Assembly: GCA_965207335.1 (NCBI GenBank)
Contig: OZ242267.1
Coordinates: forward strand, 835,729-899,728
DNA: 64,000 nucleotides
Direction: 5' to 3'
Origin: Gammaproteobacteria bacterium
Lineage (GTDB): Bacteria > Pseudomonadota > Gammaproteobacteria > PS1 > Pseudothioglobaceae
Below are positions 1-64,000 of this stretch, piece after piece. The position numbers and the translations under genes are program-made. The notes below the pieces were generated by a model. The model was not told the DNA's origin and ran no database searches. It worked only from the letters and a program-made list of their open reading frames with translations. Within the stretch, counting starts at the first letter, position 1. Each line of letters begins with the position of its first letter.

Positions 1-1287
1 ACAAAATTGTTTATTAAACTATTTGAATTTATATTTACCGAATATGAAAAATTTCAAGATAGAAATGATTGTATTGATTTTGACGATATGATTGTAAAAG
101 CTGTAAATTTAATAGAGTCTGGGAAATACACGCACCAGTTTAAGCATATTTTTATAGATGAGTTTCAAGATATTTCAACAACAAGAATGTTGCTAATAAG
201 AAAATTATTACCAATTAACAACACCTCAATGACAGTAGTTGGTGATGATTGGCAATCCATTAATGCGTTTGCAGGAAGTAATATAAAAATTATTCAAGAT
301 TTTACAAAAATATTTGGACTCTCTCAAACAATTAAATTAGATTACACCTTTAGGTTTGATAATATCGTATCAGATATAGTCTCTGACTTTATTCAAAAAA
401 ACCCACATCAAATTAAGAAAAAAATTAAAACTATTAAAGAACAAGATTTAACCAAATTTAGTATTTTGCTATATTGGGACACTGGAGACACTCAGTCAGA
501 TTTAATAAAAATAATAGATCTAATTGCCAGAAAGGAAAATGATGCAGAAATATTAATATTGGCTAGATATAACTTTTTATTAACTGAGTTAAGGGGTGTT
601 TTTAAAAATAAGTATCTAAATTTTGACATAAGTTTTTCTACTATTCATGGCTCAAAAGGGAATGAGGCCGATTATGTTATTGTTTTAAATATAAATAAGG
701 GAAAATTTGGCTTTCCCTCAAAAATTGAAGACGATCCGATATTAAATTTGGTTATACCAGAAGGTGATGAATTTAAGGATGCAGAAGAGAGAAGATTGTT
801 TTATGTAGCACTTACTAGAACAAAAAAGAATGTATTTTTACTTAGTAATATGTATGAAAAATCCACCTTTATTGAGGAGGTTATTAAAAATAACCAAGAT
901 GACATTTTCTTTTTAAACGACCCAAAAATAAAATTAATAAATTGTCCTGAGTGTAAAACTGGTTTATTGAGAAAAAGAAAGCAAGGTAAAAATACTAATA
1001 AACATTTTTATGGGTGTAATAATTTTCCTAGGTGTAAATATACAGAGAATGTGCAATATTGCCCAGAATGTAGCGAAGAAGTCTTTAGAACTGAAGACAA
1101 TAAAAATGCTAAATGTTCCAATGATACTTGTGATTTTGAAACTGAATTGTGCGTAGAATGCGGGGGATATATGATAGAAAGAAATGGGAAATACGGAGAA
1201 TTTCTAGGATGCACGAATTATCCAAAATGTAGTCATACATTGCAAGTAAATGAAAGCAATATTGTAACCATTAATGATGTTTTTTGA
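1..1287 (+). CDS. Superfamily-1 (UvrD/Rep/HelD-like) DNA helicase, C-terminal part, fused to three topoisomerase-type C4 zinc ribbons; 5' end outside the window
   Basis: Frame is open from base 1. Helicase motifs FIDEFQDIS, VGDDWQSINAFAGS, TIHGSKGNEADYVIV, ERRLFYVALTRTKK. C-terminal CPECKTG..FYGCNNFPRCKY, CPECSEE.., CVECGG..FLGCTNYPKC zinc-ribbon repeats. Confidence 0.8.
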   Translation, partial: TKLFIKLFEFIFTEYEKFQDRNDCIDFDDMIVKAVNLIESGKYTHQFKHIFIDEFQDISTTRMLLIRKLLPINNTSMTVVGDDWQSINAFAGSNIKIIQDFTKIFGLSQTIKLDYTFRFDNIVSDIVSDFIQKNPHQIKKKIKTIKEQDLTKFSILLYWDTGDTQSDLIKIIDLIARKENDAEILILARYNFLLTELRGVFKNKYLNFDISFSTIHGSKGNEADYVIVLNINKGKFGFPSKIEDDPILNLVIPEGDEFKDAEERRLFYVALTRTKKNVFLLSNMYEKSTFIEEVIKNNQDDIFFLNDPKIKLINCPECKTGLLRKRKQGKNTNKHFYGCNNFPRCKYTENVQYCPECSEEVFRTEDNKNAKCSNDTCDFETELCVECGGYMIERNGKYGEFLGCTNYPKCSHTLQVNESNIVTINDVF

Positions 1288-1309
1288 TTTTGTTGCAAGT
1301 TTTAAAAAG

Positions 1310-1366
1310 ATATAACAAAGCATTCCACCTGACCGCTAACGCGGCAGCTGAATTCAAGCGTTATAT
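1310..1366 (+). other. attC-like (integron 59-base-element-like) imperfect palindrome just downstream of the helicase stop
   Basis: ATATAAC (1310-1316) is the exact reverse complement of GTTATAT (1360-1366). The inner arms pair with single unpaired bases. The right arm AATTCAAGCGTTA resembles the aadA-type attC right arm as I recall it. Locally G+C-rich in an AT-rich context. Confidence 0.35.
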
Positions 1367-1379
1367 ACAGAGAGTTTTA

Positions 1380-2030
1380 GGGACACAATACTTAATTACA
1401 CCATATTTGTAAGATGAGATTGCCACGCCTTTTTACAAAGTCTCGCAATGACGGTGGGTATAATTCTAATTCTCAATTCTTGGTACTTCTTTAAAACCAC
1501 ACCACGAATTATCTCACGACAAAAATGTAACTTACAGGCACAATGTCTATATTGGGAGTTTGAGGGGCAGTTGTACCATAATTATAATGAAGGAATGAGT
1601 TCTGCCCCTCAATTAAAAAAACAATTGCTGTTAGGGGTTTGGGGATATTCCCCAAAGTAAGCTTTGCTTACTATTTTAAGTACTTTTTTTAATAGGCAGT
1701 TGGCATAATTCCAATTTATTATTCTGGGTGCTTTTTATATCGTCATTGTAAGCACTGCTTTTTAGTGTGTGGCAACATACTGGTACTCAATTATTCCAAT
1801 TTATTATTCTGGGTGCTTTTTTAAATCACACCGCTTTTGTAAGATGAGATTGTCACACCTTTTACAAGTCTCGCAATGACGGTGGGTATAATTCCAATTC
1901 GTTATTCTGGGTGCTTTTTTTAATAGGCAGTTGGTATAATTCCAATTCGTTATTGTGGGTGCTTTTTATACCGTCATTGTAAGCACTGCTTTTTAGTGTG
2001 TAGCAATCTCAGGCAATTATGCTGGGTATA
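1380..2030. repeat. Mosaic of palindromic repeat modules, same families as 39145-39222, 40131-40715, 48668-50365 and 50935-51738
   Basis: Contains the GAGGGGCAG..CTGCCCCTC hairpin module, the GGGGATATTCCCC / AGTAAGCTTTGCTTACT double-hairpin module and the CGTCATTG(T/C)(A/G)AG..GTGGCAATCTC..GAGATTGCCAC..CTCGCAATGACG nested palindrome. Confidence 0.85.
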
Positions 2031-2255
2031 AAAAAATAATGTACCTGAATAAATATATCACAAGTCCGACTCGTTATTAATTAAAGCGAAATAAGGGGGT
2101 ACTTTTTTTTAAATAGCCAAGAAATTACCCTAACAAAGTTAAGCAAAAAACAAGACTTAGGCAAATATAGTAAACAAGATGCAGATAAATGGCTTAAAGA
2201 ATACGATAAGGCAGTAAAATCATAAATAATCATAATTTTAATTTTAAGGAGAAAC

Positions 2256-2555
2256 ATGAGTAAATACTTTGTAATAGTATCGTTTGAATTACACAAGGGG
2301 CAATTAGAAAATTGGCAGATATTATCTAAGGAGATTTACCAAGATTTAAAAACAGCCGATGGCTTTATTAGTCGTGATTCTGGTATTGATGAAAATAAAC
2401 GGGTATATTGCCTAGTTAAATGGCAATCTAAAACCCAGCAAGAGTCGAACATGAAACGCTTAGAGTCAGGGGATAATTGGGGTAATACTATGGCACGATT
2501 TGGCAGTATTGCTAATATGGCTACTATGCAATCAAATAATTTAGATATTTTTTAA
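2256..2555 (+). CDS. Small ABM-like (antibiotic-biosynthesis-monooxygenase / dimeric alpha-beta barrel type) protein, function unknown
   Basis: 99-aa ORF preceded by AAGGAGA. The pattern FVIVSFEL..GFISRDSG..VYCLVKWQSK fits the ferredoxin-like ABM fold. Assignment by eye only. Confidence 0.45.
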   Translation: MSKYFVIVSFELHKGQLENWQILSKEIYQDLKTADGFISRDSGIDENKRVYCLVKWQSKTQQESNMKRLESGDNWGNTMARFGSIANMATMQSNNLDIF

Positions 2556-2572
2556 GTAGGTTTTATGCAAAA
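2483..2572 (+). repeat. Direct repeat copy 1 (~90 bp) bracketing the R-M cassette
   Basis: TAATACTATGGCACGATTTGGCAGTATTGCTAATATGGCTACTATGCAA..TTAGATATTTTTTAAGTAGGTTTTATGCAAAA recurs at 4923-5013 with a few substitutions and indels. Confidence 0.9.
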
Positions 2573-4124
2573 CTTAATTACTATAAAAGAGGCTAGCATT
2601 TGGGCCTCAAATTATATAGGCAAAAATGTTAGTCCTGCTAATATATCGTATTTAATACAATATGCAAGAGTTGCTAAGAAAACTCATAATGGTAGTACTG
2701 TTGTTAATCGTGATGAGTTAAAACATTATTACAACTCTCAAAAACCCAAAGAAGAGCATTATAAAAACACCTTAGGAAATGACTTAAATTGGCATTTATC
2801 TTTTGAACAATATAAAGAGGCAGAAACTACCAAACATGTACATAGACTGCATTCTTATAAGGGTAAATTTATACCGCAATTAGTTGAGTATTTTTTAGAT
2901 AGTCATACCGATAGCTTTAAAAAACAAGTATTTTTTAATAAAGGCGAGGCAATACTTGACCCTTTTTGTGGCAGTGGTACAACACTTATACAAGCAAATG
3001 AGTTAGGTTTAAATGCTATTGGTATTGATGTATCAACATTTAATGCTTTTATTAGCAATACAAAAATCGCCAATTATAATGTTGAGGATATTTTAAACGA
3101 GGCTACTAAAATAAGTCAAAATTTAGCAAAATTCCAACAACAAAAACAAAATACTATTTTTGAAACCGAGCTATTAGCAGAGCTTAAAACTTTTAATGCT
3201 GAGTTTTTTCCATCACCTGATTTTAAATATAAAGTTAGCCAAAAAATAATTGATGATAAAGCCTATGGCAATAAAAAGGCAGGCGATTTTTTAGTAATTT
3301 ATCAAAACCTTATTAAAAAATACAATATAAAACTTACCCAGAATAGTAACAATAATACATTTTTGGATAAATGGTTTTTACAGGCAATTAGAGATGAGAT
3401 AGATTTTGTATTTAAGCAAATTAAAACTATAAAAAACCCAGCAAGTAAAAAAATATTATCTTTAATACTAAGTCGTACAACCCGCTCAGTTAGAGCAACA
3501 ACTCATGCTGATTTAGCAACTCTAAAAACCCCAATTACCACAACTTATTATTGCAAAAAACACGGCAAAATATGTAAGCCATTATTCTCTATATATAACT
3601 GGTGGAAAAGATATGTAATAGACACTGTAAACCGTATCAAAGAATTTGACAAACTAAAAACTAATACTTTTCAATATTGTTTAACAGGCGATAGTAGAGA
3701 GATAAATATAGCCAAAAAATTAACTAAAATAGCCCCACATATCAAAAAATTTGCTGGTATTTTTTCATCACCTCCTTATGTAGGCTTAATTGATTATCAT
3801 AACCAACATGCTTATGCCTATGATTTATTTGGTTTTGATAGAAAAGATGAGCTAGAAATAGGCGCCTTATATAAAGGACAAGGCAAACATGCAAGGGAAT
3901 CTTATACAACAGGTGTTGCTGATGTGCTAATTAATAGCAAAAAATATTTAAAACAAGATTATGATATATTTTTAGTTGCCAACGATAAATACAATCTTTA
4001 TCCAAAAATCTCCCAGCTAGCTAATATGAATATTGTTAATAGATATAAAAGACCAGTATTAAATAGGGTTGAAAAAGATAGATCTGCTTATGCAGAAATT
4101 ATTTTTCATTTAAAAGAGAAGTAA
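2565..4124 (+). CDS. DNA methyltransferase (N6-adenine or N4-cytosine class), type II R-M modification subunit
   Basis: SAM-binding motif I DPFCGSGTT and catalytic motif IV SSPPY (FSSPPYVGLIDY) about 270 aa apart. Stop abuts the next gene (4124/4126). Confidence 0.85.
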   Translation: MQNLITIKEASIWASNYIGKNVSPANISYLIQYARVAKKTHNGSTVVNRDELKHYYNSQKPKEEHYKNTLGNDLNWHLSFEQYKEAETTKHVHRLHSYKGKFIPQLVEYFLDSHTDSFKKQVFFNKGEAILDPFCGSGTTLIQANELGLNAIGIDVSTFNAFISNTKIANYNVEDILNEATKISQNLAKFQQQKQNTIFETELLAELKTFNAEFFPSPDFKYKVSQKIIDDKAYGNKKAGDFLVIYQNLIKKYNIKLTQNSNNNTFLDKWFLQAIRDEIDFVFKQIKTIKNPASKKILSLILSRTTRSVRATTHADLATLKTPITTTYYCKKHGKICKPLFSIYNWWKRYVIDTVNRIKEFDKLKTNTFQYCLTGDSREINIAKKLTKIAPHIKKFAGIFSSPPYVGLIDYHNQHAYAYDLFGFDRKDELEIGALYKGQGKHARESYTTGVADVLINSKKYLKQDYDIFLVANDKYNLYPKISQLANMNIVNRYKRPVLNRVEKDRSAYAEIIFHLKEK

Positions 4125-4125
4125 T

Positions 4126-4911
4126 ATGTCACTATCAAATAATCAAGTAATTGCTATACAAGAAATAATTACTAAAAGTTTAAAAAATAAATTTAAAACA
4201 CATAATCCAGAACCAGCAGTTATGCCTTTTCATACTAGATTACTTGGAAAAGATAGACTGGCACTTTATTCATTTATACACTCTTTAAATACAAATTTTG
4301 GCACAACTATTTTTGAGCCAGTTGCTTTATCTATTGCCTCTAATCGCTTTAAAGTAACAAAAAAACAAATAAAATCTAGTACAAATATAAGTAGTCAAGC
4401 ACAAACAAAAATCCAAAATATAATGAATGATTTAACTACTGCTAGTAAAAAGCCTAACAAATTAAAAGAGATTGAAATAATTAGAAAGGTTTGCCAAAAA
4501 GGTAAAATACAAGCTATTAAACCAACTAAAATTGATCTTTACCTTGAAGACCATAAAAATAATGTTTACTTAATTGATTTAAAAACAGCAAAACCTAATA
4601 AAGGTGGATTTAGAGAATTAAAACGCACATTATTAGAATGGAGTGCTACTGCTCTTTATAAAAACCCAGCAGTAAAAATTAATACCTTAATTGCCATACC
4701 CTATAATCCTTATCAGCCTAAGCCTTATCAACGCTGGACTATGGCTGGAATGCTTGATTTAGAATATGAGTTAAAAGTTGCAGAGGATTTTTGGAATTTT
4801 TTGGGTGGTGAAGATACATATAATGATTTATTACAATGTTTTGAATGCGTTGGTATTGAGTTAAGAGGCGAGATTGATGAGTATTTTTTAACATTTAACA
4901 CCACTAAATAA
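4126..4911 (+). CDS. Putative type II restriction endonuclease partner of the methyltransferase (possibly TdeIII-like, from memory only)
   Basis: 261-aa ORF starting 2 nt after the methylase stop. N-terminal MPFHTRLLGKDRLALYSFIHSLNTNFGTTIFEPVA resembles what I recall of the TdeIII family. No homology search was possible. Confidence 0.5.
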   Translation: MSLSNNQVIAIQEIITKSLKNKFKTHNPEPAVMPFHTRLLGKDRLALYSFIHSLNTNFGTTIFEPVALSIASNRFKVTKKQIKSSTNISSQAQTKIQNIMNDLTTASKKPNKLKEIEIIRKVCQKGKIQAIKPTKIDLYLEDHKNNVYLIDLKTAKPNKGGFRELKRTLLEWSATALYKNPAVKINTLIAIPYNPYQPKPYQRWTMAGMLDLEYELKVAEDFWNFLGGEDTYNDLLQCFECVGIELRGEIDEYFLTFNTTK

Positions 4912-4922
4912 ATTATTTAGGT

Positions 4923-5013
4923 TAATATTATGGCACGATTTGGCAGTACTCTAATATGGATACTATGCAAACTGATAATTTAGATATTTTTTAAGTAGGT
5001 TTTTATGCAAAAA
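4923..5013 (+). repeat. Direct repeat copy 2 (degenerate duplicate of the 3' end of the ABM-like gene plus spacer and ATGCAAAA)
   Basis: Aligns with 2483-2572. A 1-bp deletion breaks the ABM reading frame in this copy. Confidence 0.9.
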
Positions 5014-7125
5014 AGTATTATTAGTGAATATTTAGATAAAATTAAAACAAAAAATATAGAAGGTAAAAACTATATTTACAGAGGACAGTCATCTAAAAAA
5101 TATGACTTTAAAGATGATATTGGCATACAATCAGCAATAACTAGACGCTATATTAATTCAAGTGGTTTAAAACCTAATGAAATAAAGCTTTTAACGCCCG
5201 CTAAAATAAATAATTTAAAACCTAGCCAAACAGAATATCTTGAATATCATAACAACTTAATTAAAGATGCTAAAAGCTATCGTTATGATGATAAATTAAA
5301 TGATACAGAGTTATTACTGGAATTACAACATTATGGCGCAGCAACTGGATTAATTGATTTTAGTGAAGATATGCTAATTGCACTATGGTTTGCATGCGAT
5401 AATAACGATGAGTACGGTAGTTTATTCTTCTTAGATGTGTGGAATGATAAATTTAAACATATTGATATTCAAAACGAACCAGATACTTTATTTAAAGAAC
5501 AAGAAACATTATTTTTTATAAAAACAAATTTTAAAAGTAATAATCGTATTTTTGCCCAAAAAGGTGTTGCTATTTTTGGCTACCAAGATATTAACCAAGG
5601 CTATGATTTAGATAATATCATAATTGACAAAGATGATAAAAGCAAAATTAGAGAAGAATTAAAAAAGTATTTTGCCATTGAAGAGAAAACTTTATTCCAA
5701 GATATTTATGGTTTTGCACAAGTAAATAACCCACAGCATAAATTAACCGTTAAAAGTGGAGACGATTATTTTAAAGAAGCTTATGAGGAAAAAGATCTAG
5801 TCAATCAAATTAAGCTTTATAAAAAAGCCATTGAGGCTTATAAAAAAGCAATTAGGAAAAACCCTAATTATGATAGTGCCTATTACAATATGGGTACTGC
5901 TTATAGCAAGTTAAAGCAATATGATAAAGCTATTGAAGCTTATAAACAAGCTATTAAAATAAAACCTGATAAAGATGAAGCCTATTACAATATGGGTAAT
6001 GCTTATTATGAGTTAGGGCAATATGAAAAAGCCATTGAAGCTTATAAACAAGCCATTGCAATAAAGCCTGATAAAGATGAAGCCTATTACAATATGGGTA
6101 CTGCTTATGGTAAGTTAGGGCAATATAAAAAAGCCATTGAAGCTTATAAAAAAGCCATTGCAATAAATTCTAATTATGATAAAGCCTATTACAATATGGG
6201 TATTGCTTATGGTAAGTTACAACAATATGAAAAAACCATTGAAACTTATAAAAAAGCCATTGCAATAAAGCCTGATAATGATAGTGCCTATTACAATATG
6301 GGTATTGCTTATGGTAAGTTAGGGCAATATGAAAAAGCCATTGAAGCTTATAAAAAAGCCATTGCAATAAAGCCTGATTATGATAGTGCCTATTACAATA
6401 TGGGTAGTGCTTATGATGAGTTAGAGCAATATGATAAAGCCATTGAAGCTTATAAAAAAGCCATTGCAATAAATTCTAATTATGATAAAGCCTATTACAA
6501 TATGGGTATTGCTTATGGTAAGTTAAAGCAACATGAAAAAGCCATTGAAGCTTATAAACAAGCAATTAAAATAAAGCCTGATGATGAAGCCTATAACAAT
6601 ATGGGTAGTGCTTATGATGAGTTAGAGCAATATGATAAAGCCATTGAAGCTTATGAACAAGCCATTGCAATAAAGCCTGATAAAGATGAAGCCTATTACA
6701 ATATGGGTACTGCTTATGTTAAATTAGAGCAATATGAAAAAGCCATTGAAGCTTATAAAAAAGCCATTGCAATAAAGCCTGATAAAGATGAAGCCTATTA
6801 CAATATGGGTATTGCTTATGGTAAGTTAGGGCAATATGAAAAAGCCATTGAAGCTTATAAAAAAGCCATTGCAATAAAACCTGATAATGATAGTGCCTAT
6901 TACAATATGGGTATTGCTTATGATGAGTTAGAGCAACATGAGAAAGCCATTGAGGCTTATAAAAAAGCTATTAGCATTAACCCTCAATTAACTGAACATG
7001 CTAAAAAACAAGATTGGAGTATATTAGAGAGGTGGATTAATAATTTAGCTGACTCTAACAAGAAAACTAATTACAAGTTAATACTTAATAAATTAAAAGG
7101 AAATGATGTTGATAAAACAAATTAG
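5005..7125 (+). CDS. FRG-domain protein fused to about 12 tetratricopeptide (TPR) repeats
   Basis: N-terminal YIYRGQ and LELQHYGAATGLIDFS match FRG-domain hallmarks. C-terminal 34-aa units repeat AYYNMGxAYxxLxQYxKAIEAYKKAIxIxP about 12 times. Confidence 0.8.
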   Translation: MQKSIISEYLDKIKTKNIEGKNYIYRGQSSKKYDFKDDIGIQSAITRRYINSSGLKPNEIKLLTPAKINNLKPSQTEYLEYHNNLIKDAKSYRYDDKLNDTELLLELQHYGAATGLIDFSEDMLIALWFACDNNDEYGSLFFLDVWNDKFKHIDIQNEPDTLFKEQETLFFIKTNFKSNNRIFAQKGVAIFGYQDINQGYDLDNIIIDKDDKSKIREELKKYFAIEEKTLFQDIYGFAQVNNPQHKLTVKSGDDYFKEAYEEKDLVNQIKLYKKAIEAYKKAIRKNPNYDSAYYNMGTAYSKLKQYDKAIEAYKQAIKIKPDKDEAYYNMGNAYYELGQYEKAIEAYKQAIAIKPDKDEAYYNMGTAYGKLGQYKKAIEAYKKAIAINSNYDKAYYNMGIAYGKLQQYEKTIETYKKAIAIKPDNDSAYYNMGIAYGKLGQYEKAIEAYKKAIAIKPDYDSAYYNMGSAYDELEQYDKAIEAYKKAIAINSNYDKAYYNMGIAYGKLKQHEKAIEAYKQAIKIKPDDEAYNNMGSAYDELEQYDKAIEAYEQAIAIKPDKDEAYYNMGTAYVKLEQYEKAIEAYKKAIAIKPDKDEAYYNMGIAYGKLGQYEKAIEAYKKAIAIKPDNDSAYYNMGIAYDELEQHEKAIEAYKKAISINPQLTEHAKKQDWSILERWINNLADSNKKTNYKLILNKLKGNDVDKTN
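5830..6990 (+). repeat. Tandem 102-bp coding repeats (TPR units) with high nucleotide identity
   Basis: GCCATTGAAGCTTATAAAAAAGCCATTGCAATAAAGCCTGAT..GCCTATTACAATATGGGT recurs with period 102 nt. Long spurious antisense ORFs (5954-6469) reflect the periodicity. Confidence 0.85.
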
Positions 7126-7207
7126 TTATATTGTTTTAACTCATAAAAACCCACCAACTAAAAATAACAACTCTAAAATATAGCCTCTACTAAACAAACA
7201 CCCTTAA

Positions 7208-8614
7208 ATGAACACTTTTTACTTTTACGATTTAGAAACCTTTGGTATTGACCCAAAAACCGCAAGAATTGCCCAGTTTGGTGGTATAAGAACAGATGAG
7301 GATTTTAATATTATAGCAGAGCCAGATATGTTTTATTGTCAGCCAACTGGTGATAGTTTGCCTGATCCACAGGCATGTATATTAACTGGTATTACCCCGC
7401 AATTATGCCAAAAAGAAGGTTTGCCAGAGCATAAGTTTATCCAAAAAATCTTAAATGAATTTAGTAAACGAAATACCTGTGTAATTGGCTATAATAATAT
7501 TCGCTTTGATGATGAGTTTATTCGTTTTTGTGCTTGGCGTAATTTATTAGAACCGTATGCTTGGTCGTGGCAAAATGGTAATAGCCGTTTTGACTTAATA
7601 GATGTAGTGAGATTTTGTTATGCATTAAAACCAAATAATAGCTTAAAGTGGGCTTATGATGAAGATAATAAACCTAGTTTTAAGCTTGATAAATTATCCC
7701 TAGCAAATAACATAGAACACAAAAACGCCCATGATGCCCTAGCAGATGTAATGGCAACTGTTGAAATTGCTAAAAAAATTAAAAAAACTCAAGCACAATT
7801 ATTTAGCTATGCCCTTAGTTTAAAAAACAAAAAAGCAGTTGCCAGTAAAGTCAAATTATTACAGCCTATGCTGCATACTTCTGGCATGTACTCTGCTACT
7901 GATAGTTGTACTAAATTAATAGCTGCTTTGGCATATCATCCGCAATATCAAGATAGAGTTATAGTTTATGATTTAGCTCAAGATGTTAATATTTTGTTAA
8001 ATTTATCAGCAAATGAATTACAACAAAGACTATTTGTAAAACAAGATGAACTGCCAAAAGGAGTTGATAGATTAAATATAAAAGAAATGGTATTTAATAA
8101 AAGCCCTATGTTTATAGCTAGTGAAAAACCACCAAAAAACTTAAATATTGATACTAAATTATGTCTTAGTAATTTAGCTATAATCAAAGAAAACCACGGC
8201 AAAATACTAGCAAAAATCCTAGAAATATACAAGCAACAAGATTTTAACAACACTACTAAGGATGTAGAACAAATGTTATATGGCTATGATTTTATAGGCA
8301 ATAAAGACAGAAAAATACTAAATGATATTGTACAACAAAATGATAAACAATTAAAAGACACTAAGTTAGAATTTACCGATAATCGTTTAGATAAATTATT
8401 ATTACATTATAAGGCCAAGAATTACCCTAAATCCTTAACAAATAAAGAGCAAGAGTATTGGTTTGAAACTATACAAGAAAGAATACAATTAGGCTGTGAT
8501 GGTTATTTAGCTATTGATAAATATTTTGCTATTATTGAGGCATTAACACAAAATTATCCAGATAAATTACCCATTTTACAAGAATTAAATGACTATGGCT
8601 CATCACTAATATGA
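7208..8614 (+). CDS. sbcB: Exodeoxyribonuclease I
   Basis: N-terminal DnaQ-like exonuclease motifs FYDLETFGIDP, IGYNNIRFDDEF, HDALADV; length 468 aa. Confidence 0.9.
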   Translation: MNTFYFYDLETFGIDPKTARIAQFGGIRTDEDFNIIAEPDMFYCQPTGDSLPDPQACILTGITPQLCQKEGLPEHKFIQKILNEFSKRNTCVIGYNNIRFDDEFIRFCAWRNLLEPYAWSWQNGNSRFDLIDVVRFCYALKPNNSLKWAYDEDNKPSFKLDKLSLANNIEHKNAHDALADVMATVEIAKKIKKTQAQLFSYALSLKNKKAVASKVKLLQPMLHTSGMYSATDSCTKLIAALAYHPQYQDRVIVYDLAQDVNILLNLSANELQQRLFVKQDELPKGVDRLNIKEMVFNKSPMFIASEKPPKNLNIDTKLCLSNLAIIKENHGKILAKILEIYKQQDFNNTTKDVEQMLYGYDFIGNKDRKILNDIVQQNDKQLKDTKLEFTDNRLDKLLLHYKAKNYPKSLTNKEQEYWFETIQERIQLGCDGYLAIDKYFAIIEALTQNYPDKLPILQELNDYGSSLI

Positions 8615-8718
8615 GACCTTTACATAAATAGGGATGATTAGCAGAGCTCTGATTTTTGCTTAATGTCAGTGAGTGGAAACGGGGTTCTGATGATTATTCA
8701 TGTTTGTGCAAAGGTCTC
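8613..8718. mobile_element. MITE copy (internally deleted, 106 bp)
   Basis: Termini GAGACCTTTACATAAATA / CATGTTTGTGCAAAGGTCTC. Flanks AATAT / AATAA (4 of 5). The sbcB stop codon TGA overlaps the first two bases. Confidence 0.8.
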
Positions 8719-8787
8719 AATAAGTTTAACATTGTAATATTTTTTAATTATGGTATAATATTATGCTTTTTAACAGACTTTGTTATT

Positions 8788-9462
8788 ATGGATGCAAATG
8801 CAAGATATAAACTTTTTGCGAAATTATTGGAAAAAAACCCAAATCCTTCAACAGAGTTAAAATATAATACTCCATTTGAATTATTAGTAGCAGTAACTTT
8901 ATCTGCACAAGCAACAGATGTTAGTGTTAATAATGTTACCGATAAATTATTTTTAATTGCTAATACTCCAGAAACAATATACGAATTAGGCGAAGACAAA
9001 CTAAGAGAAATTATTAAAACCATTGGTTTATTTAATTCTAAGGCAAAACACATAGTCCAAACCTGCAAAATACTAATAAACAAATATAATAGCGAAGTAC
9101 CAGATACTAGAAAAGATTTAGAATCGCTACCCGGTGTTGGTAGAAAAACTGCCAATGTGATTTTAAATACAGTATTTGGACAACCAACTATTGCTGTTGA
9201 TACTCATATTTACCGTGTTGCTAATAGAACTGCTTTAGCATCTGGTAAAACTGTGCTGGAAGTTGAGAAAAAACTTATTAAGTTTATCCCAGATGAATTT
9301 AAAGTTGTAGCACACCACTCACTTATATTGCATGGTCGTTATACTTGTTTTGCTCGTTCTCCCAAATGTAGTGAATGTATATTACTTGATTTATGTGAAT
9401 ACGAGGAAAAGAACTTACCTAACGATAAAAAAACTCCCAAAAAAGAGTTGATGGAGCAATAA
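8788..9462 (+). CDS. nth: Endonuclease III
   Basis: HhH-GPD motifs LPGVGRKTANVIL and DTHIYRV, plus C-terminal 4Fe-4S cysteines CFARSPKCSECILLDLC. Start moved to the ATG at 8788 because the longer ORF reads through the MITE. Confidence 0.9.
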   Translation: MDANARYKLFAKLLEKNPNPSTELKYNTPFELLVAVTLSAQATDVSVNNVTDKLFLIANTPETIYELGEDKLREIIKTIGLFNSKAKHIVQTCKILINKYNSEVPDTRKDLESLPGVGRKTANVILNTVFGQPTIAVDTHIYRVANRTALASGKTVLEVEKKLIKFIPDEFKVVAHHSLILHGRYTCFARSPKCSECILLDLCEYEEKNLPNDKKTPKKELMEQ

Positions 9463-9496
9463 TTTTAAAATTTAATTACTAAGGAGCAAAAAACCC

Positions 9497-10135
9497 ATGG
9501 TTAAAATTAGACTAGCCCGAGGTGGAGCAAAAAATAAACCTTTTTATTCTGTTGTAGTAGTAGATTCAAGAAAGCCTAGAGATAGCGGTTATATTGAGAA
9601 GATTGGTTATTTTAACCCCATAGCCAAAGGACAAGAAGTTAGACTAAAACTAGATATAGACAAAATTAATGCTTGGCAAACAAAAGGCGCTAAGCTTACA
9701 GACAGAATAAAACAACTAATAAAAGAGCTGGATAATCCAGAACTACACGATAAGAAAATTGCCCAAAAACAACTAAAAAAAGACAAAAAAATTGCCCTAA
9801 AAAATCAAAAAGCCAAAGTTAAAATTGAGCAAGAAACAGCAGAAAATAAAACTGATGTAGAAGTAACAAAAACAGACACAGTAAAAACTGAAGTAGAGGC
9901 TAAAACTGAAGTAGAGGCTAAAATTGAGCCAGAAGTACCAGAAAATAAAGCTGATGTAGAAGTAGCAAAAACAGATAAATCAGACACGGCAAAAACCGAA
10001 ACAAAAACTAAAACTGCAAGTAAATCAGAAGCAAAAGAAAATGAAACTGATACAAAAGTAGCGAAAGCAGATAAAGAAGATAAACCAAAAACCAAAGCAA
10101 AAGCAACAACTGATAAACCACAAAACAAAGAATAA
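9497..10135 (+). CDS. rpsP: 30S ribosomal protein S16 with a ~130-aa Lys/Glu/Thr-rich C-terminal extension
   Basis: [41 protein letters not shown] is canonical S16. Preceded by AAGGAG. Confidence 0.9.
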
Positions 10136-10142
10136 ATATATT

Positions 10143-10306
10143 GAGACCTTTGTACAAACATGAATAATCATCAGAACCCCGCTTTTCACTCACTTGATAA
10201 TTTTTATCAAACCAGCCTTAGAACAACTAGGACAGACTTAATAGAAAATCATCAATTAAGCAAAAATCAGAGCTCTGCTAATCACCCCTATTTATGCAAA
10301 GGCCTC
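10143..10306. mobile_element. MITE copy (full length, 164 bp)
   Basis: Termini GAGACCTTTGTACAAACA / TATTTATGCAAAGGCCTC. Exact 5-bp duplication ATATT at 10138-10142 and 10307-10311. Confidence 0.9.
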
Positions 10307-10340
10307 ATATTTGTACAACACTAAACATAACATAGACAAT

Positions 10341-10832
10341 ATGCTATTGGTTGGTAAAATCAATGGCATATTTGGTGTTCAAGGCTGGATAAAAATATTC
10401 TCTCACACCGAGCCAATAGCAAATATCTGCAAATATATACCGTTATATACTAAGTCTAAGGATAAATTTACTAAGTTAAATATTGCTAATTGTAAATTAC
10501 ATAGCAAAACTATTATTGCTAAAATAGATGCCATAGACGACTGCGATAAAGCTAGAGAATTATTAGGTTTAGCAATATATATTGATAAGCTACAATTACC
10601 AAAAACAAATAATAATGAATACTATTATTCTGATTTAATTAATATGGCAGTGGTTAATAAAAATAATGAAGATTTTGGCTTAGTTAGTTATTTATTTGAT
10701 AATAGCGCACATGTTGTTTTAGTTACAAAAGATGATGAAAATGAGTATTTAATACCATTTATAGATCCTTTTATTGTTGATATTAATATAATAAATAAAG
10801 TTATTACCGTTGATTGGGGCAAAGATTATTAA
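10341..10832 (+). CDS. rimM: Ribosome maturation factor RimM
   Basis: MLLVGKINGIFGVQGWIKIFSHTEP is a typical RimM N-terminus. ATG at 10341 preferred over the TTG at 10311, which lies 5 nt beyond the MITE end (10306). Confidence 0.85.
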   Translation: MLLVGKINGIFGVQGWIKIFSHTEPIANICKYIPLYTKSKDKFTKLNIANCKLHSKTIIAKIDAIDDCDKARELLGLAIYIDKLQLPKTNNNEYYYSDLINMAVVNKNNEDFGLVSYLFDNSAHVVLVTKDDENEYLIPFIDPFIVDINIINKVITVDWGKDY

Positions 10833-10845
10833 CGAACTTAGTTTT

Positions 10846-11640
10846 TTATACTGATACCTTACCTTTAATATGTTCGTGAGGATTATAATTTAAAAACTCA
10901 AAATCATTTGCCTTATAACTAAAAATATCTTTGGGTTTATTTTTTATATTTAAAGTTGGTAGCAACTTAGGTTTTCTACTTAATTGGGTTGTTACCTGTT
11001 GGCTATGGTTATTATAAATATGACAATCGCCGCCAGTCCAAATAAACTCTCCTACTGCTAAATTACACTGCTGGGCTATCATATGGGTTAATAAAGCATA
11101 TGAGGCAATATTAAATGGCACTCCTAAAAATACATCGCAACTTCTTTGATATAATTGGCATGATAATTTATTACCTGCTACAAAAAATTGAAATAATAAA
11201 TGACAAGGTGGTAATGCCATTTTATCAAGTTCACCTACATTCCAAGCTGATACTAATATCCTTCTTGATTGTGGGTTTTTTTTAATTTGTTTTACTACTG
11301 TTGCTATTTGGTCAATTGTCTTGCCATCATTACTTTGCCAACTACGCCATTGAGCGCCATATACTCGCCCTAAGTCGCCATTTTTATCGGCCCATTCATT
11401 CCAGATTTTAACTCCATTATCATTTAAATATTTTGTATTGGTGTCGCCTTTTAAAAACCATAATAACTCATGGACAACAGATGAAATATGAACTTTCTTT
11501 GTGGTAATTAATGGAAAACCTTGCTGTAGATTAAATCGCATTTGATGGGCAAATATAGCCTTAGTACCTGTGCCTGTTCTATCTGGTTTATCTATACCAG
11601 TATTTTTAATAAGTTGTAATAAATCTAAATATTGTTTCAT
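10846..11640 (-). CDS. thyA: Thymidylate synthase (ThyA type)
   Basis: [36 protein letters not shown] motifs. The ATG at 11640 overlaps the lgt stop (ATGA). Confidence 0.95.
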
Positions 11641-12419
11641 GCTTTTTTTGCTTTTACTAATAAAATCATTGCTAATAAAATCATAGGCAAACTTAAAGCT
11701 TGTCCCATAGTAAACCAACCCCAAGCTAAGTAACCAATATGAGCATCTGGTTCTCTTACAAATTCTACTATAAATCTAAATAAACCATAAAACAATAAAA
11801 ATAATGCCGATACTGACATAATAGGGCGTTTTTTACTGCTATATATCCATAATATTATAAATAATGCTAAGCCTTCTAGCAGGGCTTCGTATAATTGACT
11901 AGGGTAACGATTAACCAAAATCCCCAACTCATTAGGTGCATAAATGCCAAATGAACTGGTAGTTACCTTACCCCATAATTCGCCGTTAACATAGTTTGCA
12001 ATTCTACCAAGACCTAAACCTAGGGGAACAAGCGGGGCTACAAAATCACTAACTTCAAAAAAACTTTTATTATTTTTATTAGCAAAAATAAGCATAGCAA
12101 TAATAACACCTAATAAACCGCCATGAAATGACATTCCACCTTGCCAAACTTTAAATAATACTATTGGGTCTGCTAAAAAATAAGCAAATTGATAAAATAT
12201 AATATAGCCAATTCTACCGCCTAAAATTACCCCAATAGCACCATAAAATATTAAATCTTCTACTTGTTTTTTTTGCCAATTTAGGTGTTTTATATTATTA
12301 ATTCTATATTTTGCCAGTGTGAATGCCAACAAAAATGCGAATAAATACATTATTCCATACCAATGTATTTTTATAATACCTAAATCAATAGCTACTGGGT
12401 CTATTTGTATATAAGTCAT
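11637..12419 (-). CDS. lgt: Phosphatidylglycerol-prolipoprotein diacylglyceryl transferase
   Basis: Polytopic membrane protein with [22 protein letters not shown] and [13 protein letters not shown] motifs. Classic lgt-thyA pair. Confidence 0.95.
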
Positions 12420-12631
12420 ATATTTATTTTATTTGTAAACTAATACACATTATGTACAACAAATAGTACTACCGTATTAAGCAATTAAGTTTAGTTTTAA
12501 GATGTCGTATGCAGGCATTGCTTTTTTAAATGTGCATTTACACTTGCTATAAAATATAAATTAAAACAATGAGTTAAATAATTCTTAAAAAACTTATTAA
12601 GCACTGTAAGACCTTTGCATAAGTGTGTTTT

Positions 12632-12961
12632 TTAATAACCACCCTTTCTTTTTGTTTCTGGTAGTCCGGCTATTTTACCTGCCTGTTTAGCAGGTCCCTT
12701 AGGGAATAAAGTATATAATACCTTAGTGTCTAATTTACCCTGCCAGTCGCCTTTTAATGCCTTAACTATATTTCTTTCATTTGGTTGATTATTATTATTA
12801 TTTATGTACTCATCTCTTAAATAATTAATAACTTTAAAACTTAACTCATTAAGTTCAACACCAATCTCAAGTGCTATTTCGTTAGCAATATCATCATTCC
12901 ATTCATCTAAATTAACTAAATAACCATTATCTGTTCTTTCTAAATTTGCCAAAGACATCAA
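12632..12961 (-). CDS. TusE/DsrC-family protein lacking the C-terminal cysteines
   Basis: GYLVNLDEWNDDIA..LFPKGPAKQAGKIAGLP matches the DsrC/TusE fold signature. The tail ends PETKRKGGY and contains no Cys. Confidence 0.75.
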   Translation of the reverse strand: MMSLANLERTDNGYLVNLDEWNDDIANEIALEIGVELNELSFKVINYLRDEYINNNNNQPNERNIVKALKGDWQGKLDTKVLYTLFPKGPAKQAGKIAGLPETKRKGGY

Positions 12962-13402
12962 TACCTCCTAAAAATCAAAGTGAAAATTGTAATGTATTTT
13001 AAATTAATAATCAACATAAAAATGCAAAATATAGCAAACTACTACTAAATAATAAGATTAGGATTTTGGGTATTATGTTTTTAGCACTGTTTTTTATGTG
13101 TGTGTTTTCGCTTAGAATAAAATATAAATTAAATTTAAAATAATAAGTTAAATAATTTTACCAAGTAAAAAACTTGTTAGGCTACTTTATAAGGATTATT
13201 TATTTATGCAAAGGTCTCAACATAGTTAAAAATAGTGCCTAACATATAAATATTTTAGGTAGTGATTTTAAAAACTGTTAAAATATTGCAAAATAAAAAT
13301 ACTGTATTAGGAGACCTTTGCATAAAAATATTTTTTATAAGCCTTACTTGTGTGTATAAGTTTTGCCTGATATAGTTACATTAAAATTATATAAAAATTT
13401 CT

Positions 13403-14221
13403 ATGATTAGTTTTGAATTTTTTCCACCAAAAGATAATACTAGTGCTGATAATTTAAAAGCAGTACAAACAAAATTAGCACAAATAAAGCCAGAATATTT
13501 TTCTGTGACTTTTGGTGCTGGTGGTGGCACAAGAGATAAAACCTTAAAAACTATTCTTGCTATTAATAACAATTATGATATTCCAGCATGTCCACATATA
13601 TCTTGTATGTACTCAAACAAAGCAGATATTAATAATTTATTAACAACATACAAAAAACATAATATCAATAAATTAATAACACTAAGAGGTGATACCCCAC
13701 TTACAATGAAAACTAACGGGGATTTTCATTATGCCTACCAATTAATAGAATTTATCAGGGATAATTTTGGTAATTATTTTGATATAAAAGTAGCCGCATA
13801 CCCAGAAAAACATCCACAAGCAAGTACTATTAATGCAGATATAAAATATTTTATCAATAAGGTAAAAGCTGGTGCTAACAGTGCTATTACCCAATACTTT
13901 TATAATACTGATGCTTATTTTAGTTTTTGTGATGAGGTTAATAAAGAGATAGATATAGAAATAATTCCAGGCATTATGCCTATTACTAACTATGTGCAAT
14001 TAAATAGTTTTTCTAAATTATCAGGTACTCAAATCCCTAAATGGATTTTAAATAAATTAATATATTATCAAGATGACTTACAAAGTTTAAGGTCGTTTGG
14101 CTATGATGTGGTGGCTAATATGTGTGCTAAATTACAATCACAAGGGGTTAATAATTTTCATTTTTATAGTATGAATAAAGCAGAACCATCATATTCTTTG
14201 GCTAATAATATAAAAAACTAG
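13403..14221 (+). CDS. metF: 5,10-methylenetetrahydrofolate reductase
   Basis: SFEFFPPK..YFSVTFGAGGGTRDKT..ITLRGD..AAYPEKHP motifs. Confidence 0.9.
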   Translation: MISFEFFPPKDNTSADNLKAVQTKLAQIKPEYFSVTFGAGGGTRDKTLKTILAINNNYDIPACPHISCMYSNKADINNLLTTYKKHNINKLITLRGDTPLTMKTNGDFHYAYQLIEFIRDNFGNYFDIKVAAYPEKHPQASTINADIKYFINKVKAGANSAITQYFYNTDAYFSFCDEVNKEIDIEIIPGIMPITNYVQLNSFSKLSGTQIPKWILNKLIYYQDDLQSLRSFGYDVVANMCAKLQSQGVNNFHFYSMNKAEPSYSLANNIKN

Positions 14222-14399
14222 AATACCGCATAAAAGTATTTATGTGCGTAATGCTATTTTTTAACTATGTTGTTTTTTGCACAAGTAATAAGCTATTGTC
14301 TTGCCAGTAACTCATATTTATCCCTAAGATAATGCCCATCTAAAAGCAGTTTTTCACACATAATATCTACATACTAAACCTACTCATAATACAGTACCT

Positions 14400-14879
14400 T
14401 TATTCTTTATACTTCCAATCACCAGATTTACCACCTGTTTTGGTTAACATATGAATATTATTTATTACCATAAACCTATCCGATGCTTTACACATATCAT
14501 AAATAGTAAGTGCTGTAATACTAACTGCTGTCAAAGCCTCCATTTCTACCCCAGTTTTAGCATTGGTTTTAACGGTGCTAATGATATTAATTTGGCTGTT
14601 TACCTCATCTATTATTATATCAATAGCTATATTAGATAGCATAATTTGATGGCAAAGAGGTATCAAATCAGAGCATTTTTTAGCACCTTGTATGCCTGCT
14701 ATTCTTGCCGTTGCTATAACATCTGACTTTTTATTGCTATGTGATTTTATTAGTTCTATAGTGGCTTTTTTTAAGCTAATAGACGCAAAAGCACTGGCTT
14801 CTCTTGTAGTTATATCCTTAGCTGATACATCTACCATTTGCATCTCACCTTTGGTATTTACATGGCTTAGTTTACGCAT
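14400..14879 (-). CDS. moaC: Cyclic pyranopterin monophosphate synthase accessory protein MoaC
   Basis: LSHVNTKGEMQMVDVSAK..IPLCH..GVEMEALTA motifs. Confidence 0.9.
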   Translation of the reverse strand: MRKLSHVNTKGEMQMVDVSAKDITTREASAFASISLKKATIELIKSHSNKKSDVIATARIAGIQGAKKCSDLIPLCHQIMLSNIAIDIIIDEVNSQINIISTVKTNAKTGVEMEALTAVSITALTIYDMCKASDRFMVINNIHMLTKTGGKSGDWKYKE

Positions 14880-16093
14880 ACAATATTATAAAATTTTAAT
14901 ATATCTCCGCTAGAAAATCGGCTATTTTCTGGTATTTCTACTACTCCATCTGCCCATACTAAAGAGCTTAAAACATCAGAACTTTGCTTAGGATAAAGGT
15001 ATGCAACAGGTATAGCATCTTCATATTTTAGCCTAACTCTAACAAACTCTCGTCTTCTTTGTGCTTGTACAGAAAAATTAATTTTAACTAGAATATGTTT
15101 ATTAGCAATATTTTTATTGCCTTGTAGTTTACGAATAAATGGTGTTGCGAATACAAAAAATGTTACTATAGCAGATACCGCATTACCTGGTAAGCCAATA
15201 AAATGGGTATCATTAATATTGCCAAAAGCAAGTGGTTTACCGGGCTTTACATTAATACGCCATAACTGTAATTTGCCTAACTTTTCTACTGCTGGTTTAA
15301 TGTAGTCTTCTTCGCCAACCGACACTCCGCCTGTTGTGATAATTAAATCACATTTTTTACTTAATTTTAATAAAACATCACAAGTAGCAGTAAAATCATC
15401 GGCTATATTGCCTAGGTTTATAATGTTACAATTCAGGTTTTTTAATAATGCTATTATGCTATAACTATTGGAATTATATATTTTACCGTGTTGTAATTTC
15501 TCTCCAGGTTGTAACAATTCATTGCCAGTAAAAAATACTCCAACTGTTAATTTAGGCGACACTGCTACTTTATCTATACCAACAGATGCAATTATGGCTA
15601 TATCTTGGGGTTTTAATTGAGTGCCTTTTGTGAGAATTATATCGCCTTTTTTAATATCATTTGCCTTAGGGCGAATATTTTCCTGATGTCTGGGCTTTCT
15701 TGCTATAACAACACTATTACCATTGTCAGCCAACTCGCATTCTTCTTGCATGACTACTGCATAAGTATTATTAGGTGTAGGTGCCCCAGTAAATATTCTA
15801 GCCGCACAATTATTATCAAGACTATTACCTACCTCGCCTGCTGTTATTCTTTGCTTTATGCTTAATTTATAAGGTGGTTTATCGTTATCATTAATAGCAC
15901 AGGCAAAGCCATCCATAGCAGAATTATTAAATTCTGGCACATTAATACTAGACTTAATATCCTTAGCTAAAATACAACCTAAAACTTCATTTAAAGATTT
16001 TATGGTGCTATTTGTTTTAGGGTTTGCTTGTTTTAATAAAAAATCTAGCGCATCATCAATGGCGATTAATTTATTAGTTAGAGACCTTTGCAT
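14867..16093 (-). CDS. moeA: Molybdopterin molybdenumtransferase MoeA
   Basis: MoeA motifs SAMDGFA, IFTGAP, TGGVSVGEEDY, KPGKPLAFG. The only in-frame ATG (16093) lies inside the MITE terminal repeat. Confidence 0.9.
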   Translation of the reverse strand: MQRSLTNKLIAIDDALDFLLKQANPKTNSTIKSLNEVLGCILAKDIKSSINVPEFNNSAMDGFACAINDNDKPPYKLSIKQRITAGEVGNSLDNNCAARIFTGAPTPNNTYAVVMQEECELADNGNSVVIARKPRHQENIRPKANDIKKGDIILTKGTQLKPQDIAIIASVGIDKVAVSPKLTVGVFFTGNELLQPGEKLQHGKIYNSNSYSIIALLKNLNCNIINLGNIADDFTATCDVLLKLSKKCDLIITTGGVSVGEEDYIKPAVEKLGKLQLWRINVKPGKPLAFGNINDTHFIGLPGNAVSAIVTFFVFATPFIRKLQGNKNIANKHILVKINFSVQAQRRREFVRVRLKYEDAIPVAYLYPKQSSDVLSSLVWADGVVEIPENSRFSSGDILKFYNIVCVN

Positions 16094-16244
16094 AAATAGG
16101 GGTGATTAACAGAGCTCTGATTTTTGCTTAATTGATGATATTCTATCAAGCCTGCCCTAGTTGTTCTAAAGCTAGTTTGATAAAAATTGTTAAGTTGGTG
16201 AAAAGTGGGTTTTTGATGATTATTCATATTTATGCAAAGGTCTT
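16081..16244. mobile_element. MITE copy (full length, 164 bp)
   Basis: Termini GAGACCTTTGCATAAATA / TATTTATGCAAAGGTCTT. Flanks AGTTA / GGTTA (4 of 5). Confidence 0.85.
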
Positions 16245-16307
16245 GGTTATACTATCACAATTTATATTACTCATTATTTAAGACAACAACAATTAGACAA
16301 AAAATAC

Positions 16308-17654
16308 CTATATTTTAGTGGCATTATTAGCAATAGCTTGTATTTTATTATACCATTTGTTAGTATTATTGATTATATTATGCTTATCTAAGGTAGTAAG
16401 CTTTTTATCATCTAACAAAATTTTACCATCAACCCAAACATTAGTTACTTGGTCTCTACTTGTAGAGTAAACAATTTGTGATACTACATCATAACAAGGT
16501 TGGCTAGCAATATCACCTAAATCAATAGCAATAATATCTGCTTGTTTGCCTATTGTAATTGAGCCAATTTTATCCTCTAAACCAAGTGCCTTAGCAGAAT
16601 TTATGGTTGCCATTTGTATTGTTTGATAAGCAGATACTGCTGTTGCATCGCTTGCTACTGCTTTTGCTAATAAACTAGCACTTGACATTTCTGCTATCAT
16701 ATCTAAATCGTTATTAGATGATGCACTATCTGTTCCTATTGCTACATTAATACCGCTATTTATTAGTTTATCTACCTGACAAAAACCACTAGCTAATTTC
16801 ATGTTTGATTGCGGACAATGAACTATACTGACATTTTCATTTTTACAATTAATAATTTCTTTATTTGTTAATTGTGTCATATGAACCGCTATTAATTTTG
16901 TTGTTAGCATGCCTAGTTTTTTTAATCTAGTTAATGGTCTTGTGCCATATTCTTTTATACTATTTTTAATTTCATCTTTAGTTTCGTGAATATGAATATG
17001 AACTGGCATATCATACTGCTTAGATAGTTTAATAATATTTTTGATAGTTTTATCACTGTTTGTATATGAGGCATGTGGGGCTAATGCAAAATTAATATTT
17101 GCAGTATCTTTATACTTATTGTAAACATCTAATCCTTTTTGAATATATTGCTCGCTATTTTTTGCCCATTTACTTGGACTCTCTAATGTTACTATGCCTA
17201 TTGTTGCTTTAATGCCACTTTCTATTACTGCCTCTATTGTAGCATCTGGAAAAAAATACATGTCATTAAAAAATGTAGTACCACTTTTAATCATCTCCGC
17301 AATAGCAAGTGTTGAGCCATCTTTGACAAAATCATAAGTAGCTAATTTTGCTTCAATAGGCCAGATATAATTATTTAGCCAAACATCTAATGGCTTATCG
17401 TCTGCAAAACCTCGCAATAAAGACATTGCACTATGGGTATGAGCATTAATTAAGCCTGGCATTAAACAATGATTATTTAATGTTTTTATTTTTGATGCCT
17501 GATATTTCTTATATATCTTGCTATTAGGCATTATAGCAATAATTACCCCTTTATTTATTGCTATGGCATAATTATTTAATACTTTTTTGCTATTAATATC
17601 AATACTAATTATATAATCAGCAACTATAATTAAATCAATATGAGACCTTTGCAT
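16308..17654 (-). CDS. Metal-dependent amidohydrolase, TRZ/ATZ family (MTA/SAH-deaminase-like)
   Basis: NAHTHSAMSLLRG, HIHIHETKDE, HCPQSNMKLASG and GTDSASSNN motifs of the amidohydrolase superfamily. The start ATG (17654) lies in the MITE terminus. Confidence 0.8.
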   Translation of the reverse strand: MQRSHIDLIIVADYIISIDINSKKVLNNYAIAINKGVIIAIMPNSKIYKKYQASKIKTLNNHCLMPGLINAHTHSAMSLLRGFADDKPLDVWLNNYIWPIEAKLATYDFVKDGSTLAIAEMIKSGTTFFNDMYFFPDATIEAVIESGIKATIGIVTLESPSKWAKNSEQYIQKGLDVYNKYKDTANINFALAPHASYTNSDKTIKNIIKLSKQYDMPVHIHIHETKDEIKNSIKEYGTRPLTRLKKLGMLTTKLIAVHMTQLTNKEIINCKNENVSIVHCPQSNMKLASGFCQVDKLINSGINVAIGTDSASSNNDLDMIAEMSSASLLAKAVASDATAVSAYQTIQMATINSAKALGLEDKIGSITIGKQADIIAIDLGDIASQPCYDVVSQIVYSTSRDQVTNVWVDGKILLDDKKLTTLDKHNIINNTNKWYNKIQAIANNATKI

Positions 17655-17717
17655 AAATAGGGGTAATTAGCAAAAATTAAATTTTTGCCGAATTAGTGAT
17701 TTTGAGACCTTTGCATA
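17642..17717. mobile_element. Truncated MITE copy followed by a second terminal-repeat fragment
   Basis: GAGACCTTTGCATAAATAGGGGTAATTAGCAAAAATTAAATTTTTGCCGAATTAGTGATTTT, then GAGACCTTTGCATA again at 17704. Confidence 0.7.
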
Positions 17718-17765
17718 CAAAAAAATCAGCATAGTCATAAAGCAGTGCTATACACATTAATACTT

Positions 17766-18236
17766 TTAATTTGTAGAATCAAATTCTTGTAACCAAAAAT
17801 TATCAGCACTTTTAATGAAGCCCGGTATATCTTTTACCCAAAGATTATTTACAGATTTGTTGTAATTCAAATATAGTTTATCGTCCACTATAGTCCATAT
17901 TGTAGGGTCGCCATATACTTCTTTGCCATCTTGTGCTTCACGCCAAGCACAATGTCCACCATACTGAGGTGAATATTTTTGTGGGTTGCTATTGAATTTA
18001 CTTTTATTTTCATTATTAGCAAACAACCAAATAGCACCGTTATATTTAGTGGAATAATCTTTATTCCCCTTAATTGGCTTACTATTATCAAAATAACTAG
18101 TAGCATCATAGCCACTAATAGCATATTTATTGCCTTCACCCCAATAACCTTGTTTAGTGTAAACAAAGTCAGCACAGGCATAACTGTTAAACAGCATACC
18201 AACAATAGCTAATAAAATAAATGTAATTTTTTTCAT
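17766..18236 (-). CDS. Secreted YHS-domain protein
   Basis: Signal peptide MKKITFILLAIVGMLFNSYA. AISGYDATSYF..YNGAIWLFANNENKSKFNSNPQKYSPQYGGHCAW matches the YHS-domain pattern. Confidence 0.7.
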   Translation of the reverse strand: MKKITFILLAIVGMLFNSYACADFVYTKQGYWGEGNKYAISGYDATSYFDNSKPIKGNKDYSTKYNGAIWLFANNENKSKFNSNPQKYSPQYGGHCAWREAQDGKEVYGDPTIWTIVDDKLYLNYNKSVNNLWVKDIPGFIKSADNFWLQEFDSTN

Positions 18237-18372
18237 ATTTCACCTCCAAATCAAGTATTATAAATTTATTTTACTAGTTTTATAAATGTTTTTATAAATG
18301 TTTTTATTAAATATGCAATTTATATATGGTAAAAGCAACATCAAGATAGTTTATTTTTAAAAGGCGATTATT

Positions 18373-18621
18373 ATGAAAAAAACAATAACAGCAATAACAG
18401 CGACAATATTTTTTTTAGGGACTAGTGTTATAGCACTAAGTGCTAATGCAGGTTCAAAAGAAAAATGTTATGGCATAGTAAAATCAGGACAAAATGATTG
18501 TGCTACTAAAACATCATCTTGTGTTAGTAGCTCAAAAATAGATGGGCAAAAAGATGCTTTTATCGTTGTACCTAAAGGTTTGTGCGATAAATTAGTTGGT
18601 GGAGAATTAAAATCTTCTTAA
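18373..18621 (+). CDS. bufA: DUF2282-type signal-peptide-bearing RiPP precursor (bufferin BufA-like)
   Basis: Signal peptide ending SANA, then KCYGIVKSGQNDCATKTSSCVSS..VPKGLCDKLVGG with four Cys, the DUF2282 pattern. Sits directly upstream of a DUF692 gene. Confidence 0.75.
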   Translation: MKKTITAITATIFFLGTSVIALSANAGSKEKCYGIVKSGQNDCATKTSSCVSSSKIDGQKDAFIVVPKGLCDKLVGGELKSS

Positions 18622-18640
18622 ACTTTGTTTAATTATTTAT

Positions 18641-19486
18641 ATGGATATACCTAATGACTGTGGTATAGGTCTAAGAAATCCTCATTACGAATACATATTA
18701 ACAGAAAAACCAAAAATACCTTGGCTGGAAGTGCATTCTGAAAATTTTTTTAATAGCAATTCAATACTAGCAAAACAATTATTAAAAATAAGAGAATACT
18801 ACCCGTTGTCTATGCACGGAGTTGGTCTATCATTAGGCTCTTATAATCTATCAAAGTCACATTTAAATTTATTAAAAAAGACTATAGCCATATATCAGCC
18901 TAGTTTGGTATCAGAGCATTTAAGTTGGAGTGCTGTTTGTGGTAAATATTTTAATGATTTACTACCCTTGCCATATACCAAAGAAAGCCTAGCGAATTTT
19001 GCTGATAATGTTAAAAAAACCCAAGATTATCTAAATAGGCAAATACTAATAGAAAATCCATCTACTTACATAAGCTTTGCTAAGCAAGATATGCCAGAAT
19101 GGGAATTTTATGCTCAATTACCTAGTCTTACAGGCTGTGGATTATTGTTTGATGTTAATAATATTGCCGTAAACGGACATAATCATAATTTTAACCCCTT
19201 AGAGTATTTAAAGATTTTAAATAAAAACGATATTTATGAGATTCATTTAGCAGGTGCTAAAACAAATACCTATGAAAATAAACAAATTATGATAGACGAC
19301 CACGGCTCTAAGGTAAGCAATAAGGTATGGGATTTATATCAAAAAACACTTAACTATTTTGGTAATAAACCAAGTTTAATTGAATGGGATACTAATATCC
19401 CTGATATTTCAATACTATTAAATGAGGCTAAAAAAGCTCAAATTAAATTAAATGCAACTAAAAAAACTACAACAACAATTTGCTGA
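18641..19486 (+). CDS. bufB: DUF692 / MNIO (multinuclear non-heme iron oxidative) enzyme, BufB-like
   Basis: GIGLRNPHY..WLEVHSENF..SMHGVGLSLGS..VSEHLSW..IENPSTY..EIHLAG..DDHG..IEWD motifs typical of DUF692. Confidence 0.85.
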   Translation: MDIPNDCGIGLRNPHYEYILTEKPKIPWLEVHSENFFNSNSILAKQLLKIREYYPLSMHGVGLSLGSYNLSKSHLNLLKKTIAIYQPSLVSEHLSWSAVCGKYFNDLLPLPYTKESLANFADNVKKTQDYLNRQILIENPSTYISFAKQDMPEWEFYAQLPSLTGCGLLFDVNNIAVNGHNHNFNPLEYLKILNKNDIYEIHLAGAKTNTYENKQIMIDDHGSKVSNKVWDLYQKTLNYFGNKPSLIEWDTNIPDISILLNEAKKAQIKLNATKKTTTTIC

Positions 19487-20108
19487 CGATATAAAAAATC
19501 TAACAGCATCTATTAACTTGTATAATTACAATAAAGATTTTAGTGCTAAAGAATTAATATCGGTTTACCATAATAACTATATTTACACCTTAATTGATAC
19601 TTTAAAATCTAGCTATAATTGTATTTTTAGGTTGGTAGGCAACGATTTTTTTAATTATATTGCTAAAAAATATATTAAAAATAATCCCCAAAGACAGGGC
19701 TATTTACAAAATTATGGCGATAATTTTAGTAGTTTTATTGCCAGTGTGCCAGAATGCAAAAACATGCCTTATTTGGTAGATATAGCATTATTAGAAAGAT
19801 ATTATGAATTATGCTACCATAGTAATAATACTGGCTTTGATTTTGCTAAACTGCCAGTTGGATTTAGTAAAAATATTAATAAATATGATAAAATTTTACC
19901 ATTTATAAATGACTGTTATGTACTTAGTTCTAAATATCCAATACTAGATATATGGCGTTTAAATGAAAATAGTTCAAACTTAGACTTAGCAAAAAGTTGT
20001 GATAATGTATTAATTTATAAATATAATGATAGAGTTTGTGTTATTTCATTATCAAAATTAGATTATAAATTTATAAAAATTAACTATAATACAATGTTAT
20101 TAAAATGA
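19452..20108 (+). CDS. bufC: DUF2063-like partner protein (BufC-like)
   Basis: Overlaps the DUF692 gene by 35 nt. N-terminal LQQQFADDI and YHNNY motifs fit DUF2063. The position is the conserved one in DUF2282-DUF692-DUF2063 operons. Confidence 0.6.
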   Translation: MQLKKLQQQFADDIKNLTASINLYNYNKDFSAKELISVYHNNYIYTLIDTLKSSYNCIFRLVGNDFFNYIAKKYIKNNPQRQGYLQNYGDNFSSFIASVPECKNMPYLVDIALLERYYELCYHSNNTGFDFAKLPVGFSKNINKYDKILPFINDCYVLSSKYPILDIWRLNENSSNLDLAKSCDNVLIYKYNDRVCVISLSKLDYKFIKINYNTMLLK

Positions 20109-20554
20109 TAATTACAATGGCAAAATTAATAAACCTATACAATTTATTTTTTACAACACTAACTAAATATATTGAAGATATATTTTTATTGTTTTTACGC
20201 TTATATGTAGCCGATGCTTTTTTTCGCTCAGGATACATAAAATTAACCTCGTGGGATACTACTTTGTATTTATTTGAAAATGAGTATAGTGTGCCACTAC
20301 TTAATTTTCAACTAGCCGCTGTTTTAGGCACAGCAACAGAATTGATTTTACCTATATTATTAATATTTGGCTTAATAACTCGTTTTAGTGCTTTGGCTTT
20401 ATTTGTTTTTAATATTGTTGCAATATACTCTTATCCTGCTATTTGGGCCAATGGTTTTTGGGACCATAAGTTATGGGGTATTATGATGTTAGTATTAGTT
20501 ATTTACGGTTCAGGTAAGTTTGCTATTGATACTATACTGTGTAAAAAATGTTAG
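20105..20554 (+). CDS. DoxX-family integral membrane protein
   Basis: Four predicted TM helices. LRLYVADAFFRSGYIKL is DoxX-like. 4-nt overlap with the preceding gene. Confidence 0.7.
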   Translation: MIITMAKLINLYNLFFTTLTKYIEDIFLLFLRLYVADAFFRSGYIKLTSWDTTLYLFENEYSVPLLNFQLAAVLGTATELILPILLIFGLITRFSALALFVFNIVAIYSYPAIWANGFWDHKLWGIMMLVLVIYGSGKFAIDTILCKKC

Positions 20555-20575
20555 TAATTTATTAAGGAGAAAAAT

Positions 20576-22099
20576 ATGAGTGAAAATATTATGGCCATTG
20601 TTAGCTGGACAATACCATTTTTAGATGCTATGGTTACCTTGTTTGTATTTGCAGTAGGTATAGTTGTTTTAATTATTATCGTAGTATTTATCAAAGATAT
20701 TACCCAAAAGAAAAATGCTATTTTGCATAATTACCCTGTAATTGGTCATTTTCGCAATATATTTATTAGCTTAGGTGAGTTTTTTAGGCAATACTTCTTT
20801 GCAATGGATAGAGAAGAAATGCCATTTAATCGTGCTGAAAGAGAGTGGGTTAAAAAAGCAGCAGACAATACAGATACCACAGTAGCATTTGGTTCTACTA
20901 GAAACCTTAATATTGTTGGTATGCCAATATTTGCTAATTGTGCGTTTCCAATTTTGGACGAGGATTCCATTCCTGCTAGTGTCATAACTATAGGTGATGG
21001 CTATTGCGAAAAACCATATACAGCAAAATCTATATTTAATATCTCAGGTATGAGTTTTGGTGCTATATCTAAGCCAGCAGTATTAGCATTTTCTAACGGG
21101 GCTAAAATGGCTGGTTGTTGGTATAACACTGGCGAAGGTGGTTTATCACCATTTCATTTAGAAGGTGGTGCTGATATTGTTTTTCAAATAGGTACTGCAA
21201 AATACGGTGTGCGTGATTTAGATGGTAGTTTAAGCAAAGAAAAATTACAAAAAATAGCGGAACATGATAATATTAAAATGTTTGAAATTAAAATGTCGCA
21301 AGGTGCAAAACCAGGAAAAGGTGGAATACTACCGGGAATTAAAGTAAAACCAATAATAGCAGAAATAAGAGGTATTAAAGAAGGTGAAGATTCTATATCG
21401 CCTAATAGACATTTAGAGATAGAAAAAGGCTCTGATTTACTAGATATGATAACTCGTGTTCGTAAAATTACAGGCAAACCAACAGGATTTAAGACTGTTA
21501 TTGGTAGTGTAGAGTGGTTGGATGATTTATTTGAAGAAATAAATAAGCGGGGTAAAGAATCAGCACCAGATTTTATTACCTTAGACAGTGGTGACGGCGG
21601 TACAGGTGCTGCACCTATGACACTTATGGATAATGTTGGTATGACAATTAAAGAAACACTACCACTACTTGTTGATAAACTAACACAATACAATTTAAGA
21701 GATAGAGTAAAAGTTATTACTTCTGGTAAACTTATTAATCCAGGAAGTGTTGCCTGGGCCTTATGTGCTGGTGCTGACTTTATCACATCTGCTAGGGGTT
21801 TTATGTTTTCAATAGGATGCATACAAGCATTAAAATGTAATAAAAATACTTGCCCAACAGGTATTACTACTCATAATAAAAGATTACAAAAAGGTTTAAA
21901 TCCACAAGATAAAGCGGTAAAAGTCGCTAATTATGTATATAATATAAATCATGCACTAGAAGTTATTGCTCATTCTTGCGGAGTTAAGGAGCCAAGGCAA
22001 TTAAACAGAACTCATGTTAGAATTGTGCAAAATGATGGTAAATCAATAATTATGGAAAAACTATACCCAAATAAAGGAGAGAGAAATGAAAGCGTCTGA
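20576..22099 (+). CDS. FMN-binding glutamate-synthase-family (GltB domain 2-like) protein with N-terminal membrane anchor
   Basis: MSFGAIS, KMSQGAKPGKGG, DSGDGGTGAAP and GRGFMFSIGCIQALKCNKNTCPTGITT motifs. AAGGAGA precedes the start. Confidence 0.8.
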   Translation: MSENIMAIVSWTIPFLDAMVTLFVFAVGIVVLIIIVVFIKDITQKKNAILHNYPVIGHFRNIFISLGEFFRQYFFAMDREEMPFNRAEREWVKKAADNTDTTVAFGSTRNLNIVGMPIFANCAFPILDEDSIPASVITIGDGYCEKPYTAKSIFNISGMSFGAISKPAVLAFSNGAKMAGCWYNTGEGGLSPFHLEGGADIVFQIGTAKYGVRDLDGSLSKEKLQKIAEHDNIKMFEIKMSQGAKPGKGGILPGIKVKPIIAEIRGIKEGEDSISPNRHLEIEKGSDLLDMITRVRKITGKPTGFKTVIGSVEWLDDLFEEINKRGKESAPDFITLDSGDGGTGAAPMTLMDNVGMTIKETLPLLVDKLTQYNLRDRVKVITSGKLINPGSVAWALCAGADFITSARGFMFSIGCIQALKCNKNTCPTGITTHNKRLQKGLNPQDKAVKVANYVYNINHALEVIAHSCGVKEPRQLNRTHVRIVQNDGKSIIMEKLYPNKGERNESV

Positions 22100-23717
22100 T
22101 TTATTCGTTAAAGCGTTAGAAAATGAAAATGTAAAATATATTTTTGGCATACCTGGAGAAGAAAATTTAGATTTTTTAGATTCTTTACGAGAATCAAGTA
22201 TTAAATTAATCTTAACAAGACATGAACAAGGTGCAGCATTTATGGCTGCTACTTATGGTAGATTAACAGGTAATCCTGGTGTTTGTATAGCTACCCTAGG
22301 TCCTGGTGCTACCAATCTTGTAACTGGTGCCGCCTATGCACAATTAGGTGCTATGCCTCTTGTTATGCTTACCGGGCAAAAACCTATTTTAGAGGGCAAG
22401 CAAGGCAAATTCCAAATAGTAGATATAGTGCGAATGATGGAGCCTCTTACTAAATTTACCAAACAAATTGTAAGTGCTAATACTATACCATCTTTGGTAA
22501 GAGAAGCATTTAGAGAAGCAAGATATGAAAGACCAGGAGCGGTACACTTAGAACTACCTGAGGATATTGCCAGAGAGATATCAACAGAGCCAAATATAAT
22601 ACCAGTACACGATGTGTATAGACCAAATGCTGATGAAGTTGTTATTGATATGGCTATAAAAGCAATTGAAGATGCTAGAAAACCAATTGTTTTAATTGGT
22701 GCTGGTGCTAATCGTAAGATGATTTTTGAGCCATTAAATGCCTTTATTGAAAAAACAAAGTTACCATTTTTTAATACCCAAATGGGTAAAGGTGTGGTTA
22801 GTTGTGAAAATGAATTATTTCTAGGAACAGCTGCTCTTTCTGCTGGTGATTATGTACATAAATCTGTAGAAATAGCAGACTTGATTATAAATATTGGTCA
22901 TGATGTGGTAGAAAAACCACCATTTTTTATGAGCCATAATGGACAAAAGGTAGTACATATTAATTTTAATAAAGCAGATATAGACGATGTTTATTTTCCA
23001 CAGGTAGAAGTAATAGGAGATATAGCTGATAGTATAATTAGAATTACAGAGGGAATATCTCCTAATCAAAATTCTAGTCTTGATGTATTTATGAATATTA
23101 GAAAAAAAACCAAAGAAGCTCTTCATAAGTCTGATGATGATGATAGTTTTCCTATGTTGCCACAAAGAATAGTGGCAGATGTTCGCAAATCTTTAGACAG
23201 AGATGCTATTATTGCCCTAGATAATGGCATGTATAAAATATGGTTTGCACGCCATTATCATACTTATATGCCAAATACTGTATTACTAGATAATGCCCTT
23301 GCAACAATGGGTGCAGGACTACCTTCTGCTATGACTTGTGCTTTAATATATCCAAAACGCCAGGTTATGTCAATTTGTGGCGATGGTGGTTTTATGATGA
23401 ACTCTCAAGAGATAGAAACCGCAATTAGACTTAAATTAAACCTTGTAGTATTAATAATAAGAGATGATGCTTATGGAATGATAAGGTGGAAACAAGAAGT
23501 TCAAGAACTAGATGATTTTGGTTTAAAATATGGTAATCCTGACTTTGTTAAATATGCAGAAAGTTATGGTGCTTATGGACATAGAATTCAATCAGCAAAA
23601 GAATTTATACCTACTATTAAAAAATGCTATGCTCAAGGAGGAGTGCATATTGTTGAAGTACTTATTGATTACTCAGAAAATAGAAAAGTATTAATAAACG
23701 AATTGAGTAAATTATAA
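22086..23717 (+). CDS. Thiamine-diphosphate-dependent enzyme of the acetolactate synthase large-subunit family
   Basis: IFGIPGEENLDFLD, RHEQGAAFMA, LGPGATNLVTG and GDGGFMMNSQEIET (TPP-binding) motifs. Overlaps the upstream gene by 14 nt. Confidence 0.85.
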   Translation: MKASDLFVKALENENVKYIFGIPGEENLDFLDSLRESSIKLILTRHEQGAAFMAATYGRLTGNPGVCIATLGPGATNLVTGAAYAQLGAMPLVMLTGQKPILEGKQGKFQIVDIVRMMEPLTKFTKQIVSANTIPSLVREAFREARYERPGAVHLELPEDIAREISTEPNIIPVHDVYRPNADEVVIDMAIKAIEDARKPIVLIGAGANRKMIFEPLNAFIEKTKLPFFNTQMGKGVVSCENELFLGTAALSAGDYVHKSVEIADLIINIGHDVVEKPPFFMSHNGQKVVHINFNKADIDDVYFPQVEVIGDIADSIIRITEGISPNQNSSLDVFMNIRKKTKEALHKSDDDDSFPMLPQRIVADVRKSLDRDAIIALDNGMYKIWFARHYHTYMPNTVLLDNALATMGAGLPSAMTCALIYPKRQVMSICGDGGFMMNSQEIETAIRLKLNLVVLIIRDDAYGMIRWKQEVQELDDFGLKYGNPDFVKYAESYGAYGHRIQSAKEFIPTIKKCYAQGGVHIVEVLIDYSENRKVLINELSKL

Positions 23718-23740
23718 AAATTATTTAATAAAGCCATATA

Positions 23741-23771
23741 AAGCCTAATTTTAAAAATTGGGCTTTTTTTA
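23741..23771 (+). terminator. Rho-independent terminator candidate after the TPP-enzyme gene
   Basis: AAGCCTAATTT..AAATTGGGCTT hairpin (one mismatch) followed by TTTTTTT. Confidence 0.6.
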
Positions 23772-23889
23772 TTACATTATATTGATACCTGTATTGTGTA
23801 TTTATTTGCTAGTTATTAGTATATATGTTATTTTTTTAGGTTATAATTGATGCATTTAGCAGATTGTTAATATTGTATCAGTCTATGTT

Positions 23890-24369
23890 ATGACAACAAC
23901 TCCAATGACTATTAAAGGTGCCTCTTACTTAGAAGCCGAGCACCTAAAACTTATCAATAAAGATAGAAAGAGGATAATAAAAGCTATTGCTACTGCAAGA
24001 GAGCACGGTGATTTAAAAGAAAATGCCGAATATCATTCTGCTAAAGAAGAGCAATCCTTTATAGAGGGTAGAATTGCCGAAGTAGAAGCAAAGTTAAGCA
24101 ATGCCGAAATAATTGATATTCAAACCTTAATAAATCAAAAAAACATAGTATTTGGTGCTACCGTATCCTTAGAAGAAATAACAACTGGTAAAGCTCTATC
24201 TTATCAAATAGTAGGTGAAGATGAGGCGGATATTAATATTGGTAAAATATCTTATTTATCTCCCATAGCAAAAGCACTAATAGGTAAAGAATTAGATGAT
24301 GAGGTAGTGGTAAAAGCACCTAAAGGCAATATAGAATATGAAATTACTAACATTCAATACATAATTTAA
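23890..24369 (+). CDS. greA: Transcription elongation factor GreA
   Basis: [19 protein letters not shown] and the C-terminal [10 protein letters not shown] motif. Confidence 0.95.
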
Positions 24370-24379
24370 CACCTATAAA

Positions 24380-25108
24380 GTGCAACACAATTTAATAATA
24401 AATAATATTAGTAAATCTTATAAATATCGCACAGTTGTTGATAATGTATCTTTGAAAATAAAAAGTGGTGATGTTGTTGGTTTATTAGGTCCTAATGGCT
24501 CTGGAAAAACAACTTGTTTTCAAATAATATCTGGCTTGATTAAAGCTAATTCTGGTGATATTTTTTTAGATAATAAAAAGCTCAATAAACTACCAATAGA
24601 TAAAAGATCTCTATTAGGTATAGGATATTTATCACAAGAGGCTTCTATTTTTAGAGGTTTAAGCGTAGTAGATAATATTATGGCTGTGCTACAAACTCAA
24701 AAAAAAATCAAAAAAAAACAACGCCTAGAACAATTAGAACAACTACTAGATGAGTTTAATATAGCCAGTATTCGCAACTTAATGGGGGTAAGTTTATCAG
24801 GCGGTGAAAGAAGAAGAGTAGAAATAGCAAGAATCTTAGCTATAAAACCAAGGTTTATTCTATTAGATGAGCCATTTTCTGGTGTTGACCCTATTTCTAT
24901 TACTGACTTACAAAACCTAATTTATAATTTAAAAAATAAAAATATTGGCATTCTAATTACTGACCATAATTTTAGAGAATTATTAGACACTTGCGATTAT
25001 TCTTATGTTTTAAACGAGGGTAAAATTATCTCTGAAGGTAGTAAAGAAAATATTCTAAAAAATAAACAAGTACAAAAAGTTTATCTAGGCGAAAAGTACC
25101 ATGGATAA
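24380..25108 (+). CDS. lptB: LPS export ABC transporter ATP-binding protein LptB
   Basis: GTG start. Walker A GPNGSGKTT, YLSQEASIFRGLSV, signature LSGGERRRVEIAR, Walker B ILLDEP. Confidence 0.9.
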   Translation: MQHNLIINNISKSYKYRTVVDNVSLKIKSGDVVGLLGPNGSGKTTCFQIISGLIKANSGDIFLDNKKLNKLPIDKRSLLGIGYLSQEASIFRGLSVVDNIMAVLQTQKKIKKKQRLEQLEQLLDEFNIASIRNLMGVSLSGGERRRVEIARILAIKPRFILLDEPFSGVDPISITDLQNLIYNLKNKNIGILITDHNFRELLDTCDYSYVLNEGKIISEGSKENILKNKQVQKVYLGEKYHG

Positions 25109-26135
25109 ATGTAATGATGATTTTTATACCTTAGGAATTGAAAGCTCCTGCGATGAAACAGCAGTAGCAATTTATAGTGAAAAAAAAGGTTTAATAGCTC
25201 ATCAACTGCACAGTCAAATAGCTATTCATAATAAATATGGTGGAGTAGTACCAGAACTTGCATCAAGAGAGCATATTTTAAAGGTTATACCGCTTTTAAA
25301 AAAGACTCTAACTGCTAGCAATATTAATATAAGGCAAATAAACGGTATTGCTTATACCAAAGGGCCTGGGCTAGCTGGGGCATTATTAGTTGGTAGCTCT
25401 ATTGCCAAAAGTCTAGCTTATAGCCTAAATATACCATCTCTTGGAATAAACCATATGGAAGGACATTTACTAGCGCCATTATTAGAAGTAAATAAACCAA
25501 AAATGCCATTTATATGTTTATTAGTATCAGGCGGACATACTATGTTGTTAGAGGTATCTGATTTTGGCAAATATAAATTATTAGGCGAAACTCTAGACGA
25601 TTCTGCAGGAGAAGCATTTGATAAAACTGCTAAATTACTAGGTTTAGGTTATCCAGGTGGTGCTAAATTATCCAAACTAGCACAAAACGGCAATAAAACA
25701 AAGTTTAATTTTCCAAGGCCGTTACTTAATAAACACAATAAAAATAATTTAGATTTTAGTTTTAGCGGCTTAAAAACATTTGCCAAAAATACCATAGTTA
25801 ATAACCCTGATAATTTAGCAGATATTGCTTGTTGTTTTGAAAATGCAGTGTGTGATGTTTTAACCACAAAAAGTATAATGGCATTACAACAAAGAAAATT
25901 ATCTACCTTAGTAGTATCTGGGGGAGTTAGTGCTAATAGTACACTTAGAAATAGCATTAATAATATTTGTCATAATAATAATATAAAGGTATTTTATCCA
26001 AGAATTGAATTTTGCACAGATAATGCTGCTATGATAGCATTAGCTGGTCATATTAGACTAATAAAAAAGCAAAAAGATACTGATAATATCATCAGTATTA
26101 AGCCAAGATGGCCCTTAGAAGACTTAAATGAATAG
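25101..26135 (+). CDS. tsaD: tRNA N6-adenosine threonylcarbamoyltransferase TsaD
   Basis: GIESSCDETAVAI, NHMEGH, SGGHT and GGVSAN motifs. Confidence 0.95.
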   Translation: MDKCNDDFYTLGIESSCDETAVAIYSEKKGLIAHQLHSQIAIHNKYGGVVPELASREHILKVIPLLKKTLTASNINIRQINGIAYTKGPGLAGALLVGSSIAKSLAYSLNIPSLGINHMEGHLLAPLLEVNKPKMPFICLLVSGGHTMLLEVSDFGKYKLLGETLDDSAGEAFDKTAKLLGLGYPGGAKLSKLAQNGNKTKFNFPRPLLNKHNKNNLDFSFSGLKTFAKNTIVNNPDNLADIACCFENAVCDVLTTKSIMALQQRKLSTLVVSGGVSANSTLRNSINNICHNNNIKVFYPRIEFCTDNAAMIALAGHIRLIKKQKDTDNIISIKPRWPLEDLNE

Positions 26136-27624
26136 CCTATCAAAACTATACACCAGAGCAGAGCAAGGGTTATTAGCACCCCTAGTAACAGTGGAAGTAC
26201 ACTTATTTAATGGCTTGCCTAATTTTTCCATAGTTGGCTTGCCAGAAACTGCGGTAAAAGAAAGTAAAGACAGAGTTGTATCTGCTTTAATAAACAGTAA
26301 TTTTAAACCTTATAAGAAACGCATTACAGTTAGTTTATCGCCTGCTAATATACCAAAAAAAGGTGGACGATTTGATTTATCAATAGCAATAGGTATTTTA
26401 ATATCTTCTAATCAAATAAGCCCTAATATTAATACTAGCAAACTAGAGTTTTATGGTGAGTTAGGCTTAGATGGCGAGTTAAAAGCAACCAGTGGTTTAT
26501 TGCCAGCTGTTATTTTAGCTATTAAAAAAAATAATAAAATAATAATTCCAAAAGCTAATATGCCTCAAATGTCATTAATAGATGATAATTATCTAATACC
26601 ATGTAGTAATTTATTAGAAGTGTGTAGGGTATTAAAGGGTGAAATTATTACTATTGAATCTAAAAAACCAATAATAAATACTAGATATAGTAAAGATTTT
26701 GCCCAAGTCAAAGGACAAGACAGAGCCAAAAGAGCCTTAGAAGTTGCTGCATCAGGAGGACATAATATTTTATTAATCGGACCACCAGGTGCTGGTAAAA
26801 CTATGCTTGCTGAAAGACTTCCTAGTATATTACCGCCACTTAGTAAAAAAGATGCCTTAGAAAAATCTAGCATTTTTAGTGTTGCAGACCAAGCACTTGA
26901 CGAAAAAGATATAATGATAAGAGCATTTAGAACTCCTCATCATAGTGCTTCTGCTGTAGCCCTAGTAGGTGGTGGTAGCAATCCTAAGCCTGGAGAAATA
27001 TCACTTGCTCATAATGGGGTATTGTTTTTGGATGAATTACCAGAATTCCCAAGAAGTGTGCTAGAAATGCTAAGACAGCCAATAGAAAGTAAAAAAGTGC
27101 ATATATCAAGGTCATTAGGTAGAATTAGTTATCCAGCTAATTTTCAATTAATATGCGCTATGAACCCATGCCCTTGTGGTTATTCGGGTGATGTTAGACA
27201 TAATTGTAGTTGTACAGAAGATAAAATCCTTAAATATCGCTCTAAAATATCAGGGCCATTATTAGATAGAATTGATATGATTTTAGATGTTCCTGCACTA
27301 CATACCAATGAGTTATTAGCAGAAAAACAGCAGTTGGGTAATGACAAATCAAATATAATACGCCAAAGAGTTATTAAGGCAAATAATATACAAATCAACA
27401 GACAAAATAAACTAAATAATATGCTAAGTTCTGATGAATTAAGTAGTATTAAATTAACAGATGACAATAAAAAATTACTAGAACAAGCAATTAATAAATT
27501 AAAATTATCAGCAAGAGCTTATTATCGTATTTTAAAAGTAGCAAGAACTATTGCAGATTTAGATAATAACATAAATATAAATAGCAAATATTTAAGTGAA
27601 GCTATTAGTTACAGGCGTTTATAA
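26128..27624 (+). CDS. comM: YifB/ComM-family Mg-chelatase-like AAA+ ATPase
   Basis: Lon-like N-domain, Walker A GPPGAGKTM, FLDELPEF, CPCGY zinc motif. Confidence 0.9.
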   Translation: MNSLSKLYTRAEQGLLAPLVTVEVHLFNGLPNFSIVGLPETAVKESKDRVVSALINSNFKPYKKRITVSLSPANIPKKGGRFDLSIAIGILISSNQISPNINTSKLEFYGELGLDGELKATSGLLPAVILAIKKNNKIIIPKANMPQMSLIDDNYLIPCSNLLEVCRVLKGEIITIESKKPIINTRYSKDFAQVKGQDRAKRALEVAASGGHNILLIGPPGAGKTMLAERLPSILPPLSKKDALEKSSIFSVADQALDEKDIMIRAFRTPHHSASAVALVGGGSNPKPGEISLAHNGVLFLDELPEFPRSVLEMLRQPIESKKVHISRSLGRISYPANFQLICAMNPCPCGYSGDVRHNCSCTEDKILKYRSKISGPLLDRIDMILDVPALHTNELLAEKQQLGNDKSNIIRQRVIKANNIQINRQNKLNNMLSSDELSSIKLTDDNKKLLEQAINKLKLSARAYYRILKVARTIADLDNNININSKYLSEAISYRRL

Positions 27625-27625
27625 A

Positions 27626-27789
27626 GAGACCTTTGCATAAATATGAATAATCATCAGAACCCCGCTTTCCACTCACTTGATAATCTTTATCAAACCAGCC
27701 TTAGAACAACTAGGGTAGGCTTAATAGAATATCATCAATTAAGCAAAAATCAGAGCTCTGCTAATCATTCCTATTTATGCAAAGGCCTC
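27626..27789. mobile_element. MITE copy (full length, 164 bp)
   Basis: Termini GAGACCTTTGCATAAATA / TATTTATGCAAAGGCCTC. Exact 5-bp duplication ATAAA (27621-27625 and 27790-27794). Confidence 0.9.
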
Positions 27790-27803
27790 ATAAAAAAATT
27801 AAA

Positions 27804-28604
27804 TTATGAGGAATTCAAAGATTTTCGCCTTAAATATTCAATAATAAACAGTAGTAACATAGATACTAACAGCAATAAAGTAGCAACAGCTAGTATGGTT
27901 GGATTTATTTCTTCTCTTAAACCTGAAAACATTTGTTTGGGTATTGTTTTTTGTTCTACTGTAGCCATAAATAAAACAATTACTACCTCATCAAAAGAAG
28001 CAATAAAAGCAAATAATGCCCCTGATATAACTCCCGGTCTAATAATTGGCAGGGTTATTTTAAAAAAACTAATTATTGGATTAGCACCTAAACTTGCAGA
28101 TGCTTTTAATAAAGTTCTATCAAAACCTGCTAAAGTAGCAGTGACTGTAATTACTACAAAAGGCACACCTAAAATAGTATGAGCAATAATAATTGCAAAA
28201 TTTGAGCCGGCAATGCCAATTATTGAATAGAAAAAATACATACCAGAGCCTATTATAATTAATGGTACTATCATAGGTGATATGGCTATAGTCATTATTG
28301 TTTTACGATATGGCATATACTTTGATGATAAACCAATAGCGGTTAATGTGCCTAAAATAGTAGCTAATATTGCCGAATTAATAGCGAAATAAAAACTATT
28401 TTTAATAGCAAGTTGCCATTGCTTGTCAGCAAAGAAATTTTGATACCATTTTAATGAGTAAGCCTCAGGCTCAAAGTGTAACATACCATAAGTAAAACTA
28501 AAAAATGGCTCGGCATTAAAAGACAATGGTATAACAATTAGTATAGGAAATACTAAAAAAAACAATATAAGTGCTACTATAATTTTAAGTGGTAGTTGCT
28601 TCAT
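27804..28604 (-). CDS. ABC transporter permease (PotC-like, polyamine/opine-type importer)
   Basis: Six TM segments. EAA-loop-like LKASASLGANPIISFFKITLPIIRPG. Confidence 0.8.
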   Translation of the reverse strand: MKQLPLKIIVALILFFLVFPILIVIPLSFNAEPFFSFTYGMLHFEPEAYSLKWYQNFFADKQWQLAIKNSFYFAINSAILATILGTLTAIGLSSKYMPYRKTIMTIAISPMIVPLIIIGSGMYFFYSIIGIAGSNFAIIIAHTILGVPFVVITVTATLAGFDRTLLKASASLGANPIISFFKITLPIIRPGVISGALFAFIASFDEVVIVLFMATVEQKTIPKQMFSGLREEINPTILAVATLLLLVSMLLLFIIEYLRRKSLNSS

Positions 28605-29827
28605 TATAGTTTTAAATGCTTAATTCCTACTAATTTATCGTAAATTATGTATAAAAATACTACTACAATAAATAAAATACCGCTAAGCGATGCCGCTAGA
28701 GCCCAATTACCAGTTTTACTCATATGAAATGCGATTAAATTACTAATTAATAGCCCGTCTATACCGCCTAATAATGCTGGAGTTATATAATATCCTATTG
28801 AAATAATAAACACCAATAATCCACCAGCAGCAGCACCTGGTAAACTAAGTGGTAAATAAATTCTTAAAAATGATTCTATACTATTAGCACCTAGTGATTT
28901 TGATGCTTTCATATATGTGCCATCTATGCCTTTCATAGTGCTATAAAGTGGTAAAATCATAAATGGTAATAAAATATGTACCATAGCAATTACAGTTGCA
29001 AATTGATTATATAAAATATCTAATGGCTTATCTATTATATTTAAATAACTAAGCAAATTATTAACAACACCATTAGTTTGTAAAATAGCTATCCACGAAG
29101 TTATACGCACTAAAAAAGATGTCCAAAACGGCAATAAAACAAATAATAATAATATATTTGCTACCTTGTTTGTTTGATGAGCAATAAAATATGCCACAGG
29201 GTAAGCAAGTAAAAAACATAAAACAGTAATCAATAACGCAATCCATAAAGTGCGTATTAAAATTGGCACATAAGAGCGTTCCAAGACAGGATTTTTGCTA
29301 TAACTACCATCAATATTAACTTTATAATCTAAGGCATTAGCATAACTATCTAATCTAAAGCCGCCACTATAATGTTTTATTGCTCGCCAAATATTGGATT
29401 CTGCCCATGCTGGGTCAGCAGATATTAAGAATTGCTTATAATCTTTAATTTCTGCTATATTTATTTTAGCTATTTTGCGAATAGCCCTTTTAATAGCCCT
29501 ACTAGAATTATGTGATATTTTATTTAATTGTTTTATAAGCTTTCCTGTTAGCCTATTTTTAGCTAAAACTTGCAGTTCAATAATTAAATATATATAGCTT
29601 TTTTCATTAGGAGTTTTGCTTTCTTTATAATCCCATGTTGATAAACTTTTTATAGTTCTTGGTAAGGCACTATCTACATCGTTATTATAAAAGCCATTGT
29701 ATAATATGTAGGTTATTGGAATTATAAAAAACATTAATAAACTTACAATTAATGGTAAGGTAAACATTAATGCGGTTTTTCTGCGTTTATTATTTTGTTG
29801 TTTATTAATTAATTTTATATTACTCAT
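28604..29827 (-). CDS. ABC transporter permease (PotB-like) with an extended N-terminal extracytoplasmic region
   Basis: EAA loop MKASKSLGANSIESFLRIYLPLSLPG. 407 aa, versus about 280 aa as I recall for PotB. Confidence 0.8.
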   Translation of the reverse strand: MSNIKLINKQQNNKRRKTALMFTLPLIVSLLMFFIIPITYILYNGFYNNDVDSALPRTIKSLSTWDYKESKTPNEKSYIYLIIELQVLAKNRLTGKLIKQLNKISHNSSRAIKRAIRKIAKINIAEIKDYKQFLISADPAWAESNIWRAIKHYSGGFRLDSYANALDYKVNIDGSYSKNPVLERSYVPILIRTLWIALLITVLCFLLAYPVAYFIAHQTNKVANILLLFVLLPFWTSFLVRITSWIAILQTNGVVNNLLSYLNIIDKPLDILYNQFATVIAMVHILLPFMILPLYSTMKGIDGTYMKASKSLGANSIESFLRIYLPLSLPGAAAGGLLVFIISIGYYITPALLGGIDGLLISNLIAFHMSKTGNWALAASLSGILFIVVVFLYIIYDKLVGIKHLKL

Positions 29828-29903
29828 TAAAAAACCGCTGCACAGTTATAAAAAACCTATCTGTAACTTAAAGAAACAAAAAAAATCTAGCAACTTATTA
29901 TAT

Positions 29904-30959
29904 TTATCCTTGTAATAACCAAGCTGTAAATAACTCACTAATATATTCTTCATTATCAAACCAAAACTCAGAATCTGCCTTTATTCCTTCGTGAAAATGT
30001 GCCGATGGTAAATATTTTTTAACATCATCTTCTATTAGCTCTAATGATGATTTTCTAGTAGGACCATAAGCAACATTTTGCATACCAGCTAGTGCTTCTG
30101 AGGTAGTAGCTATTTTGATAAACTCTAATGCCTGTTTTAATTTTTTTGTACCTCTTACTATTGACCAGCCATCTAAATCGTAAATATTAGAGTCCCAAAC
30201 TATACTAACATTTGCTTTGTTATTTTTGATAATATCGTATATTCTACCATTTGCCGATTGGCTCATAACAACACTATTATCACTTAATAATTGTGGTGGT
30301 TGTGACCAAGAATCAAACCAAATAACATCTTTTTTTATGGTATCTAGTTTTTTAAATGCTCTATCTATGCCCTCTCTAGTTGCTAATAATTTATAAACAT
30401 CTTTTTTAGCAACTCCATCTGCTATTAATGCCCATTCTAAATTATTCTTTGCTCTCTTATTCAAACCTCTTTTGCCGGGTATTTTTTTAATATCAAAAAA
30501 ATCTGCAATAGTTTTAGGTTTAATTTTTAAATCATTTCTATAAGCAAAAATTGTCGCCCAACTAATAGTACCAACCGAACATTCACTAGCTATTGCTTCT
30601 GGGATAAAATCTTGTTTATAATTAACATTTTTGTAAGATGGCAATAAAATATCCTTAGGTATTACTTCTAATAAACCCTCAGAGCATGCTCTCTCAAGGT
30701 CAGAATATTCAATATCAATAACATCCCATTGAATATTTTTAGATTCTACCTGTACTCTTAATTCTGCTATGCCCCCAGAATAATCCTCAAAATTGACTTT
30801 TATTTTTGTTTGCTTGACAAATGGGTCTATCATATATTTTTTTTGTACCTTACTATAAGCACCTCCAAATGAAACTACAGTTAAGGCATCATCTTCTTTA
30901 TCCCCACAAGAAAATAATAATAAACTAATAAGTGTTATAACTAAAATTTTCATAAACAT
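29904..30959 (-). CDS. Periplasmic solute-binding lipoprotein of the ABC transporter (PotD/PotF-like)
   Basis: Lipobox LLLFSCG. Family-1 solute-binding-protein length and position. Confidence 0.75.
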   Translation of the reverse strand: MFMKILVITLISLLLFSCGDKEDDALTVVSFGGAYSKVQKKYMIDPFVKQTKIKVNFEDYSGGIAELRVQVESKNIQWDVIDIEYSDLERACSEGLLEVIPKDILLPSYKNVNYKQDFIPEAIASECSVGTISWATIFAYRNDLKIKPKTIADFFDIKKIPGKRGLNKRAKNNLEWALIADGVAKKDVYKLLATREGIDRAFKKLDTIKKDVIWFDSWSQPPQLLSDNSVVMSQSANGRIYDIIKNNKANVSIVWDSNIYDLDGWSIVRGTKKLKQALEFIKIATTSEALAGMQNVAYGPTRKSSLELIEDDVKKYLPSAHFHEGIKADSEFWFDNEEYISELFTAWLLQG

Positions 30960-31036
30960 ATCCTCAATATCGTTAATTTATATGCTGAGTGCATAATTTT
31001 TAAACTAATTCTTATTACTTCATGCAATAGTCTTTC

Positions 31037-32122
31037 TTATATTAATGCCAAACAATTATCAGATAAAAATAATAAATAAATACTATCGTTTATTTTAAAA
31101 TTACTATCATCTTGTTCTAAATGCTTAATCATAAAACTAAACTCGTCAAAAACACTAACACGAATCCTTGTGTAATCACCAACAAAAATAATATCGGTAA
31201 TAATAGCATTAATACAATTATAATCTATACTGTTGTTATTAGTTTGAATAATAATATCCTCAGGTCTTATAAAAATATTAACTTTCTTATTTAACAAAGA
31301 ATTATCATTATTACTAACAGTTATATCTGTGTTGTTTGTTAAGCTAACAATGGCTTTATTATCATCTAATATTTTTGTAACAGTGCCACTTAAATGATTA
31401 TTTTCACCGATAAAATCAGCAACAAAACTATTTTTAGGTTTATTGTAAATGGTCTTAGTATCTGATATTTGTTGTACTATGCCTTTATTAAATATTACTA
31501 CTCTATCAGACATAGTTAAAGCTTCTGTTTGGTCGTGTGTTACATATATGGCGGTAAATCCTAATATTTCGTGCAATTTTTTAATTTCATATTGCATCTC
31601 TTCTCTTAGATTTTTATCTAATGCACCTAATGGCTCATCCATTAAAACTATTTCTGGCTTATAAATTAATGCTCTGGCTAGTGCTACTCTTTGTTGTTGT
31701 CCGCCTGATAACTGTGCTGGATTCCTATTAGAAAAATCGCTTAATTTAACTAATTCTAAAAATTTATCAACTCTACTAGCAATAGTTTTTTTGTCTAAAT
31801 TACGAAATTTTAGCGGATATGCTAAATTTTGTGCCACAGTCATATGCGGAAACAGGGCATATTGTTGGAATACCATACCAATATTTCTTTTGTATGATGG
31901 GGTATTAGCTATGGGATTATCGTCAATATAAATCTCACCACCACTAACATTCTCAAAACCAGCTAACATCATAAGGCATGTGGTTTTACCTGAACCCGAT
32001 GGCCCTAACATAGTTAAAAACTCGCCTCTTACTATGTCAAGGTTCAATTTATCAACAATTAAATTTTCATCATCGTAACTTTTATCAACATTTATAAACT
32101 TAATTAATATATCTTGTTCCAT
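31037..32122 (-). CDS. ABC transporter ATP-binding protein (PotA-like)
   Basis: Walker A GPSGSGKTT, signature LSGGQQQRVALARAL, Walker B VLMDEP, C-terminal TOBE-like domain. Confidence 0.9.
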   Translation of the reverse strand: MEQDILIKFINVDKSYDDENLIVDKLNLDIVRGEFLTMLGPSGSGKTTCLMMLAGFENVSGGEIYIDDNPIANTPSYKRNIGMVFQQYALFPHMTVAQNLAYPLKFRNLDKKTIASRVDKFLELVKLSDFSNRNPAQLSGGQQQRVALARALIYKPEIVLMDEPLGALDKNLREEMQYEIKKLHEILGFTAIYVTHDQTEALTMSDRVVIFNKGIVQQISDTKTIYNKPKNSFVADFIGENNHLSGTVTKILDDNKAIVSLTNNTDITVSNNDNSLLNKKVNIFIRPEDIIIQTNNNSIDYNCINAIITDIIFVGDYTRIRVSVFDEFSFMIKHLEQDDSNFKINDSIYLLFLSDNCLALI

Positions 32123-32156
32123 AAAAACTAATTTTAAATAAAACTATATATTTATA

Positions 32157-33575
32157 TTATATGCTGTAATACATATCAAACTCTACTGGATGTGGGGATG
32201 CTCTTAATGCTGTTACTTCTTGCATTTTAATTTCTATATACGAGTCAATCATACTATTGGTAAATACGCCGCCTTTAGTTAAAAATTCCCTATCTTTATC
32301 TAACTCACTTAGTGCTTGGTCTAATGAACTACACACTTTTGGAATTAATTTTTTTTCGGCTTCACTTAACTCATATAAATCCGTAGAAACAGGATCTCCT
32401 GGGTGTATTTTATTGATAATACCATCAAGTCCTGCCATTAACATAGATGCAAACAATAAATATGGATTAGCTGTTGGGTCAGGAAACCTAACTTCAATAC
32501 GACGCCCCTTAGGATTAGATTCAAAAGGTATGCGAATAGCAGCAGAACGGTTTTTAGCAGAATAAACTAACATTTCAGGTGCTTCAAATCCAGGTACTAA
32601 TCTTTTGTAAGAATTAGTAGAAGCATTAGCAAATGCATTCAAAGCCCTAGCATGCTTAATAATACCACCTATATAATAAATAGCTATATCCGATAAGTTA
32701 CCATAGCCATCGCCATCAAATAAATTTACCCCATCTTTAGCTATTGACTGATGAACATGCATGCCGTTACCATTATCAATAGCTATTGGCTTTGGCATAA
32801 AAGTAGCTGTTTTACCGTATGCATGTGCCACATTTTGCACACAGTATTTTAAAATTTGAGTTTCATCGCCTTTTTTGACTAAGGTATTAAATAAGGCACC
32901 AATTTCACATTGCCCTGCTGTACCAACTTCGTGGTGATGAACCTCAGTTGTAACACCCATATCTTCTATGGCTAGACACATAGCACCTCGTAAGTCGTGC
33001 AAAGAATCAACAGGTGGTACTGGAAAATAACCGCCTTTAATTCTGGGTCTATGTCCCTTATTACCACCTTCAATATCGTCTCCAGACTCCCAATCTGCTT
33101 CTTCGGAATGAATTTCATAAAATGCTTTGCCAAGTCCAAAACCTGTATCCCATTTCACACTATCAAACACAAAAAACTCTGGCTCATTGCCAAAATAAGC
33201 AGTATCTCCTATGCCTGTTGATTTTAAATATTCTTCTGCTTTTTTAGCTATAGATCGTGGGTCTTTTTCATAACCTTTCATATCACTAGGCTCAATAATA
33301 TTGCAACGGATAATTAAAGTAGGCTCTTCGGTGAATGGATCCATAACGGCTGTATCAACATCTGGCTGTAAAATCATATCTGAATCGTTAATACTCTTCC
33401 AACCTGCTATGGATGAGCCATCAAACATTTGACCTGTTTTTAGTTTGTTACTATTAATTTGATGGCTTGGAACACTTACATGATGCTCCTTGCCTTTGGT
33501 ATCAGTAAAACGAAAATCAATAAATATTATTTCTTCATCTTTAATCTTTTGCATTATATCAACAGACATTCTCAC
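32157..33575 (-). CDS. glnA: Glutamine synthetase type I
   Basis: [43 protein letters not shown] motifs. Confidence 0.95.
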
Positions 33576-33644
33576 TCCTTTTTTTAGTATGTCATAATAA
33601 AAACTTTGTAAAATATATTTTCTAAGAACTTATACTATTTTACC

Positions 33645-33869
33645 TTATTCTTTTTTTATATATATTACTATCTCATTATTGCTTTCAATAATTTTAGTAA
33701 TTTTATGATTATGAACACTGCACCAAGCTGGTATATCGTGAAGTACGCCTTTATCTGTTGCTAGCATTTTTATAGTATCACCTATAGCTATTGTTGTTAT
33801 TTTCTCATGTAAGCGAATAACTGGCATAGGACACAATAATTTTCGCACATCTAGGATATATTCTTGCAT
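33645..33869 (-). CDS. TusA/SirA-family sulfurtransferase-like protein
   Basis: 74 aa with the CPMP active-site motif (LLCPMPVIRL). Confidence 0.8.
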   Translation of the reverse strand: MQEYILDVRKLLCPMPVIRLHEKITTIAIGDTIKMLATDKGVLHDIPAWCSVHNHKITKIIESNNEIVIYIKKE

Positions 33870-34301
33870 AAATAAATTTGTTATATTATTTTATGAGTAG
33901 ATTTTAACACTAAATAAAACTACTACACTAAGCGATTAGGTTGGGCTTTGAGGTATTATGTATGAAACAATGCTTTTTAGATGTATATACTTTCTTGGGA
34001 GTAAATATGAGTTAAAGTTAAAGCAATTACTTAATCATTATCCCAAATAAACAACCTATTAGGCAACTGCACAAGGACTGCTTTTTATATTTAATGCGAC
34101 AGTATTCCAAATTTTATATTGTCTAGTTTAAATAATAAAACATTTGATGTATAAAAAAAAATTAATACTACTGTGCTAAGCGATAATATTGCCGTATTTT
34201 AATAATCAAACTATCATTGGATCTGCTTTTAACTGAGTGCGAAACTCCTTGTCAAATATTCTATTATTAATCATTTTATTTCCATCCTTAAATTTCATAT
34301 A

Positions 34302-34658
34302 TTATGGTTTAATACTACTTGCTGTTGTTAGTGTCCCTACCGTACTAGCAGTACCGAATGTGCCAATTGTAACACCAGCAACAGTACCTAATGTGCCAAC
34401 TGTGCAGCCAGCTGAACTTAATGAGCCAGCTGAACCTACCGTAGCACCAGCACTCAATATATTTTGCATATCTTCTTGTTTAATATTGCTATCAAAGTAA
34501 GGAATAACAACATAAAATATATCCTTACTAGATTCAACAACTTTGTATTCTAAATCCTCAAAATCAGCATCAACTAGTTTACTAAGTTGCAATTTTGGGT
34601 TTGCTTTTAATTGAGCACGAAATTTTTTATCCAATAATTTATCCATGTAATCTTCCAT
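34302..34658 (-). CDS. RiPP-precursor-like peptide: nitrile-hydratase-type (NHLP) leader plus Gly/Thr/Ser-rich core (copy 1)
   Basis: AGGAG 5 nt upstream of the ATG. Leader features NPK..DFEDLEYKVVESSKDIFYVVIP as in NHLP leaders. After ..NILSAGA comes the core TVGSAGSLSSAGCTVGTLGTVAGVTIGTFGTASTVGTLTTASSIKP. Paralog at 45701-46030. Confidence 0.65.
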   Translation of the reverse strand: MEDYMDKLLDKKFRAQLKANPKLQLSKLVDADFEDLEYKVVESSKDIFYVVIPYFDSNIKQEDMQNILSAGATVGSAGSLSSAGCTVGTLGTVAGVTIGTFGTASTVGTLTTASSIKP

Positions 34659-34752
34659 TATTACTCCTAATTATAAATTAATTTTTACTTGTAGTAATTG
34701 TAAACTGATAATACATAAAAGATTTACATTTAACATATAGTAATATAAAGTA

Positions 34753-34765
34753 TATATGTTTACAC
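34753..34765 (-). promoter_or_regulatory. Conserved upstream box GTGTAAACATATA, 94 nt before precursor copy 1
   Basis: 12 of 13 identical to GTGTAAACACATA, which sits 92 nt upstream of precursor copy 2. Confidence 0.3.
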
Positions 34766-34813
34766 TATTAAAAAAATTCTATTAAAAACATTTGATATAG
34801 CAGTGTTTAGAAC

Positions 34814-35269
34814 CTATAATAAATTATTTTTTTTTGCTTTTTCTACTGGATTTTTATCCTTAATCCACGATACAATACCATTGTCTAGGTTATAAATATT
34901 TGTATAGCCTAATTCATTTGCTAATAAGGCACTTACTTCTCTTGAGCGGTATCCATGAGCACAAACTATGGCTATTGCTTTGTGTTGAGGTATAAATTGA
35001 AATTTACTTTTAATGAGCTCTGTTTTTAGTTTTTGCTTTCTATCTTTGGTAAATGTAGTTAATAATTTACTATTTGGCAAAACACCTGTTTGTATCCATT
35101 CACTTAAATAACGCACATCAATAATAGTAACATCATTATTTTTTATAAGTTCTGATAATTCAATATTACTAACATTGGTATATAAGTTTTTACTAAACAT
35201 ATTACTAAAACTAAATGCAGAAATTACTATAATAACAATGATAGCAATAATTATATTTTTAGCATTCAT
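34814..35269 (-). CDS. Membrane-anchored or secreted rhodanese-domain protein
   Basis: N-terminal hydrophobic segment. IIDVRYLSEW and active-site loop CAHGYRS. Confidence 0.8.
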   Translation of the reverse strand: MNAKNIIIAIIVIIVISAFSFSNMFSKNLYTNVSNIELSELIKNNDVTIIDVRYLSEWIQTGVLPNSKLLTTFTKDRKQKLKTELIKSKFQFIPQHKAIAIVCAHGYRSREVSALLANELGYTNIYNLDNGIVSWIKDKNPVEKAKKNNLL

Positions 35270-35374
35270 TTTATCTCTGATTAATGGCTAAACAAATTTT
35301 TATACTTATAAATGATTAAGTTGTTATTTTATCATTAATTTAGGTTTTATTCTCTCTCATAAAAAAACTCTAGC

Positions 35375-36691
35375 CTAATCGCTTAATGTAATAGTATTCT
35401 TTAATGCTCCAACATTAACTACTAGCCAAATATTATCCTTAAAAAATTTATTGCTGGCATTAATTATTTGTTGTTTTTGTAACTTAGTTATTTTTTCTGG
35501 GAAATTTTTAATATAATTTATGTCTAAGTTATAAAATCCAATTACTGCCAAATAACTAGCTATTTGCCTGTTAGTAGCAATTCTTAATGCAAAACTACCA
35601 ACAATATTATCTTTGGCATCTTGAATTTTTTTATCACTAATATTAGTTAAAAAATCATTTACAGTTTGAAAAACTAAATTAATAGCTTTGTCTTTGCTGG
35701 CATTTTTAGTTTGCAAATTAATTAAAAAATACCCATTAGCCGCCATAGGTAAAAAATAGCTGTGAACACTATATGCCAAGCCATTTTGCTCACGAATAAC
35801 ATAACCTAACTGGGAATTTAATACCCTACCACCTAAAATATGATTTACTAAGTACAAAGCATAATAATCAGGGTAATCTCTATTGATACCTGTTTTACCT
35901 ATTAAAATATGATTTTGAGTTGATGGATAGTCAATATTTAATATTTTTGATGCTGATAATGGCATTATTTTATTGATAATGGATGGTTTTTTACCTATTG
36001 GTAGATTATGGCTTAACTGCCTAGATATACTTTTTGCTTTTGCTCTTGTTATGTCGCCTACTATTACTATTACTAGATTTTTAGCAACATAATATTTACT
36101 ATAAAAATCTCTAATATCGTTGATAGTTATGTTTGTGATACTGGCAGTTGTACCTAAAACATTATGTGCATAGCTATGATTAGCAAACACTTCATTAGCA
36201 AATGCCTGACTTGCTATCTCACTAGGATTAGTTTGACTTCCTTTAATAGTATGTAAATACTGTTTTTTTAATCTAGTTAGGGTTTTATTAGTAAATTTAT
36301 TATTGGTTATTAACTCTTTTAACAAATTAACACTTCGTTGTAACACGCTATCTTGGGCTAGACTTCTAAGTGATATTATAGCCATATCCTTAACGGCTGA
36401 GGTAGAAAATATTGCCCCAATCTCGTTAAAACCTGTATTTATTTGTTCTTCATTATATTTTTTACTACCAGTACCTATCATAGCATTAGTAATATTTGCT
36501 AAGCCAAATTTATCATAATCACGGCTAGATGCTCCATCAAATACCAACTTAATATCAACAATATTATTGTCTTTAACATGACTAAACAATACTTTAGCAC
36601 CTTCTGGGGTATGCCATACTTGAATATTAGGTGTGGCAAAAACTAAGTTGGCAATAGTCAATAAAGTTATTATTAAAATTGTGTTTATCAT
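35375..36691 (-). CDS. M16-family (insulinase/pitrilysin) peptidase subunit lacking HxxEH (non-catalytic partner)
   Basis: Signal peptide. M16 C-terminal-domain architecture with no zinc motif. 4-nt overlap with the catalytic partner. Confidence 0.8.
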   Translation of the reverse strand: MINTILIITLLTIANLVFATPNIQVWHTPEGAKVLFSHVKDNNIVDIKLVFDGASSRDYDKFGLANITNAMIGTGSKKYNEEQINTGFNEIGAIFSTSAVKDMAIISLRSLAQDSVLQRSVNLLKELITNNKFTNKTLTRLKKQYLHTIKGSQTNPSEIASQAFANEVFANHSYAHNVLGTTASITNITINDIRDFYSKYYVAKNLVIVIVGDITRAKAKSISRQLSHNLPIGKKPSIINKIMPLSASKILNIDYPSTQNHILIGKTGINRDYPDYYALYLVNHILGGRVLNSQLGYVIREQNGLAYSVHSYFLPMAANGYFLINLQTKNASKDKAINLVFQTVNDFLTNISDKKIQDAKDNIVGSFALRIATNRQIASYLAVIGFYNLDINYIKNFPEKITKLQKQQIINASNKFFKDNIWLVVNVGALKNTITLSD

Positions 36692-38028
36692 ATATTTTTG
36701 ATACTAGGTATTAATTCAACTGTTGATCTATTATTTTTAATAAGATACTTTATAGCAATATTTTGCACATCCTTAGCACTAATATTATTAATTTTATCAA
36801 CATACTCTGTGCTTACTTTATAGCCTAAACCTATTGCTTCAAGAACACCTAAATAATATGCTTGAGTTTTAATAGAATCTTGACTATAAATATATTCTGC
36901 TTGTGACTGGGTTTTAATATTGCTTAAAATATTATTATCAATGACTTTGTTTTTAATATTGGCTATTACCCCATCAATTACTTTAACTATTTTATCAATA
37001 CTTATATTTTCTATTGGTGAAAAGCTAATTTTTAAATTAGTAGCGTATTTATCATAAATATAATAACTTACTGCTACAAAGTTTACTAATTGTAACTCTC
37101 TTACTAACAACTTGGTTAAAATAGCATTATCATTACCAGTTAGCACATAAGATAGCATCTCTAAGGCATAAGCATCATTGCTATTACTAGTGCTATTTAA
37201 ACTAGGTACAGGATATGACATAACAAAATATGGGTTTTTAGCTACTAAAGTCAAGCTAGAATTTTGTGCTAATTTTGGATATGATTGAATATATTTAGAC
37301 TTAGGATAATAAGGGCTAATATGAGAAAAATATTTTTTGACTAAGCTATAAACCTCTTTGACATCAACATCTCCTACTACCACGATAATAGCATTATTAG
37401 GACTGTAATACTTTTTATACCAATTACTTAATTCTGCTAACTTGAGGCTTTTTAAATCATCCATAATACCAATAATTGGATAATAATAAGCACTATTTTT
37501 ACTATAAGATATTTTTGATAATTTCTCGTAAACCTTAGCTATAGGATTATCTTCAACTAGCAATCTTCTTTCTTCTATTACCACATCTCTTTCGGTTTTA
37601 AAATCTTGCTCTTTTAATAATAAATTTTGCATTCTATCTGCTTCTAGTTTTAGACTTATCTCTAAATTATTACTATTCATCATTTGATAATAAGCAGTAT
37701 AATCTCTGGAAGTAAAGGCATTATCAGTACCACCATTTTTGGCAATAATCTTAGAAAACTCTCCAGTATTATAATTTTTAGTTCCCTTAAACATCATATG
37801 CTCTAACATATGCGATATGCCTGTTGTGCCTAACTCTTCATAACTTGAGCCAATCTTATACCAAATCTGAGATATAAATATTGGTGCTCTATGGTTTTCT
37901 TTTACTATTAATTTTAAGCCATTGTCAAAATTAAACTCACTAATACTAGCATGTGTTGTTGGTGTTAATAACAAGCAAAAAATACTGCTAAGTATAAAAA
38001 CTATATTTTTTAAATAATTTGTATTCAT
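36688..38028 (-). CDS. M16-family zinc peptidase, catalytic subunit
   Basis: Signal peptide. Inverted zinc motif HMLEHMMFKG (HxxEH) and downstream EERR-type motif VVIEERR. Confidence 0.9.
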   Translation of the reverse strand: MNTNYLKNIVFILSSIFCLLLTPTTHASISEFNFDNGLKLIVKENHRAPIFISQIWYKIGSSYEELGTTGISHMLEHMMFKGTKNYNTGEFSKIIAKNGGTDNAFTSRDYTAYYQMMNSNNLEISLKLEADRMQNLLLKEQDFKTERDVVIEERRLLVEDNPIAKVYEKLSKISYSKNSAYYYPIIGIMDDLKSLKLAELSNWYKKYYSPNNAIIVVVGDVDVKEVYSLVKKYFSHISPYYPKSKYIQSYPKLAQNSSLTLVAKNPYFVMSYPVPSLNSTSNSNDAYALEMLSYVLTGNDNAILTKLLVRELQLVNFVAVSYYIYDKYATNLKISFSPIENISIDKIVKVIDGVIANIKNKVIDNNILSNIKTQSQAEYIYSQDSIKTQAYYLGVLEAIGLGYKVSTEYVDKINNISAKDVQNIAIKYLIKNNRSTVELIPSIKNI

Positions 38029-38185
38029 AAAAGGTAAAATATATCTCTAAAATAAGTTTTTTATGTAAAAACTGCTTTTTAAATGTGTGCTTTTTGCCTA
38101 GGATAAGTTATTATACTACCAACTCAAACTTACCCTCACCCCAAAGTACACCTAATCACTTAATGCAGTAATCTTAAATTATACA

Positions 38186-39121
38186 ATGTTTAATATATTT
38201 AAAAAAAATAAAAAACCACAAACAAAAATTAGTTTTAAAGACAAATTACACAATACTAAACAAGCACTAAATAATAAACTTAGCGCCTTACTAAGTGGCA
38301 AAACTAGCTTATCAGACCAATTAATAGAAGAATTAGAAACAGTATTACTTAGTGCTGATATTGGCATACATACCACAGACAAAATTATATCATTAGTTAA
38401 AGAAAAAATTCATAAAAGCACCATAACTGATAATAATGATTTGTACAAAATATTAAAACCTATATTAAATAATCTATTAATTAGTGCTAAACCGTTAATT
38501 ATAACTAATCAAAAACCGTTTGTAATTTTAGTAGTAGGGGTAAATGGTGCTGGTAAAACCACTACCATAGGAAAGCTAGCCAAACAATTCCAACAACAAG
38601 ATAAATCTGTTGTATTAGTTGCTGGAGATACTTTTAGAGCTGCCGCTGTTGAGCAATTAAAAATATGGGGACAACGCAATAATATTCCAGTAATAGCACA
38701 AAAAACAGGTGCAGATTCATCTGCTGTTATTTATGATGGTTTAAGCTCGGCAACTAGTAAAAATATTGATATTCTTATAGCTGATACTGCAGGACGACTA
38801 CATACTCAGCAAAACCTAATGGCAGAACTACAAAAAATCAAACGCGCACTTAGTAAAAATCGCCAAGATGCCCCAAATGAAACTATGTTAATTATAGATG
38901 GTAGTATTGGTGGTAATGCTGTTGAACAAGCAAAAGTATTTCATAATATGATAGGCTTAGATAGTGTTAGTATCACAAAATTAGACGGCACCGCAAAAGG
39001 GGGGGTATTATTTGCTATTTGTTGTGAGTTAAATTTACCTATTCGCTATATAGGTATGGGCGAGTCTATTGACGACTTAGAAGTATTTGATAAAAATAAA
39101 TTTATTGATGCTATATTATAA
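38186..39121 (+). CDS. ftsY: Signal recognition particle receptor FtsY
   Basis: GVNGAGKTTTIGKLA, DTAGRLH, TKLDGTAKGG motifs. Short N-terminal region. Confidence 0.95.
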   Translation: MFNIFKKNKKPQTKISFKDKLHNTKQALNNKLSALLSGKTSLSDQLIEELETVLLSADIGIHTTDKIISLVKEKIHKSTITDNNDLYKILKPILNNLLISAKPLIITNQKPFVILVVGVNGAGKTTTIGKLAKQFQQQDKSVVLVAGDTFRAAAVEQLKIWGQRNNIPVIAQKTGADSSAVIYDGLSSATSKNIDILIADTAGRLHTQQNLMAELQKIKRALSKNRQDAPNETMLIIDGSIGGNAVEQAKVFHNMIGLDSVSITKLDGTAKGGVLFAICCELNLPIRYIGMGESIDDLEVFDKNKFIDAIL

Positions 39122-39144
39122 AAATATAGAATAACAATTTTATA

Positions 39145-39222
39145 CGCCGTCATTGCGAGACTTTGTAAAAAGGTGTGGCAATCTCATCTTACAAATATGG
39201 TGTAATTAAGTATTGTGTTCCC
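39145..39222. repeat. Palindromic-repeat half element (reverse complement of 1380-1455)
   Basis: CGCCGTCATTGCGAGACTTTGTAAAAAGGTGTGGCAATCTCATCTTACAAATATGGTGTAATTAAGTATTGTGTTCCC. Confidence 0.85.
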
Positions 39223-39228
39223 AACGCC

Positions 39229-39966
39229 TCAAGAACCAGCGGTGGCTTTTTCACCGTACGAGTTGCTTGGCTTGTTAGATTTTTTCTCTGTTGCCTTTAT
39301 ACCAGCAACACCAATAATGCTTTCTAAATGCTTTTGTCTCTCATGCTTAGCTATGTACCAATCTTTCATAAGAATCTCTATTAAGCCTATTAATAGTTGT
39401 GCTTCTTCGGGGTCAACATCAATAATTAAATTGATATCTTTTTCCATGTGAGCACCAATATTCCCGATACTTCGCACAGCGTCAATTGCTTGCCATATTA
39501 TTGGGTCAACTTTATCCTGAATATCCCTGATCTCATCAACAAGGCGCCCTTTTTTAATGCCAAAGAAATCGCGAATAATTCCTTGCAGACAGCGCCTAGA
39601 TAAAGTTGCGGATGCTTTTGGGCTCAATGCCTTTATAAGACAGGCTTCTTCATAATCAGCAATAATCGCCTGTGGTATAAATGATGGAAATTGTTTGGCT
39701 AAAGAGCTTGGCTTTAGATTCCATTCGAATCTTTTTGAATTTGGCGTGATTCTATACCCGTTGGAGTAGTTAGCAGAATGAAGAGAGCCTTTTATTTCGT
39801 ACTCTTTACATTCATCACTTGGACAAGTTATTACCTCGGTAACAATTACAGACATACCATCTTTATTGTCCTCATCAAATACATGTAAATTTTGACTGTA
39901 ATTAGAGTCGGTGATGGTCGCTTCTTTATTACAATAAGGGCATGCCCAATTGAATTTTATTGCCAT
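39229..39966 (-). CDS. Zinc-ribbon plus DUF4145 (HEPN-related) domain protein
   Basis: N-terminal CPYCNK..CPSDECKE. C-terminal AIADYEEA..SPKASATLSRRCLQ..AVRSIGNIGAH fits the DUF4145 pattern. Visibly higher G+C than its neighbours. Confidence 0.65.
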   Translation of the reverse strand: MAIKFNWACPYCNKEATITDSNYSQNLHVFDEDNKDGMSVIVTEVITCPSDECKEYEIKGSLHSANYSNGYRITPNSKRFEWNLKPSSLAKQFPSFIPQAIIADYEEACLIKALSPKASATLSRRCLQGIIRDFFGIKKGRLVDEIRDIQDKVDPIIWQAIDAVRSIGNIGAHMEKDINLIIDVDPEEAQLLIGLIEILMKDWYIAKHERQKHLESIIGVAGIKATEKKSNKPSNSYGEKATAGS

Positions 39967-40130
39967 GGTATATCCCTGTATAAATCTAACTATTTATTAA
40001 ATACATAATTATATACTAACTATTTTTAATTTTATTATATCAGAGTCAGTATAACTTGATTTTATGTATATATAATATTTTTTGTGAATAAAATAGCAAT
40101 AAATACTATGCTTAGTAAAATGTTTTTATA

Positions 40131-40715
40131 CACCCATCGTCATTGCGAGGCTTTGTAAAAGGCGTGGCAATCTCGTGCTACAGTGGCAATCTCGTGCTAC
40201 AAAAACGGTGTAATTTAAAAAAGCATTAACAATAACGAATTGGAATTATGCCAACTGTTGATTTAAAAAAGTACCCATAATAGTAAGCAAAGCTTACTTT
40301 GGGGAATATCCCAAACCCCTAACGGCAATTACAGGTTATTCAGTACATATTAAGTTGCTTTGATTGTTTTTTAATTGAGGGGCAGAACTAGTTTTCATAT
40401 TACAATTCACTGTACAACTGCCCCTCAAACTCCCCATATATACATTTTGCTTGTAATTTATATTTTTGTAGTGAGATAATTCGTGGTGTGGTTTTAAAAA
40501 AGTACCCACAATAACAAGTTAGAATTATATCCACCGTCATTGCGAGCCTTGATAAAGGCGTGGCAATCTCATCTTACAAAACCCACCGTCATTGCGAGAC
40601 TTGTAAAAGGCGTGGCAATCTCGTGCTACAAAAGCAATGTAATTAGTACCAGAATATTGCCTAAGATTGCCACACACTAAAAAACAGTGTTCGCAATGAC
40701 TAGGGTACCTTTTTA
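40131..40715. repeat. Palindromic repeat module array (reverse orientation)
   Basis: Same modules as 48668-50365 on the opposite strand, e.g. TTAATTGAGGGGCAGAACTAGTTTTCATATTACAATTCACTGTACAACTGCCCCTCAAACTCCCC. Confidence 0.85.
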
Positions 40716-40718
40716 ACA

Positions 40719-43046
40719 CTAGGCATTTTTAGCCTTGTATTTAGTTTTTGACTTAGATTTTTTGATTTGTGTTATTTTGCCAGCTATGGCATCTTCACAT
40801 TCTTTTAGGCTTAGACTGTTTGGTTCTTTGTCGCCAAAAAACTTTTTAATAGTAATATTTTTTTGTCCCTTACCGCGTTTTTTGCCATTACTTATATAGG
40901 CGCCAAATCGTCCATTTAAAACCCTAATATCTGATTTATCAAAAGTTTTAATTATTAACTCTTTATCCTTTTTTTCTTTATCGGCTATTAGTTGTAGTGC
41001 TGTTTCTAGACTAACAGTTTCTGGGGTTTCTTCTTTTAATGATACATACTTCTTACCGTATTGAATATAAGGACCAAATCGTCCATAATTTGCCTTTATA
41101 GGTAGTCCATCATCAGTATTACCAACTAATCTTGGTAGTTTAAATAATTCTAATGTTTCTTCTAGGGTTATAGTCTCTAAATTTTGTCCTTTTTTCAGGC
41201 TAGCAAATATAGGTTTTTGTTCGTCGTCTTTGTCTCCTATTTGTGCAAAAGCCCCATAACGACCTAATCTAAGTGTTATATCCTTACCACTATCAGGGTC
41301 AATTCCTACTACTCTTGCATTATTCAATTCTTGTTTTGATAAATTACTAGCAAATTCTACCTGTTCATGAAACATAGTGTAAAAATCGCTTACTATCTTG
41401 TGCCAAATTTTATTTTTATTAGCTATTGCATCAAAATCAACCTCTAAATTAGCACTAAATTGATAATCAACTATATTGTTAAAGTATTTTTTTAAAAAAT
41501 CGGTTAGTAGATAGGCAACACTAGTCGGTAATAATTTATTTTTATCATTATTAAATACTTCTACTATTTTGATTGCTATAAATTTATTTTGTTTAATTTG
41601 CAATAAATTACACTCTCTTTCTACCCCATCTATATTTTCTTTTACTATGTAGCCTCGTTCTTGTACTGTTGAAATCATTGAGGCAAAAGTAGAAGGTCTT
41701 CCTATACCCATCTCTTCAATTTTTTTTACCAAACTAGCCTCAGTATAGCGAGGTTTTGGCTTGCTAAATGTTTCTTTGGCATCAAGGGTGTCAATTGTTG
41801 GGTTTTGGTTTATTTTTAACTCTGGTAGTAATTTATCTTTGCTTGTATCAAAATCATAAACCTTTAAAAATCCAGCAAATTTTAGTACCTCTCCCTCCGC
41901 TATAAAAACCTCATCTTTATTAGCAATACTAATAACTACTTTAGTTTTGTCTAATATAGCACTAGACATTTGTGATGCTAGAGTGCGTTTTCTAATTAAA
42001 TTATATAGCTTTTCTTCTTTTTCATTAGCACCTAATGAAGTTTTACTAAGGTCAGTAGGTCGTATGGCTTCGTGTGCTTCTTGAGCGGAGCTATTTTTAG
42101 TTTTATAATGGCGAGGATTAGCATAATCACTACCATATTTATTAGTTATAATACTTTTTGCACTTGCTAATGCAATATCAGATAAATTAAGCGAGTCTGT
42201 TCTCATATAAGATATATGACCATCACGATATAAATTTTGTGCTAGTGTCATAGTTTGTTTAACAGAAAAACCTAGTTTTTGTGATGCTTCTTGTTGTAAA
42301 GTAGAAGTCATAAAAGGCGGGGAAGGACTTTTTTTGCTAGGCTTAGTTTTAATATCAGTTATTTGTAGTTTAGCATTTAATAAATGCTTAACAAACTCTT
42401 CTGTTTGCTGTTTGCTTGCAAAACTTTTATTAAGTTTTACCAAAAATTTGCTATTATTGCTAATTAACTCAGCTTTGATTTTGTATGTTGTTTCTGCTTT
42501 AAAATTAGTTATTTCTTGCTCTCTTTCTACTACTAAACGCACAACTGGTGATTGCACCCTACCTGCTGATTTTGCACCAGATATTTTTCTCCATAATATT
42601 GGTGATATTTCAAAGCCAACTAAACGGTCAATAATTCTTCTTGCCTGCTGGGCATGTACCAAAGGCATATTAACGACTCTAGGATTGGTAATTGCATATT
42701 TTATAGCTGGCTTAGTTATTTCGTGAAAAACAATTCTACTAGTATCTTCTGGTAATTTTAATGCCTCTAATAAATGCCATGCTATTGATTCACCCTCTCT
42801 ATCCTCATCAGTTGCTAGATATACTTTAGTGGCTTCTTTAGCTAGTTTTTTTAGTTTACTTACTATTGATTTTTTGCTAGGGCTTATCTCATATGTAGGC
42901 TTAAAAGAGTTTTTAATATCAATGCCCATATCTTTTTTAGACATATCGCGAATGTGTCCTACACTGGACTCAACCACAAAATCATTGCCTAAAAATCCCT
43001 TAATAGTATCTGCTTTAGCAGGGGACTCTACAATTACTAATTTCAT
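40719..43046 (-). CDS. topA: DNA topoisomerase I
   Basis: Toprim MKLVIVESPAKA..ATDEDREGE, active-site region SYMRTDS, C-terminal repeats GRFGPYIQYG / GRFGAYISNG. Confidence 0.95.
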   Translation of the reverse strand: MKLVIVESPAKADTIKGFLGNDFVVESSVGHIRDMSKKDMGIDIKNSFKPTYEISPSKKSIVSKLKKLAKEATKVYLATDEDREGESIAWHLLEALKLPEDTSRIVFHEITKPAIKYAITNPRVVNMPLVHAQQARRIIDRLVGFEISPILWRKISGAKSAGRVQSPVVRLVVEREQEITNFKAETTYKIKAELISNNSKFLVKLNKSFASKQQTEEFVKHLLNAKLQITDIKTKPSKKSPSPPFMTSTLQQEASQKLGFSVKQTMTLAQNLYRDGHISYMRTDSLNLSDIALASAKSIITNKYGSDYANPRHYKTKNSSAQEAHEAIRPTDLSKTSLGANEKEEKLYNLIRKRTLASQMSSAILDKTKVVISIANKDEVFIAEGEVLKFAGFLKVYDFDTSKDKLLPELKINQNPTIDTLDAKETFSKPKPRYTEASLVKKIEEMGIGRPSTFASMISTVQERGYIVKENIDGVERECNLLQIKQNKFIAIKIVEVFNNDKNKLLPTSVAYLLTDFLKKYFNNIVDYQFSANLEVDFDAIANKNKIWHKIVSDFYTMFHEQVEFASNLSKQELNNARVVGIDPDSGKDITLRLGRYGAFAQIGDKDDEQKPIFASLKKGQNLETITLEETLELFKLPRLVGNTDDGLPIKANYGRFGPYIQYGKKYVSLKEETPETVSLETALQLIADKEKKDKELIIKTFDKSDIRVLNGRFGAYISNGKKRGKGQKNITIKKFFGDKEPNSLSLKECEDAIAGKITQIKKSKSKTKYKAKNA

Positions 43047-43052
43047 TATTGT

Positions 43053-43211
43053 GAGGCCTTTGCATAAATAGGGGTGATTAGCAAAAGTTCAATTTTTGCC
43101 GAATTAGTGATTTTATTAAACCTTGTCCTAGGGCTAAGGCTAAGTTTAATAAAATTGCTAAGTTGGTGAAAAGTGGGTTTTTGATGATTATTCATATTAT
43201 GCAAAGGTCTC
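43053..43211. mobile_element. MITE copy (subtype B interior, 159 bp)
   Basis: Termini GAGGCCTTTGCATAAATA / CATATTATGCAAAGGTCTC. Flanks ATTGT / ATTGG (4 of 5). The smg stop codon overlaps the right terminus. Confidence 0.85.
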
Positions 43212-43698
43212 ATTGGATTGTTTGATGATGCTCATCTAAAATTACTGCTTCTAGCCATGCATTAGAATAATTATTGTTAGAATTATTGCCTAAAACCATA
43301 ATTACTACCCATTTAAAATCATTTAAGGATATGTCTTTGGTGTTTAATGAGGTTACTTGTGAGATAATTAGCTCTCTTTGCATAGGATCTAATAAGCCTA
43401 TATTTTCTAAAAAAAACAAAAAATTACGATTTTTTAAATTTATTTTTTGTTTTTCTTGCTCTGAATAAACACGCAAACTCTCATTATTAATAGCAAATGG
43501 TGTTATCTTACCATCTTGTAATGCTGAGATATTATCTAGCCATTTAAGTGCCATATGTATGCCTTTTTCATCAAATCCAGCATTTGCTAAATGGTTTTCT
43601 AGCATAGTGTCATCAATTTCTTCTTCACTGTTTGTTGCTTCAAATATGTAATCAAACATAAAGTTTAGAACATCTAAAATATTGTGATTATTTATCAT
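43210..43698 (-). CDS. smg: Smg (DUF494) protein
   Basis: ILDVLNFMFDYIFE N-terminus. Conserved position between dprA and topA. Confidence 0.85.
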   Translation of the reverse strand: MINNHNILDVLNFMFDYIFEATNSEEEIDDTMLENHLANAGFDEKGIHMALKWLDNISALQDGKITPFAINNESLRVYSEQEKQKINLKNRNFLFFLENIGLLDPMQRELIISQVTSLNTKDISLNDFKWVVIMVLGNNSNNNYSNAWLEAVILDEHHQTIQ

Positions 43699-44795
43699 AA
43701 GTTTATATTATTTTTTAAAACAAAGCCTGAATTAGGGATATTATATACCTCTCCTGATAATTCTAATAATAGTAATTTTTCATTTATTGTTTGAACATCT
43801 AAATTAGTTTTTAACACTAAGTCATCAATAGTAGTTGGATTATAGGTGAGGTATTTTAATAGCATATTGGATTGTTTGTCGATATTTTTTTTATTATTTA
43901 CTACTTTATTTGTAACAGCTTGAGTATTTTCCATGCCTATATTAGTTAAAATATCATCAATACTATCGGTTAAACAAGCACCATCTTTGATTAATTTATG
44001 GCAACCTTTAGCTTTATAATTACTAATAACACTAGGAATAGCAAATACTTCCCTTCCTTGCTCTAATGCACACCTTGCACTAATTAACGAGCCACTTTGC
44101 AGTGTTGCCTCTACTACTAGAATACCTAAACTTAAACCGCTAATTACTCTATTGCGTTTTGGAAAATTATTACTATGTGGGGCAACTCCTATTGGAAATT
44201 CTGATATAACAGCACCATTTTCTGTTATTTGATGAGCTAAATTTTTATGTTTTGCTGGATAAACCCTATCTAAACCTGTGCCACAAACGGCTATTGTTTT
44301 TCCTTGATTTTCAATAGCAGAGATATGTGCCTTAGCATCAATTCCTAGGGCTAAACCACTAGTTACAACTAAATTATTAAGTGCTAGTTGTTTAGCAAAA
44401 TAATAAGCATTCTCTAAGCCATGCATACTAGCCGCCCTACTACCAACAACTGCTATTTGAGGCATAGCTAAGGTTGATACATCACCCATAACATATAAAA
44501 TTAATGGTGGGTCTGATATTTCTTTTAATAGTACAGGATAATCATCATCAATCAAAGTAATAATATGACAATTACTCTGCTCCGCCCAAATTAAATCTTT
44601 TTTAACTAAATCTATACTAGCACTATTAAACCAGTCAAGAGTCTTTTGTTTAAATAATCCAGAATTTCTGCGGGCTGTATCAGTACTAGTAAAAATATTT
44701 TCTGGACTCTCAAAATATTTTAATGCATTATAAGATGTTCTAATACCAACCAGAGGGGCTTTTAATAATAATAACCAATATGCTAATTCTGACAC
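43695..44795 (-). CDS. dprA: DNA-processing protein DprA
   Basis: Rossmann-like core VVGSRAAS..SGLALGIDAKAH..GTGLDRVYP..FPKRNR..VVEA..SGSLI. Confidence 0.9.
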   Translation of the reverse strand: MSELAYWLLLLKAPLVGIRTSYNALKYFESPENIFTSTDTARRNSGLFKQKTLDWFNSASIDLVKKDLIWAEQSNCHIITLIDDDYPVLLKEISDPPLILYVMGDVSTLAMPQIAVVGSRAASMHGLENAYYFAKQLALNNLVVTSGLALGIDAKAHISAIENQGKTIAVCGTGLDRVYPAKHKNLAHQITENGAVISEFPIGVAPHSNNFPKRNRVISGLSLGILVVEATLQSGSLISARCALEQGREVFAIPSVISNYKAKGCHKLIKDGACLTDSIDDILTNIGMENTQAVTNKVVNNKKNIDKQSNMLLKYLTYNPTTIDDLVLKTNLDVQTINEKLLLLELSGEVYNIPNSGFVLKNNINL

Positions 44796-44801
44796 AAATT
44801 T

Positions 44802-45464
44802 TTACAACTCATTACGCATAGCATCAATAGTTGTCTTATAATCATCAGTATTAAAAATAGCCGAACCAGCAACAAAAGTATCAGCCCCTGCTTGTGATAT
44901 TTCTTTAATATTATCTATTTTTACCCCGCCATCTATTTCTAAGCGAATATCTAGCCCACTGTCATCAATCATTTTACGGACTTGTTTAAGTTTGTCTAAG
45001 GTAGAAGGAATAAAAGATTGTCCGCCAAAACCAGGATTAACAGACATTAATAATATCATATCCAACTTATCAAATACATGCTCTAAATACGATAATGGTG
45101 TAGCAGGATTAAAAACTAAGCCTGCCTTACAGCCTTGTTCTTTAATAAGTCCTATGGTTCTATCAATATGCTCACTAGCCTCGGGATGAAAACTTATGTA
45201 GCTAGCACCAGCTTTGGCAAAATCTGGAATAATACTATCAACAGGTTTAACCATTAAATGTACATCAATAGGGGCAGTAATACCGTGCTTTCTAAGGGCA
45301 TCACAAATAAGAGGTCCTATGGTTAAATTTGGCACATAGTGATTATCCATTACATCAAAATGCACTATATCTGCCCCAGCTAGTAAAACATTATCAACCT
45401 CACTTCCTAATTTAGCAAAATTAGCAGATAATATTGATGGTGCTATAAAATTTTTCTGTTTCAT
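44802..45464 (-). CDS. rpe: Ribulose-phosphate 3-epimerase
   Basis: [31 protein letters not shown] motifs. Confidence 0.95.
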
Positions 45465-45595
45465 TGTAATACCTATAAAAATATTATTGAAGTTTACCTT
45501 AAAATAATAAAATTTAACAAATAAATTAGATAAATCTTGCTAAGATAATAGCAAATCTTTTAGGGTCTTAATTAGTTAATACCCATCTTTTTAAT

Positions 45596-45608
45596 GTGTA
45601 AACACATA
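45596..45608 (+). promoter_or_regulatory. Conserved upstream box GTGTAAACACATA, 92 nt before precursor copy 2
   Basis: 12 of 13 match, at the same spacing, to the box upstream of copy 1 (34753-34765, minus strand). Confidence 0.3.
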
Positions 45609-45700
45609 AACTATATAATAATTTTGTAAATATTTACTTATTATTAATATACTAGTGTTTAAATGTACTTAATTAACTTTTATTCTTAAGCTGGTATATT

Positions 45701-46030
45701 ATGGACAAAAAACTATCACAACAATTAATAAGCAACACTAAAATACGCAAAGAATTTATTCAAAATCCAAAGCAATTATTGCATAAATACGATAATAGAG
45801 ATTTTGATGATGTTGATATTATCGTCAAGGAAAACACACTAACTACATTTTATTTTGTTATTCCAGATTATGATAAAAAATTAGATTTATCAACTATTAA
45901 TGCTGCTAAGGCCGCATTAGGAACATTAGCTTGCATAGGAAGTGTTGGCTCGTTTGCTTGTGTAGGTGGGTGTGTGTCTTCTGTTGGTTCAATAGGAACT
46001 ACAAGCACTGCCTTGCCATCACGTTTTTAA
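45701..46030 (+). CDS. RiPP-precursor-like peptide: NHLP-type leader plus Cys/Gly/Ser-rich core (copy 2)
   Basis: Leader NPKQLL..DFDDVDIIVKENTLTTFYFVIP..INAAKA. Core ALGTLACIGSVGSFACVGGCVSSVGSIGTTSTALPSRF has three Cys. Isolated between long AT-rich spacers. Confidence 0.65.
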   Translation: MDKKLSQQLISNTKIRKEFIQNPKQLLHKYDNRDFDDVDIIVKENTLTTFYFVIPDYDKKLDLSTINAAKAALGTLACIGSVGSFACVGGCVSSVGSIGTTSTALPSRF

Positions 46031-46349
46031 CTACACACATAACTATAAAAACTCATAAAGACAAATTGCATAACAATTAATCCAATATTGTAAATAATAA
46101 CTTTACTTATATGCATTTTTTGTCTCAAACATATATAATTCTAAATTATTGCTAAAAGCATACAGGCATACCCTATAAAACTTAACTTTATCATAAATTT
46201 TTAGGATTATAAATACTATTTAAGCAACAATCTTAATAATGTTGTCATTATGTTATAATAATATGTAAAAGTTGTTATGCTATTGTTAAGGGTTATTGTT
46301 TAGCTTAGTTGGTTTTATTGCTAAAAGTTTTAGTTAAAATTATTTTTTT

Positions 46350-48647
46350 GTGTTTAAGAAATTTATTATGCTTATTAAAATAATATCATTTTTATTTTTA
46401 TTAAATTTTGCCACAATAGTAAATGGTAATTTATTGCCAGCTAATGATGCTTTTAAATTAAGCTCAATAGTAAAAAATGACAATATAATCCTAAACTGGG
46501 ATATTGCCGATGGTTATTATCTATACAAAGAAAAAATAAAAATATCAACAAACATAATAGAGCCACTAGGCAGGATTGTCTTCCCTATTGCTAATATTAA
46601 AGATGATGAGTTTTTTGGTAGAGTTGGTATATACAGAGATAAAGTCAGCTTAGTAATTCCTGCTAATAATATTAAAACAAAGCAATTTAATTTATCGGTA
46701 AGCTATCAAGGTTGTGCTGATATAGGTGTATGCTATCCACCTATTACTAAAAATATTAAAATATCACTAGCAAAAACAAATAATAACCAAAATTCACTAG
46801 CAGACTCTGTAATTGACACTGCAAGTAATATTGTAGAAAAAATTGCCAATAATAGTACAGGGTTTTTACAAAAATTTATCAACCCAGCACAAGAAGAGCA
46901 TCCATTAAACCCAGATTTAGCCTTTAAATTTTCTATAATAGCAAAAGATGATAAAACTTTATTAGCTAAGTGGGATATTCATAAAGATTATTATTTATAC
47001 GATAATAAATTCAAATTTAGCATAAAAGGTGCTGATTATATTGATATATTGATACCAGATGGCAAAATAAAAAAAGATGAGTTCTTTGGTAGTATAGAAA
47101 CTCATAAGGGATATTTAGAGATTTTATTGCCGCTGAAAAATATTACCACTGCAAATATTACCAGCAAAATAAGCTATCAAGGCTGTTGGGAAGGTGGGGT
47201 ATGTTATCCATTACAAACAAAAACTACTAAGTTATTATTGCCTTCAAATTCTAATTCTGGAGCAAAAAATACCCAACTAGAAAACAATAATACCCCTGTA
47301 AATACTACAAAAGAAACAGCAAAAAATACCAGTTATATCTCGCCTAAGTCTGATTTAGCGGTTGGTGATTTATTTAAACAAAGTAATTTATTATTAATAC
47401 TATTAAGTTTTTTTGGTTTTGGCCTATTACTATCATTTACACCATGTATTTTTCCAATGATACCAATTTTATCTGGAATTATCGCTGGCAAAGGTGAAAG
47501 TATATCAACAAAGCGAGCATTTATTATGTCATTAGTGTTTGTTTTGGCGATGTCAGCAACCTATGCAGTAGCAGGTGTTTTGGCTGGATATTTTGGCGAA
47601 AATTTACAAATAGTACTGCAAAATAAATGGGTTATTATTACATTTAGCAGTGTTTTTGTAATTTTAGCTTTCTCAATGTTTGGTTATTTTGATATTAAAA
47701 TGCCGTCCTATTTTACTAACAAAGTAAGTAATATAAGTAATAAACAAAAATCTAATTTACTAGGTGTTGCTGTTATGGGGGTTTTATCAGCACTAATTGT
47801 TGGCCCTTGTGTTGCACCGCCTCTGGCAGGAGCATTATTATACATTGGACAAACAGGGGATTTAGTACTTGGGGGATTATCGTTATTTTTTATGGGTATT
47901 GGTATGGGCGTACCACTTTTAATTATAGGAGCAAGTGCTGGCAAACTATTACCTAAGGCAGGCTCTTGGATGGATAAAGTAAAGGCTGTTTTTGGTATTA
48001 TGATGTTGGCAGTAGCAATTTATTTACTAGATAGAATTATACCTAATATAGCATCGTTATTTTTATGGGCTAGTTTATTTACTATATCAACAGGAGCATT
48101 AGGTTTATTTAAGCCATTAAGCAAAGATTCTAGCCCATGGCATGGTATTTTTAAAACCATAGGTGCTATAATATTTATCTACGGTATATTATTATTTTTA
48201 TTAGTTGCAAAAGGCGGTGGTAATATACTGCAACCTCTGGCATCTTTTAGCATAAATAGTAATCAACAAGCCAGTAATAAACTCAAATTTACCTATGTTA
48301 AAAATCTAGCACAATTAGACGCTGTTTTATTAAGTGCTAAAGAACAAGATAAAGTAGTAATGTTAGATTTTTATGCCGATTGGTGCATATCTTGCAAGGA
48401 AATAGAAAATTGGACTTTCACCGATAAAGATGTTATAAACTCATTAGCAAATGCTATTACTATTAAAGCAGATGTCACTGAAAACAACAATGATGACAAA
48501 CAATTAATGGCTAAATTCAATATTATTGGGCCGCCAGCATTATTATTTTTTAAAGATAATGTTGAACTACGAAACAACCGCATAGTAGGCGAGATAGGGG
48601 CTAAGGATTTTATAGAAAATATGGCTAATATCAATCAAAGTTATTAG
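46350..48647 (+). CDS. dsbD: Thiol:disulfide interchange protein DsbD with two tandem N-terminal (alpha) domains
   Basis: YQGCADIGVCYPP and YQGCWEGGVCYPL (two alpha-domain Cys pairs). TM-domain motifs FTPCIFPMIP and VGPCVAPPL. C-terminal thioredoxin motif WCISC. Start may be the ATG at 46368. Confidence 0.9.
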   Translation: MFKKFIMLIKIISFLFLLNFATIVNGNLLPANDAFKLSSIVKNDNIILNWDIADGYYLYKEKIKISTNIIEPLGRIVFPIANIKDDEFFGRVGIYRDKVSLVIPANNIKTKQFNLSVSYQGCADIGVCYPPITKNIKISLAKTNNNQNSLADSVIDTASNIVEKIANNSTGFLQKFINPAQEEHPLNPDLAFKFSIIAKDDKTLLAKWDIHKDYYLYDNKFKFSIKGADYIDILIPDGKIKKDEFFGSIETHKGYLEILLPLKNITTANITSKISYQGCWEGGVCYPLQTKTTKLLLPSNSNSGAKNTQLENNNTPVNTTKETAKNTSYISPKSDLAVGDLFKQSNLLLILLSFFGFGLLLSFTPCIFPMIPILSGIIAGKGESISTKRAFIMSLVFVLAMSATYAVAGVLAGYFGENLQIVLQNKWVIITFSSVFVILAFSMFGYFDIKMPSYFTNKVSNISNKQKSNLLGVAVMGVLSALIVGPCVAPPLAGALLYIGQTGDLVLGGLSLFFMGIGMGVPLLIIGASAGKLLPKAGSWMDKVKAVFGIMMLAVAIYLLDRIIPNIASLFLWASLFTISTGALGLFKPLSKDSSPWHGIFKTIGAIIFIYGILLFLLVAKGGGNILQPLASFSINSNQQASNKLKFTYVKNLAQLDAVLLSAKEQDKVVMLDFYADWCISCKEIENWTFTDKDVINSLANAITIKADVTENNNDDKQLMAKFNIIGPPALLFFKDNVELRNNRIVGEIGAKDFIENMANINQSY

Positions 48648-48667
48648 AGACCTTAACACAAAATAAA

Positions 48668-50365
48668 CAACCTGTAATTGCTGTTAGGGGTTTGGGGATA
48701 TTCCCCAAAGTAAGCTTTGCTTACTATTAATCGCATTACAACCAACACACTGGTACCAATTATTCCCACTGTCATTGCGAACACTGCTTTTTAGTGTGTG
48801 GCAATCTCAGGCAAAATACTGGTACTAATCACACCGCTTTTATAGGATGAGATTGCCACGCTTTTTACAAAGGCTTGCAATGACGGTGGGTATAATTCTA
48901 ATTTGTTATTATGGGTGCTTTTTTTAAACCACACCACGAATTATCTCACGACAAAAATATAAATTACAAGCACAATGTATATATGGGGAGTTTGAGGGGC
49001 AGTTGTACCATAGTTGTAATGAAGGAATGAGTTCTGCCCCTCAATTAAAAAAACAATTGCTGTTAGGGGTTTGGGGATATTCCCCAAAGTAAGCTTTGCT
49101 TACTATTGTGGGTACTTTTTATATATCGTCATTGTAAGCACTGTTTTTTGTGTGTGGCAATCTCAGGCAATTATACTGTTATTAAATTACACCGCTTTTG
49201 TAGCACGAGATTGCCACGCTTTTTTACAAAAACTCGCAATGACAGTGGGTATAATTCCAATTTGTTATTGTGGGTGCTTTTTTTAAACCACACCACGAAT
49301 TATCTCACGACAAAAATATAAATTACAAGCACAATGTATATATGGGGAGTTTGAGGGGCAGTTGTACCATAGTTGTAATGAAGGAATGAGTTCTGCCCCT
49401 CAATTAAAAAAACAATTGCTGTTAGGGGTTTGGGGATATTCCCCAAAGTAAGCTTTGCTTACTATTGTGGGTACTTTTTATATATCGTCATTGTAAGCAC
49501 TGTTTTTTGTGTGTGGCAATCTCAGGCAATTATACTGTTATTAAATCACACCGCTTTTATAGGATGAGATTGCCACGCTTTTTTACAAAAGCTCGCAATG
49601 ACGGTGGGTATAATTCTAATTTGTTATTGTGGGTGCTTTTTTTAAACCACACCACGAATTATCTCACGACAAAAATATAAATTACAAGCACAATGTATAT
49701 ATGGGGAGTTTGAGGGGCAGTTGTACCATAGTTGTAATGAAGGAATGAGTTCTGCCCCTCAATTAAAAAAACAATTGCTGTTAGGGGTTTGGGGATATTC
49801 CCCAAAGTAAGCTTTGCTTACTATTGTGGGTACTTTTTATATATCGTCATTGTAAGCACTGTTTTTTGTGTGTGGCAATCTCAGGCAATTATACTGTTAT
49901 TAAATTACACCGCATTTGTAGCATGAGATTGCTACGCCTTTTACAAGTCTCGCAATGACGGTGGGTATAATTCTAACTTGTTATTGTGGGTGCTTTTTTT
50001 AAACCACACCACGAATTATCTCACGACAAAAATGTAAATTACAAGAACAATGTCTATATGGGGAGTTTGAGGGGCAGTTGTACCGTGAATTGTAATACGA
50101 AAACTTGTTCTGCCCCTCAATTAAAAAACAATAAAACAACTTAATACAAACTAAACAACCTGTAATTGCTGTTAGGGGTTTGGGGATATTCCCCAAAGTA
50201 AGCTTTGCTTACTATTTTAGGTAATTTTTTTTATATATCGTCATTGTAAGCACTGTTTTTGTGTGTGTGGTAATCTTAGGCAATTATTCCATTATTAAAT
50301 TACACCGCATTTGTAAGATGAGATTGCCACGCCTTTTATAAAGGTTAGCAATGACGGTTAGTATA
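48668..50365 (+). repeat. Largest palindromic-module array, containing a 359-bp composite unit in tandem (about 3.3 copies, 48927-50110)
   Basis: AAACCACACCACGAATTATCTCACG recurs at about 48927, 49285, 49644 and 50001. Near-identical 71-aa artefact ORFs at 49106 and 49465 are exactly 359 nt apart. Confidence 0.9.
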
Positions 50366-50427
50366 AAAGGACATTGTACCCGAAGTGTTTAATGGGAAAC
50401 GCACTCTGACTTTAATTATTCCTCTTT

Positions 50428-50613
50428 CTATTCATAAGCCCATACTGCTGCTATTATTAAAAGCAAAATAAGTGCTATCTTTGATTTTGGCTTATGATTT
50501 TTTTTATCCAAGATTGATGAATAAATTATATGTAATGGTATTGTTATAAATAAAAGAACAAAACCAAATATGATTGCTAAAATATGTAGTACTAAGAATA
50601 TAAAGTTACCCAT
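50428..50613 (-). CDS. Hypothetical 61-aa hydrophobic protein (start trimmed to MGNFIF..)
   Basis: Two predicted TM helices. Follows the 58-aa ORF by 10 nt. No clear RBS. Confidence 0.3.
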   Translation of the reverse strand: MGNFIFLVLHILAIIFGFVLLFITIPLHIIYSSILDKKNHKPKSKIALILLLIIAAVWAYE

Positions 50614-50623
50614 AGGTATTATA

Positions 50624-50800
50624 TTATTTTCTAAATTTTGATAGCAACCAACCAGCAGACGAGGCAACACCCAATGTTGATAGTATGTACCAAACCCCAA
50701 TTTCACCAAGTATAGTAGGTTCAATTAATGCAATTATTGCTATTATAGGTAAAAATACAAATAATACTATACTACCTAAAAAAATTTTAATTTTTTTCAT
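50624..50800 (-). CDS. Hypothetical 58-aa hydrophobic protein (MKKIKIFLGSIVLFVFLPIIAIIALIEP..)
   Basis: My own translation; too short for the supplied ORF track. AGGA 9 nt upstream of the ATG. Signal-peptide or TM-like N-terminus. Confidence 0.3.
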   Translation of the reverse strand: MKKIKIFLGSIVLFVFLPIIAIIALIEPTILGEIGVWYILSTLGVASSAGWLLSKFRK

Positions 50801-50934
50801 ATTATATTTCCTACTATATCTAAACTTAAAATAAAATCAAAGGTGTCTAGCATCACTTGATTTTTGTTTGTTAAACCCCTTATCATTTTAACAGTTTTTT
50901 CTTAGGCAATTTATGGTTTGATAGTTTATAGAAA

Positions 50935-51738
50935 CAATCTTAGGCAAAATACTGGTATTAATTATATCGTGTTTGCAATATGAGATTGCCACGCCTTTTT
51001 ACAAAGTCTCGCAATGACGATATATAAAAAAAGTACCCAGAATAGTAAGCAAAGCTTACTTTGGGGAATATCCCCAAACCCCTAACAGCAATTACAAGGT
51101 GTTTAGTTTGTGTTAAGTTGTTTTATTGTTTTTTAATTGAGGGGCAGAATTAGTTCCTTCATTACAACTATGGTACAACTGCCCCTCAAACTCCCCATAT
51201 AGACATTGTGCTTGTAAGGTATATTTTTGTTGTGAGATATTAGCGGTGTGGTTTAAAAAAAGCACTAAGAATTGAGAATTGGAATAAATGCGGTGTAATT
51301 TAAAAAAGTACCCATAATAGTAAGCAAAGCTTACTTTGGGGAATATCCCCAAACCCCTAACAGCAATTACAGGTTGTTTAGTGCATATTAAGTTGTTTTA
51401 TTGTTTTTTAATTGAGGGGCAGAACTAATTCCTTCATTATAATTATTGTACAACTGCCCCTCAAACTCCCCATATAGACATTGTACTTGTAAGGTATATT
51501 TTTGTAGTGAGATATTCGCGGTGTGGTTTAAAAAAAGCACTAACAATTAATAATTAGTACCAGTATGTTGCCACACACTAAAAAAGCAGTACTTACAATG
51601 ACGATATAAAAAGTACCCAGAATAGCAAATTGGAATTACACCCACCGTCATTACGAGCCTTGATAAAGGCGTGGCAATCTCGTGCTACAAAAGCGGTGTA
51701 ATTGGCGGTAGTATGTTGTCTGAGATTGTCACACACTA
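50935..51738 (-). repeat. Palindromic-module array in inverted orientation relative to 48668-50365
   Basis: Reverse complements of the same modules, with two copies of the GAGGGGCAG hairpin module and of the CCCCAAA..AGTAAGC hairpin module. Confidence 0.9.
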
Positions 51739-51876
51739 TTAGATAAGGCAAAGGCTTTATTACTGCCTTTTAAAGATATTCCCAAGGCACAAAAATTGTT
51801 AAATACTATTAATGGGTTAAGTACTAGCAAAAATTAATTATTAGGCATTTAAAATTAATTTACAAACATAAAAAAC

Positions 51877-53241
51877 CTAAGGTAATTTATCTATTACATT
51901 AAAATAACCGTAAAGCAATCGTTGTCCAAAACGCCTAAACGGTCTTAATGGATGACTAGGTAATTGTGAGGTAAAAACTGGTAGGTCAGATTTTTCATAT
52001 TTTTTGTCAGCAACTAATTTGGCTAACATTTTTGCTGCATAAGCAGAAAAAGCAACCCCATTACCACTATATCCTTGAGAATAATAAATTTGTTGCTTAG
52101 GGTCAGGCTGAGATATACGAGGCATCATGTCATGGCTAATATCCATCCACCCTGAGCAAAAATACTCAATTTTTACCCCAGCAATAGCAGGGAATTTACG
52201 AGCTATAGCCTTTTGTACTACGAGTAAATGCTTAGGATTATCAGCATCACTACCGCTAATTGCACTACGGGTGCCAATTTGTAGCCTTTTTTCTTTTAAA
52301 AACCGATAATAATAACGAAGTTTACGACTATCGGTAAAAAAGATGTGGCTTTTAAAATTACAAGCACTTATTTCTTTGTCTGTTAAAACTCTTGTTACCG
52401 CACAATTTGCCATAATAGGCATGTTTTTATAAGCAAGTAGTTTATGTAGGCTATGATTAGTGTAGCCTGCTGTTGCTACTATTACTTTATCCGCTCTAAT
52501 TGTAGCTTGTGGAGTATTAAGCTCATGTTTACCTTTGTTATAATTCCAAGATATAACAGGACTACCAATATGAACCTTAGCACCGTATTCACGGGCTATT
52601 TTAAGATAACCAAAAGCAAGTTTAAGTGGATTTACTGCAATACCAACAGGCTCTAATATACCACCATAAGCCTCATCATCTTTAATATACTCATTGTGTA
52701 TGGTTTTTGTATCTAGTATTTTAGTTGGATAATTAAAAAACTCATTGCATAATTTTGATTGCTTAACTAAATTTTCATACGAGCTACGACTATGGGCTAT
52801 TAGTAAACTACCGTTACCACTAGCATCGCAATCAATCTTTTTTGTTAATTCTGCAAATATAGCAAAACCTTTCAAGGTATCTTTATGAATTTTAAGTGCC
52901 ATTTTTTTGCCCCAACGGCTTATCCATTGACCTCTGTTAAGTCTTCCCCAAGCTAGATGTCCTTGTCCTCCATTACGGCTAGTACAACCCCAACCAACCA
53001 TATTTGCCTCTAACACAGTTGCTTTTATATTATATTCTCTGGCCAAAAACATTGCTGTTGCAAGACCAGTAAAACCACCCCCTATAATTGCTACTTCCGT
53101 ATCATAGTTTTTATTAGCAATACCGTCATTTTGGGGCTGTTTACCTGCTGCTGCAACCCAGTAAGAAGGCGAATAATCAACATTACAACCTGGTGTTTTA
53201 TCATACAAAGGATCGTATTTAGGGTTATAAGGGTTTATCAT
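51877..53241 (-). CDS. FAD-dependent oxidoreductase (DAO family, PuuB/OrdL-like)
   Basis: Dinucleotide-binding motif VAIIGGGFTGLATA. About 450 aa, DAO-family architecture. Confidence 0.8.
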   Translation of the reverse strand: MINPYNPKYDPLYDKTPGCNVDYSPSYWVAAAGKQPQNDGIANKNYDTEVAIIGGGFTGLATAMFLAREYNIKATVLEANMVGWGCTSRNGGQGHLAWGRLNRGQWISRWGKKMALKIHKDTLKGFAIFAELTKKIDCDASGNGSLLIAHSRSSYENLVKQSKLCNEFFNYPTKILDTKTIHNEYIKDDEAYGGILEPVGIAVNPLKLAFGYLKIAREYGAKVHIGSPVISWNYNKGKHELNTPQATIRADKVIVATAGYTNHSLHKLLAYKNMPIMANCAVTRVLTDKEISACNFKSHIFFTDSRKLRYYYRFLKEKRLQIGTRSAISGSDADNPKHLLVVQKAIARKFPAIAGVKIEYFCSGWMDISHDMMPRISQPDPKQQIYYSQGYSGNGVAFSAYAAKMLAKLVADKKYEKSDLPVFTSQLPSHPLRPFRRFGQRLLYGYFNVIDKLP

Positions 53242-53461
53242 TATTTTTTATTATATTAAACTATCAATACAACTATTTTTGCATAACTATTAGCAACCAC
53301 TAGATAGTATAAATTAAAAGCAAGTCTCAATTATACAAAATATTAAAATTCTTTATTTTTTAAAAGTTATTAGGCATTTTTTTTAAAAAATACCTAAAAT
53401 AACTTGTTTTTATATAAAATTTATATAAAATAATAGTTTTAGCTAATAAATACTATAAATA

Positions 53462-53683
53462 ATGGCAAGCAATAATTTACAAAAAGAGTTAGACACAAAC
53501 GGCAAAAGTCAAAAAGAGTTAGCAGATGAATCTGGGGTATCAATAACAACAATTAGCAAGGTGTATAATAAAAAGAAAACTCCAGCACCAAAAACACAGG
53601 CAAAAATTGTTCAAGGACTAAGCAAGTTAGTAGAAAAGGAGTATAAAGTAGTTGATATTTTTATCTTATCTAAAAAGAAGTAG
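53462..53683 (+). CDS. Small XRE/Cro-type helix-turn-helix protein
   Basis: KSQKELADESGVSITTISKVYNKKKTP is a classic HTH_XRE segment; 73 aa. Confidence 0.6.
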   Translation: MASNNLQKELDTNGKSQKELADESGVSITTISKVYNKKKTPAPKTQAKIVQGLSKLVEKEYKVVDIFILSKKK

Positions 53684-53688
53684 GTAAT

Positions 53689-53976
53689 ATGTCTAAAACA
53701 AACAGCAAAAGCACAACAAATAAAAGCGAGCATCAGATAATAAGAGATAAATTAATACAATCATCAGGGTATAAGGGGCAATTACCTGATGAAAATATTA
53801 ACTCTGAGATAAAACATACTAAACAGGTGCCTTTTGAGGGCTCTGTATATCATAATCTAGGCTATTCTCTTAGTACAAAACAAATAAATAAAAAATATGA
53901 TAAGTCCTTATTATCAGTGTGGTCAATTATTTTTTGGTCATTGCTAAAACCATTGCTAAAGTTAACCAAAAAATAA
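53689..53976 (+). CDS. Hypothetical 95-aa protein with hydrophobic C-terminal segment
   Basis: Starts 6 nt after the HTH gene. C-terminal LLSVWSIIFWSLLKPLL. No recognisable domain. Confidence 0.4.
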   Translation: MSKTNSKSTTNKSEHQIIRDKLIQSSGYKGQLPDENINSEIKHTKQVPFEGSVYHNLGYSLSTKQINKKYDKSLLSVWSIIFWSLLKPLLKLTKK

Positions 53977-53982
53977 ATTTTT

Positions 53983-54582
53983 ATGGCTGATAAGTGCAGT
54001 GAAATTATTGATTTTTTAATACAAGACTACTTACAGGATTATACAGAAATATTAGGTATCACTGTTGGTATTGCTAACTTTTACCCACAACAAGCAGATA
54101 GCCAGATAAGAAATGCTTTAACACATTTATCTCGTGCTGCACAAACAGATAATAAAGACTTAATAGCAAAAGAAATTAAAAAAGCAAAAGGGCATATTGA
54201 AAGAGCTAAAAGAGATTGCCTAAAAATAGCTATTATAGAAAAAAGACAGCAAATAAAAGACATGATTATAGGTATTTATTTTGCTAAAGGTGGTCTGCCA
54301 AAAAAAATACAAAAAAAGCGTATTGAAATAGAAATAAATCGTAAAATTACTGCCATTAATGAAACAAAAGGGGAGGAAATTGCACAAGAGTTAGAATTTA
54401 TTCTTAGCGAATTATTTGATTTAGAAGAACAAATCTTAGAGTTTGATACATTAGCACATCAACCTAGTAAACTAGTGCGTTATGTTACTGCAATTATTTT
54501 ATATGCAAAAAAAATATCAAATATAATTTTAATAGTAACAATCAGTGCTTTTGTAGGCTATTTTATTAATGGCTTTCTATAA
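53983..54582 (+). CDS. Hypothetical coiled-coil protein with an RNxxxH (HEPN-like) motif and a C-terminal TM anchor
   Basis: IRNALTHLSRA contains an Rx4H motif with Asn after Arg. C-terminal NIILIVTISAFVGYFINGFL is a TM helix. Confidence 0.45.
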   Translation: MADKCSEIIDFLIQDYLQDYTEILGITVGIANFYPQQADSQIRNALTHLSRAAQTDNKDLIAKEIKKAKGHIERAKRDCLKIAIIEKRQQIKDMIIGIYFAKGGLPKKIQKKRIEIEINRKITAINETKGEEIAQELEFILSELFDLEEQILEFDTLAHQPSKLVRYVTAIILYAKKISNIILIVTISAFVGYFINGFL

Positions 54583-55414
54583 CTACCAAAAATCAAACAA
54601 CAAACGCATCAGCCTATTAGGTATGTCTGGGGTAGGTAAAACTCATTTAGCAAATATTTTAAGACAAACTGGCGATTGGTTTCATTATTCTGGTGATTAT
54701 CGTATTGGCTCTAGATATTTAGATGAGCCAATTTTAGACAATATCAGAAAAACGATGATAAAAGATGATTTGTTACGCCAATTATTGTTAAGTGATGCCT
54801 TATACATTGGCAATAATATCTCGTTTGATAATCTACTATCAGTATCAAGTTTTTTAGGCAAACTGGGCAATCCAAAACTAGGGGCCTTGCCGTTTGATGA
54901 GTTTAATAAACGCCAAGCACTGCACGCAAAAGCAGAAGAAGATGCCATGCTAGATGTCCCTAATTTTATTGAAAAATCACAACATATTTATGACTGTAAT
55001 AATTTTGTAAATGATGCAGGCGGTAGTTTGTGTGAATTAGACGATAGTATAATTGCTAAGTTGGCAAAACATACACTGCTTATTTATCTAAAAACCAGTG
55101 TACAACATGAAAAAATATTAATAAGTAGGGCAATTAGCAATCCAAAACCTATGTATTACCACCCTGATTTTTTAAAAGAGCAATTACAAAAATATCTAAC
55201 AATAAATAATTTAGAGTTTGTTGCTCAAATTAATCCCAATGATTTTTCTACTTGGGTTTTTGAAAAATTACTTTATTATCGCCTACCTAAATATGAAGCA
55301 CTAGCAAAAAAATATGGTATTACTATTGCTAGCGATGATTTATATAAATGCAATACAGCTAATGACTTTTTTATCTTGTTAGAAAAACATAATAAGAGAC
55401 CTTTGCATAAATAG
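54569..55414 (+). CDS. P-loop NTPase, shikimate/gluconate-kinase-like fold
   Basis: Walker A LLGMSGVGKTHL near the N-terminus and a later NDAGGSL. Overlaps the upstream gene by 14 nt. The last 5 codons and the stop (RPLHK*) are encoded by the MITE terminus. Confidence 0.6.
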   Translation: MAFYNYQKSNNKRISLLGMSGVGKTHLANILRQTGDWFHYSGDYRIGSRYLDEPILDNIRKTMIKDDLLRQLLLSDALYIGNNISFDNLLSVSSFLGKLGNPKLGALPFDEFNKRQALHAKAEEDAMLDVPNFIEKSQHIYDCNNFVNDAGGSLCELDDSIIAKLAKHTLLIYLKTSVQHEKILISRAISNPKPMYYHPDFLKEQLQKYLTINNLEFVAQINPNDFSTWVFEKLLYYRLPKYEALAKKYGITIASDDLYKCNTANDFFILLEKHNKRPLHK

Positions 55415-55445
55415 GGATGATTATTCATGTTTATGCAAAGGTATC
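55396..55445. mobile_element. Minimal MITE copy (50 bp, termini only)
   Basis: GAGACCTTTGCATAAATAGGGATGATTATTCATGTTTATGCAAAGGTATC. Exact 5-bp duplication AATAA (55391-55395 and 55446-55450). Confidence 0.85.
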
Positions 55446-55593
55446 AATAAAACTACTGCATTAAGCAATTAAGTTGAGTGTTTGAAAAAAAGAATAAATA
55501 TAAGTTAATGGTAAAACAAAAACTTGCTAAACTACTGTATGTTAACTGCTTTTTATCCTTATGCAGTAGCCTTATAACACATAGCTTTAAGAT

Positions 55594-57060
55594 ATGAACA
55601 TTCGTATTAAATTTTTTGTTTATTTATTATCATCATCAATACTAGCAATACTACTGGCATTTAGTGCTTATATTACCATAACTAGCAATATTAATATAAT
55701 AGCTTTTATTCTTTTGCTAGTTGTCCTAGCTTGCTATTATGTATTATTTTTATTTATTAGAAAAGATTTTTTATTGCCAATGCTAAATTTATATAAATAT
55801 TCTAATTACTATAAAAACCAACAAAATACCACAAAAGATAACAGCAATGTATTGCATTCTATTACTAAAATAATAGATGTTCTAGCAGATGAAAGTAAGG
55901 GTTTATATGATGATATGAGTATTATTTTAAACAAGCAAATTGAGCGATTAGCAAAAAAATCCAGCATTTTAGGTACTCTTTATAATGTATCTTCTTCGCT
56001 TAATAAAATTCATGATATTGATAAATTATTAAAATATTTTTTACAATTACTAATCAATATGACTAATGCTAATTCTGGTATTGTTAGAATTTTAAATAAT
56101 AATCAAGAATTAGAGATAGAATTAGTAATAGGCAACACCGATGTTGATGGTCAAAAACTTATTATTACTAATAAAGATTGTGTTTGTTATAATATAGCCA
56201 GAGATAATGATAGCGTGCAATTTAGCATTAATACCTGCGAAAAATGTGTTGGTAAATCTAGCCAAAAAAAGTGTAAATACGGCACGATATTTATCCCACT
56301 TACTCATAAAAAAAATCACATAGGTGTAGTGGGTTTATTTTTTGATAAAACTCCATCTTTAAACCAAGATGAACGATCTTTATTACAAAGCATAGGCTAT
56401 CATTTAGCACTAGCAATAGAAAAAGATAGAATAGATAAAGAAGCTAAACGCTTAAGTATCAATAAAGAAAGATTATTTCTGTCGCAAGATATTCATGACT
56501 CTTTATCACAAATATTATATAGTTTAGGTATGCAGACCTCAGTATTATTAGATATTATCAATAATGATAGTAAAGAAAATGCTCTTGATAAAGTACAAGA
56601 TATAAAACTAGGTGTGCAACAAGCCAATGCAGAACTAAGAAACTTATTAAGCAATTTTAGAGAGCCAATTAGTAATTTAGGTTTAGTAGGTGATATTAAA
56701 AACTTAGTTTATAAATTTAAAAAAAGTAATAATATTGAAGTTTTTATACAAAGTGAAAAAAATATTAATATTAACTTAGAAAGTAGCGAACAAATATTAA
56801 AAATAGTACAAGAATCACTAGCAAATATTAGTAAACATTCTAATGCTAATAATGTTAGAATTCTAATATCAAAGCACAAGCTATTAATTGAAGATGATGG
56901 TGATGGTTTTGATACCACAATTAATAAAACTAATTATGGCGATTGTTTAGGGCTAAATATTATCAAAGAAAGAGCTTTAAGAATAGGGGTAAAATTAACA
57001 ATTAACAGTGAAATAAAAGAAGGAACACAAATAATATTAGATATTCCTAACATGGTATGA
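55594..57060 (+). CDS. Sensor histidine kinase (two TM segments, GAF-like domain, HisKA_3, HATPase_c)
   Basis: H-box LSQDIHDSLSQILYSL (HisKA_3 type), N-box LANISKHSNA, G-box EDDGDGFD..GLNIIKERA. Cys cluster CVCYN..CEKCVG..KKC in the sensory domain. Confidence 0.85.
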   Translation: MNIRIKFFVYLLSSSILAILLAFSAYITITSNINIIAFILLLVVLACYYVLFLFIRKDFLLPMLNLYKYSNYYKNQQNTTKDNSNVLHSITKIIDVLADESKGLYDDMSIILNKQIERLAKKSSILGTLYNVSSSLNKIHDIDKLLKYFLQLLINMTNANSGIVRILNNNQELEIELVIGNTDVDGQKLIITNKDCVCYNIARDNDSVQFSINTCEKCVGKSSQKKCKYGTIFIPLTHKKNHIGVVGLFFDKTPSLNQDERSLLQSIGYHLALAIEKDRIDKEAKRLSINKERLFLSQDIHDSLSQILYSLGMQTSVLLDIINNDSKENALDKVQDIKLGVQQANAELRNLLSNFREPISNLGLVGDIKNLVYKFKKSNNIEVFIQSEKNININLESSEQILKIVQESLANISKHSNANNVRILISKHKLLIEDDGDGFDTTINKTNYGDCLGLNIIKERALRIGVKLTINSEIKEGTQIILDIPNMV

Positions 57061-57695
57061 ATGTAGCAATTATTGATAACCACGCATTATTTAGAGAGGG
57101 CATCACTGCACTACTAGAAAGAAAAAATATTAGTGTAGTAGCATTTACAGACGGCGAGCATGCTCTTAGAGAATTAGCAAACTTTAAGTTTGATATAGTG
57201 CTATTAGATATGCGTATGCCTAAATTATCAGGCTTAGAAACTCTAATTGAACTTAAAAAACTCAATATTACCAAAGCACCAATAGTAATGCTAACTACCA
57301 GTTGTGAACAAAGAGACCTAAAACAATGCATAAAACATGGTGCACAAGGGTATTTATTAAAAGATATGCAACCAGATGAATTGATAGACTCTTTAAATGA
57401 TATTAGTAAAGGTAATATAGTTGTTGCTAAAGATATGGTGCATTTATTAGCACAAGTACTTAAAAGCGAGTTAAATGATGAAAAAAATATTTTCCAAAAA
57501 CTAAGTCCTAGAGAGCAAGGTGTAGCTTGTCTTATAGCCGATGGCTTGAATAATAAGTTAATAGCAAAAGAACTAAACATATCAGATGGTACGGTAAAAT
57601 TACATGTGAAATCTATATTAAAAAAAACTGTTTGTAGCTCTAGGGTAGAAGTAGCGGTTAAAATAGTAAGGGGCGGTTATTGTGAAAATAGATAA
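57057..57695 (+). CDS. Response regulator, NarL/FixJ family (REC plus LuxR-type HTH)
   Basis: Phospho-acceptor region IVLLDMRMP. C-terminal LSPREQGVACLIADGLNNKLIAKELNISDGTVKLHVKSILKK. Confidence 0.9.
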   Translation: MNVAIIDNHALFREGITALLERKNISVVAFTDGEHALRELANFKFDIVLLDMRMPKLSGLETLIELKKLNITKAPIVMLTTSCEQRDLKQCIKHGAQGYLLKDMQPDELIDSLNDISKGNIVVAKDMVHLLAQVLKSELNDEKNIFQKLSPREQGVACLIADGLNNKLIAKELNISDGTVKLHVKSILKKTVCSSRVEVAVKIVRGGYCENR

Positions 57696-57752
57696 ATACC
57701 ATTGTATGATAACAAAAAACAATTCTTATGCAGCGGTATCTAGTATTACAAT

Positions 57753-57853
57753 GATACCTTTGCATAAATAGGGGTTATTAGCAAAATGATAGATTCTGCC
57801 GAATTGGTGAAAAGTGGGTTTTTGATTATTATTCATATTTATGCACATGTCTC
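57753..57853. mobile_element. MITE copy (subtype B, internally deleted, 101 bp)
   Basis: Termini GATACCTTTGCATAAATA / TATTTATGCACATGTCTC. Flanks ACAAT / ACGAT (4 of 5). Contains the first ATG of the downstream rhodanese gene. Confidence 0.8.
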
Positions 57854-58323
57854 ACGATATGACATATAAAGAACTAGTTGCTAATGCCTTAAAAACTATA
57901 CCCGAAGTAATGCCTTGGGATTTAATAAATGAATTTAGTAGTAAAACACCACCATTACTAGTAGATGTTAGAGAGCGAAAAGAATTTAATGCTATGCAAA
58001 TCAAAAATTCTATTCACACACCAAGAGGGTTATTAGAAAGTGCTTGTGAATGGGGTTATGATGATACTGTGCCTATATTAGCTAGTAACAGGAAACAAAA
58101 TATAGTGCTTATTTGCCGTTCTGGAAAAAGAAGTGCCTTAGCAGGAATAACTATGCAACAATTAGGCTTTAAATATATTCGTTCTTTAGCCCTAGGAATC
58201 AAAGGTTGGAATGATGCTGACTTAGAATTAATTGATAGTAATAATAATATAGTTAATGCTGATGATGCAGATAAATTACTAAATAAAAGACCCAGCAAAG
58301 AAAAATTACGACCGATAAAATGA
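57841..58323 (+). CDS. Rhodanese-domain sulfurtransferase-like protein
   Basis: LVDVRERKEF and active-site loop CRSGKRS. The start may be any of three ATGs (57841, 57847, 57859). Confidence 0.8.
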   Translation: MHMSHDMTYKELVANALKTIPEVMPWDLINEFSSKTPPLLVDVRERKEFNAMQIKNSIHTPRGLLESACEWGYDDTVPILASNRKQNIVLICRSGKRSALAGITMQQLGFKYIRSLALGIKGWNDADLELIDSNNNIVNADDADKLLNKRPSKEKLRPIK

Positions 58324-58622
58324 ACTTAATAGCTGTTATATTTTTACTATTATTGCCATTATTTAGTTATGCTAATTATAGTGTTAGCATCGGTAGTAGA
58401 GGTGTAGTGTTTGATGGCAACAACCAAACAACCGCATTAGAAGCACAATTATGCTCTGATATTCAATGTATATTTGTCCCTGATTTTGAGCTTAGTTTAT
58501 TAGGATTAAACCTAGGTGATAATGCAAAAAAAATACTAAAATCTTTACAAAAAATGGATAATAGTGATAGGGCATTTTTGTTTTATCAATTAGATAGTTT
58601 AGATAATATTAGTGACATTTAA
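58320..58622 (+). CDS. Hypothetical small secreted protein
   Basis: ATGA overlap with the rhodanese gene. Signal peptide MNLIAVIFLLLLPLFSYA. No recognisable domain. Confidence 0.4.
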   Translation: MNLIAVIFLLLLPLFSYANYSVSIGSRGVVFDGNNQTTALEAQLCSDIQCIFVPDFELSLLGLNLGDNAKKILKSLQKMDNSDRAFLFYQLDSLDNISDI

Positions 58623-58978
58623 GCAGATTATTGATATAGCAAAATAACAACTAAAAAGTAGCAATTTTTATAGATGCAACATTTAAAAGACGGTATTTTA
58701 TGTCTTATACTCCAAAGTTTAACCAAAAAGAAACCGCCGTATAAGAATGTTTATGTGTGCAATACTGCTTTTTAGATATGTGCTTTTGCTTAGGATTAAG
58801 TTATTTACCATTAACTTAAATTTTATCCCTGCACAAAATCCAAGCTAATCACTTAATGAGAAAGTCTGCAAGTTTTTAAATATTTATTCATAATTACCGC
58901 TAAATAATATATAATATATAATATTTTTAAACATTATAATTAGTCATTTTAGACAAAAAAACCGCTTTAACAAAATTA

Positions 58979-60379
58979 TTGCAATTAGTATTATCTTCTA
59001 ATGCAAACAAAACTAATTTAGTTAATTATCTACCAGAAGACGAGTTAGCAAAACGATTAAACTTGGATGCTAAAACCCCAGAAAATGATGTTGATAGCCT
59101 TTTTCAATGGATTAAGGATTATTTAGAATATTCGTTAAATACTGAGCATCCATATTTTAATAATCGTATGTGGTCTAGTGCTAATATTCCGTCAATTTTA
59201 GGTGAGATAATTGCAGCCCTAAACAACACTTCAAATTGCACTTACGAATCAGCCCCTGTTGCTAGCTTAATGGAGAAATATATGATTCAAGAAATGCTTG
59301 CTATTGTAGGATTCAAACAAGGTGAGGGGCAAATGACAACAGGTTCTAGCAATGCTAATATGATAGCAATGATGATAGCTAGAAATAAAACTATACAAAA
59401 TGCTAAAAAACAAGGTTTATTTAATAATAAACCGTTATTTGCATTTGTTAGTGTTGATGCACATTATTCTTTTGATAAGGCTGCAAATATACTAGGCATA
59501 GGTAGTGATAACTTAATAAAAATTGCCACCAATGATAACGGGCAAATTGATATAGATGATTTAGAGAATAATATTAATAAAGTTATAAACAATAATGGTG
59601 TGCCGTTTTTTATTGGTGCTACACTAGGTACTACTGTTAAAGGTGCTTTTGATAGTATTAGTAGCTTATTAACTATTAAAAATAAATATCGGCTCTGGCT
59701 TCATGGAGATGGCGCTTGGGGCGGTGCTTGTATTGTAAATAAGAAGCTAAAAACTAAGTTTTTAAACGATATTGATAAGCTAGACTCATTTACTATGGAC
59801 TTCCATAAAATGTTAAATAGTGCCTTAATGTGTAATTTTTTATTAGTTAATTATAGGGGTTTATTAAATTACACTTGTGCTAATGGTAATACTGATTATA
59901 TTTTTCATAATAATATTGACATAGGTGTTAATTCATTACAATGTGGTCGCAGAGTTGATAGTTTAAAATGGTTTTTAGACTGGAAGTTTTTTGGCAAAAA
60001 AGGCTTTAGCACTAGAGTTACAAAATATTATAATTTAGCAATGTATGCAGAAAATATCATTAATAATAATGATAATTTAAACTTAGTAGTGCCCAGAGAA
60101 TCATTTAACTTATGCTTTAATTTTATACCTAATAACTATGATGATATAGCATATATTAATGAATTTAATCTGCAATTACGCAATAAACTATATACCCAAA
60201 AATTAAATTTATTGTCCATAGCATATATTGACAAAATATTTGTATTTAGATTACTAATAAGCAATCCAAATATGACTAAAAAAGACTTGGATAAGCTATT
60301 TGTAAATATTATTCAACAGGCAATTAATATCCTAAATACAACCCATAAAAAAGCCCTAGGTGTAGGAGAAAATTATTAA
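58979..60379 (+). CDS. PLP-dependent group II amino-acid decarboxylase (glutamate / cysteine-sulfinate decarboxylase-like)
   Basis: HPYFNNRMW, NCTYESAPVASLME, TGSSNANM and the PLP-lysine region DFHKM. TTG is the first conventional in-frame start. Confidence 0.8.
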   Translation: MQLVLSSNANKTNLVNYLPEDELAKRLNLDAKTPENDVDSLFQWIKDYLEYSLNTEHPYFNNRMWSSANIPSILGEIIAALNNTSNCTYESAPVASLMEKYMIQEMLAIVGFKQGEGQMTTGSSNANMIAMMIARNKTIQNAKKQGLFNNKPLFAFVSVDAHYSFDKAANILGIGSDNLIKIATNDNGQIDIDDLENNINKVINNNGVPFFIGATLGTTVKGAFDSISSLLTIKNKYRLWLHGDGAWGGACIVNKKLKTKFLNDIDKLDSFTMDFHKMLNSALMCNFLLVNYRGLLNYTCANGNTDYIFHNNIDIGVNSLQCGRRVDSLKWFLDWKFFGKKGFSTRVTKYYNLAMYAENIINNNDNLNLVVPRESFNLCFNFIPNNYDDIAYINEFNLQLRNKLYTQKLNLLSIAYIDKIFVFRLLISNPNMTKKDLDKLFVNIIQQAINILNTTHKKALGVGENY

Positions 60380-60443
60380 TAGTATAATTAGTAAAAATAT
60401 AGCCCTTGATAAAAATATAGTAGAGTTTCCAGAGCTACATAGT

Positions 60444-60860
60444 TTGTTAAAAAATAATAATTATAATGATGCTGTAAGTGTAATAAAAAAAATTAGCCAC
60501 AATATAAAAACAGAGGATTTTGAATTAGTAAAAAATTCGTATATTCGTTATATAATCAGCAATACTGATGATTATTGGCTTTCAATATTAAAATGGGATA
60601 AGGGAGTCAAAACATCAATCCATGGACATCCACAACAATCTTTTTTGTATGTATTAGATGGAGAATTTACCATAAATAATTATAAAAGCGATACATCCTT
60701 AATTAGTAGTAAAATATCAAAAACAGGTTATTATTACCACTGTAATGGCAAAGTTAATAGGTTAGATAATTGCATACACAGAATGGAATCTAATATAGAA
60801 TGCTTAAGTTTGCATTTTTATTCTGATGACCCTAGAAAAGGCATAGTGTTTAGTAGTTAA
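60444..60860 (+). CDS. Cupin protein resembling bacterial cysteine dioxygenase type I
   Basis: WDKGVKTSIHGHPQQSFLYVLDGEF matches the CDO W-x-x-G-x-x-T/S-x-I-H-x-H cupin motif, with a later IHRM. TTG start uncertain. Confidence 0.55.
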   Translation: MLKNNNYNDAVSVIKKISHNIKTEDFELVKNSYIRYIISNTDDYWLSILKWDKGVKTSIHGHPQQSFLYVLDGEFTINNYKSDTSLISSKISKTGYYYHCNGKVNRLDNCIHRMESNIECLSLHFYSDDPRKGIVFSS

Positions 60861-60940
60861 AATTTTACCGCCAGCTAGATAATTGTCTCTTTTATTGTCC
60901 TTGCTCTTATATTAGTTTCATTATGTAATGATTTGTAATT

Positions 60941-62119
60941 TTAACTGTTAGTAACCTCTGTTAATCTTCCAATACCTTGCATAGCAACTAATTTGCCATT
61001 TATATAATACATAGCTAATTTATCTCTATACCAAGGGGGTATTTTCTGCTCTTGAATAATTTTTTTTAATGGCTGAGAGTGTTTTTTATTTTCTAATACG
61101 CAACGAATATTTTTATCTCTATAACTAATTTTTACATTTGCAATATTTGCAAAACTACTAGTTTTATCGCATTTAGGTGGAATATCACTAGTTGATATAT
61201 AAATAGTATCTTGATAGCATCTAAGTTTATATTTCCCCCAAGTTATAAGTGTTTTTGCATCTAATTTAGCATTAAGAGCATTTTTAGTTATTTGTTGTAA
61301 TACTTTACTGCTAGGCTGGATAATATTATTCACTCTAAAATAATACTTTAATACATTATTTATTCTATGGTCTGAGAGTATTTTTAACTTACTTATAATT
61401 ATATTATTATTATTTATTAACTTATAATCATTTATATCTTTTATAGCTAACTCGTTTAATAATAATAATGCTTCTTGTTGATAACTAACAGATTTATTTA
61501 TAGATTTACAAATATTATTATAGCGTTTTTCTAGTAATGGTATAACTTCTAGGCGAACAAAGTTGCGTCTAAAATCAGTATTCAAGTTGCTATCATCTTT
61601 AATATAGCATAGTTTGTGCAATTTTGCATATTTTATTATATCTACTTTTGTAGTATTTAATAGCGGGCGATATATTATTTTATTTTGTGCTGTTTTTAAT
61701 TTTGGCATAGCTGATAAACCACCAACTCCAGCACCACGAAATAATTGCAATAAAAAAGTCTCAGCTTGGTCGTTATAATGATGTGCTGTTAATAATATGT
61801 CACTGCTATTTATATTTGACAATAAGGACTTATAGCGTTTATCTCTTGCTGATTTTTCAATATTATTTTTAGCAGTTATATGAATATCAATACTTTTATA
61901 GGCAATATTGTAATTTTTGCATAACTCGTTACAAAATTTATCCCAGTTATTAGAATTTTTAGATAAATTATGATTAATATAAATAGCTTTGAGTTTTTGT
62001 TTAGGGTAGTTATTTACCAAAAAGTGTAATAATACCGTAGAATCTATGCCACCACTTAGTGCTAGTATAAGATTTTTATTTTCAAATACATTACAGTCAA
62101 TATTTAGAGGCCTTTGCAT
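60941..62119 (-). CDS. tilS: tRNA(Ile)-lysidine synthase
   Basis: PP-loop LSGGIDSTVLLH and AHHYNDQAETFLLQLFRG. The start ATG (62119) lies in the MITE terminus. Confidence 0.9.
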   Translation of the reverse strand: MQRPLNIDCNVFENKNLILALSGGIDSTVLLHFLVNNYPKQKLKAIYINHNLSKNSNNWDKFCNELCKNYNIAYKSIDIHITAKNNIEKSARDKRYKSLLSNINSSDILLTAHHYNDQAETFLLQLFRGAGVGGLSAMPKLKTAQNKIIYRPLLNTTKVDIIKYAKLHKLCYIKDDSNLNTDFRRNFVRLEVIPLLEKRYNNICKSINKSVSYQQEALLLLNELAIKDINDYKLINNNNIIISKLKILSDHRINNVLKYYFRVNNIIQPSSKVLQQITKNALNAKLDAKTLITWGKYKLRCYQDTIYISTSDIPPKCDKTSSFANIANVKISYRDKNIRCVLENKKHSQPLKKIIQEQKIPPWYRDKLAMYYINGKLVAMQGIGRLTEVTNS

Positions 62120-62268
62120 AAATAGGGGTGATTAGCAAAAATTCAATTTTTGCCGAATTAGTGATTATATTAAACTTTGTCCTAGCAGGGCTAAGGCTGG
62201 GTTTAATAAAATTGCTAAGTTGGTGAAAAGTGGGTTTTTGATGATTATTCATATTATGCAAATGTCTC
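62107..62268. mobile_element. MITE copy (subtype B, 162 bp)
   Basis: Termini GAGGCCTTTGCATAAATA / CATATTATGCAAATGTCTC. Flanks ATTTA / TTTTA (4 of 5). Confidence 0.85.
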
Positions 62269-62295
62269 TTTTAACTGCATTTTATGTTTTAAAGT

Positions 62296-63252
62296 TTATT
62301 TTTTATGTTCAAACTCGCCAAAATTTAAAATTTTATTATGGCGTTCTTTAATAATAGTTCTTATATCCATTTGTTTTAAACTGGTTAATTCAGACAAAAT
62401 AGCATCTTTTAACAATAATCCAGCCTCATTTTGACCTCTATGTGCCCCACCTAATGGCTCGGGTATTACTCTATCAATCAAACCTAATTCTAATAAAGCA
62501 TTACTGGTTAATTTTAAGTATTTTGCAGCCAAAGATGCCTTATTAGCATCTTTATAAAGTATAGAAGCACAACCCTCAGGAGAAATTACAGAATAAATAC
62601 TGTATTGTAACATTAATAATTTATCTGCTACACTAATAGCAAGTGCACCTCCAGAACCGCCCTCACCAATAATACAAGAAATAATAGGTGTTTTTAAATT
62701 AGGCATTACAGATAAATTAGTGGCTATAGATTCGCTCTGCCCTCTTTCTTCTGCGCCAATACCTGGATATGCTCCTGGTGTATCAACAAGAGTAATAATA
62801 GGTAGGCTAAATTTTTCTGCCAAACGCATAAGTTTAAGTGCCTTACGATAACCCTCTGGTCTTGACATACCAAAATTATGGTTTAATTTTTCTTTGGTAG
62901 TTCTACCTTTTTGTTGCCCTATTACCATTACAGATATTTCATCTAACGATGCCATACCCCCTATTATCGCTCTATCATCTGCAAACACACCATCACCGTG
63001 CATTTCCACAAAATTATCAAAAATATCATTTATGTAATTTATAGCGTATGGGCGTTTTGGGTGTCTTGCTATTTGAACTATTTGCCAATCATCTAAATTA
63101 TCAAATATTTGCTTAACTGCTTCTTTACTTTTCAAATTTAAAGATTTTAATTCTTCTGCTAAGTCAGAATTATTATCCAAGGATGCTAATGCTGATATTT
63201 TTTCGTCTAACTCAGCAATAGGTTTTTCAAAATCAAGATATTCTAAATACAT
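62296..63252 (-). CDS. accA: Acetyl-CoA carboxylase carboxyltransferase alpha subunit
   Basis: IARHPKRPY, IIGGMA, DTPGAYPGIGAEERGQSE, GEGGSGGALA motifs. Confidence 0.95.
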   Translation of the reverse strand: MYLEYLDFEKPIAELDEKISALASLDNNSDLAEELKSLNLKSKEAVKQIFDNLDDWQIVQIARHPKRPYAINYINDIFDNFVEMHGDGVFADDRAIIGGMASLDEISVMVIGQQKGRTTKEKLNHNFGMSRPEGYRKALKLMRLAEKFSLPIITLVDTPGAYPGIGAEERGQSESIATNLSVMPNLKTPIISCIIGEGGSGGALAISVADKLLMLQYSIYSVISPEGCASILYKDANKASLAAKYLKLTSNALLELGLIDRVIPEPLGGAHRGQNEAGLLLKDAILSELTSLKQMDIRTIIKERHNKILNFGEFEHKK

Positions 63253-63269
63253 TAAATTTATTTATTAGT

Positions 63270-63308
63270 GAGGCCTTTGCTAATTATTCATATTTATGCA
63301 AAGGTTTC
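63270..63308. mobile_element. Minimal MITE copy (39 bp)
   Basis: GAGGCCTTTGCTAATTATTCATATTTATGCAAAGGTTTC. Exact 5-bp duplication TTAGT (63265-63269 and 63309-63313). Confidence 0.8.
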
Positions 63309-63333
63309 TTAGTGTTATTCAATTATACTTGTG

Positions 63334-64000
63334 TTATTCAATATTATCTACATTAATATTTTTACCTGCTTTATTCCAAGCATGTCCGTAAATTACCTCA
63401 TAAGTTGCGGGTATTTTATCATTTATGCGAAATTTTTCATATTCTTGTAACATTTTTTGAAACTTACCCTTGCCAGTTAAAGTCTTATTAGGGTTGTTAA
63501 TATTATTAGCACCTAATTTTTTTAAATCTAACATTAAATGCCTAACTTTTTCGTAGGTTAGGTTAATATACTCGGCTTCCATTACTGGCGATAAAAATTT
63601 ATTAGCTAATAGTATATCTCCTATGGTATGCATATCACTAAACTGATTAACATGATTATTATCTTCTACTTGTTGCCAACTATATTTTAATTCGTATAAG
63701 GTATCAGGTCCAAAAGTGGAAAATATTAATAGGCCATTTGTATTTAGCACTCGTTGTAATTCTTTGAATAACTCATCTAAGTTAAAACACCATTGGAGCA
63801 TCAAATTAGAAAATATTATATCAACACTATTATCTTTAAGTGGTATTTTATAGCTATCAGCACATATTTGCTGAATGCTATTATTGTTATTGCGATTGAT
63901 TATTAAAGTTTCTTTGGCAATATCTAATGCTAGAATATTACTTTTTGCAAAATTATCTTGTAATATCTTGCTAGATATTCCAGTCCCTGCACCTAAATCT
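63334..64000 (-). CDS. bioC: Malonyl-ACP O-methyltransferase BioC-like SAM methyltransferase; 5' end outside the window
   Basis: The frame stays open upstream of the listed ATG to the window edge and encodes DLGAGTG (SAM motif I). SNLMLQWCFNL..LLIFSTFGPDTLYEL matches BioC. Confidence 0.8.
   Translation of the reverse strand, partial: DLGAGTGISSKILQDNFAKSNILALDIAKETLIINRNNNNSIQQICADSYKIPLKDNSVDIIFSNLMLQWCFNLDELFKELQRVLNTNGLLIFSTFGPDTLYELKYSWQQVEDNNHVNQFSDMHTIGDILLANKFLSPVMEAEYINLTYEKVRHLMLDLKKLGANNINNPNKTLTGKGKFQKMLQEYEKFRINDKIPATYEVIYGHAWNKAGKNINVDNIE

Follow-up and report, generated by a model that had tools for sequence, protein, structure and literature searches.

An unlinked precursor gene of a probable dehydrazole-type RiPP pathway in an uncultured gammaproteobacterium

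Results

Two precursor genes and a leader remnant

The window analysed here, that is, the whole 64-kb stretch of DNA (G+C = 30%), carries two genes of one family of small peptides. The first, copy 1, lies on the minus strand between a TusA-like gene and a rhodanese gene, and the second, copy 2, lies on the plus strand 11.0 kb away, flanked by rpe and dsbD. The features that matter for the following are, by position:

33645..33869, TusA-like gene downstream of copy 1
34209..34301, minus strand, remnant of a second tandem precursor, 31 codons
34302..34658, minus strand, precursor gene copy 1, ATG start, 118 aa plus stop
34305..34448, minus strand, predicted core of copy 1, G71-P118, 48 aa
34449..34658, minus strand, leader of copy 1, M1-A70, NHLP clan
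34664..34668, minus strand, Shine-Dalgarno sequence AGGAG of copy 1
34814..35269, rhodanese gene upstream of copy 1
35375..38028, two M16 peptidase genes upstream of copy 1
45701..46030, plus strand, precursor gene copy 2, 109 aa
45701..45907, leader of copy 2, ending L-S-T-I-N-A-A
45908..46027, core of copy 2, with three Cys

Copy 1 is a real gene and not a chance frame. An HMM of the family, built from its relatives, scores it at E 5e-37, and a public protein collection holds exactly this protein (P0001) on a contig of 1,968,149 bp. An earlier, sequence-only reading of the locus had described an ATG-initiated minus-strand frame of 118 aa, which the ORF list returned with an exactly matching sequence. 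The strong ribosome-binding site that it named is the AGGAG, read directly from the sequence 5 nt 5' of the ATG, and the AT-rich spacers that it reported on either side of the gene measure 155 bp (towards the rhodanese gene) and 432 bp (towards the TusA-like gene). Its account of the C-terminus was equally accurate, as the last 46 aa consist to 80% of Gly, Ser, Thr, Ala and Val and contain one Cys and three TVG[ST] motifs. A promoter scan gave sites no commoner than in shuffled sequence, and a terminator scan found none.

The reading had further taken the gene to stand alone, and this needs amending: the spacers are as stated, but a leader remnant begins 3 nt after the stop codon of copy 1. 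This 31-codon frame aligns to profile positions 3-24 of the family HMM (E 2e-4), has the leader N-terminus only (..NNRIFDKEFRTQLKADP..) and is then truncated, with no continuation in any frame. It is the stump of a second tandem precursor copy. The paralog that had been placed 11 kb away, in turn, was recovered as copy 2 both with tblastn (E 7.6e-12) and with the family HMM (E 2.4e-32).

The leader of copy 1 matches the NHLP leader model TIGR03793 over residues 10-67, and its end and the start of the core follow the predicted cleavage position in the family alignment. Thus delimited, the leader ends in M(-7)-Q-N-I(-4)-L-S(-2)-A(-1), and the predicted core has 19 Ser, Thr and Cys residues, 8 G-[STC] sites and 3 Ser-[STC] sites. 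The sequence-only reading had seen the leader end near ..SAGA; a double-glycine-like spacing is present there, and the family alignment puts the predicted cut after ..ILSA70, two residues earlier. In an AF2 model based on a 49-sequence alignment, residues 1-50 have a pLDDT of 86-95, residues 51-70 one of 66-70, and the core one of 33-39, i.e., it is predicted to be disordered. A Foldseek search with this model gave no significant match, the top one being the NHLP proteusin precursor DprE2 (E = 6).

No YcaO, LanM/LanB, radical-SAM maturase or C39-ABC exporter was found among the 29 large window ORFs scanned with Pfam, which upholds the earlier statement that no maturase lies in the window (0 of 29). 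All of these ORFs have housekeeping or unrelated functions: two M16 peptidases, ftsY, topA, dprA, smg, rpe and dsbD; an ABC-type solute uptake system, tsaD and comM-like genes, moeA and an amidohydrolase; a glutamate-synthase domain protein, a TPP enzyme, sbcB, a UvrD-like helicase, a DNA methylase and a TPR protein; and a histidine kinase, a PLP decarboxylase, tilS and accA. A further window gene, which we take to be glnA from its translation read by eye, stands outside the Pfam-scanned set. Rfam and tRNA scans of the 64 kb were both empty. The M16 pair was considered as a source of the leader peptidase and set aside, because it adjoins ftsY and because no other family locus has one; such a pair is often met beside ftsY in gammaproteobacteria, as a housekeeping arrangement.

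A large family with conserved leaders and hypervariable cores

In a word-indexed homology search, copy 1 as the sole query matched only itself, and the family was exposed by an exhaustive HMMER search with the two window paralogs. It comprises 325 representative clusters at a threshold of E <= 1e-3, of which 59 remain at E <= 1e-10; nearly all are of 95-130 aa and matched from end to end. The family is uncurated, being covered by no Pfam or NCBIfam model. Counts of leader-end residues refer to the alignment of 59 sequences, which is too diverse for pattern design.

The common plan of these proteins, of 100-125 aa, is a conserved NHLP-clan leader followed by a core that is hypervariable and built of Gly-[Ser/Thr]-x triplets. 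The leader follows the pattern ..(L/Y)(D/N)K.FR..L..NPK...(I/V)E.KVV.NTKD..Y.VIP.. and ends in D(-8) L(-7) x x I(-4) x A(-2) A(-1), after which mostly Gly is found (L in 48, I in 43 and each of the two A in 48 of the 59 sequences). Compared with the double-glycine leader consensus, the spacing at this end appears to be of the double-glycine type, with Ala-Ala in place of Gly-Gly and with Ser-Ala in copy 1, whose Ser at -2 departs from the family norm of Ala and is met in 1 of the 59 sequences. The cores, of ~46 aa, are made up of 22% Ser, 17% Gly, 16% Thr, 13% Ala and 10% Val. Their triplet structure shows in the autocorrelation of Gly and of Ser/Thr, which has its maxima at lags of 3, 6 and 9 (period three), and in the number of G[STC] sites per core, which is 6.75 versus 3.13 +/- 0.16 in shuffled cores.

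That the genome should be searched for further paralogs had been proposed from the sequence, and the profile search gives at least 13 family proteins on the 1,968,149-bp contig, two of them in the window. These paralogs, like the dehydratase described below, were assigned to the source genome by the matching contig record (1,968,149 bp, same source labels). The 13 paralogs share 28-41% identity with copy 1, concentrated in the leader. Another eight family proteins are encoded on a contig of 1,517,709 bp, and more are found on contigs of 1,580,924 and 1,486,647 bp.

A divergent branch of the NHLP clan

The proposed NHLP-type leader stands at the level of the clan. Copy 1 scores 24.1 bits against TIGR03793 (E 2.3e-5), under the curated cutoff of 50.9 bits, and its next related HMM match is nitrile hydratase alpha; TIGR03793 is matched by 54 of the 59 family members (E <= 0.01, best E 3.2e-10), and distant members pass the Pfam NHase_alpha gathering threshold with 34-45 bits. 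When the family profile was compared with the PDB, it found nitrile hydratase alpha chains at E 1.2e-7 over chain residues of about 130-187, the region from which NHLP leaders derive, and the NHLP chain 8tb1 at E 3.3e-5. At the level of the family the link is thus firm, and this is a divergent subfamily of the NHLP clan that falls under the TIGR03793 cutoff. A proteusin of the polytheonamide type was considered as well and rejected, as the radical-SAM epimerase that is a feature of proteusins was found neither in the window nor in the four maturase loci described below; the sole radical-SAM gene seen was RlmN, in one of the loci of relatives (L003).

A LanM-like dehydratase in the source genome and maturase operons in its relatives

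The contig that carries P0001 and P0002 also encodes P0225, a protein of 978 aa with 48% identity to the Thioglobus LanMbC used as the query and 74% identity to P0226. Its Pfam content is DUF4135 only, and no match to PF05147 or a LANC_like domain was found in it; against TIGR03897 (LanM) it scores 278 bits versus a cutoff of 304 bits, aligned over positions 18-743 of 932. P0225 is a LanM-like dehydratase that lacks the LanC domain (LanMbC). Orthologs are present on the 1,517,709-, 1,580,924- and 1,486,647-bp contigs, and a LanMbC gene thus occurs in 4/4 of the genomes >1 Mb that carry the precursor family. The earlier supposition that a modification system is encoded elsewhere in the genome is supported by this LanMbC-type dehydratase, which shares its contig with both window precursors.

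In relatives, the dehydratase gene is part of a larger set of enzymes:

L006, uncultured Ca. Thioglobus (GCA_900180365.1): three family precursors, a transposase, a nitroreductase, a DUF4135 protein of 969 aa, a ThcOx/SagB-type dehydrogenase, one YcaO and a Nif11 precursor; the locus reaches the contig end
L008/L010, MAG Gammaproteobacteria OZ244964.1: YcaO of 809 aa, YcaO of 772 aa, SagB-type dehydrogenase of 510 aa, LanMbC of 977 aa and nitroreductase of 226 aa, with a family precursor at a distance of 8 kb on the downstream side
L009/L011: the same five genes with four to five family precursors
L012, OZ242280.1: YcaO, YcaO, SagB and LanMbC, directly followed by five tandem precursors with the family leader and unrelated cores

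The order YcaO, YcaO, SagB, LanMbC recurs in all three related complete genomes, with the small nitroreductase in two of the three. According to NCBIfam models, both YcaOs of L008 and of L012 pass TIGR03604 (SagD family; 225-244 bits versus a 219-bit cutoff) and each is fused to the TOMM leader-binding domain TIGR03882, and the dehydrogenase of both loci passes TIGR03605 (SagB). Family precursors adjoin the enzyme genes in three of the four clusters (L006, L009 and L012), where they match the family HMM at E 1e-12 to 1e-36, and lie 8 kb off in the fourth. An ABC pair for export of the NHLP type (TIGR03796, with the C39 peptidase, and TIGR03797) is situated 6-10 kb from the operon in L009; the scores are 541 bits, on a truncated product, and 669 bits versus a cutoff of 709 bits. 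No radical-SAM epimerase, methyltransferase, LanB, pyridine synthase or S8 peptidase was found in L006, L008, L009 or L012.

The closest sampled relative of the window genome is the MAG OZ244964.1, with housekeeping proteins about 80% identical. The window proteins encoded at 57841..58622 are ~80% identical to two genes that precede znuABC and the operon in OZ244964.1, and the synteny stops there. The source organism is thus a fairly close relative of OZ244964.1, and its own operon would lie elsewhere.

Family genes away from the enzymes

Other loci of relatives have family genes at a distance from any maturation enzyme:

L001: three family genes, with carbonic anhydrase and epimerase as neighbours
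L002: four family genes
L003: four family genes
L004 and L005, two Ca. Thioglobus assemblies: one family gene each, with hisH and DUF1841

Most family genes are found amid housekeeping genes, often in tandem arrays and away from any such enzyme, so that copy 1, as an orphan, is no exception within its family. Both situations can occur in one assembly, as GCA_900180365.1 has the cluster L006 as well as the orphan precursor L005 amid housekeeping genes. The uncultured source gammaproteobacterium and an uncultured Ca. Thioglobus assembly have this precursor family in common.

Discussion

Copy 1 as a probable precursor of the dehydrazole class

Taken together, the conserved leader, the periodic core, the dehydratase of the source genome and the operons of its relatives make it likely that copy 1 encodes a functional precursor peptide, unlinked to its enzymes, in a RiPP pathway of the dehydrazole type. 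Its peptide is most likely modified in trans to give a product that bears several azoles and dehydroalanines. We infer that two YcaOs, a SagB and the exporter are also encoded in the source genome, the YcaO and SagB because P0225 and P0226 are 74% identical and the operon is present in 4/4 related loci.

Dehydrazoles were defined in 2023 as peptides with NHLP-like leaders in which a YcaO and a dehydrogenase install azoles, the class being set by the enzymes YcaO, SagB and DUF4135 LanMbC, of which YcaO/SagB act first and LanMbC thereafter (Nat Commun 2023; PMC10676384). Carnazolamide from Chryseobacterium carnipullorum, made from CcaA with the YcaO CcaB, the dehydrogenase CcaC and the LanMbC CcaM, is the sole characterised dehydrazole, and no antibacterial or cytotoxic activity was found for it (PMC10676384). 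The precursors described here resemble it in their long NHLP-like leader and their core rich in Ser, Thr and Cys, and the pathway in the combination of YcaO, dehydrogenase and a DUF4135 dehydratase without a functional LanC domain. They differ in that the cores of the copy 1 family are poor in Cys and consist of Gly-[Ser/Thr]-x triplets, so that mostly (methyl)oxazoles rather than thiazoles are expected; in that the operons of the related MAGs encode two YcaOs and lack a radical-SAM epimerase, a methyltransferase and an S8 peptidase; and in that the precursors are dispersed over the genome and the leader is probably removed by a C39 ABC exporter.

Closer still is 'cluster 39' of an uncultured Ca. 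Thioglobus with its precursors A1-A3 (Supplementary Fig. 21 of PMC10676384), to which the family HMM gives 93, 66 and 52 bits; a Chondromyces dehydrazole precursor is detected by it too, at 32 bits. This cluster has the same precursor family and enzyme set, a LanMbC 48% identical to P0225 and, in the same assembly, an orphan precursor (L005); it belongs, however, to another organism and is known by bioinformatic prediction only. By its testable features, the copy 1 pathway would thus fall within the dehydrazole class and would not be a new system. The notion that a possibly uncharacterised system might be at work survives in part: the subfamily is without a characterised product, but the enzyme set is that of a class described in 2023.

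A possible route from precursor to product can be drawn on these comparisons. One of the two YcaO cyclodehydratases would bind the leader through its leader-binding domain. Ser, Thr and Cys would then be cyclodehydrated to azolines, mainly where a Gly precedes them, as it does at 8 sites of the copy 1 core, and SagB would oxidise the azolines to azoles. Ser81, Ser105 and Ser114, each of which precedes a Ser or Thr, are the candidate sites of LanMbC dehydration in copy 1. This choice of modified residues is an extrapolation from the distant Chryseobacterium system, whose core is rich in Cys. An NHLP-type ABC exporter would cut after Ala70 and export the product, and its peptidase domain (C39) is the probable agent of leader removal. 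Many dispersed precursors would in this way share a single enzyme set, as the prochlorosins share ProcM.

Alternative readings of copy 1

Because of the Ser at -2 and the decayed tandem neighbour, copy 1 could be a poor substrate or be in the course of being lost. That it is already a decaying relic, a stranded paralog that has ceased to be processed and is disappearing like the truncated copy beside it, we consider unlikely. Such decay would suit the 31-codon remnant directly downstream, the single intact copy at this place in the window versus the 3-5 intact tandem copies in the loci of relatives, and the atypical residue at the cleavage site, but the 118-codon frame is intact at 30% GC behind a canonical AGGAG site, the full periodic core is still present, and the most conserved leader positions (R14, P21, Y49, the hydrophobic residue at -7 and I at -4) are all kept. 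Orphan single copies, moreover, persist in Ca. Thioglobus as well.

The presence of the LanM-family protein P0225 among numerous dispersed precursors with conserved leaders raises the question of a prochlorosin-style library of class II lanthipeptides, in which a LanM-like enzyme would dehydrate Ser/Thr and form thioether rings without any YcaO chemistry, and the three Cys of copy 2 would fit such rings. We hold this to be very unlikely. P0225 stays under the LanM cutoff and has no LANC_like domain, copy 1 has a single Cys and 6 of the 13 paralogs have none, and the orthologs of P0225 are always in an operon with YcaO and SagB (two YcaOs in the three MAG loci). The LanMbC that has been characterised works only on a peptide that already carries azoles (PMC10676384).

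Copy 1 might instead encode an unmodified small protein, a nitrile-hydratase-like domain with a flexible Gly/Ser/Thr tail in a structural or surface role, a view that would account for most copies lying amid housekeeping genes with no adjacent enzyme and for the leader being confidently predicted as a folded unit. Against it speak the LanMbC gene in each of the four genomes >1 Mb that hold the family, the precursors that adjoin the operon in L006, L009 and L012, and the double-glycine-like processing motif conserved in the family; neither a signal peptide nor a membrane anchor was found in the precursor. Such a protein is highly improbable.

There remains the name that an automatic annotation would give. 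Copy 1 scores 29.9 bits over residues 56-98 against NF033482 (thiocillin family), above the cutoff of 25 bits, and 41 of the 59 family members match this model too. As the matched stretch runs from the end of the leader into the first part of the core, which is rich in Ser, Thr and Gly, the match suggests shared composition and not family membership, and 'thiocillin family RiPP' would be a misannotation. A thiopeptide precursor of this kind, although the expected products would likewise combine azoles and dehydroalanines, is extremely unlikely, for the Gly-rich core of 48 aa with one Cys is far longer than, and quite unlike, a short Cys-rich C-terminal core, and the LanB-type split dehydratase and the pyridine-forming [4+2] cyclase are absent from the window and from the four maturase loci.

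Kinship with other peptide families and significance

With copy 1 read as a dehydrazole-type precursor, two other groups of peptides offer instructive parallels. Microcin B17-type linear azol(in)e-containing peptides are cyclodehydrated at Gly-Ser, Gly-Thr and Gly-Cys, with a SagB-type dehydrogenase, and the copy 1 family has repeated sites of the same three kinds; it departs from them in the NHLP leader, in the extra dehydration expected from LanMbC and in cyclodehydratases that are fused to a leader-binding domain. The prochlorosins (ProcA/ProcM) of Prochlorococcus and Synechococcus provide the model of one enzyme set for many unlinked precursors with conserved leaders and hypervariable cores, an arrangement that would be repeated here. 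Their leaders are of the Nif11 type and their lanthionines are formed by a complete LanM, whereas the leader here is of the NHLP type and the LanM-like protein lacks the cyclase and would be paired with YcaO and SagB.

The precursor subfamily was already hinted at by the published Thioglobus cluster. What is new is the size of the family (about 325 clusters), the definition of its motif, the Cys-poor period-three Gly-[Ser/Thr]-x core, the predicted Ala-Ala processing site and, above all, the prochlorosin-like dispersal of no fewer than 13 precursors over a single small genome. A small gene that looked like an orphan becomes a testable substrate of a defined enzyme set, and precursors of the dehydrazole class can be numerous and unlinked, so that mining tools based on gene clusters would miss them; the thiocillin model, for its part, may mislabel members of this subfamily.

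Whether a single YcaO/SagB/LanMbC set matures the at least 13 unlinked, hypervariable precursors, so that the 1.97-Mb genome would encode a prochlorosin-style library of azole- and dehydroalanine-bearing peptides, is a proposition that we judge as apt to be right as wrong. If one enzyme set does process all of these cores, they would constitute a natural library and a useful scaffold from which azole-rich peptides could be engineered. For a RiPP class that depends on YcaO, a precursor library dispersed over the whole genome would be a first, and its oxazole-rich peptides would be unlike any characterised product.

Tandem remnant and naming of the precursor family

The stop codon of copy 1, the 118-aa precursor gene with an NHLP-clan leader, is followed after 3 nt by the start of a truncated second precursor, of which only the N-terminus of the leader is left; relatives carry 3-5 intact tandem copies.

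34209-34301, minus strand: remnant of the second tandem precursor, 31 codons

The NCBIfam thiocillin model NF033482 scored above its curated cutoff against the copy 1 protein (34302-34658, minus strand) and matched 41 of 59 relatives (E <= 0.01), and on these matches the family may receive the wrong automatic label "thiocillin family RiPP".

Repeats and possible cargo genes in the window

Intergenic MITE-like repeats (~170 bp) that carry terminal inverted repeats (TTTGCATAAATA...TATTTATGCAAAGG) were also observed, with further, partial copies elsewhere.

Window: 27626-27792, 10137-10309, 16066-16243, 43038-43214, 62103-62271, 8610-8718
L002 (a relative's locus with four family precursor genes): 7254-7429, 8761-8936

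Full-length copies share 76-92% identity inside the window and 94% with copies on another metagenome contig, and the repeat also occurs in Ca. Thioglobus assemblies (L004, L005). The two L002 copies lie ~350-500 bp upstream of precursor genes. Large tandem repeats lie in a nearly gene-free stretch of ~3 kb, in which Rfam and tRNA scans gave no match.

48771-50132: 359-bp unit, 3.8 copies (94% matches)
51027-51555: 275-bp unit, 1.9 copies

Three genes, all surrounded by housekeeping genes, may represent defence or mobile-element cargo.

2565-4124, plus strand: DNA methylase
5005-7125, plus strand: FRG domain and many TPR repeats in one protein
39229-39966, minus strand: DUF4145 protein

Maturase loci and possible leader-guided processing

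Two window genes (57841-58622, plus strand), one for a rhodanese and one for a 100-aa protein, share ~80% identity with positions 1-652 of the MAG OZ244964.1 locus (L008/L010), where the pair is followed by znuABC and then by the YcaO-YcaO-SagB-LanMbC operon (LanMbC being a LanM-like DUF4135 dehydratase without a LanC domain). Synteny is lost after 58622, where a PLP decarboxylase comes next; judged by gene order, the operon is relocated or differently inserted between the source genome and OZ244964.1.

Directly 3' of the LanMbC gene, three of the four maturase loci compared keep a small nitroreductase-family gene, absent from L012 (OZ242280.1), whose 226-aa product may act as a second dehydrogenase.

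L006 (Ca. Thioglobus, GCA_900180365.1): 4611-5291
L008: 13017-13697
L009 (related MAG locus): 12888-13568

At L012, five tandem precursors adjoin the maturase operon.

L012 13004-14656, minus strand: five tandem precursors

They have the family leader in common, almost identical among them, and wholly dissimilar cores without Gly-Ser/Thr repeats (for example, CANCASSIWRNPYSHDPFVIGATVHVSGTVVN), a combination which suggests that very diverse cores would be processed under the guidance of the leader.

What the first reader, a model, noticed from the sequence alone, without database searches (positions are those of the whole stretch)
45701..46030. Second NHLP-leader precursor paralog with a three-cysteine core, next to dsbD
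The leader architecture matches copy 1 (NPKQLL..DFDDVDIIVKENTLTTFYFVIP..INAAKA). The core is ALGTLACIGSVGSFACVGGCVSSVGSIGTTSTALPSRF. It shares the [ST]VG[ST] theme with copy 1 but adds three Cys and an internal GG. The leaders are clearly homologous while the cores have diverged, the pattern expected for RiPP precursor families that share one maturation machinery. The gene is isolated by ~235-bp and ~320-bp AT-rich spacers between rpe and dsbD.
Basis: partly seen in the sequence, partly recalled or inferred. Interest (0 to 1): 0.65.

Follow-up and report, generated by a model that had tools for sequence, protein, structure and literature searches.

The report
Orphan azole-type RiPP precursor paralog
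This small gene is real and encodes one of at least 14 scattered copies of a peptide precursor (a folded leader plus a Ser/Thr/Cys-Gly repeat tail) whose relatives in other bacteria sit beside enzymes that turn such tails into ring-rich natural products. It is a new member of a known kind, not a new kind.

Summary
The ORF at 45701-46030 (+) exists exactly as described: 109 aa, three Cys in the tail, and 236-bp and 319-bp AT-rich spacers between rpe and dsbD. Its paralog is at 34302-34658 (-). Both belong to a family of about 110-aa proteins with 175 profile hits. Each has a nitrile-hydratase-like (NHLP) leader and a roughly 40-aa core of period-3 x-Gly-[Ser/Thr/Cys] repeats. Family members in other organisms lie beside a YcaO cyclodehydratase and a PoyD-type radical-SAM epimerase. 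One of those loci also carries a SagB dehydrogenase and a LanM-like dehydratase. A 2023 paper on dehydrazoles lists three precursors of the same AT-rich subfamily inside such a cluster of an uncultured Candidatus Thioglobus. The most likely reading is a precursor of an azol(in)e-containing proteusin, with ten candidate ring positions every third residue. New here: the source genome (1.97 Mb) holds at least 14 paralogs, and a related 1.52-Mb MAG holds at least 25. In the AT-rich (28-32% GC) loci these lie among housekeeping genes with no enzymes nearby, behind a conserved upstream DNA element. I could not test whether this genome carries the enzymes. The dsbD link is only suggestive.

The parts
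45596..45617 (+). Conserved upstream element GTGTAAACACATAAACTATATA, ending 83 nt before the ATG. Probably a regulator site or promoter element shared by the precursor paralogs.
   Evidence: The pattern GTGTAANNAYATAWASTNTATA with up to 2 mismatches matches only twice in the 64-kb window, once upstream of each paralog; 0.06 matches are expected by chance. The same or a variant element lies 75-105 nt upstream of precursor genes in L004, L005, L006 (twice) and L008, and 228 nt upstream in L002, where a tandem repeat intervenes.
45624..45653 (+). Predicted sigma-70-like promoter: -35 TTGTAA (45624-45629), 18-nt spacer, -10 TATACT (45648-45653).
   Evidence: This is a consensus scan only, and such matches are not enriched in this AT-rich region. 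The (T)GTAAA box is conserved at the same offset from the upstream element in the aligned paralog upstream regions. The promoter is inferred, and there are no RNA data.
45701..45907 (+). Leader, residues 1-69 (MDKK...STINAA): a folded NHLP-type domain.
   Evidence: TIGR03793 E 2.5e-6. The family profile hits nitrile hydratase alpha and NHLP precursor structures. The AlphaFold2 model has pLDDT 86-95 over residues 1-50.
45908..46027 (+). Core, residues 70-109 (KAALGTLACIGSVGSFACVGGCVSSVGSIGTTSTALPSRF). It has ten Ser/Thr/Cys at period 3 (T75 C78 S81 S84 C87 | C91 S94 S97 T100 T103), with a one-residue register shift at G89-G90.
   Evidence: In the target, Ser/Thr/Cys recur at lag 3 with frequency 0.62 against 0.35 expected. 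In 185 family cores, Ser/Thr recur at lag 3 with 0.66 against 0.39, and Gly with 0.44 against 0.19. The core is modelled as disordered, pLDDT below 50. Its GC is 47% in a 30% GC genome.
46028..46030 (+). Stop codon TAA.
34302..34658 (-). Paralog 'copy 1' (118 aa, one Cys in the core), lying between a rhodanese gene (34814-35269) and a TusA gene (33645-33869).
   Evidence: tblastn E 6e-12; Pfam for the neighbours; NCBIfam. An AGGAG Shine-Dalgarno sequence lies 6 nt upstream.
34744..34765 (-). The same conserved upstream element in front of copy 1 (GTGTAAACATATATACTTTATA), ending 85 nt before its ATG.

Best explanation
The gene encodes a precursor peptide of the NHLP/proteusin type. Residues 1-69 form a small folded leader domain that docks onto maturation enzymes. 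Residues 70-109 are a disordered core in which every third residue is Ser, Thr or Cys, usually preceded by Gly or Ala. By homology, the cognate machinery is a leader-binding C-protein plus a SagD-type YcaO cyclodehydratase, which converts Cys/Ser/Thr into thiazoline/(methyl)oxazoline rings. This works together with a PoyD-type radical-SAM epimerase. In some lineages there is also a SagB dehydrogenase (azoline to azole), a LanM-like 'LanMbC' dehydratase (Ser before an azole to dehydroalanine), AspH/LpxO-like hydroxylases and an NlpC/P60 or other peptidase that removes the leader. The predicted product of this gene is a roughly 40-residue linear poly-azol(in)e peptide with up to ten rings at period 3, three of them sulfur-containing. 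The three Cys occupy the same periodic positions as Ser/Thr in paralogs. The gene is one of at least 14 precursor genes in the genome that lie away from any enzyme gene seen. Each precursor gene or array appears to be driven from a shared upstream element, so one distal enzyme set would process a library of cores, as in the prochlorosin system. What is shown: the ORF, its family membership, the NHLP homology, the periodic core, the enzyme association of relatives, the paralog number and the shared upstream element. What is inferred: that this genome has the enzymes, which residues are modified, the cleavage site, and expression.
For: Family: there are 87 representatives at E<1e-3 with the same architecture and 175 profile hits.

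NHLP homology. The model shows a folded leader and a disordered core. The best Foldseek hit is the NMR structure of a proteusin precursor, 8tb1, but it is not significant.

Enzyme association:
- In L003, family members P0131, P0155 and P0159 lie directly downstream of a TOMM C-protein, a SagD YcaO, a PoyD rSAM, a SagB dehydrogenase and a split LanM-like DUF4135 protein.
- In L009, three family members lie beside PoyD, a fused C-protein/YcaO, two AspH-like hydroxylases and an NlpC/P60. One is P0029 and another is P0167; both have the same 'NAAK' junction as the target.
- Besides L003 itself (contig 31824), precursor hits and LanM-like hits share four contig lengths: 1330041, 4154676, 80989 and 260171.

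Literature: PMC10676384 Suppl. Fig. 21 lists precursors A1-A3 of an uncultured Ca. Thioglobus LanMbC+YcaO cluster. They match the target (BLASTP E 2e-9) and the family profile (hhalign 99%, E 5e-18). They are 35-45% identical to family members, including paralogs of this genome.

Core chemistry: the period-3 Ser/Thr/Cys pattern with Gly at -1 fits YcaO substrates. 44 of 185 cores have no Cys, so the shared chemistry cannot depend on Cys.

Library behaviour: there are at least 14 paralogs on the 1,968,149-bp contig and at least 25 in MAG OZ244964.1. Young paralog pairs keep the leader (68-88% identity) while the cores drop to background (28-42%).

Shared upstream element.
Against: No YcaO, rSAM, SagB or LanM-like gene is in the 64-kb window. 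A tblastn with the L003 enzymes found none in the window or in loci L001-L006. The same search with the L009 enzymes found none in the window or in L001, L002, L004-L008 or L011. The six AT-rich (28-32% GC) precursor loci L002, L004, L005, L006, L008 and L011 also show none in their gene tables. In this lineage the enzyme link therefore rests on homology and on one published Thioglobus cluster.

The source genome could not be searched. It is absent from the genome collection and from the gene-position index. The search with the LanM-like enzyme reached only relatives of at least 48% identity.

The junction is AA, not GG. The target's Shine-Dalgarno sequence is weak (AAGCTGG), whereas paralogs have AGGAG or AAGGA. 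No RNA data were found.

The target has only two Ser-[Ser/Thr/Cys] dipeptides against a family mean of 4.3, so the LanMbC-type dehydration step may contribute little here.
Confidence: 0.7

Rival explanations
1. It is a prochlorosin-like class II lanthipeptide precursor. A distal LanM/ProcM dehydrates Ser/Thr and the three Cys form thioether rings.
For: NHLP leaders serve ProcM-type systems (established knowledge). The target has three Cys and many Ser/Thr. The precursors are scattered as in the prochlorosin system. A LanM-like DUF4135 protein is present in L003.
Against: 44 of 185 family cores have no Cys and 85 have only one, so thioether formation cannot be the family's common chemistry. The LanM-like proteins found with this family are about 830-865 aa, which fits the LanMbC type whose cyclase-like domain lacks the zinc site (PMC10676384). 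The L009 cluster has YcaO and PoyD but no LanM-like gene. Cys sits at the same period-3 positions as Ser/Thr, which fits interchangeable cyclodehydration sites.
Confidence: 0.1
2. It is not (or no longer) a RiPP precursor in this lineage. The small NHLP-domain proteins with Ser/Thr/Gly tails act unmodified or with another partner, for example as a secreted, surface or redox-related factor. The enzyme cluster is absent from these reduced AT-rich genomes.
For: None of the six AT-rich (28-32% GC) precursor loci examined (L002, L004, L005, L006, L008, L011) nor the window has a RiPP enzyme. The same is true of L001 and L007 (43-44% GC). Neighbours are often thiol- or sulfur-transfer genes: dsbD, rhodanese, TusA, thioredoxins and gshB. 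The paralog number is very large for 1.5-2 Mb genomes.
Against: There is clear homology to precursors embedded in clusters, including AT-rich Thioglobus ones. The strict period-3 heteroatom pattern and the junction motif are conserved, which is what enzymes would select for. Scattered precursors with a single distant enzyme have a precedent in the prochlorosins. Only about 190 kb of non-window sequence from these genomes was seen.
Confidence: 0.15
3. It is a thiopeptide (thiocillin-family) precursor, as the NCBIfam hit above the curated cut-off would suggest.
For: NF033482 RiPP_thiocil scores 36.8 bits (cut-off 25) on residues 69-100 of the target, and 30.1 bits on copy 1.
Against: The match covers only the Ser/Thr/Cys/Gly-rich part of a 48-position model and is compositional. 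The protein is 109 aa with a 69-aa NHLP leader, whereas the model describes a precursor of about 48 positions in all. The same model also hits the L009 and L003 precursors, which sit in YcaO/PoyD clusters and not in thiopeptide clusters.
Confidence: 0.02
4. It is a chance ORF or a decaying pseudogene in an AT-rich spacer.
For: The Shine-Dalgarno sequence is weak and no expression data exist.
Against: The 109-codon frame is intact and the profile E-value is 6e-28. The conserved upstream element is present. The sequence is identical in two independent sequencing runs.
Confidence: 0.02

Closest known systems
Dehydrazole precursors: CcaA of carnazolamide, and precursors A1-A3 of the uncultured Candidatus Thioglobus LanMbC+YcaO cluster (PMC10676384, main text and Suppl. 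Fig. 21)
   Same: They share an NHLP-type leader of about 65-70 aa and a Ser/Thr/Cys/Gly-rich core. Thioglobus A1-A3 share the AT-rich subfamily's motifs (DK.FR..L..(N/D)P...VKV...TK...Y..AAG junction, [ST]xG[ST] core). BLASTP to the target gives E 2e-9, and hhalign to the family profile gives 99%. The L003 cluster has the same enzyme set as cca: YcaO, SagB-type dehydrogenase, PoyD-type rSAM and a DUF4135 dehydratase.
   Different: The target lies away from any enzyme gene and is one of at least 14 paralogs in the genome. Its junction is AA-K rather than AAG. It has few Ser-azole-forming dipeptides (2). I could not compare it with the CcaA sequence itself, which is not in the text held. No product has been characterised for any member of this AT-rich subfamily.
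Prochlorosins (ProcA/ProcM of Prochlorococcus and Synechococcus)
   Same: Many precursor genes with long NHLP/Nif11-type leaders and hypervariable cores are scattered in a small genome and presumably served by one promiscuous enzyme system. Young paralogs keep the leader and randomise the core.
   Different: The chemistry is different: prochlorosins need Cys for thioether rings, but 44 of 185 cores here have none. The leaders here are themselves divergent (mean 34-36% identity within a genome), whereas, from my own knowledge, ProcA leaders are well conserved. The associated enzymes in relatives are YcaO and PoyD, not ProcM.
Sponge-derived srp proteusins and other azole-containing proteusins such as nostatin A (PMC10858898, PMC11583998, PMC9426513)
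   Same: They have NHLP leaders that fold as small proteins, YcaO-made azoles and PoyD-type epimerases. The solved srp-type precursor 8tb1 is hit by the family profile at E 5e-6.
   Different: No halogenase or sactionine-type enzymes were seen with this family. The core here is a regular period-3 repeat rather than a short unique sequence.
[quoted passage not shown]
   Same: The heterocyclisable residue recurs every third position, and a SagD-type YcaO with a C-protein is present in relatives. The comparison with heterocycloanthracin rests on my own knowledge and was not tested here.
   Different: The leader type is different (NHLP, not the sonorensin/heterocycloanthracin leader). Ser/Thr dominate instead of Cys, and a PoyD epimerase is associated.

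Membership tests
NHLP leader peptide family RiPP precursors (TIGR03793; nitrile-hydratase-alpha-like leader) | An N-terminal domain of about 70 aa homologous to the C-terminal part of nitrile hydratase alpha | tested here: met
   The single sequence scores TIGR03793 27.3 bits, E 2.5e-6, below the curated 50.9-bit cut-off, and Pfam NHase_alpha E 0.1. The profile of 80 relatives hits nitrile hydratase alpha chains at E 8e-11 to 1e-9, and the NHLP precursors 8tb1 (E 5e-6) and 9cjx (E 0.03). The feature is met at family level and is sub-threshold for the single sequence.
NHLP leader peptide family RiPP precursors (TIGR03793; nitrile-hydratase-alpha-like leader) | The leader ends in a double-glycine-type cleavage motif (hydrophobic residues at -7 and -4, GG/GA at -2/-1) | tested here: inconclusive
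   L63 and I66 occupy -7 and -4, but -2/-1 are Ala-Ala. Across the family the pair is AA in 98, AG in 34 and GG in 25 of 185 sequences. Whether AA is cleaved, and by which peptidase, is unknown.
NHLP leader peptide family RiPP precursors (TIGR03793; nitrile-hydratase-alpha-like leader) | Encoded with, or served by, a RiPP maturation enzyme (YcaO, rSAM or LanM) | not testable with these tools
   None is in the window. The rest of the 1.97-Mb genome could not be fetched. The feature is met for the relatives L003 and L009 and for the published Thioglobus cluster.
Proteusins (NHLP precursor plus PoyD-type radical-SAM epimerase) | A PoyD-family epimerase (TIGR04517) acts on the precursor | not testable with these tools
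   Relatives have it: L003 scores 311.7 bits and L009 scores 274.2 bits to TIGR04517, both just under the 325-bit cut-off. Its presence in this genome is unknown.
Dehydrazoles (YcaO azoles plus LanMbC dehydration of Ser preceding an azole; PMC10676384) | Co-occurrence of a YcaO/dehydrogenase pair and a DUF4135 'LanMbC' with an NHLP precursor whose core is rich in Ser/Thr/Cys | not testable with these tools
   The core composition fits: 14 of 40 residues are Ser/Thr/Cys. The enzyme set is seen in L003 and is published for Ca. Thioglobus. L009 lacks the LanM-like gene, so the family is not uniformly of the dehydrazole type. Nothing is known for this genome.
Dehydrazoles (YcaO azoles plus LanMbC dehydration of Ser preceding an azole; PMC10676384) | Ser-[Cys/Ser/Thr] dipeptides that can become Dha-azole units | tested here: met
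   The feature is present but sparse: two such dipeptides (S93-S94, S102-T103) against a family mean of 4.3. Most periodic positions are preceded by Gly or Ala.
Thiocillin-family RiPP (NF033482) | A short precursor, about 50 aa in all, with a short leader and a Ser/Cys-rich core for a thiopeptide synthase set | tested here: not met
   The HMM score of 36.8 bits exceeds the 25-bit cut-off, but the match covers only model positions 15-46 on residues 69-100. The protein has a 69-aa NHLP leader. The same model also hits precursors in YcaO/PoyD clusters, so the match is compositional.
Prochlorosin-type class II lanthipeptide precursors | Cys in the core paired with dehydratable Ser/Thr, and a ProcM-type LanM with a zinc cyclase domain | tested here: not met
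   This was tested at family level: 44 of 185 cores lack Cys. The target itself has three Cys, so it cannot be excluded individually. No LanM is in the window.

The most novel reading that the evidence does not exclude
An uncultured, repeat-laden, AT-rich gammaproteobacterial lineage (this 1.97-Mb genome and the 1.52-Mb MAG OZ244964.1) runs a prochlorosin-style combinatorial library with azol(in)e/proteusin chemistry instead of lanthionine chemistry. Under this reading, 14 to more than 25 precursor genes lie away from the enzyme genes. Their leaders have diverged to about 35% identity yet stay recognisable as a folded domain. All are wired to one conserved upstream operator/promoter element and processed by a single distal YcaO/PoyD machinery. 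A functional tie to periplasmic or cytoplasmic thiol and sulfur-transfer systems is possible.
Probability: 0.45. Interest if true: 0.65.

Novelty: new member of a known kind. Interest (0 to 1): 0.45.

Why it matters
For annotation: genes like this one are unnamed in the protein collection searched (no name for any of the 14 paralogs). NCBIfam would mislabel them 'thiocillin family RiPP'. They should be called NHLP/proteusin-type precursors of the YcaO/PoyD class.

For biology: if the enzymes are present, small symbiont-like genomes of 1.5-2 Mb spend dozens of genes on a peptide library with a shared regulatory element. That would be a second, chemically different example of the prochlorosin strategy. 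It would also give a tractable set of natural substrates for studying how a YcaO system recognises folded leaders that are only about 35% identical.

The period-3 Gly-[Ser/Thr/Cys] core predicts a regular poly-azol(in)e backbone whose function is unknown; carnazolamide showed no activity in the published assays.

Tried and rejected
1. Finding the source genome or its paralog loci. Exact look-ups of the target and of P0001, P0002 and P0089 found nothing on record. The genome-contig scan returned only the related MAG. The enzymes of this genome therefore could not be sought.

2. Alignments A1-A3 were too variable for the search for related loci. A4 worked.

3. The last protein search used the L003 LanM-like enzyme. 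It retrieved only relatives of at least 48% identity, apart from one weak outlier at 36%, because only the 8000 candidates sharing most words were scored. No hit came from the 1,968,149-bp or 1,517,709-bp contigs. This is not evidence of absence.

4. Six look-ups hit precursor loci of low or moderate GC: four in the MAG (L002, L008, L011) or in AT-rich L004, and two in the 43-44% GC contigs L001 and L007. All returned arrays or single genes without enzymes.

5. The metagenome scan with the YcaO alignment returned 68 loci. Most had about 61% GC and no family precursors, and none was AT-rich.

6. The viral contig scan found no relatives.

7. Organism naming failed. Conserved proteins of the window form singleton clusters without names, and run labels are coded.

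8. No RNA run was identified. The two runs holding the locus are of unknown kind and show no variation in the ORF.

9. Rfam and tRNA scans of the window found nothing.

10. The promoter/terminator consensus scan is uninformative by count in this AT-rich spacer (12 found against 10.5 expected). The one 'terminator' lies inside the ORF.

11. Foldseek against the PDB gave no significant hit (best 8tb1, E 5.7).

12. I considered the MbnB/DUF692 enzyme at 18641-19486 as a modifier and rejected it. It has its own DUF2282 precursor with a signal peptide directly upstream.
Full report
**1. Observation**

It lies between rpe (44802-45464, minus strand) and dsbD (46350-48647, plus strand), both confirmed by Pfam. 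The flanking spacers are 236 bp (18% GC) and 319 bp (21% GC), in a window of 30% GC.

The tail has three Cys, an internal GG and three [ST]xG[ST] units. tblastn finds exactly one paralog in the window, 34302-34658 (-), at 34.5% identity and E 6e-12.

**2. What the protein is**

The exhaustive HMMER search found 87 cluster representatives at E<1e-3. Nearly all are 95-130 aa and align over the whole length. A profile of 80 of them (A1) retrieved 175 proteins.

All share one architecture. The N-terminal part carries conserved positions (R16, P23, Y51; motifs DK.FR..L..NPK and [DE].[ED]..V...[TS]K...Y.V.P). A junction L-x-x-I-x-A-A follows. The tail of about 44 residues is made of Ser 23%, Gly 18%, Thr 15% and Ala 14%.

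The leader is NHLP-type. The single sequence is sub-threshold (TIGR03793 27.3 bits against a 50.9-bit cut-off, E 2.5e-6). The family profile hits nitrile hydratase alpha chains in the PDB (E 8e-11) and two solved 'NHLP leader peptide family natural product' chains (8tb1 at E 5e-6, 9cjx at E 0.03).

AlphaFold2 with the family alignment gives a confident N-terminal domain (pLDDT 86-95 for residues 1-50) and a disordered tail (below 50 from residue 69). Foldseek's best PDB match is the proteusin precursor 8tb1, but it is not significant.

**3. The core is a period-3 repeat**

In 185 family cores, Gly recurs at lag 3 with frequency 0.44 (0.19 expected). Ser/Thr recur at lag 3 with frequency 0.66 (0.39 expected). 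The same holds at lags 6 and 9.

In the target, the heteroatom residues are T75, C78, S81, S84, C87, then C91, S94, S97, T100, T103. That is ten positions at strict period 3, with one register shift at G89-G90. The three Cys therefore sit where paralogs have Ser/Thr.

Cys per core across the family is 0 in 44 sequences, 1 in 85, 2 in 37, 3 in 17 and 4 in 2. The common chemistry of the family therefore cannot require Cys. This argues against lanthionine rings and for a modification that accepts Cys, Ser and Thr alike.

**4. Enzyme association in relatives**

L003 (71% GC) carries, in order:
- a TOMM leader-binding C-protein (TIGR03882);
- a SagD-type YcaO (217.7 bits);
- a PoyD-type rSAM epimerase (311.7 bits);
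- a SagB dehydrogenase;
- a split LanM-like DUF4135 protein;
- four NHLP precursor genes, three of which are family hits P0131, P0155 and P0159;
- an AspH-like hydroxylase and an NlpC/P60.

L009 (41% GC, assembly GCA_013572995.1) carries a PoyD-like rSAM and three family precursors. Two of these, P0029 and P0167, have the target's 'NAAK' junction. It also carries two AspH/LpxO-like hydroxylases, an NlpC/P60, a conserved unknown protein and a fused C-protein/YcaO of 756 aa.

Precursor hits and LanM-like hits share four further contig lengths (1330041, 4154676, 80989 and 260171).

The published dehydrazole study (PMC10676384) characterised such a set of enzymes: a YcaO, a dehydrogenase, a 'LanMbC' that dehydrates Ser preceding an azole, and a PoyD-like epimerase. 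It notes a cluster from an uncultured Ca. Thioglobus with several precursors. Its Supplementary Figure 21 prints those precursors.

Thioglobus A1-A3 are clearly of the same AT-rich subfamily as the target. BLASTP gives E 2e-9. hhalign of A3 against the family profile gives 99% probability, E 5e-18. They are 35-45% identical to family members, including P0096 and P0100 of the window's own genome. One hit (P0003) is itself annotated as from an uncultured Ca. Thioglobus.

**5. Genomic organisation in the AT-rich lineage**

P0001 and P0043, the two window proteins, sit on a contig of 1,968,149 bp. Twelve more family hits have that same single contig length, so the genome holds at least 14 paralogs.

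A 1,517,709-bp chromosome, OZ244964.1 'MAG: Gammaproteobacteria bacterium', holds at least 25. Seventeen of these lie in five loci that I read: L002 (3), L005 (3), L006 (7), L008 (1) and L011 (3). At least eight more hits lie elsewhere. Other contigs carry arrays of 4 (L001) and 7 (L007).

None of these loci, nor the window, contains a homolog of the L003 or L009 enzymes.

Within a genome, young paralog pairs keep 68-88% leader identity. Their cores fall to 28-42%, which is the background for this composition. The target and copy 1 are an old pair, with leader 34% and core 25% identity.

However, the leaders are much more divergent, and the associated chemistry in relatives is YcaO/PoyD.

**6. 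A shared upstream element (new)**

Comparing the regions upstream of precursor genes revealed the element GTGTAAAC-A.AT-AAAC-T.TATA.

The derived pattern, with up to two mismatches, occurs only twice in the 64-kb window. One copy ends 83 nt before the target's ATG and the other ends 85 nt before copy 1's ATG. Chance expectation is 0.06. Because the pattern was derived partly from these two sites, the independent support comes from other loci:
- exact matches upstream of the arrays in L002 and L006;
- near matches upstream of L005, of a second gene in L006, of every copy of the closest homolog P0101 in L004, and of P0016 in L008.

The element ends 75-105 nt before the ATG in all of these except L002, where a tandem repeat intervenes and the distance is 228 nt.

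A conserved (T)GTAAA box follows 6-8 nt downstream. In the target it coincides with the -35 of a predicted TTGTAA-18-TATACT promoter.

I read this as a dedicated regulator site next to a weak sigma-70 promoter. That is inference; no RNA data were available.

The target's Shine-Dalgarno sequence is weaker than those of its paralogs.

**7. Mechanism proposed**

The leader (1-69) docks as a folded domain on the C-protein/YcaO and partner enzymes. Cys/Ser/Thr at the periodic positions, mostly preceded by Gly or Ala, are cyclodehydrated to azolines and possibly oxidised to azoles. A PoyD-type enzyme may epimerise selected residues. A LanMbC, if present, could dehydrate S93 and S102. The leader is then removed near A68-A69.

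The shown and inferred steps are separated in the Best explanation section. Confidence is 0.7 that the gene is a precursor for YcaO-type chemistry. The exact ring count is a prediction.

**8. The dsbD question**

Directly adjacent genes are thiol- or sulfur-related at five of nine loci (each an array or a single precursor gene):
- the target (dsbD);
- copy 1 (rhodanese and TusA);
- L002 (gshB);
- L006 (a thioredoxin-like protein, with DsbC nearby);
- L008 (thioredoxin).

That is 6 of 18 flanking genes. The window itself has about 9% such genes: dsbD, two rhodaneses, TusA and DsrC. At that background the binomial P is about 0.004. The categories were chosen after looking, so I treat this as a lead and not a result.

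**9. Limits**

The source genome is absent from the searchable genome collection and from the gene-position index. Conserved proteins of the window have no relatives at 90% identity or more. Two sequencing runs carry the locus almost unchanged. Orthology and synteny in close relatives, and the presence of the enzymes, therefore remain open.

**10. Verdict**

The gene can be placed more precisely as a member of the Gly-[Ser/Thr/Cys] repeat subfamily of NHLP/proteusin precursors, which is tied to YcaO/PoyD (and sometimes SagB/LanMbC) clusters. For the gene itself this is a new member of a known kind. The size of the paralog set and the shared upstream element are the parts worth following.

Noticed in passing
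window 18373-20554 (+): This is a complete bufferin-type RiPP operon. It has a DUF2282 precursor with a signal peptide and 4 Cys (18373-18621), an MbnB/DUF692 enzyme (18641-19486), DUF2063 (19452-20108) and DoxX (20105-20554). A YHS-domain protein lies upstream (family described in PMC11626156). It is a second, unrelated RiPP system in the same window.
   Followed up: partly
window 43050-43200, 48650-50200, 51027-51750, 40160-40720: Short repeated elements lie here, including a 359-bp tandem array (3.8 copies, 48771-50132) and a 275-bp one. In run X1 their assembler depth is 16,000-44,000 against about 180 for unique sequence. That suggests roughly 100-250 copies per genome, a very repeat-laden small genome.
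   Followed up: partly
window 45701-46030 and 34302-34658: NCBIfam NF033482 'thiocillin family RiPP' scores above its curated cut-off on both paralogs (36.8 and 30.1 bits against 25), purely through the Ser/Thr/Cys/Gly composition of the core. Automatic annotation would probably misname these genes.
   Followed up: yes
window 46350-48647: DsbD is 765 aa and carries two N-terminal DsbD_N (alpha) domains instead of one, as two matched stretches of PF11412.
   Followed up: no
window 33645-35269; L002 8024-8962; L006 13246-13761 and 17222-17926; L008 10411-10779: Precursor genes or arrays are often directly flanked by thiol- or sulfur-transfer genes: TusA, rhodanese, gshB, thioredoxin-like proteins and DsbC. 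The count is 6 of 18 flanking genes, assessed post hoc.
   Followed up: partly
L006 13246-18429: The seven-gene precursor array of the MAG is followed by a thioredoxin-like protein, a TolC-like outer-membrane efflux protein, an unassigned 170-aa protein, pepA, DsbC and a CPBP/Rce1-like intramembrane protease. From my own knowledge, CPBP proteases are often linked to bacteriocin immunity. These could be export or immunity components.
   Followed up: no
window 58979-60860: A PLP-dependent decarboxylase (PF00282) lies next to a cysteine-dioxygenase-like cupin (PF05995), with a rhodanese just upstream (57841-58323). This could be a cysteine-to-hypotaurine/taurine route.
   Followed up: no
L004 (ena ERZ25766962 ctg15993_1x_c, 24.7 kb): The closest homolog of the target (P0101, 42% identity, three Cys) sits on a '1x, circular' contig. 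The contig is made of 6-kb units that repeat the precursor, a DDE transposase and small ORFs. It is probably a long-read assembly artefact or a real tandem amplification.
   Followed up: no
L016 (JACCDX010706735.1) and L009/L012 (JACCDX011703740.1): The same assembly (GCA_013572995.1) holds a second fused C-protein/YcaO, 37% identical to the first, on another contig. No family precursor lies within the 14 kb read there. This echoes the 'two YcaO pairs' noted for the Thioglobus cluster.
   Followed up: no
L011 1-11078 (end of MAG chromosome record): One three-gene precursor array lies beside an integrase/TraG-type integrative element and a truncated EPSP synthase fragment. This hints that some arrays move with mobile DNA.
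   Followed up: no
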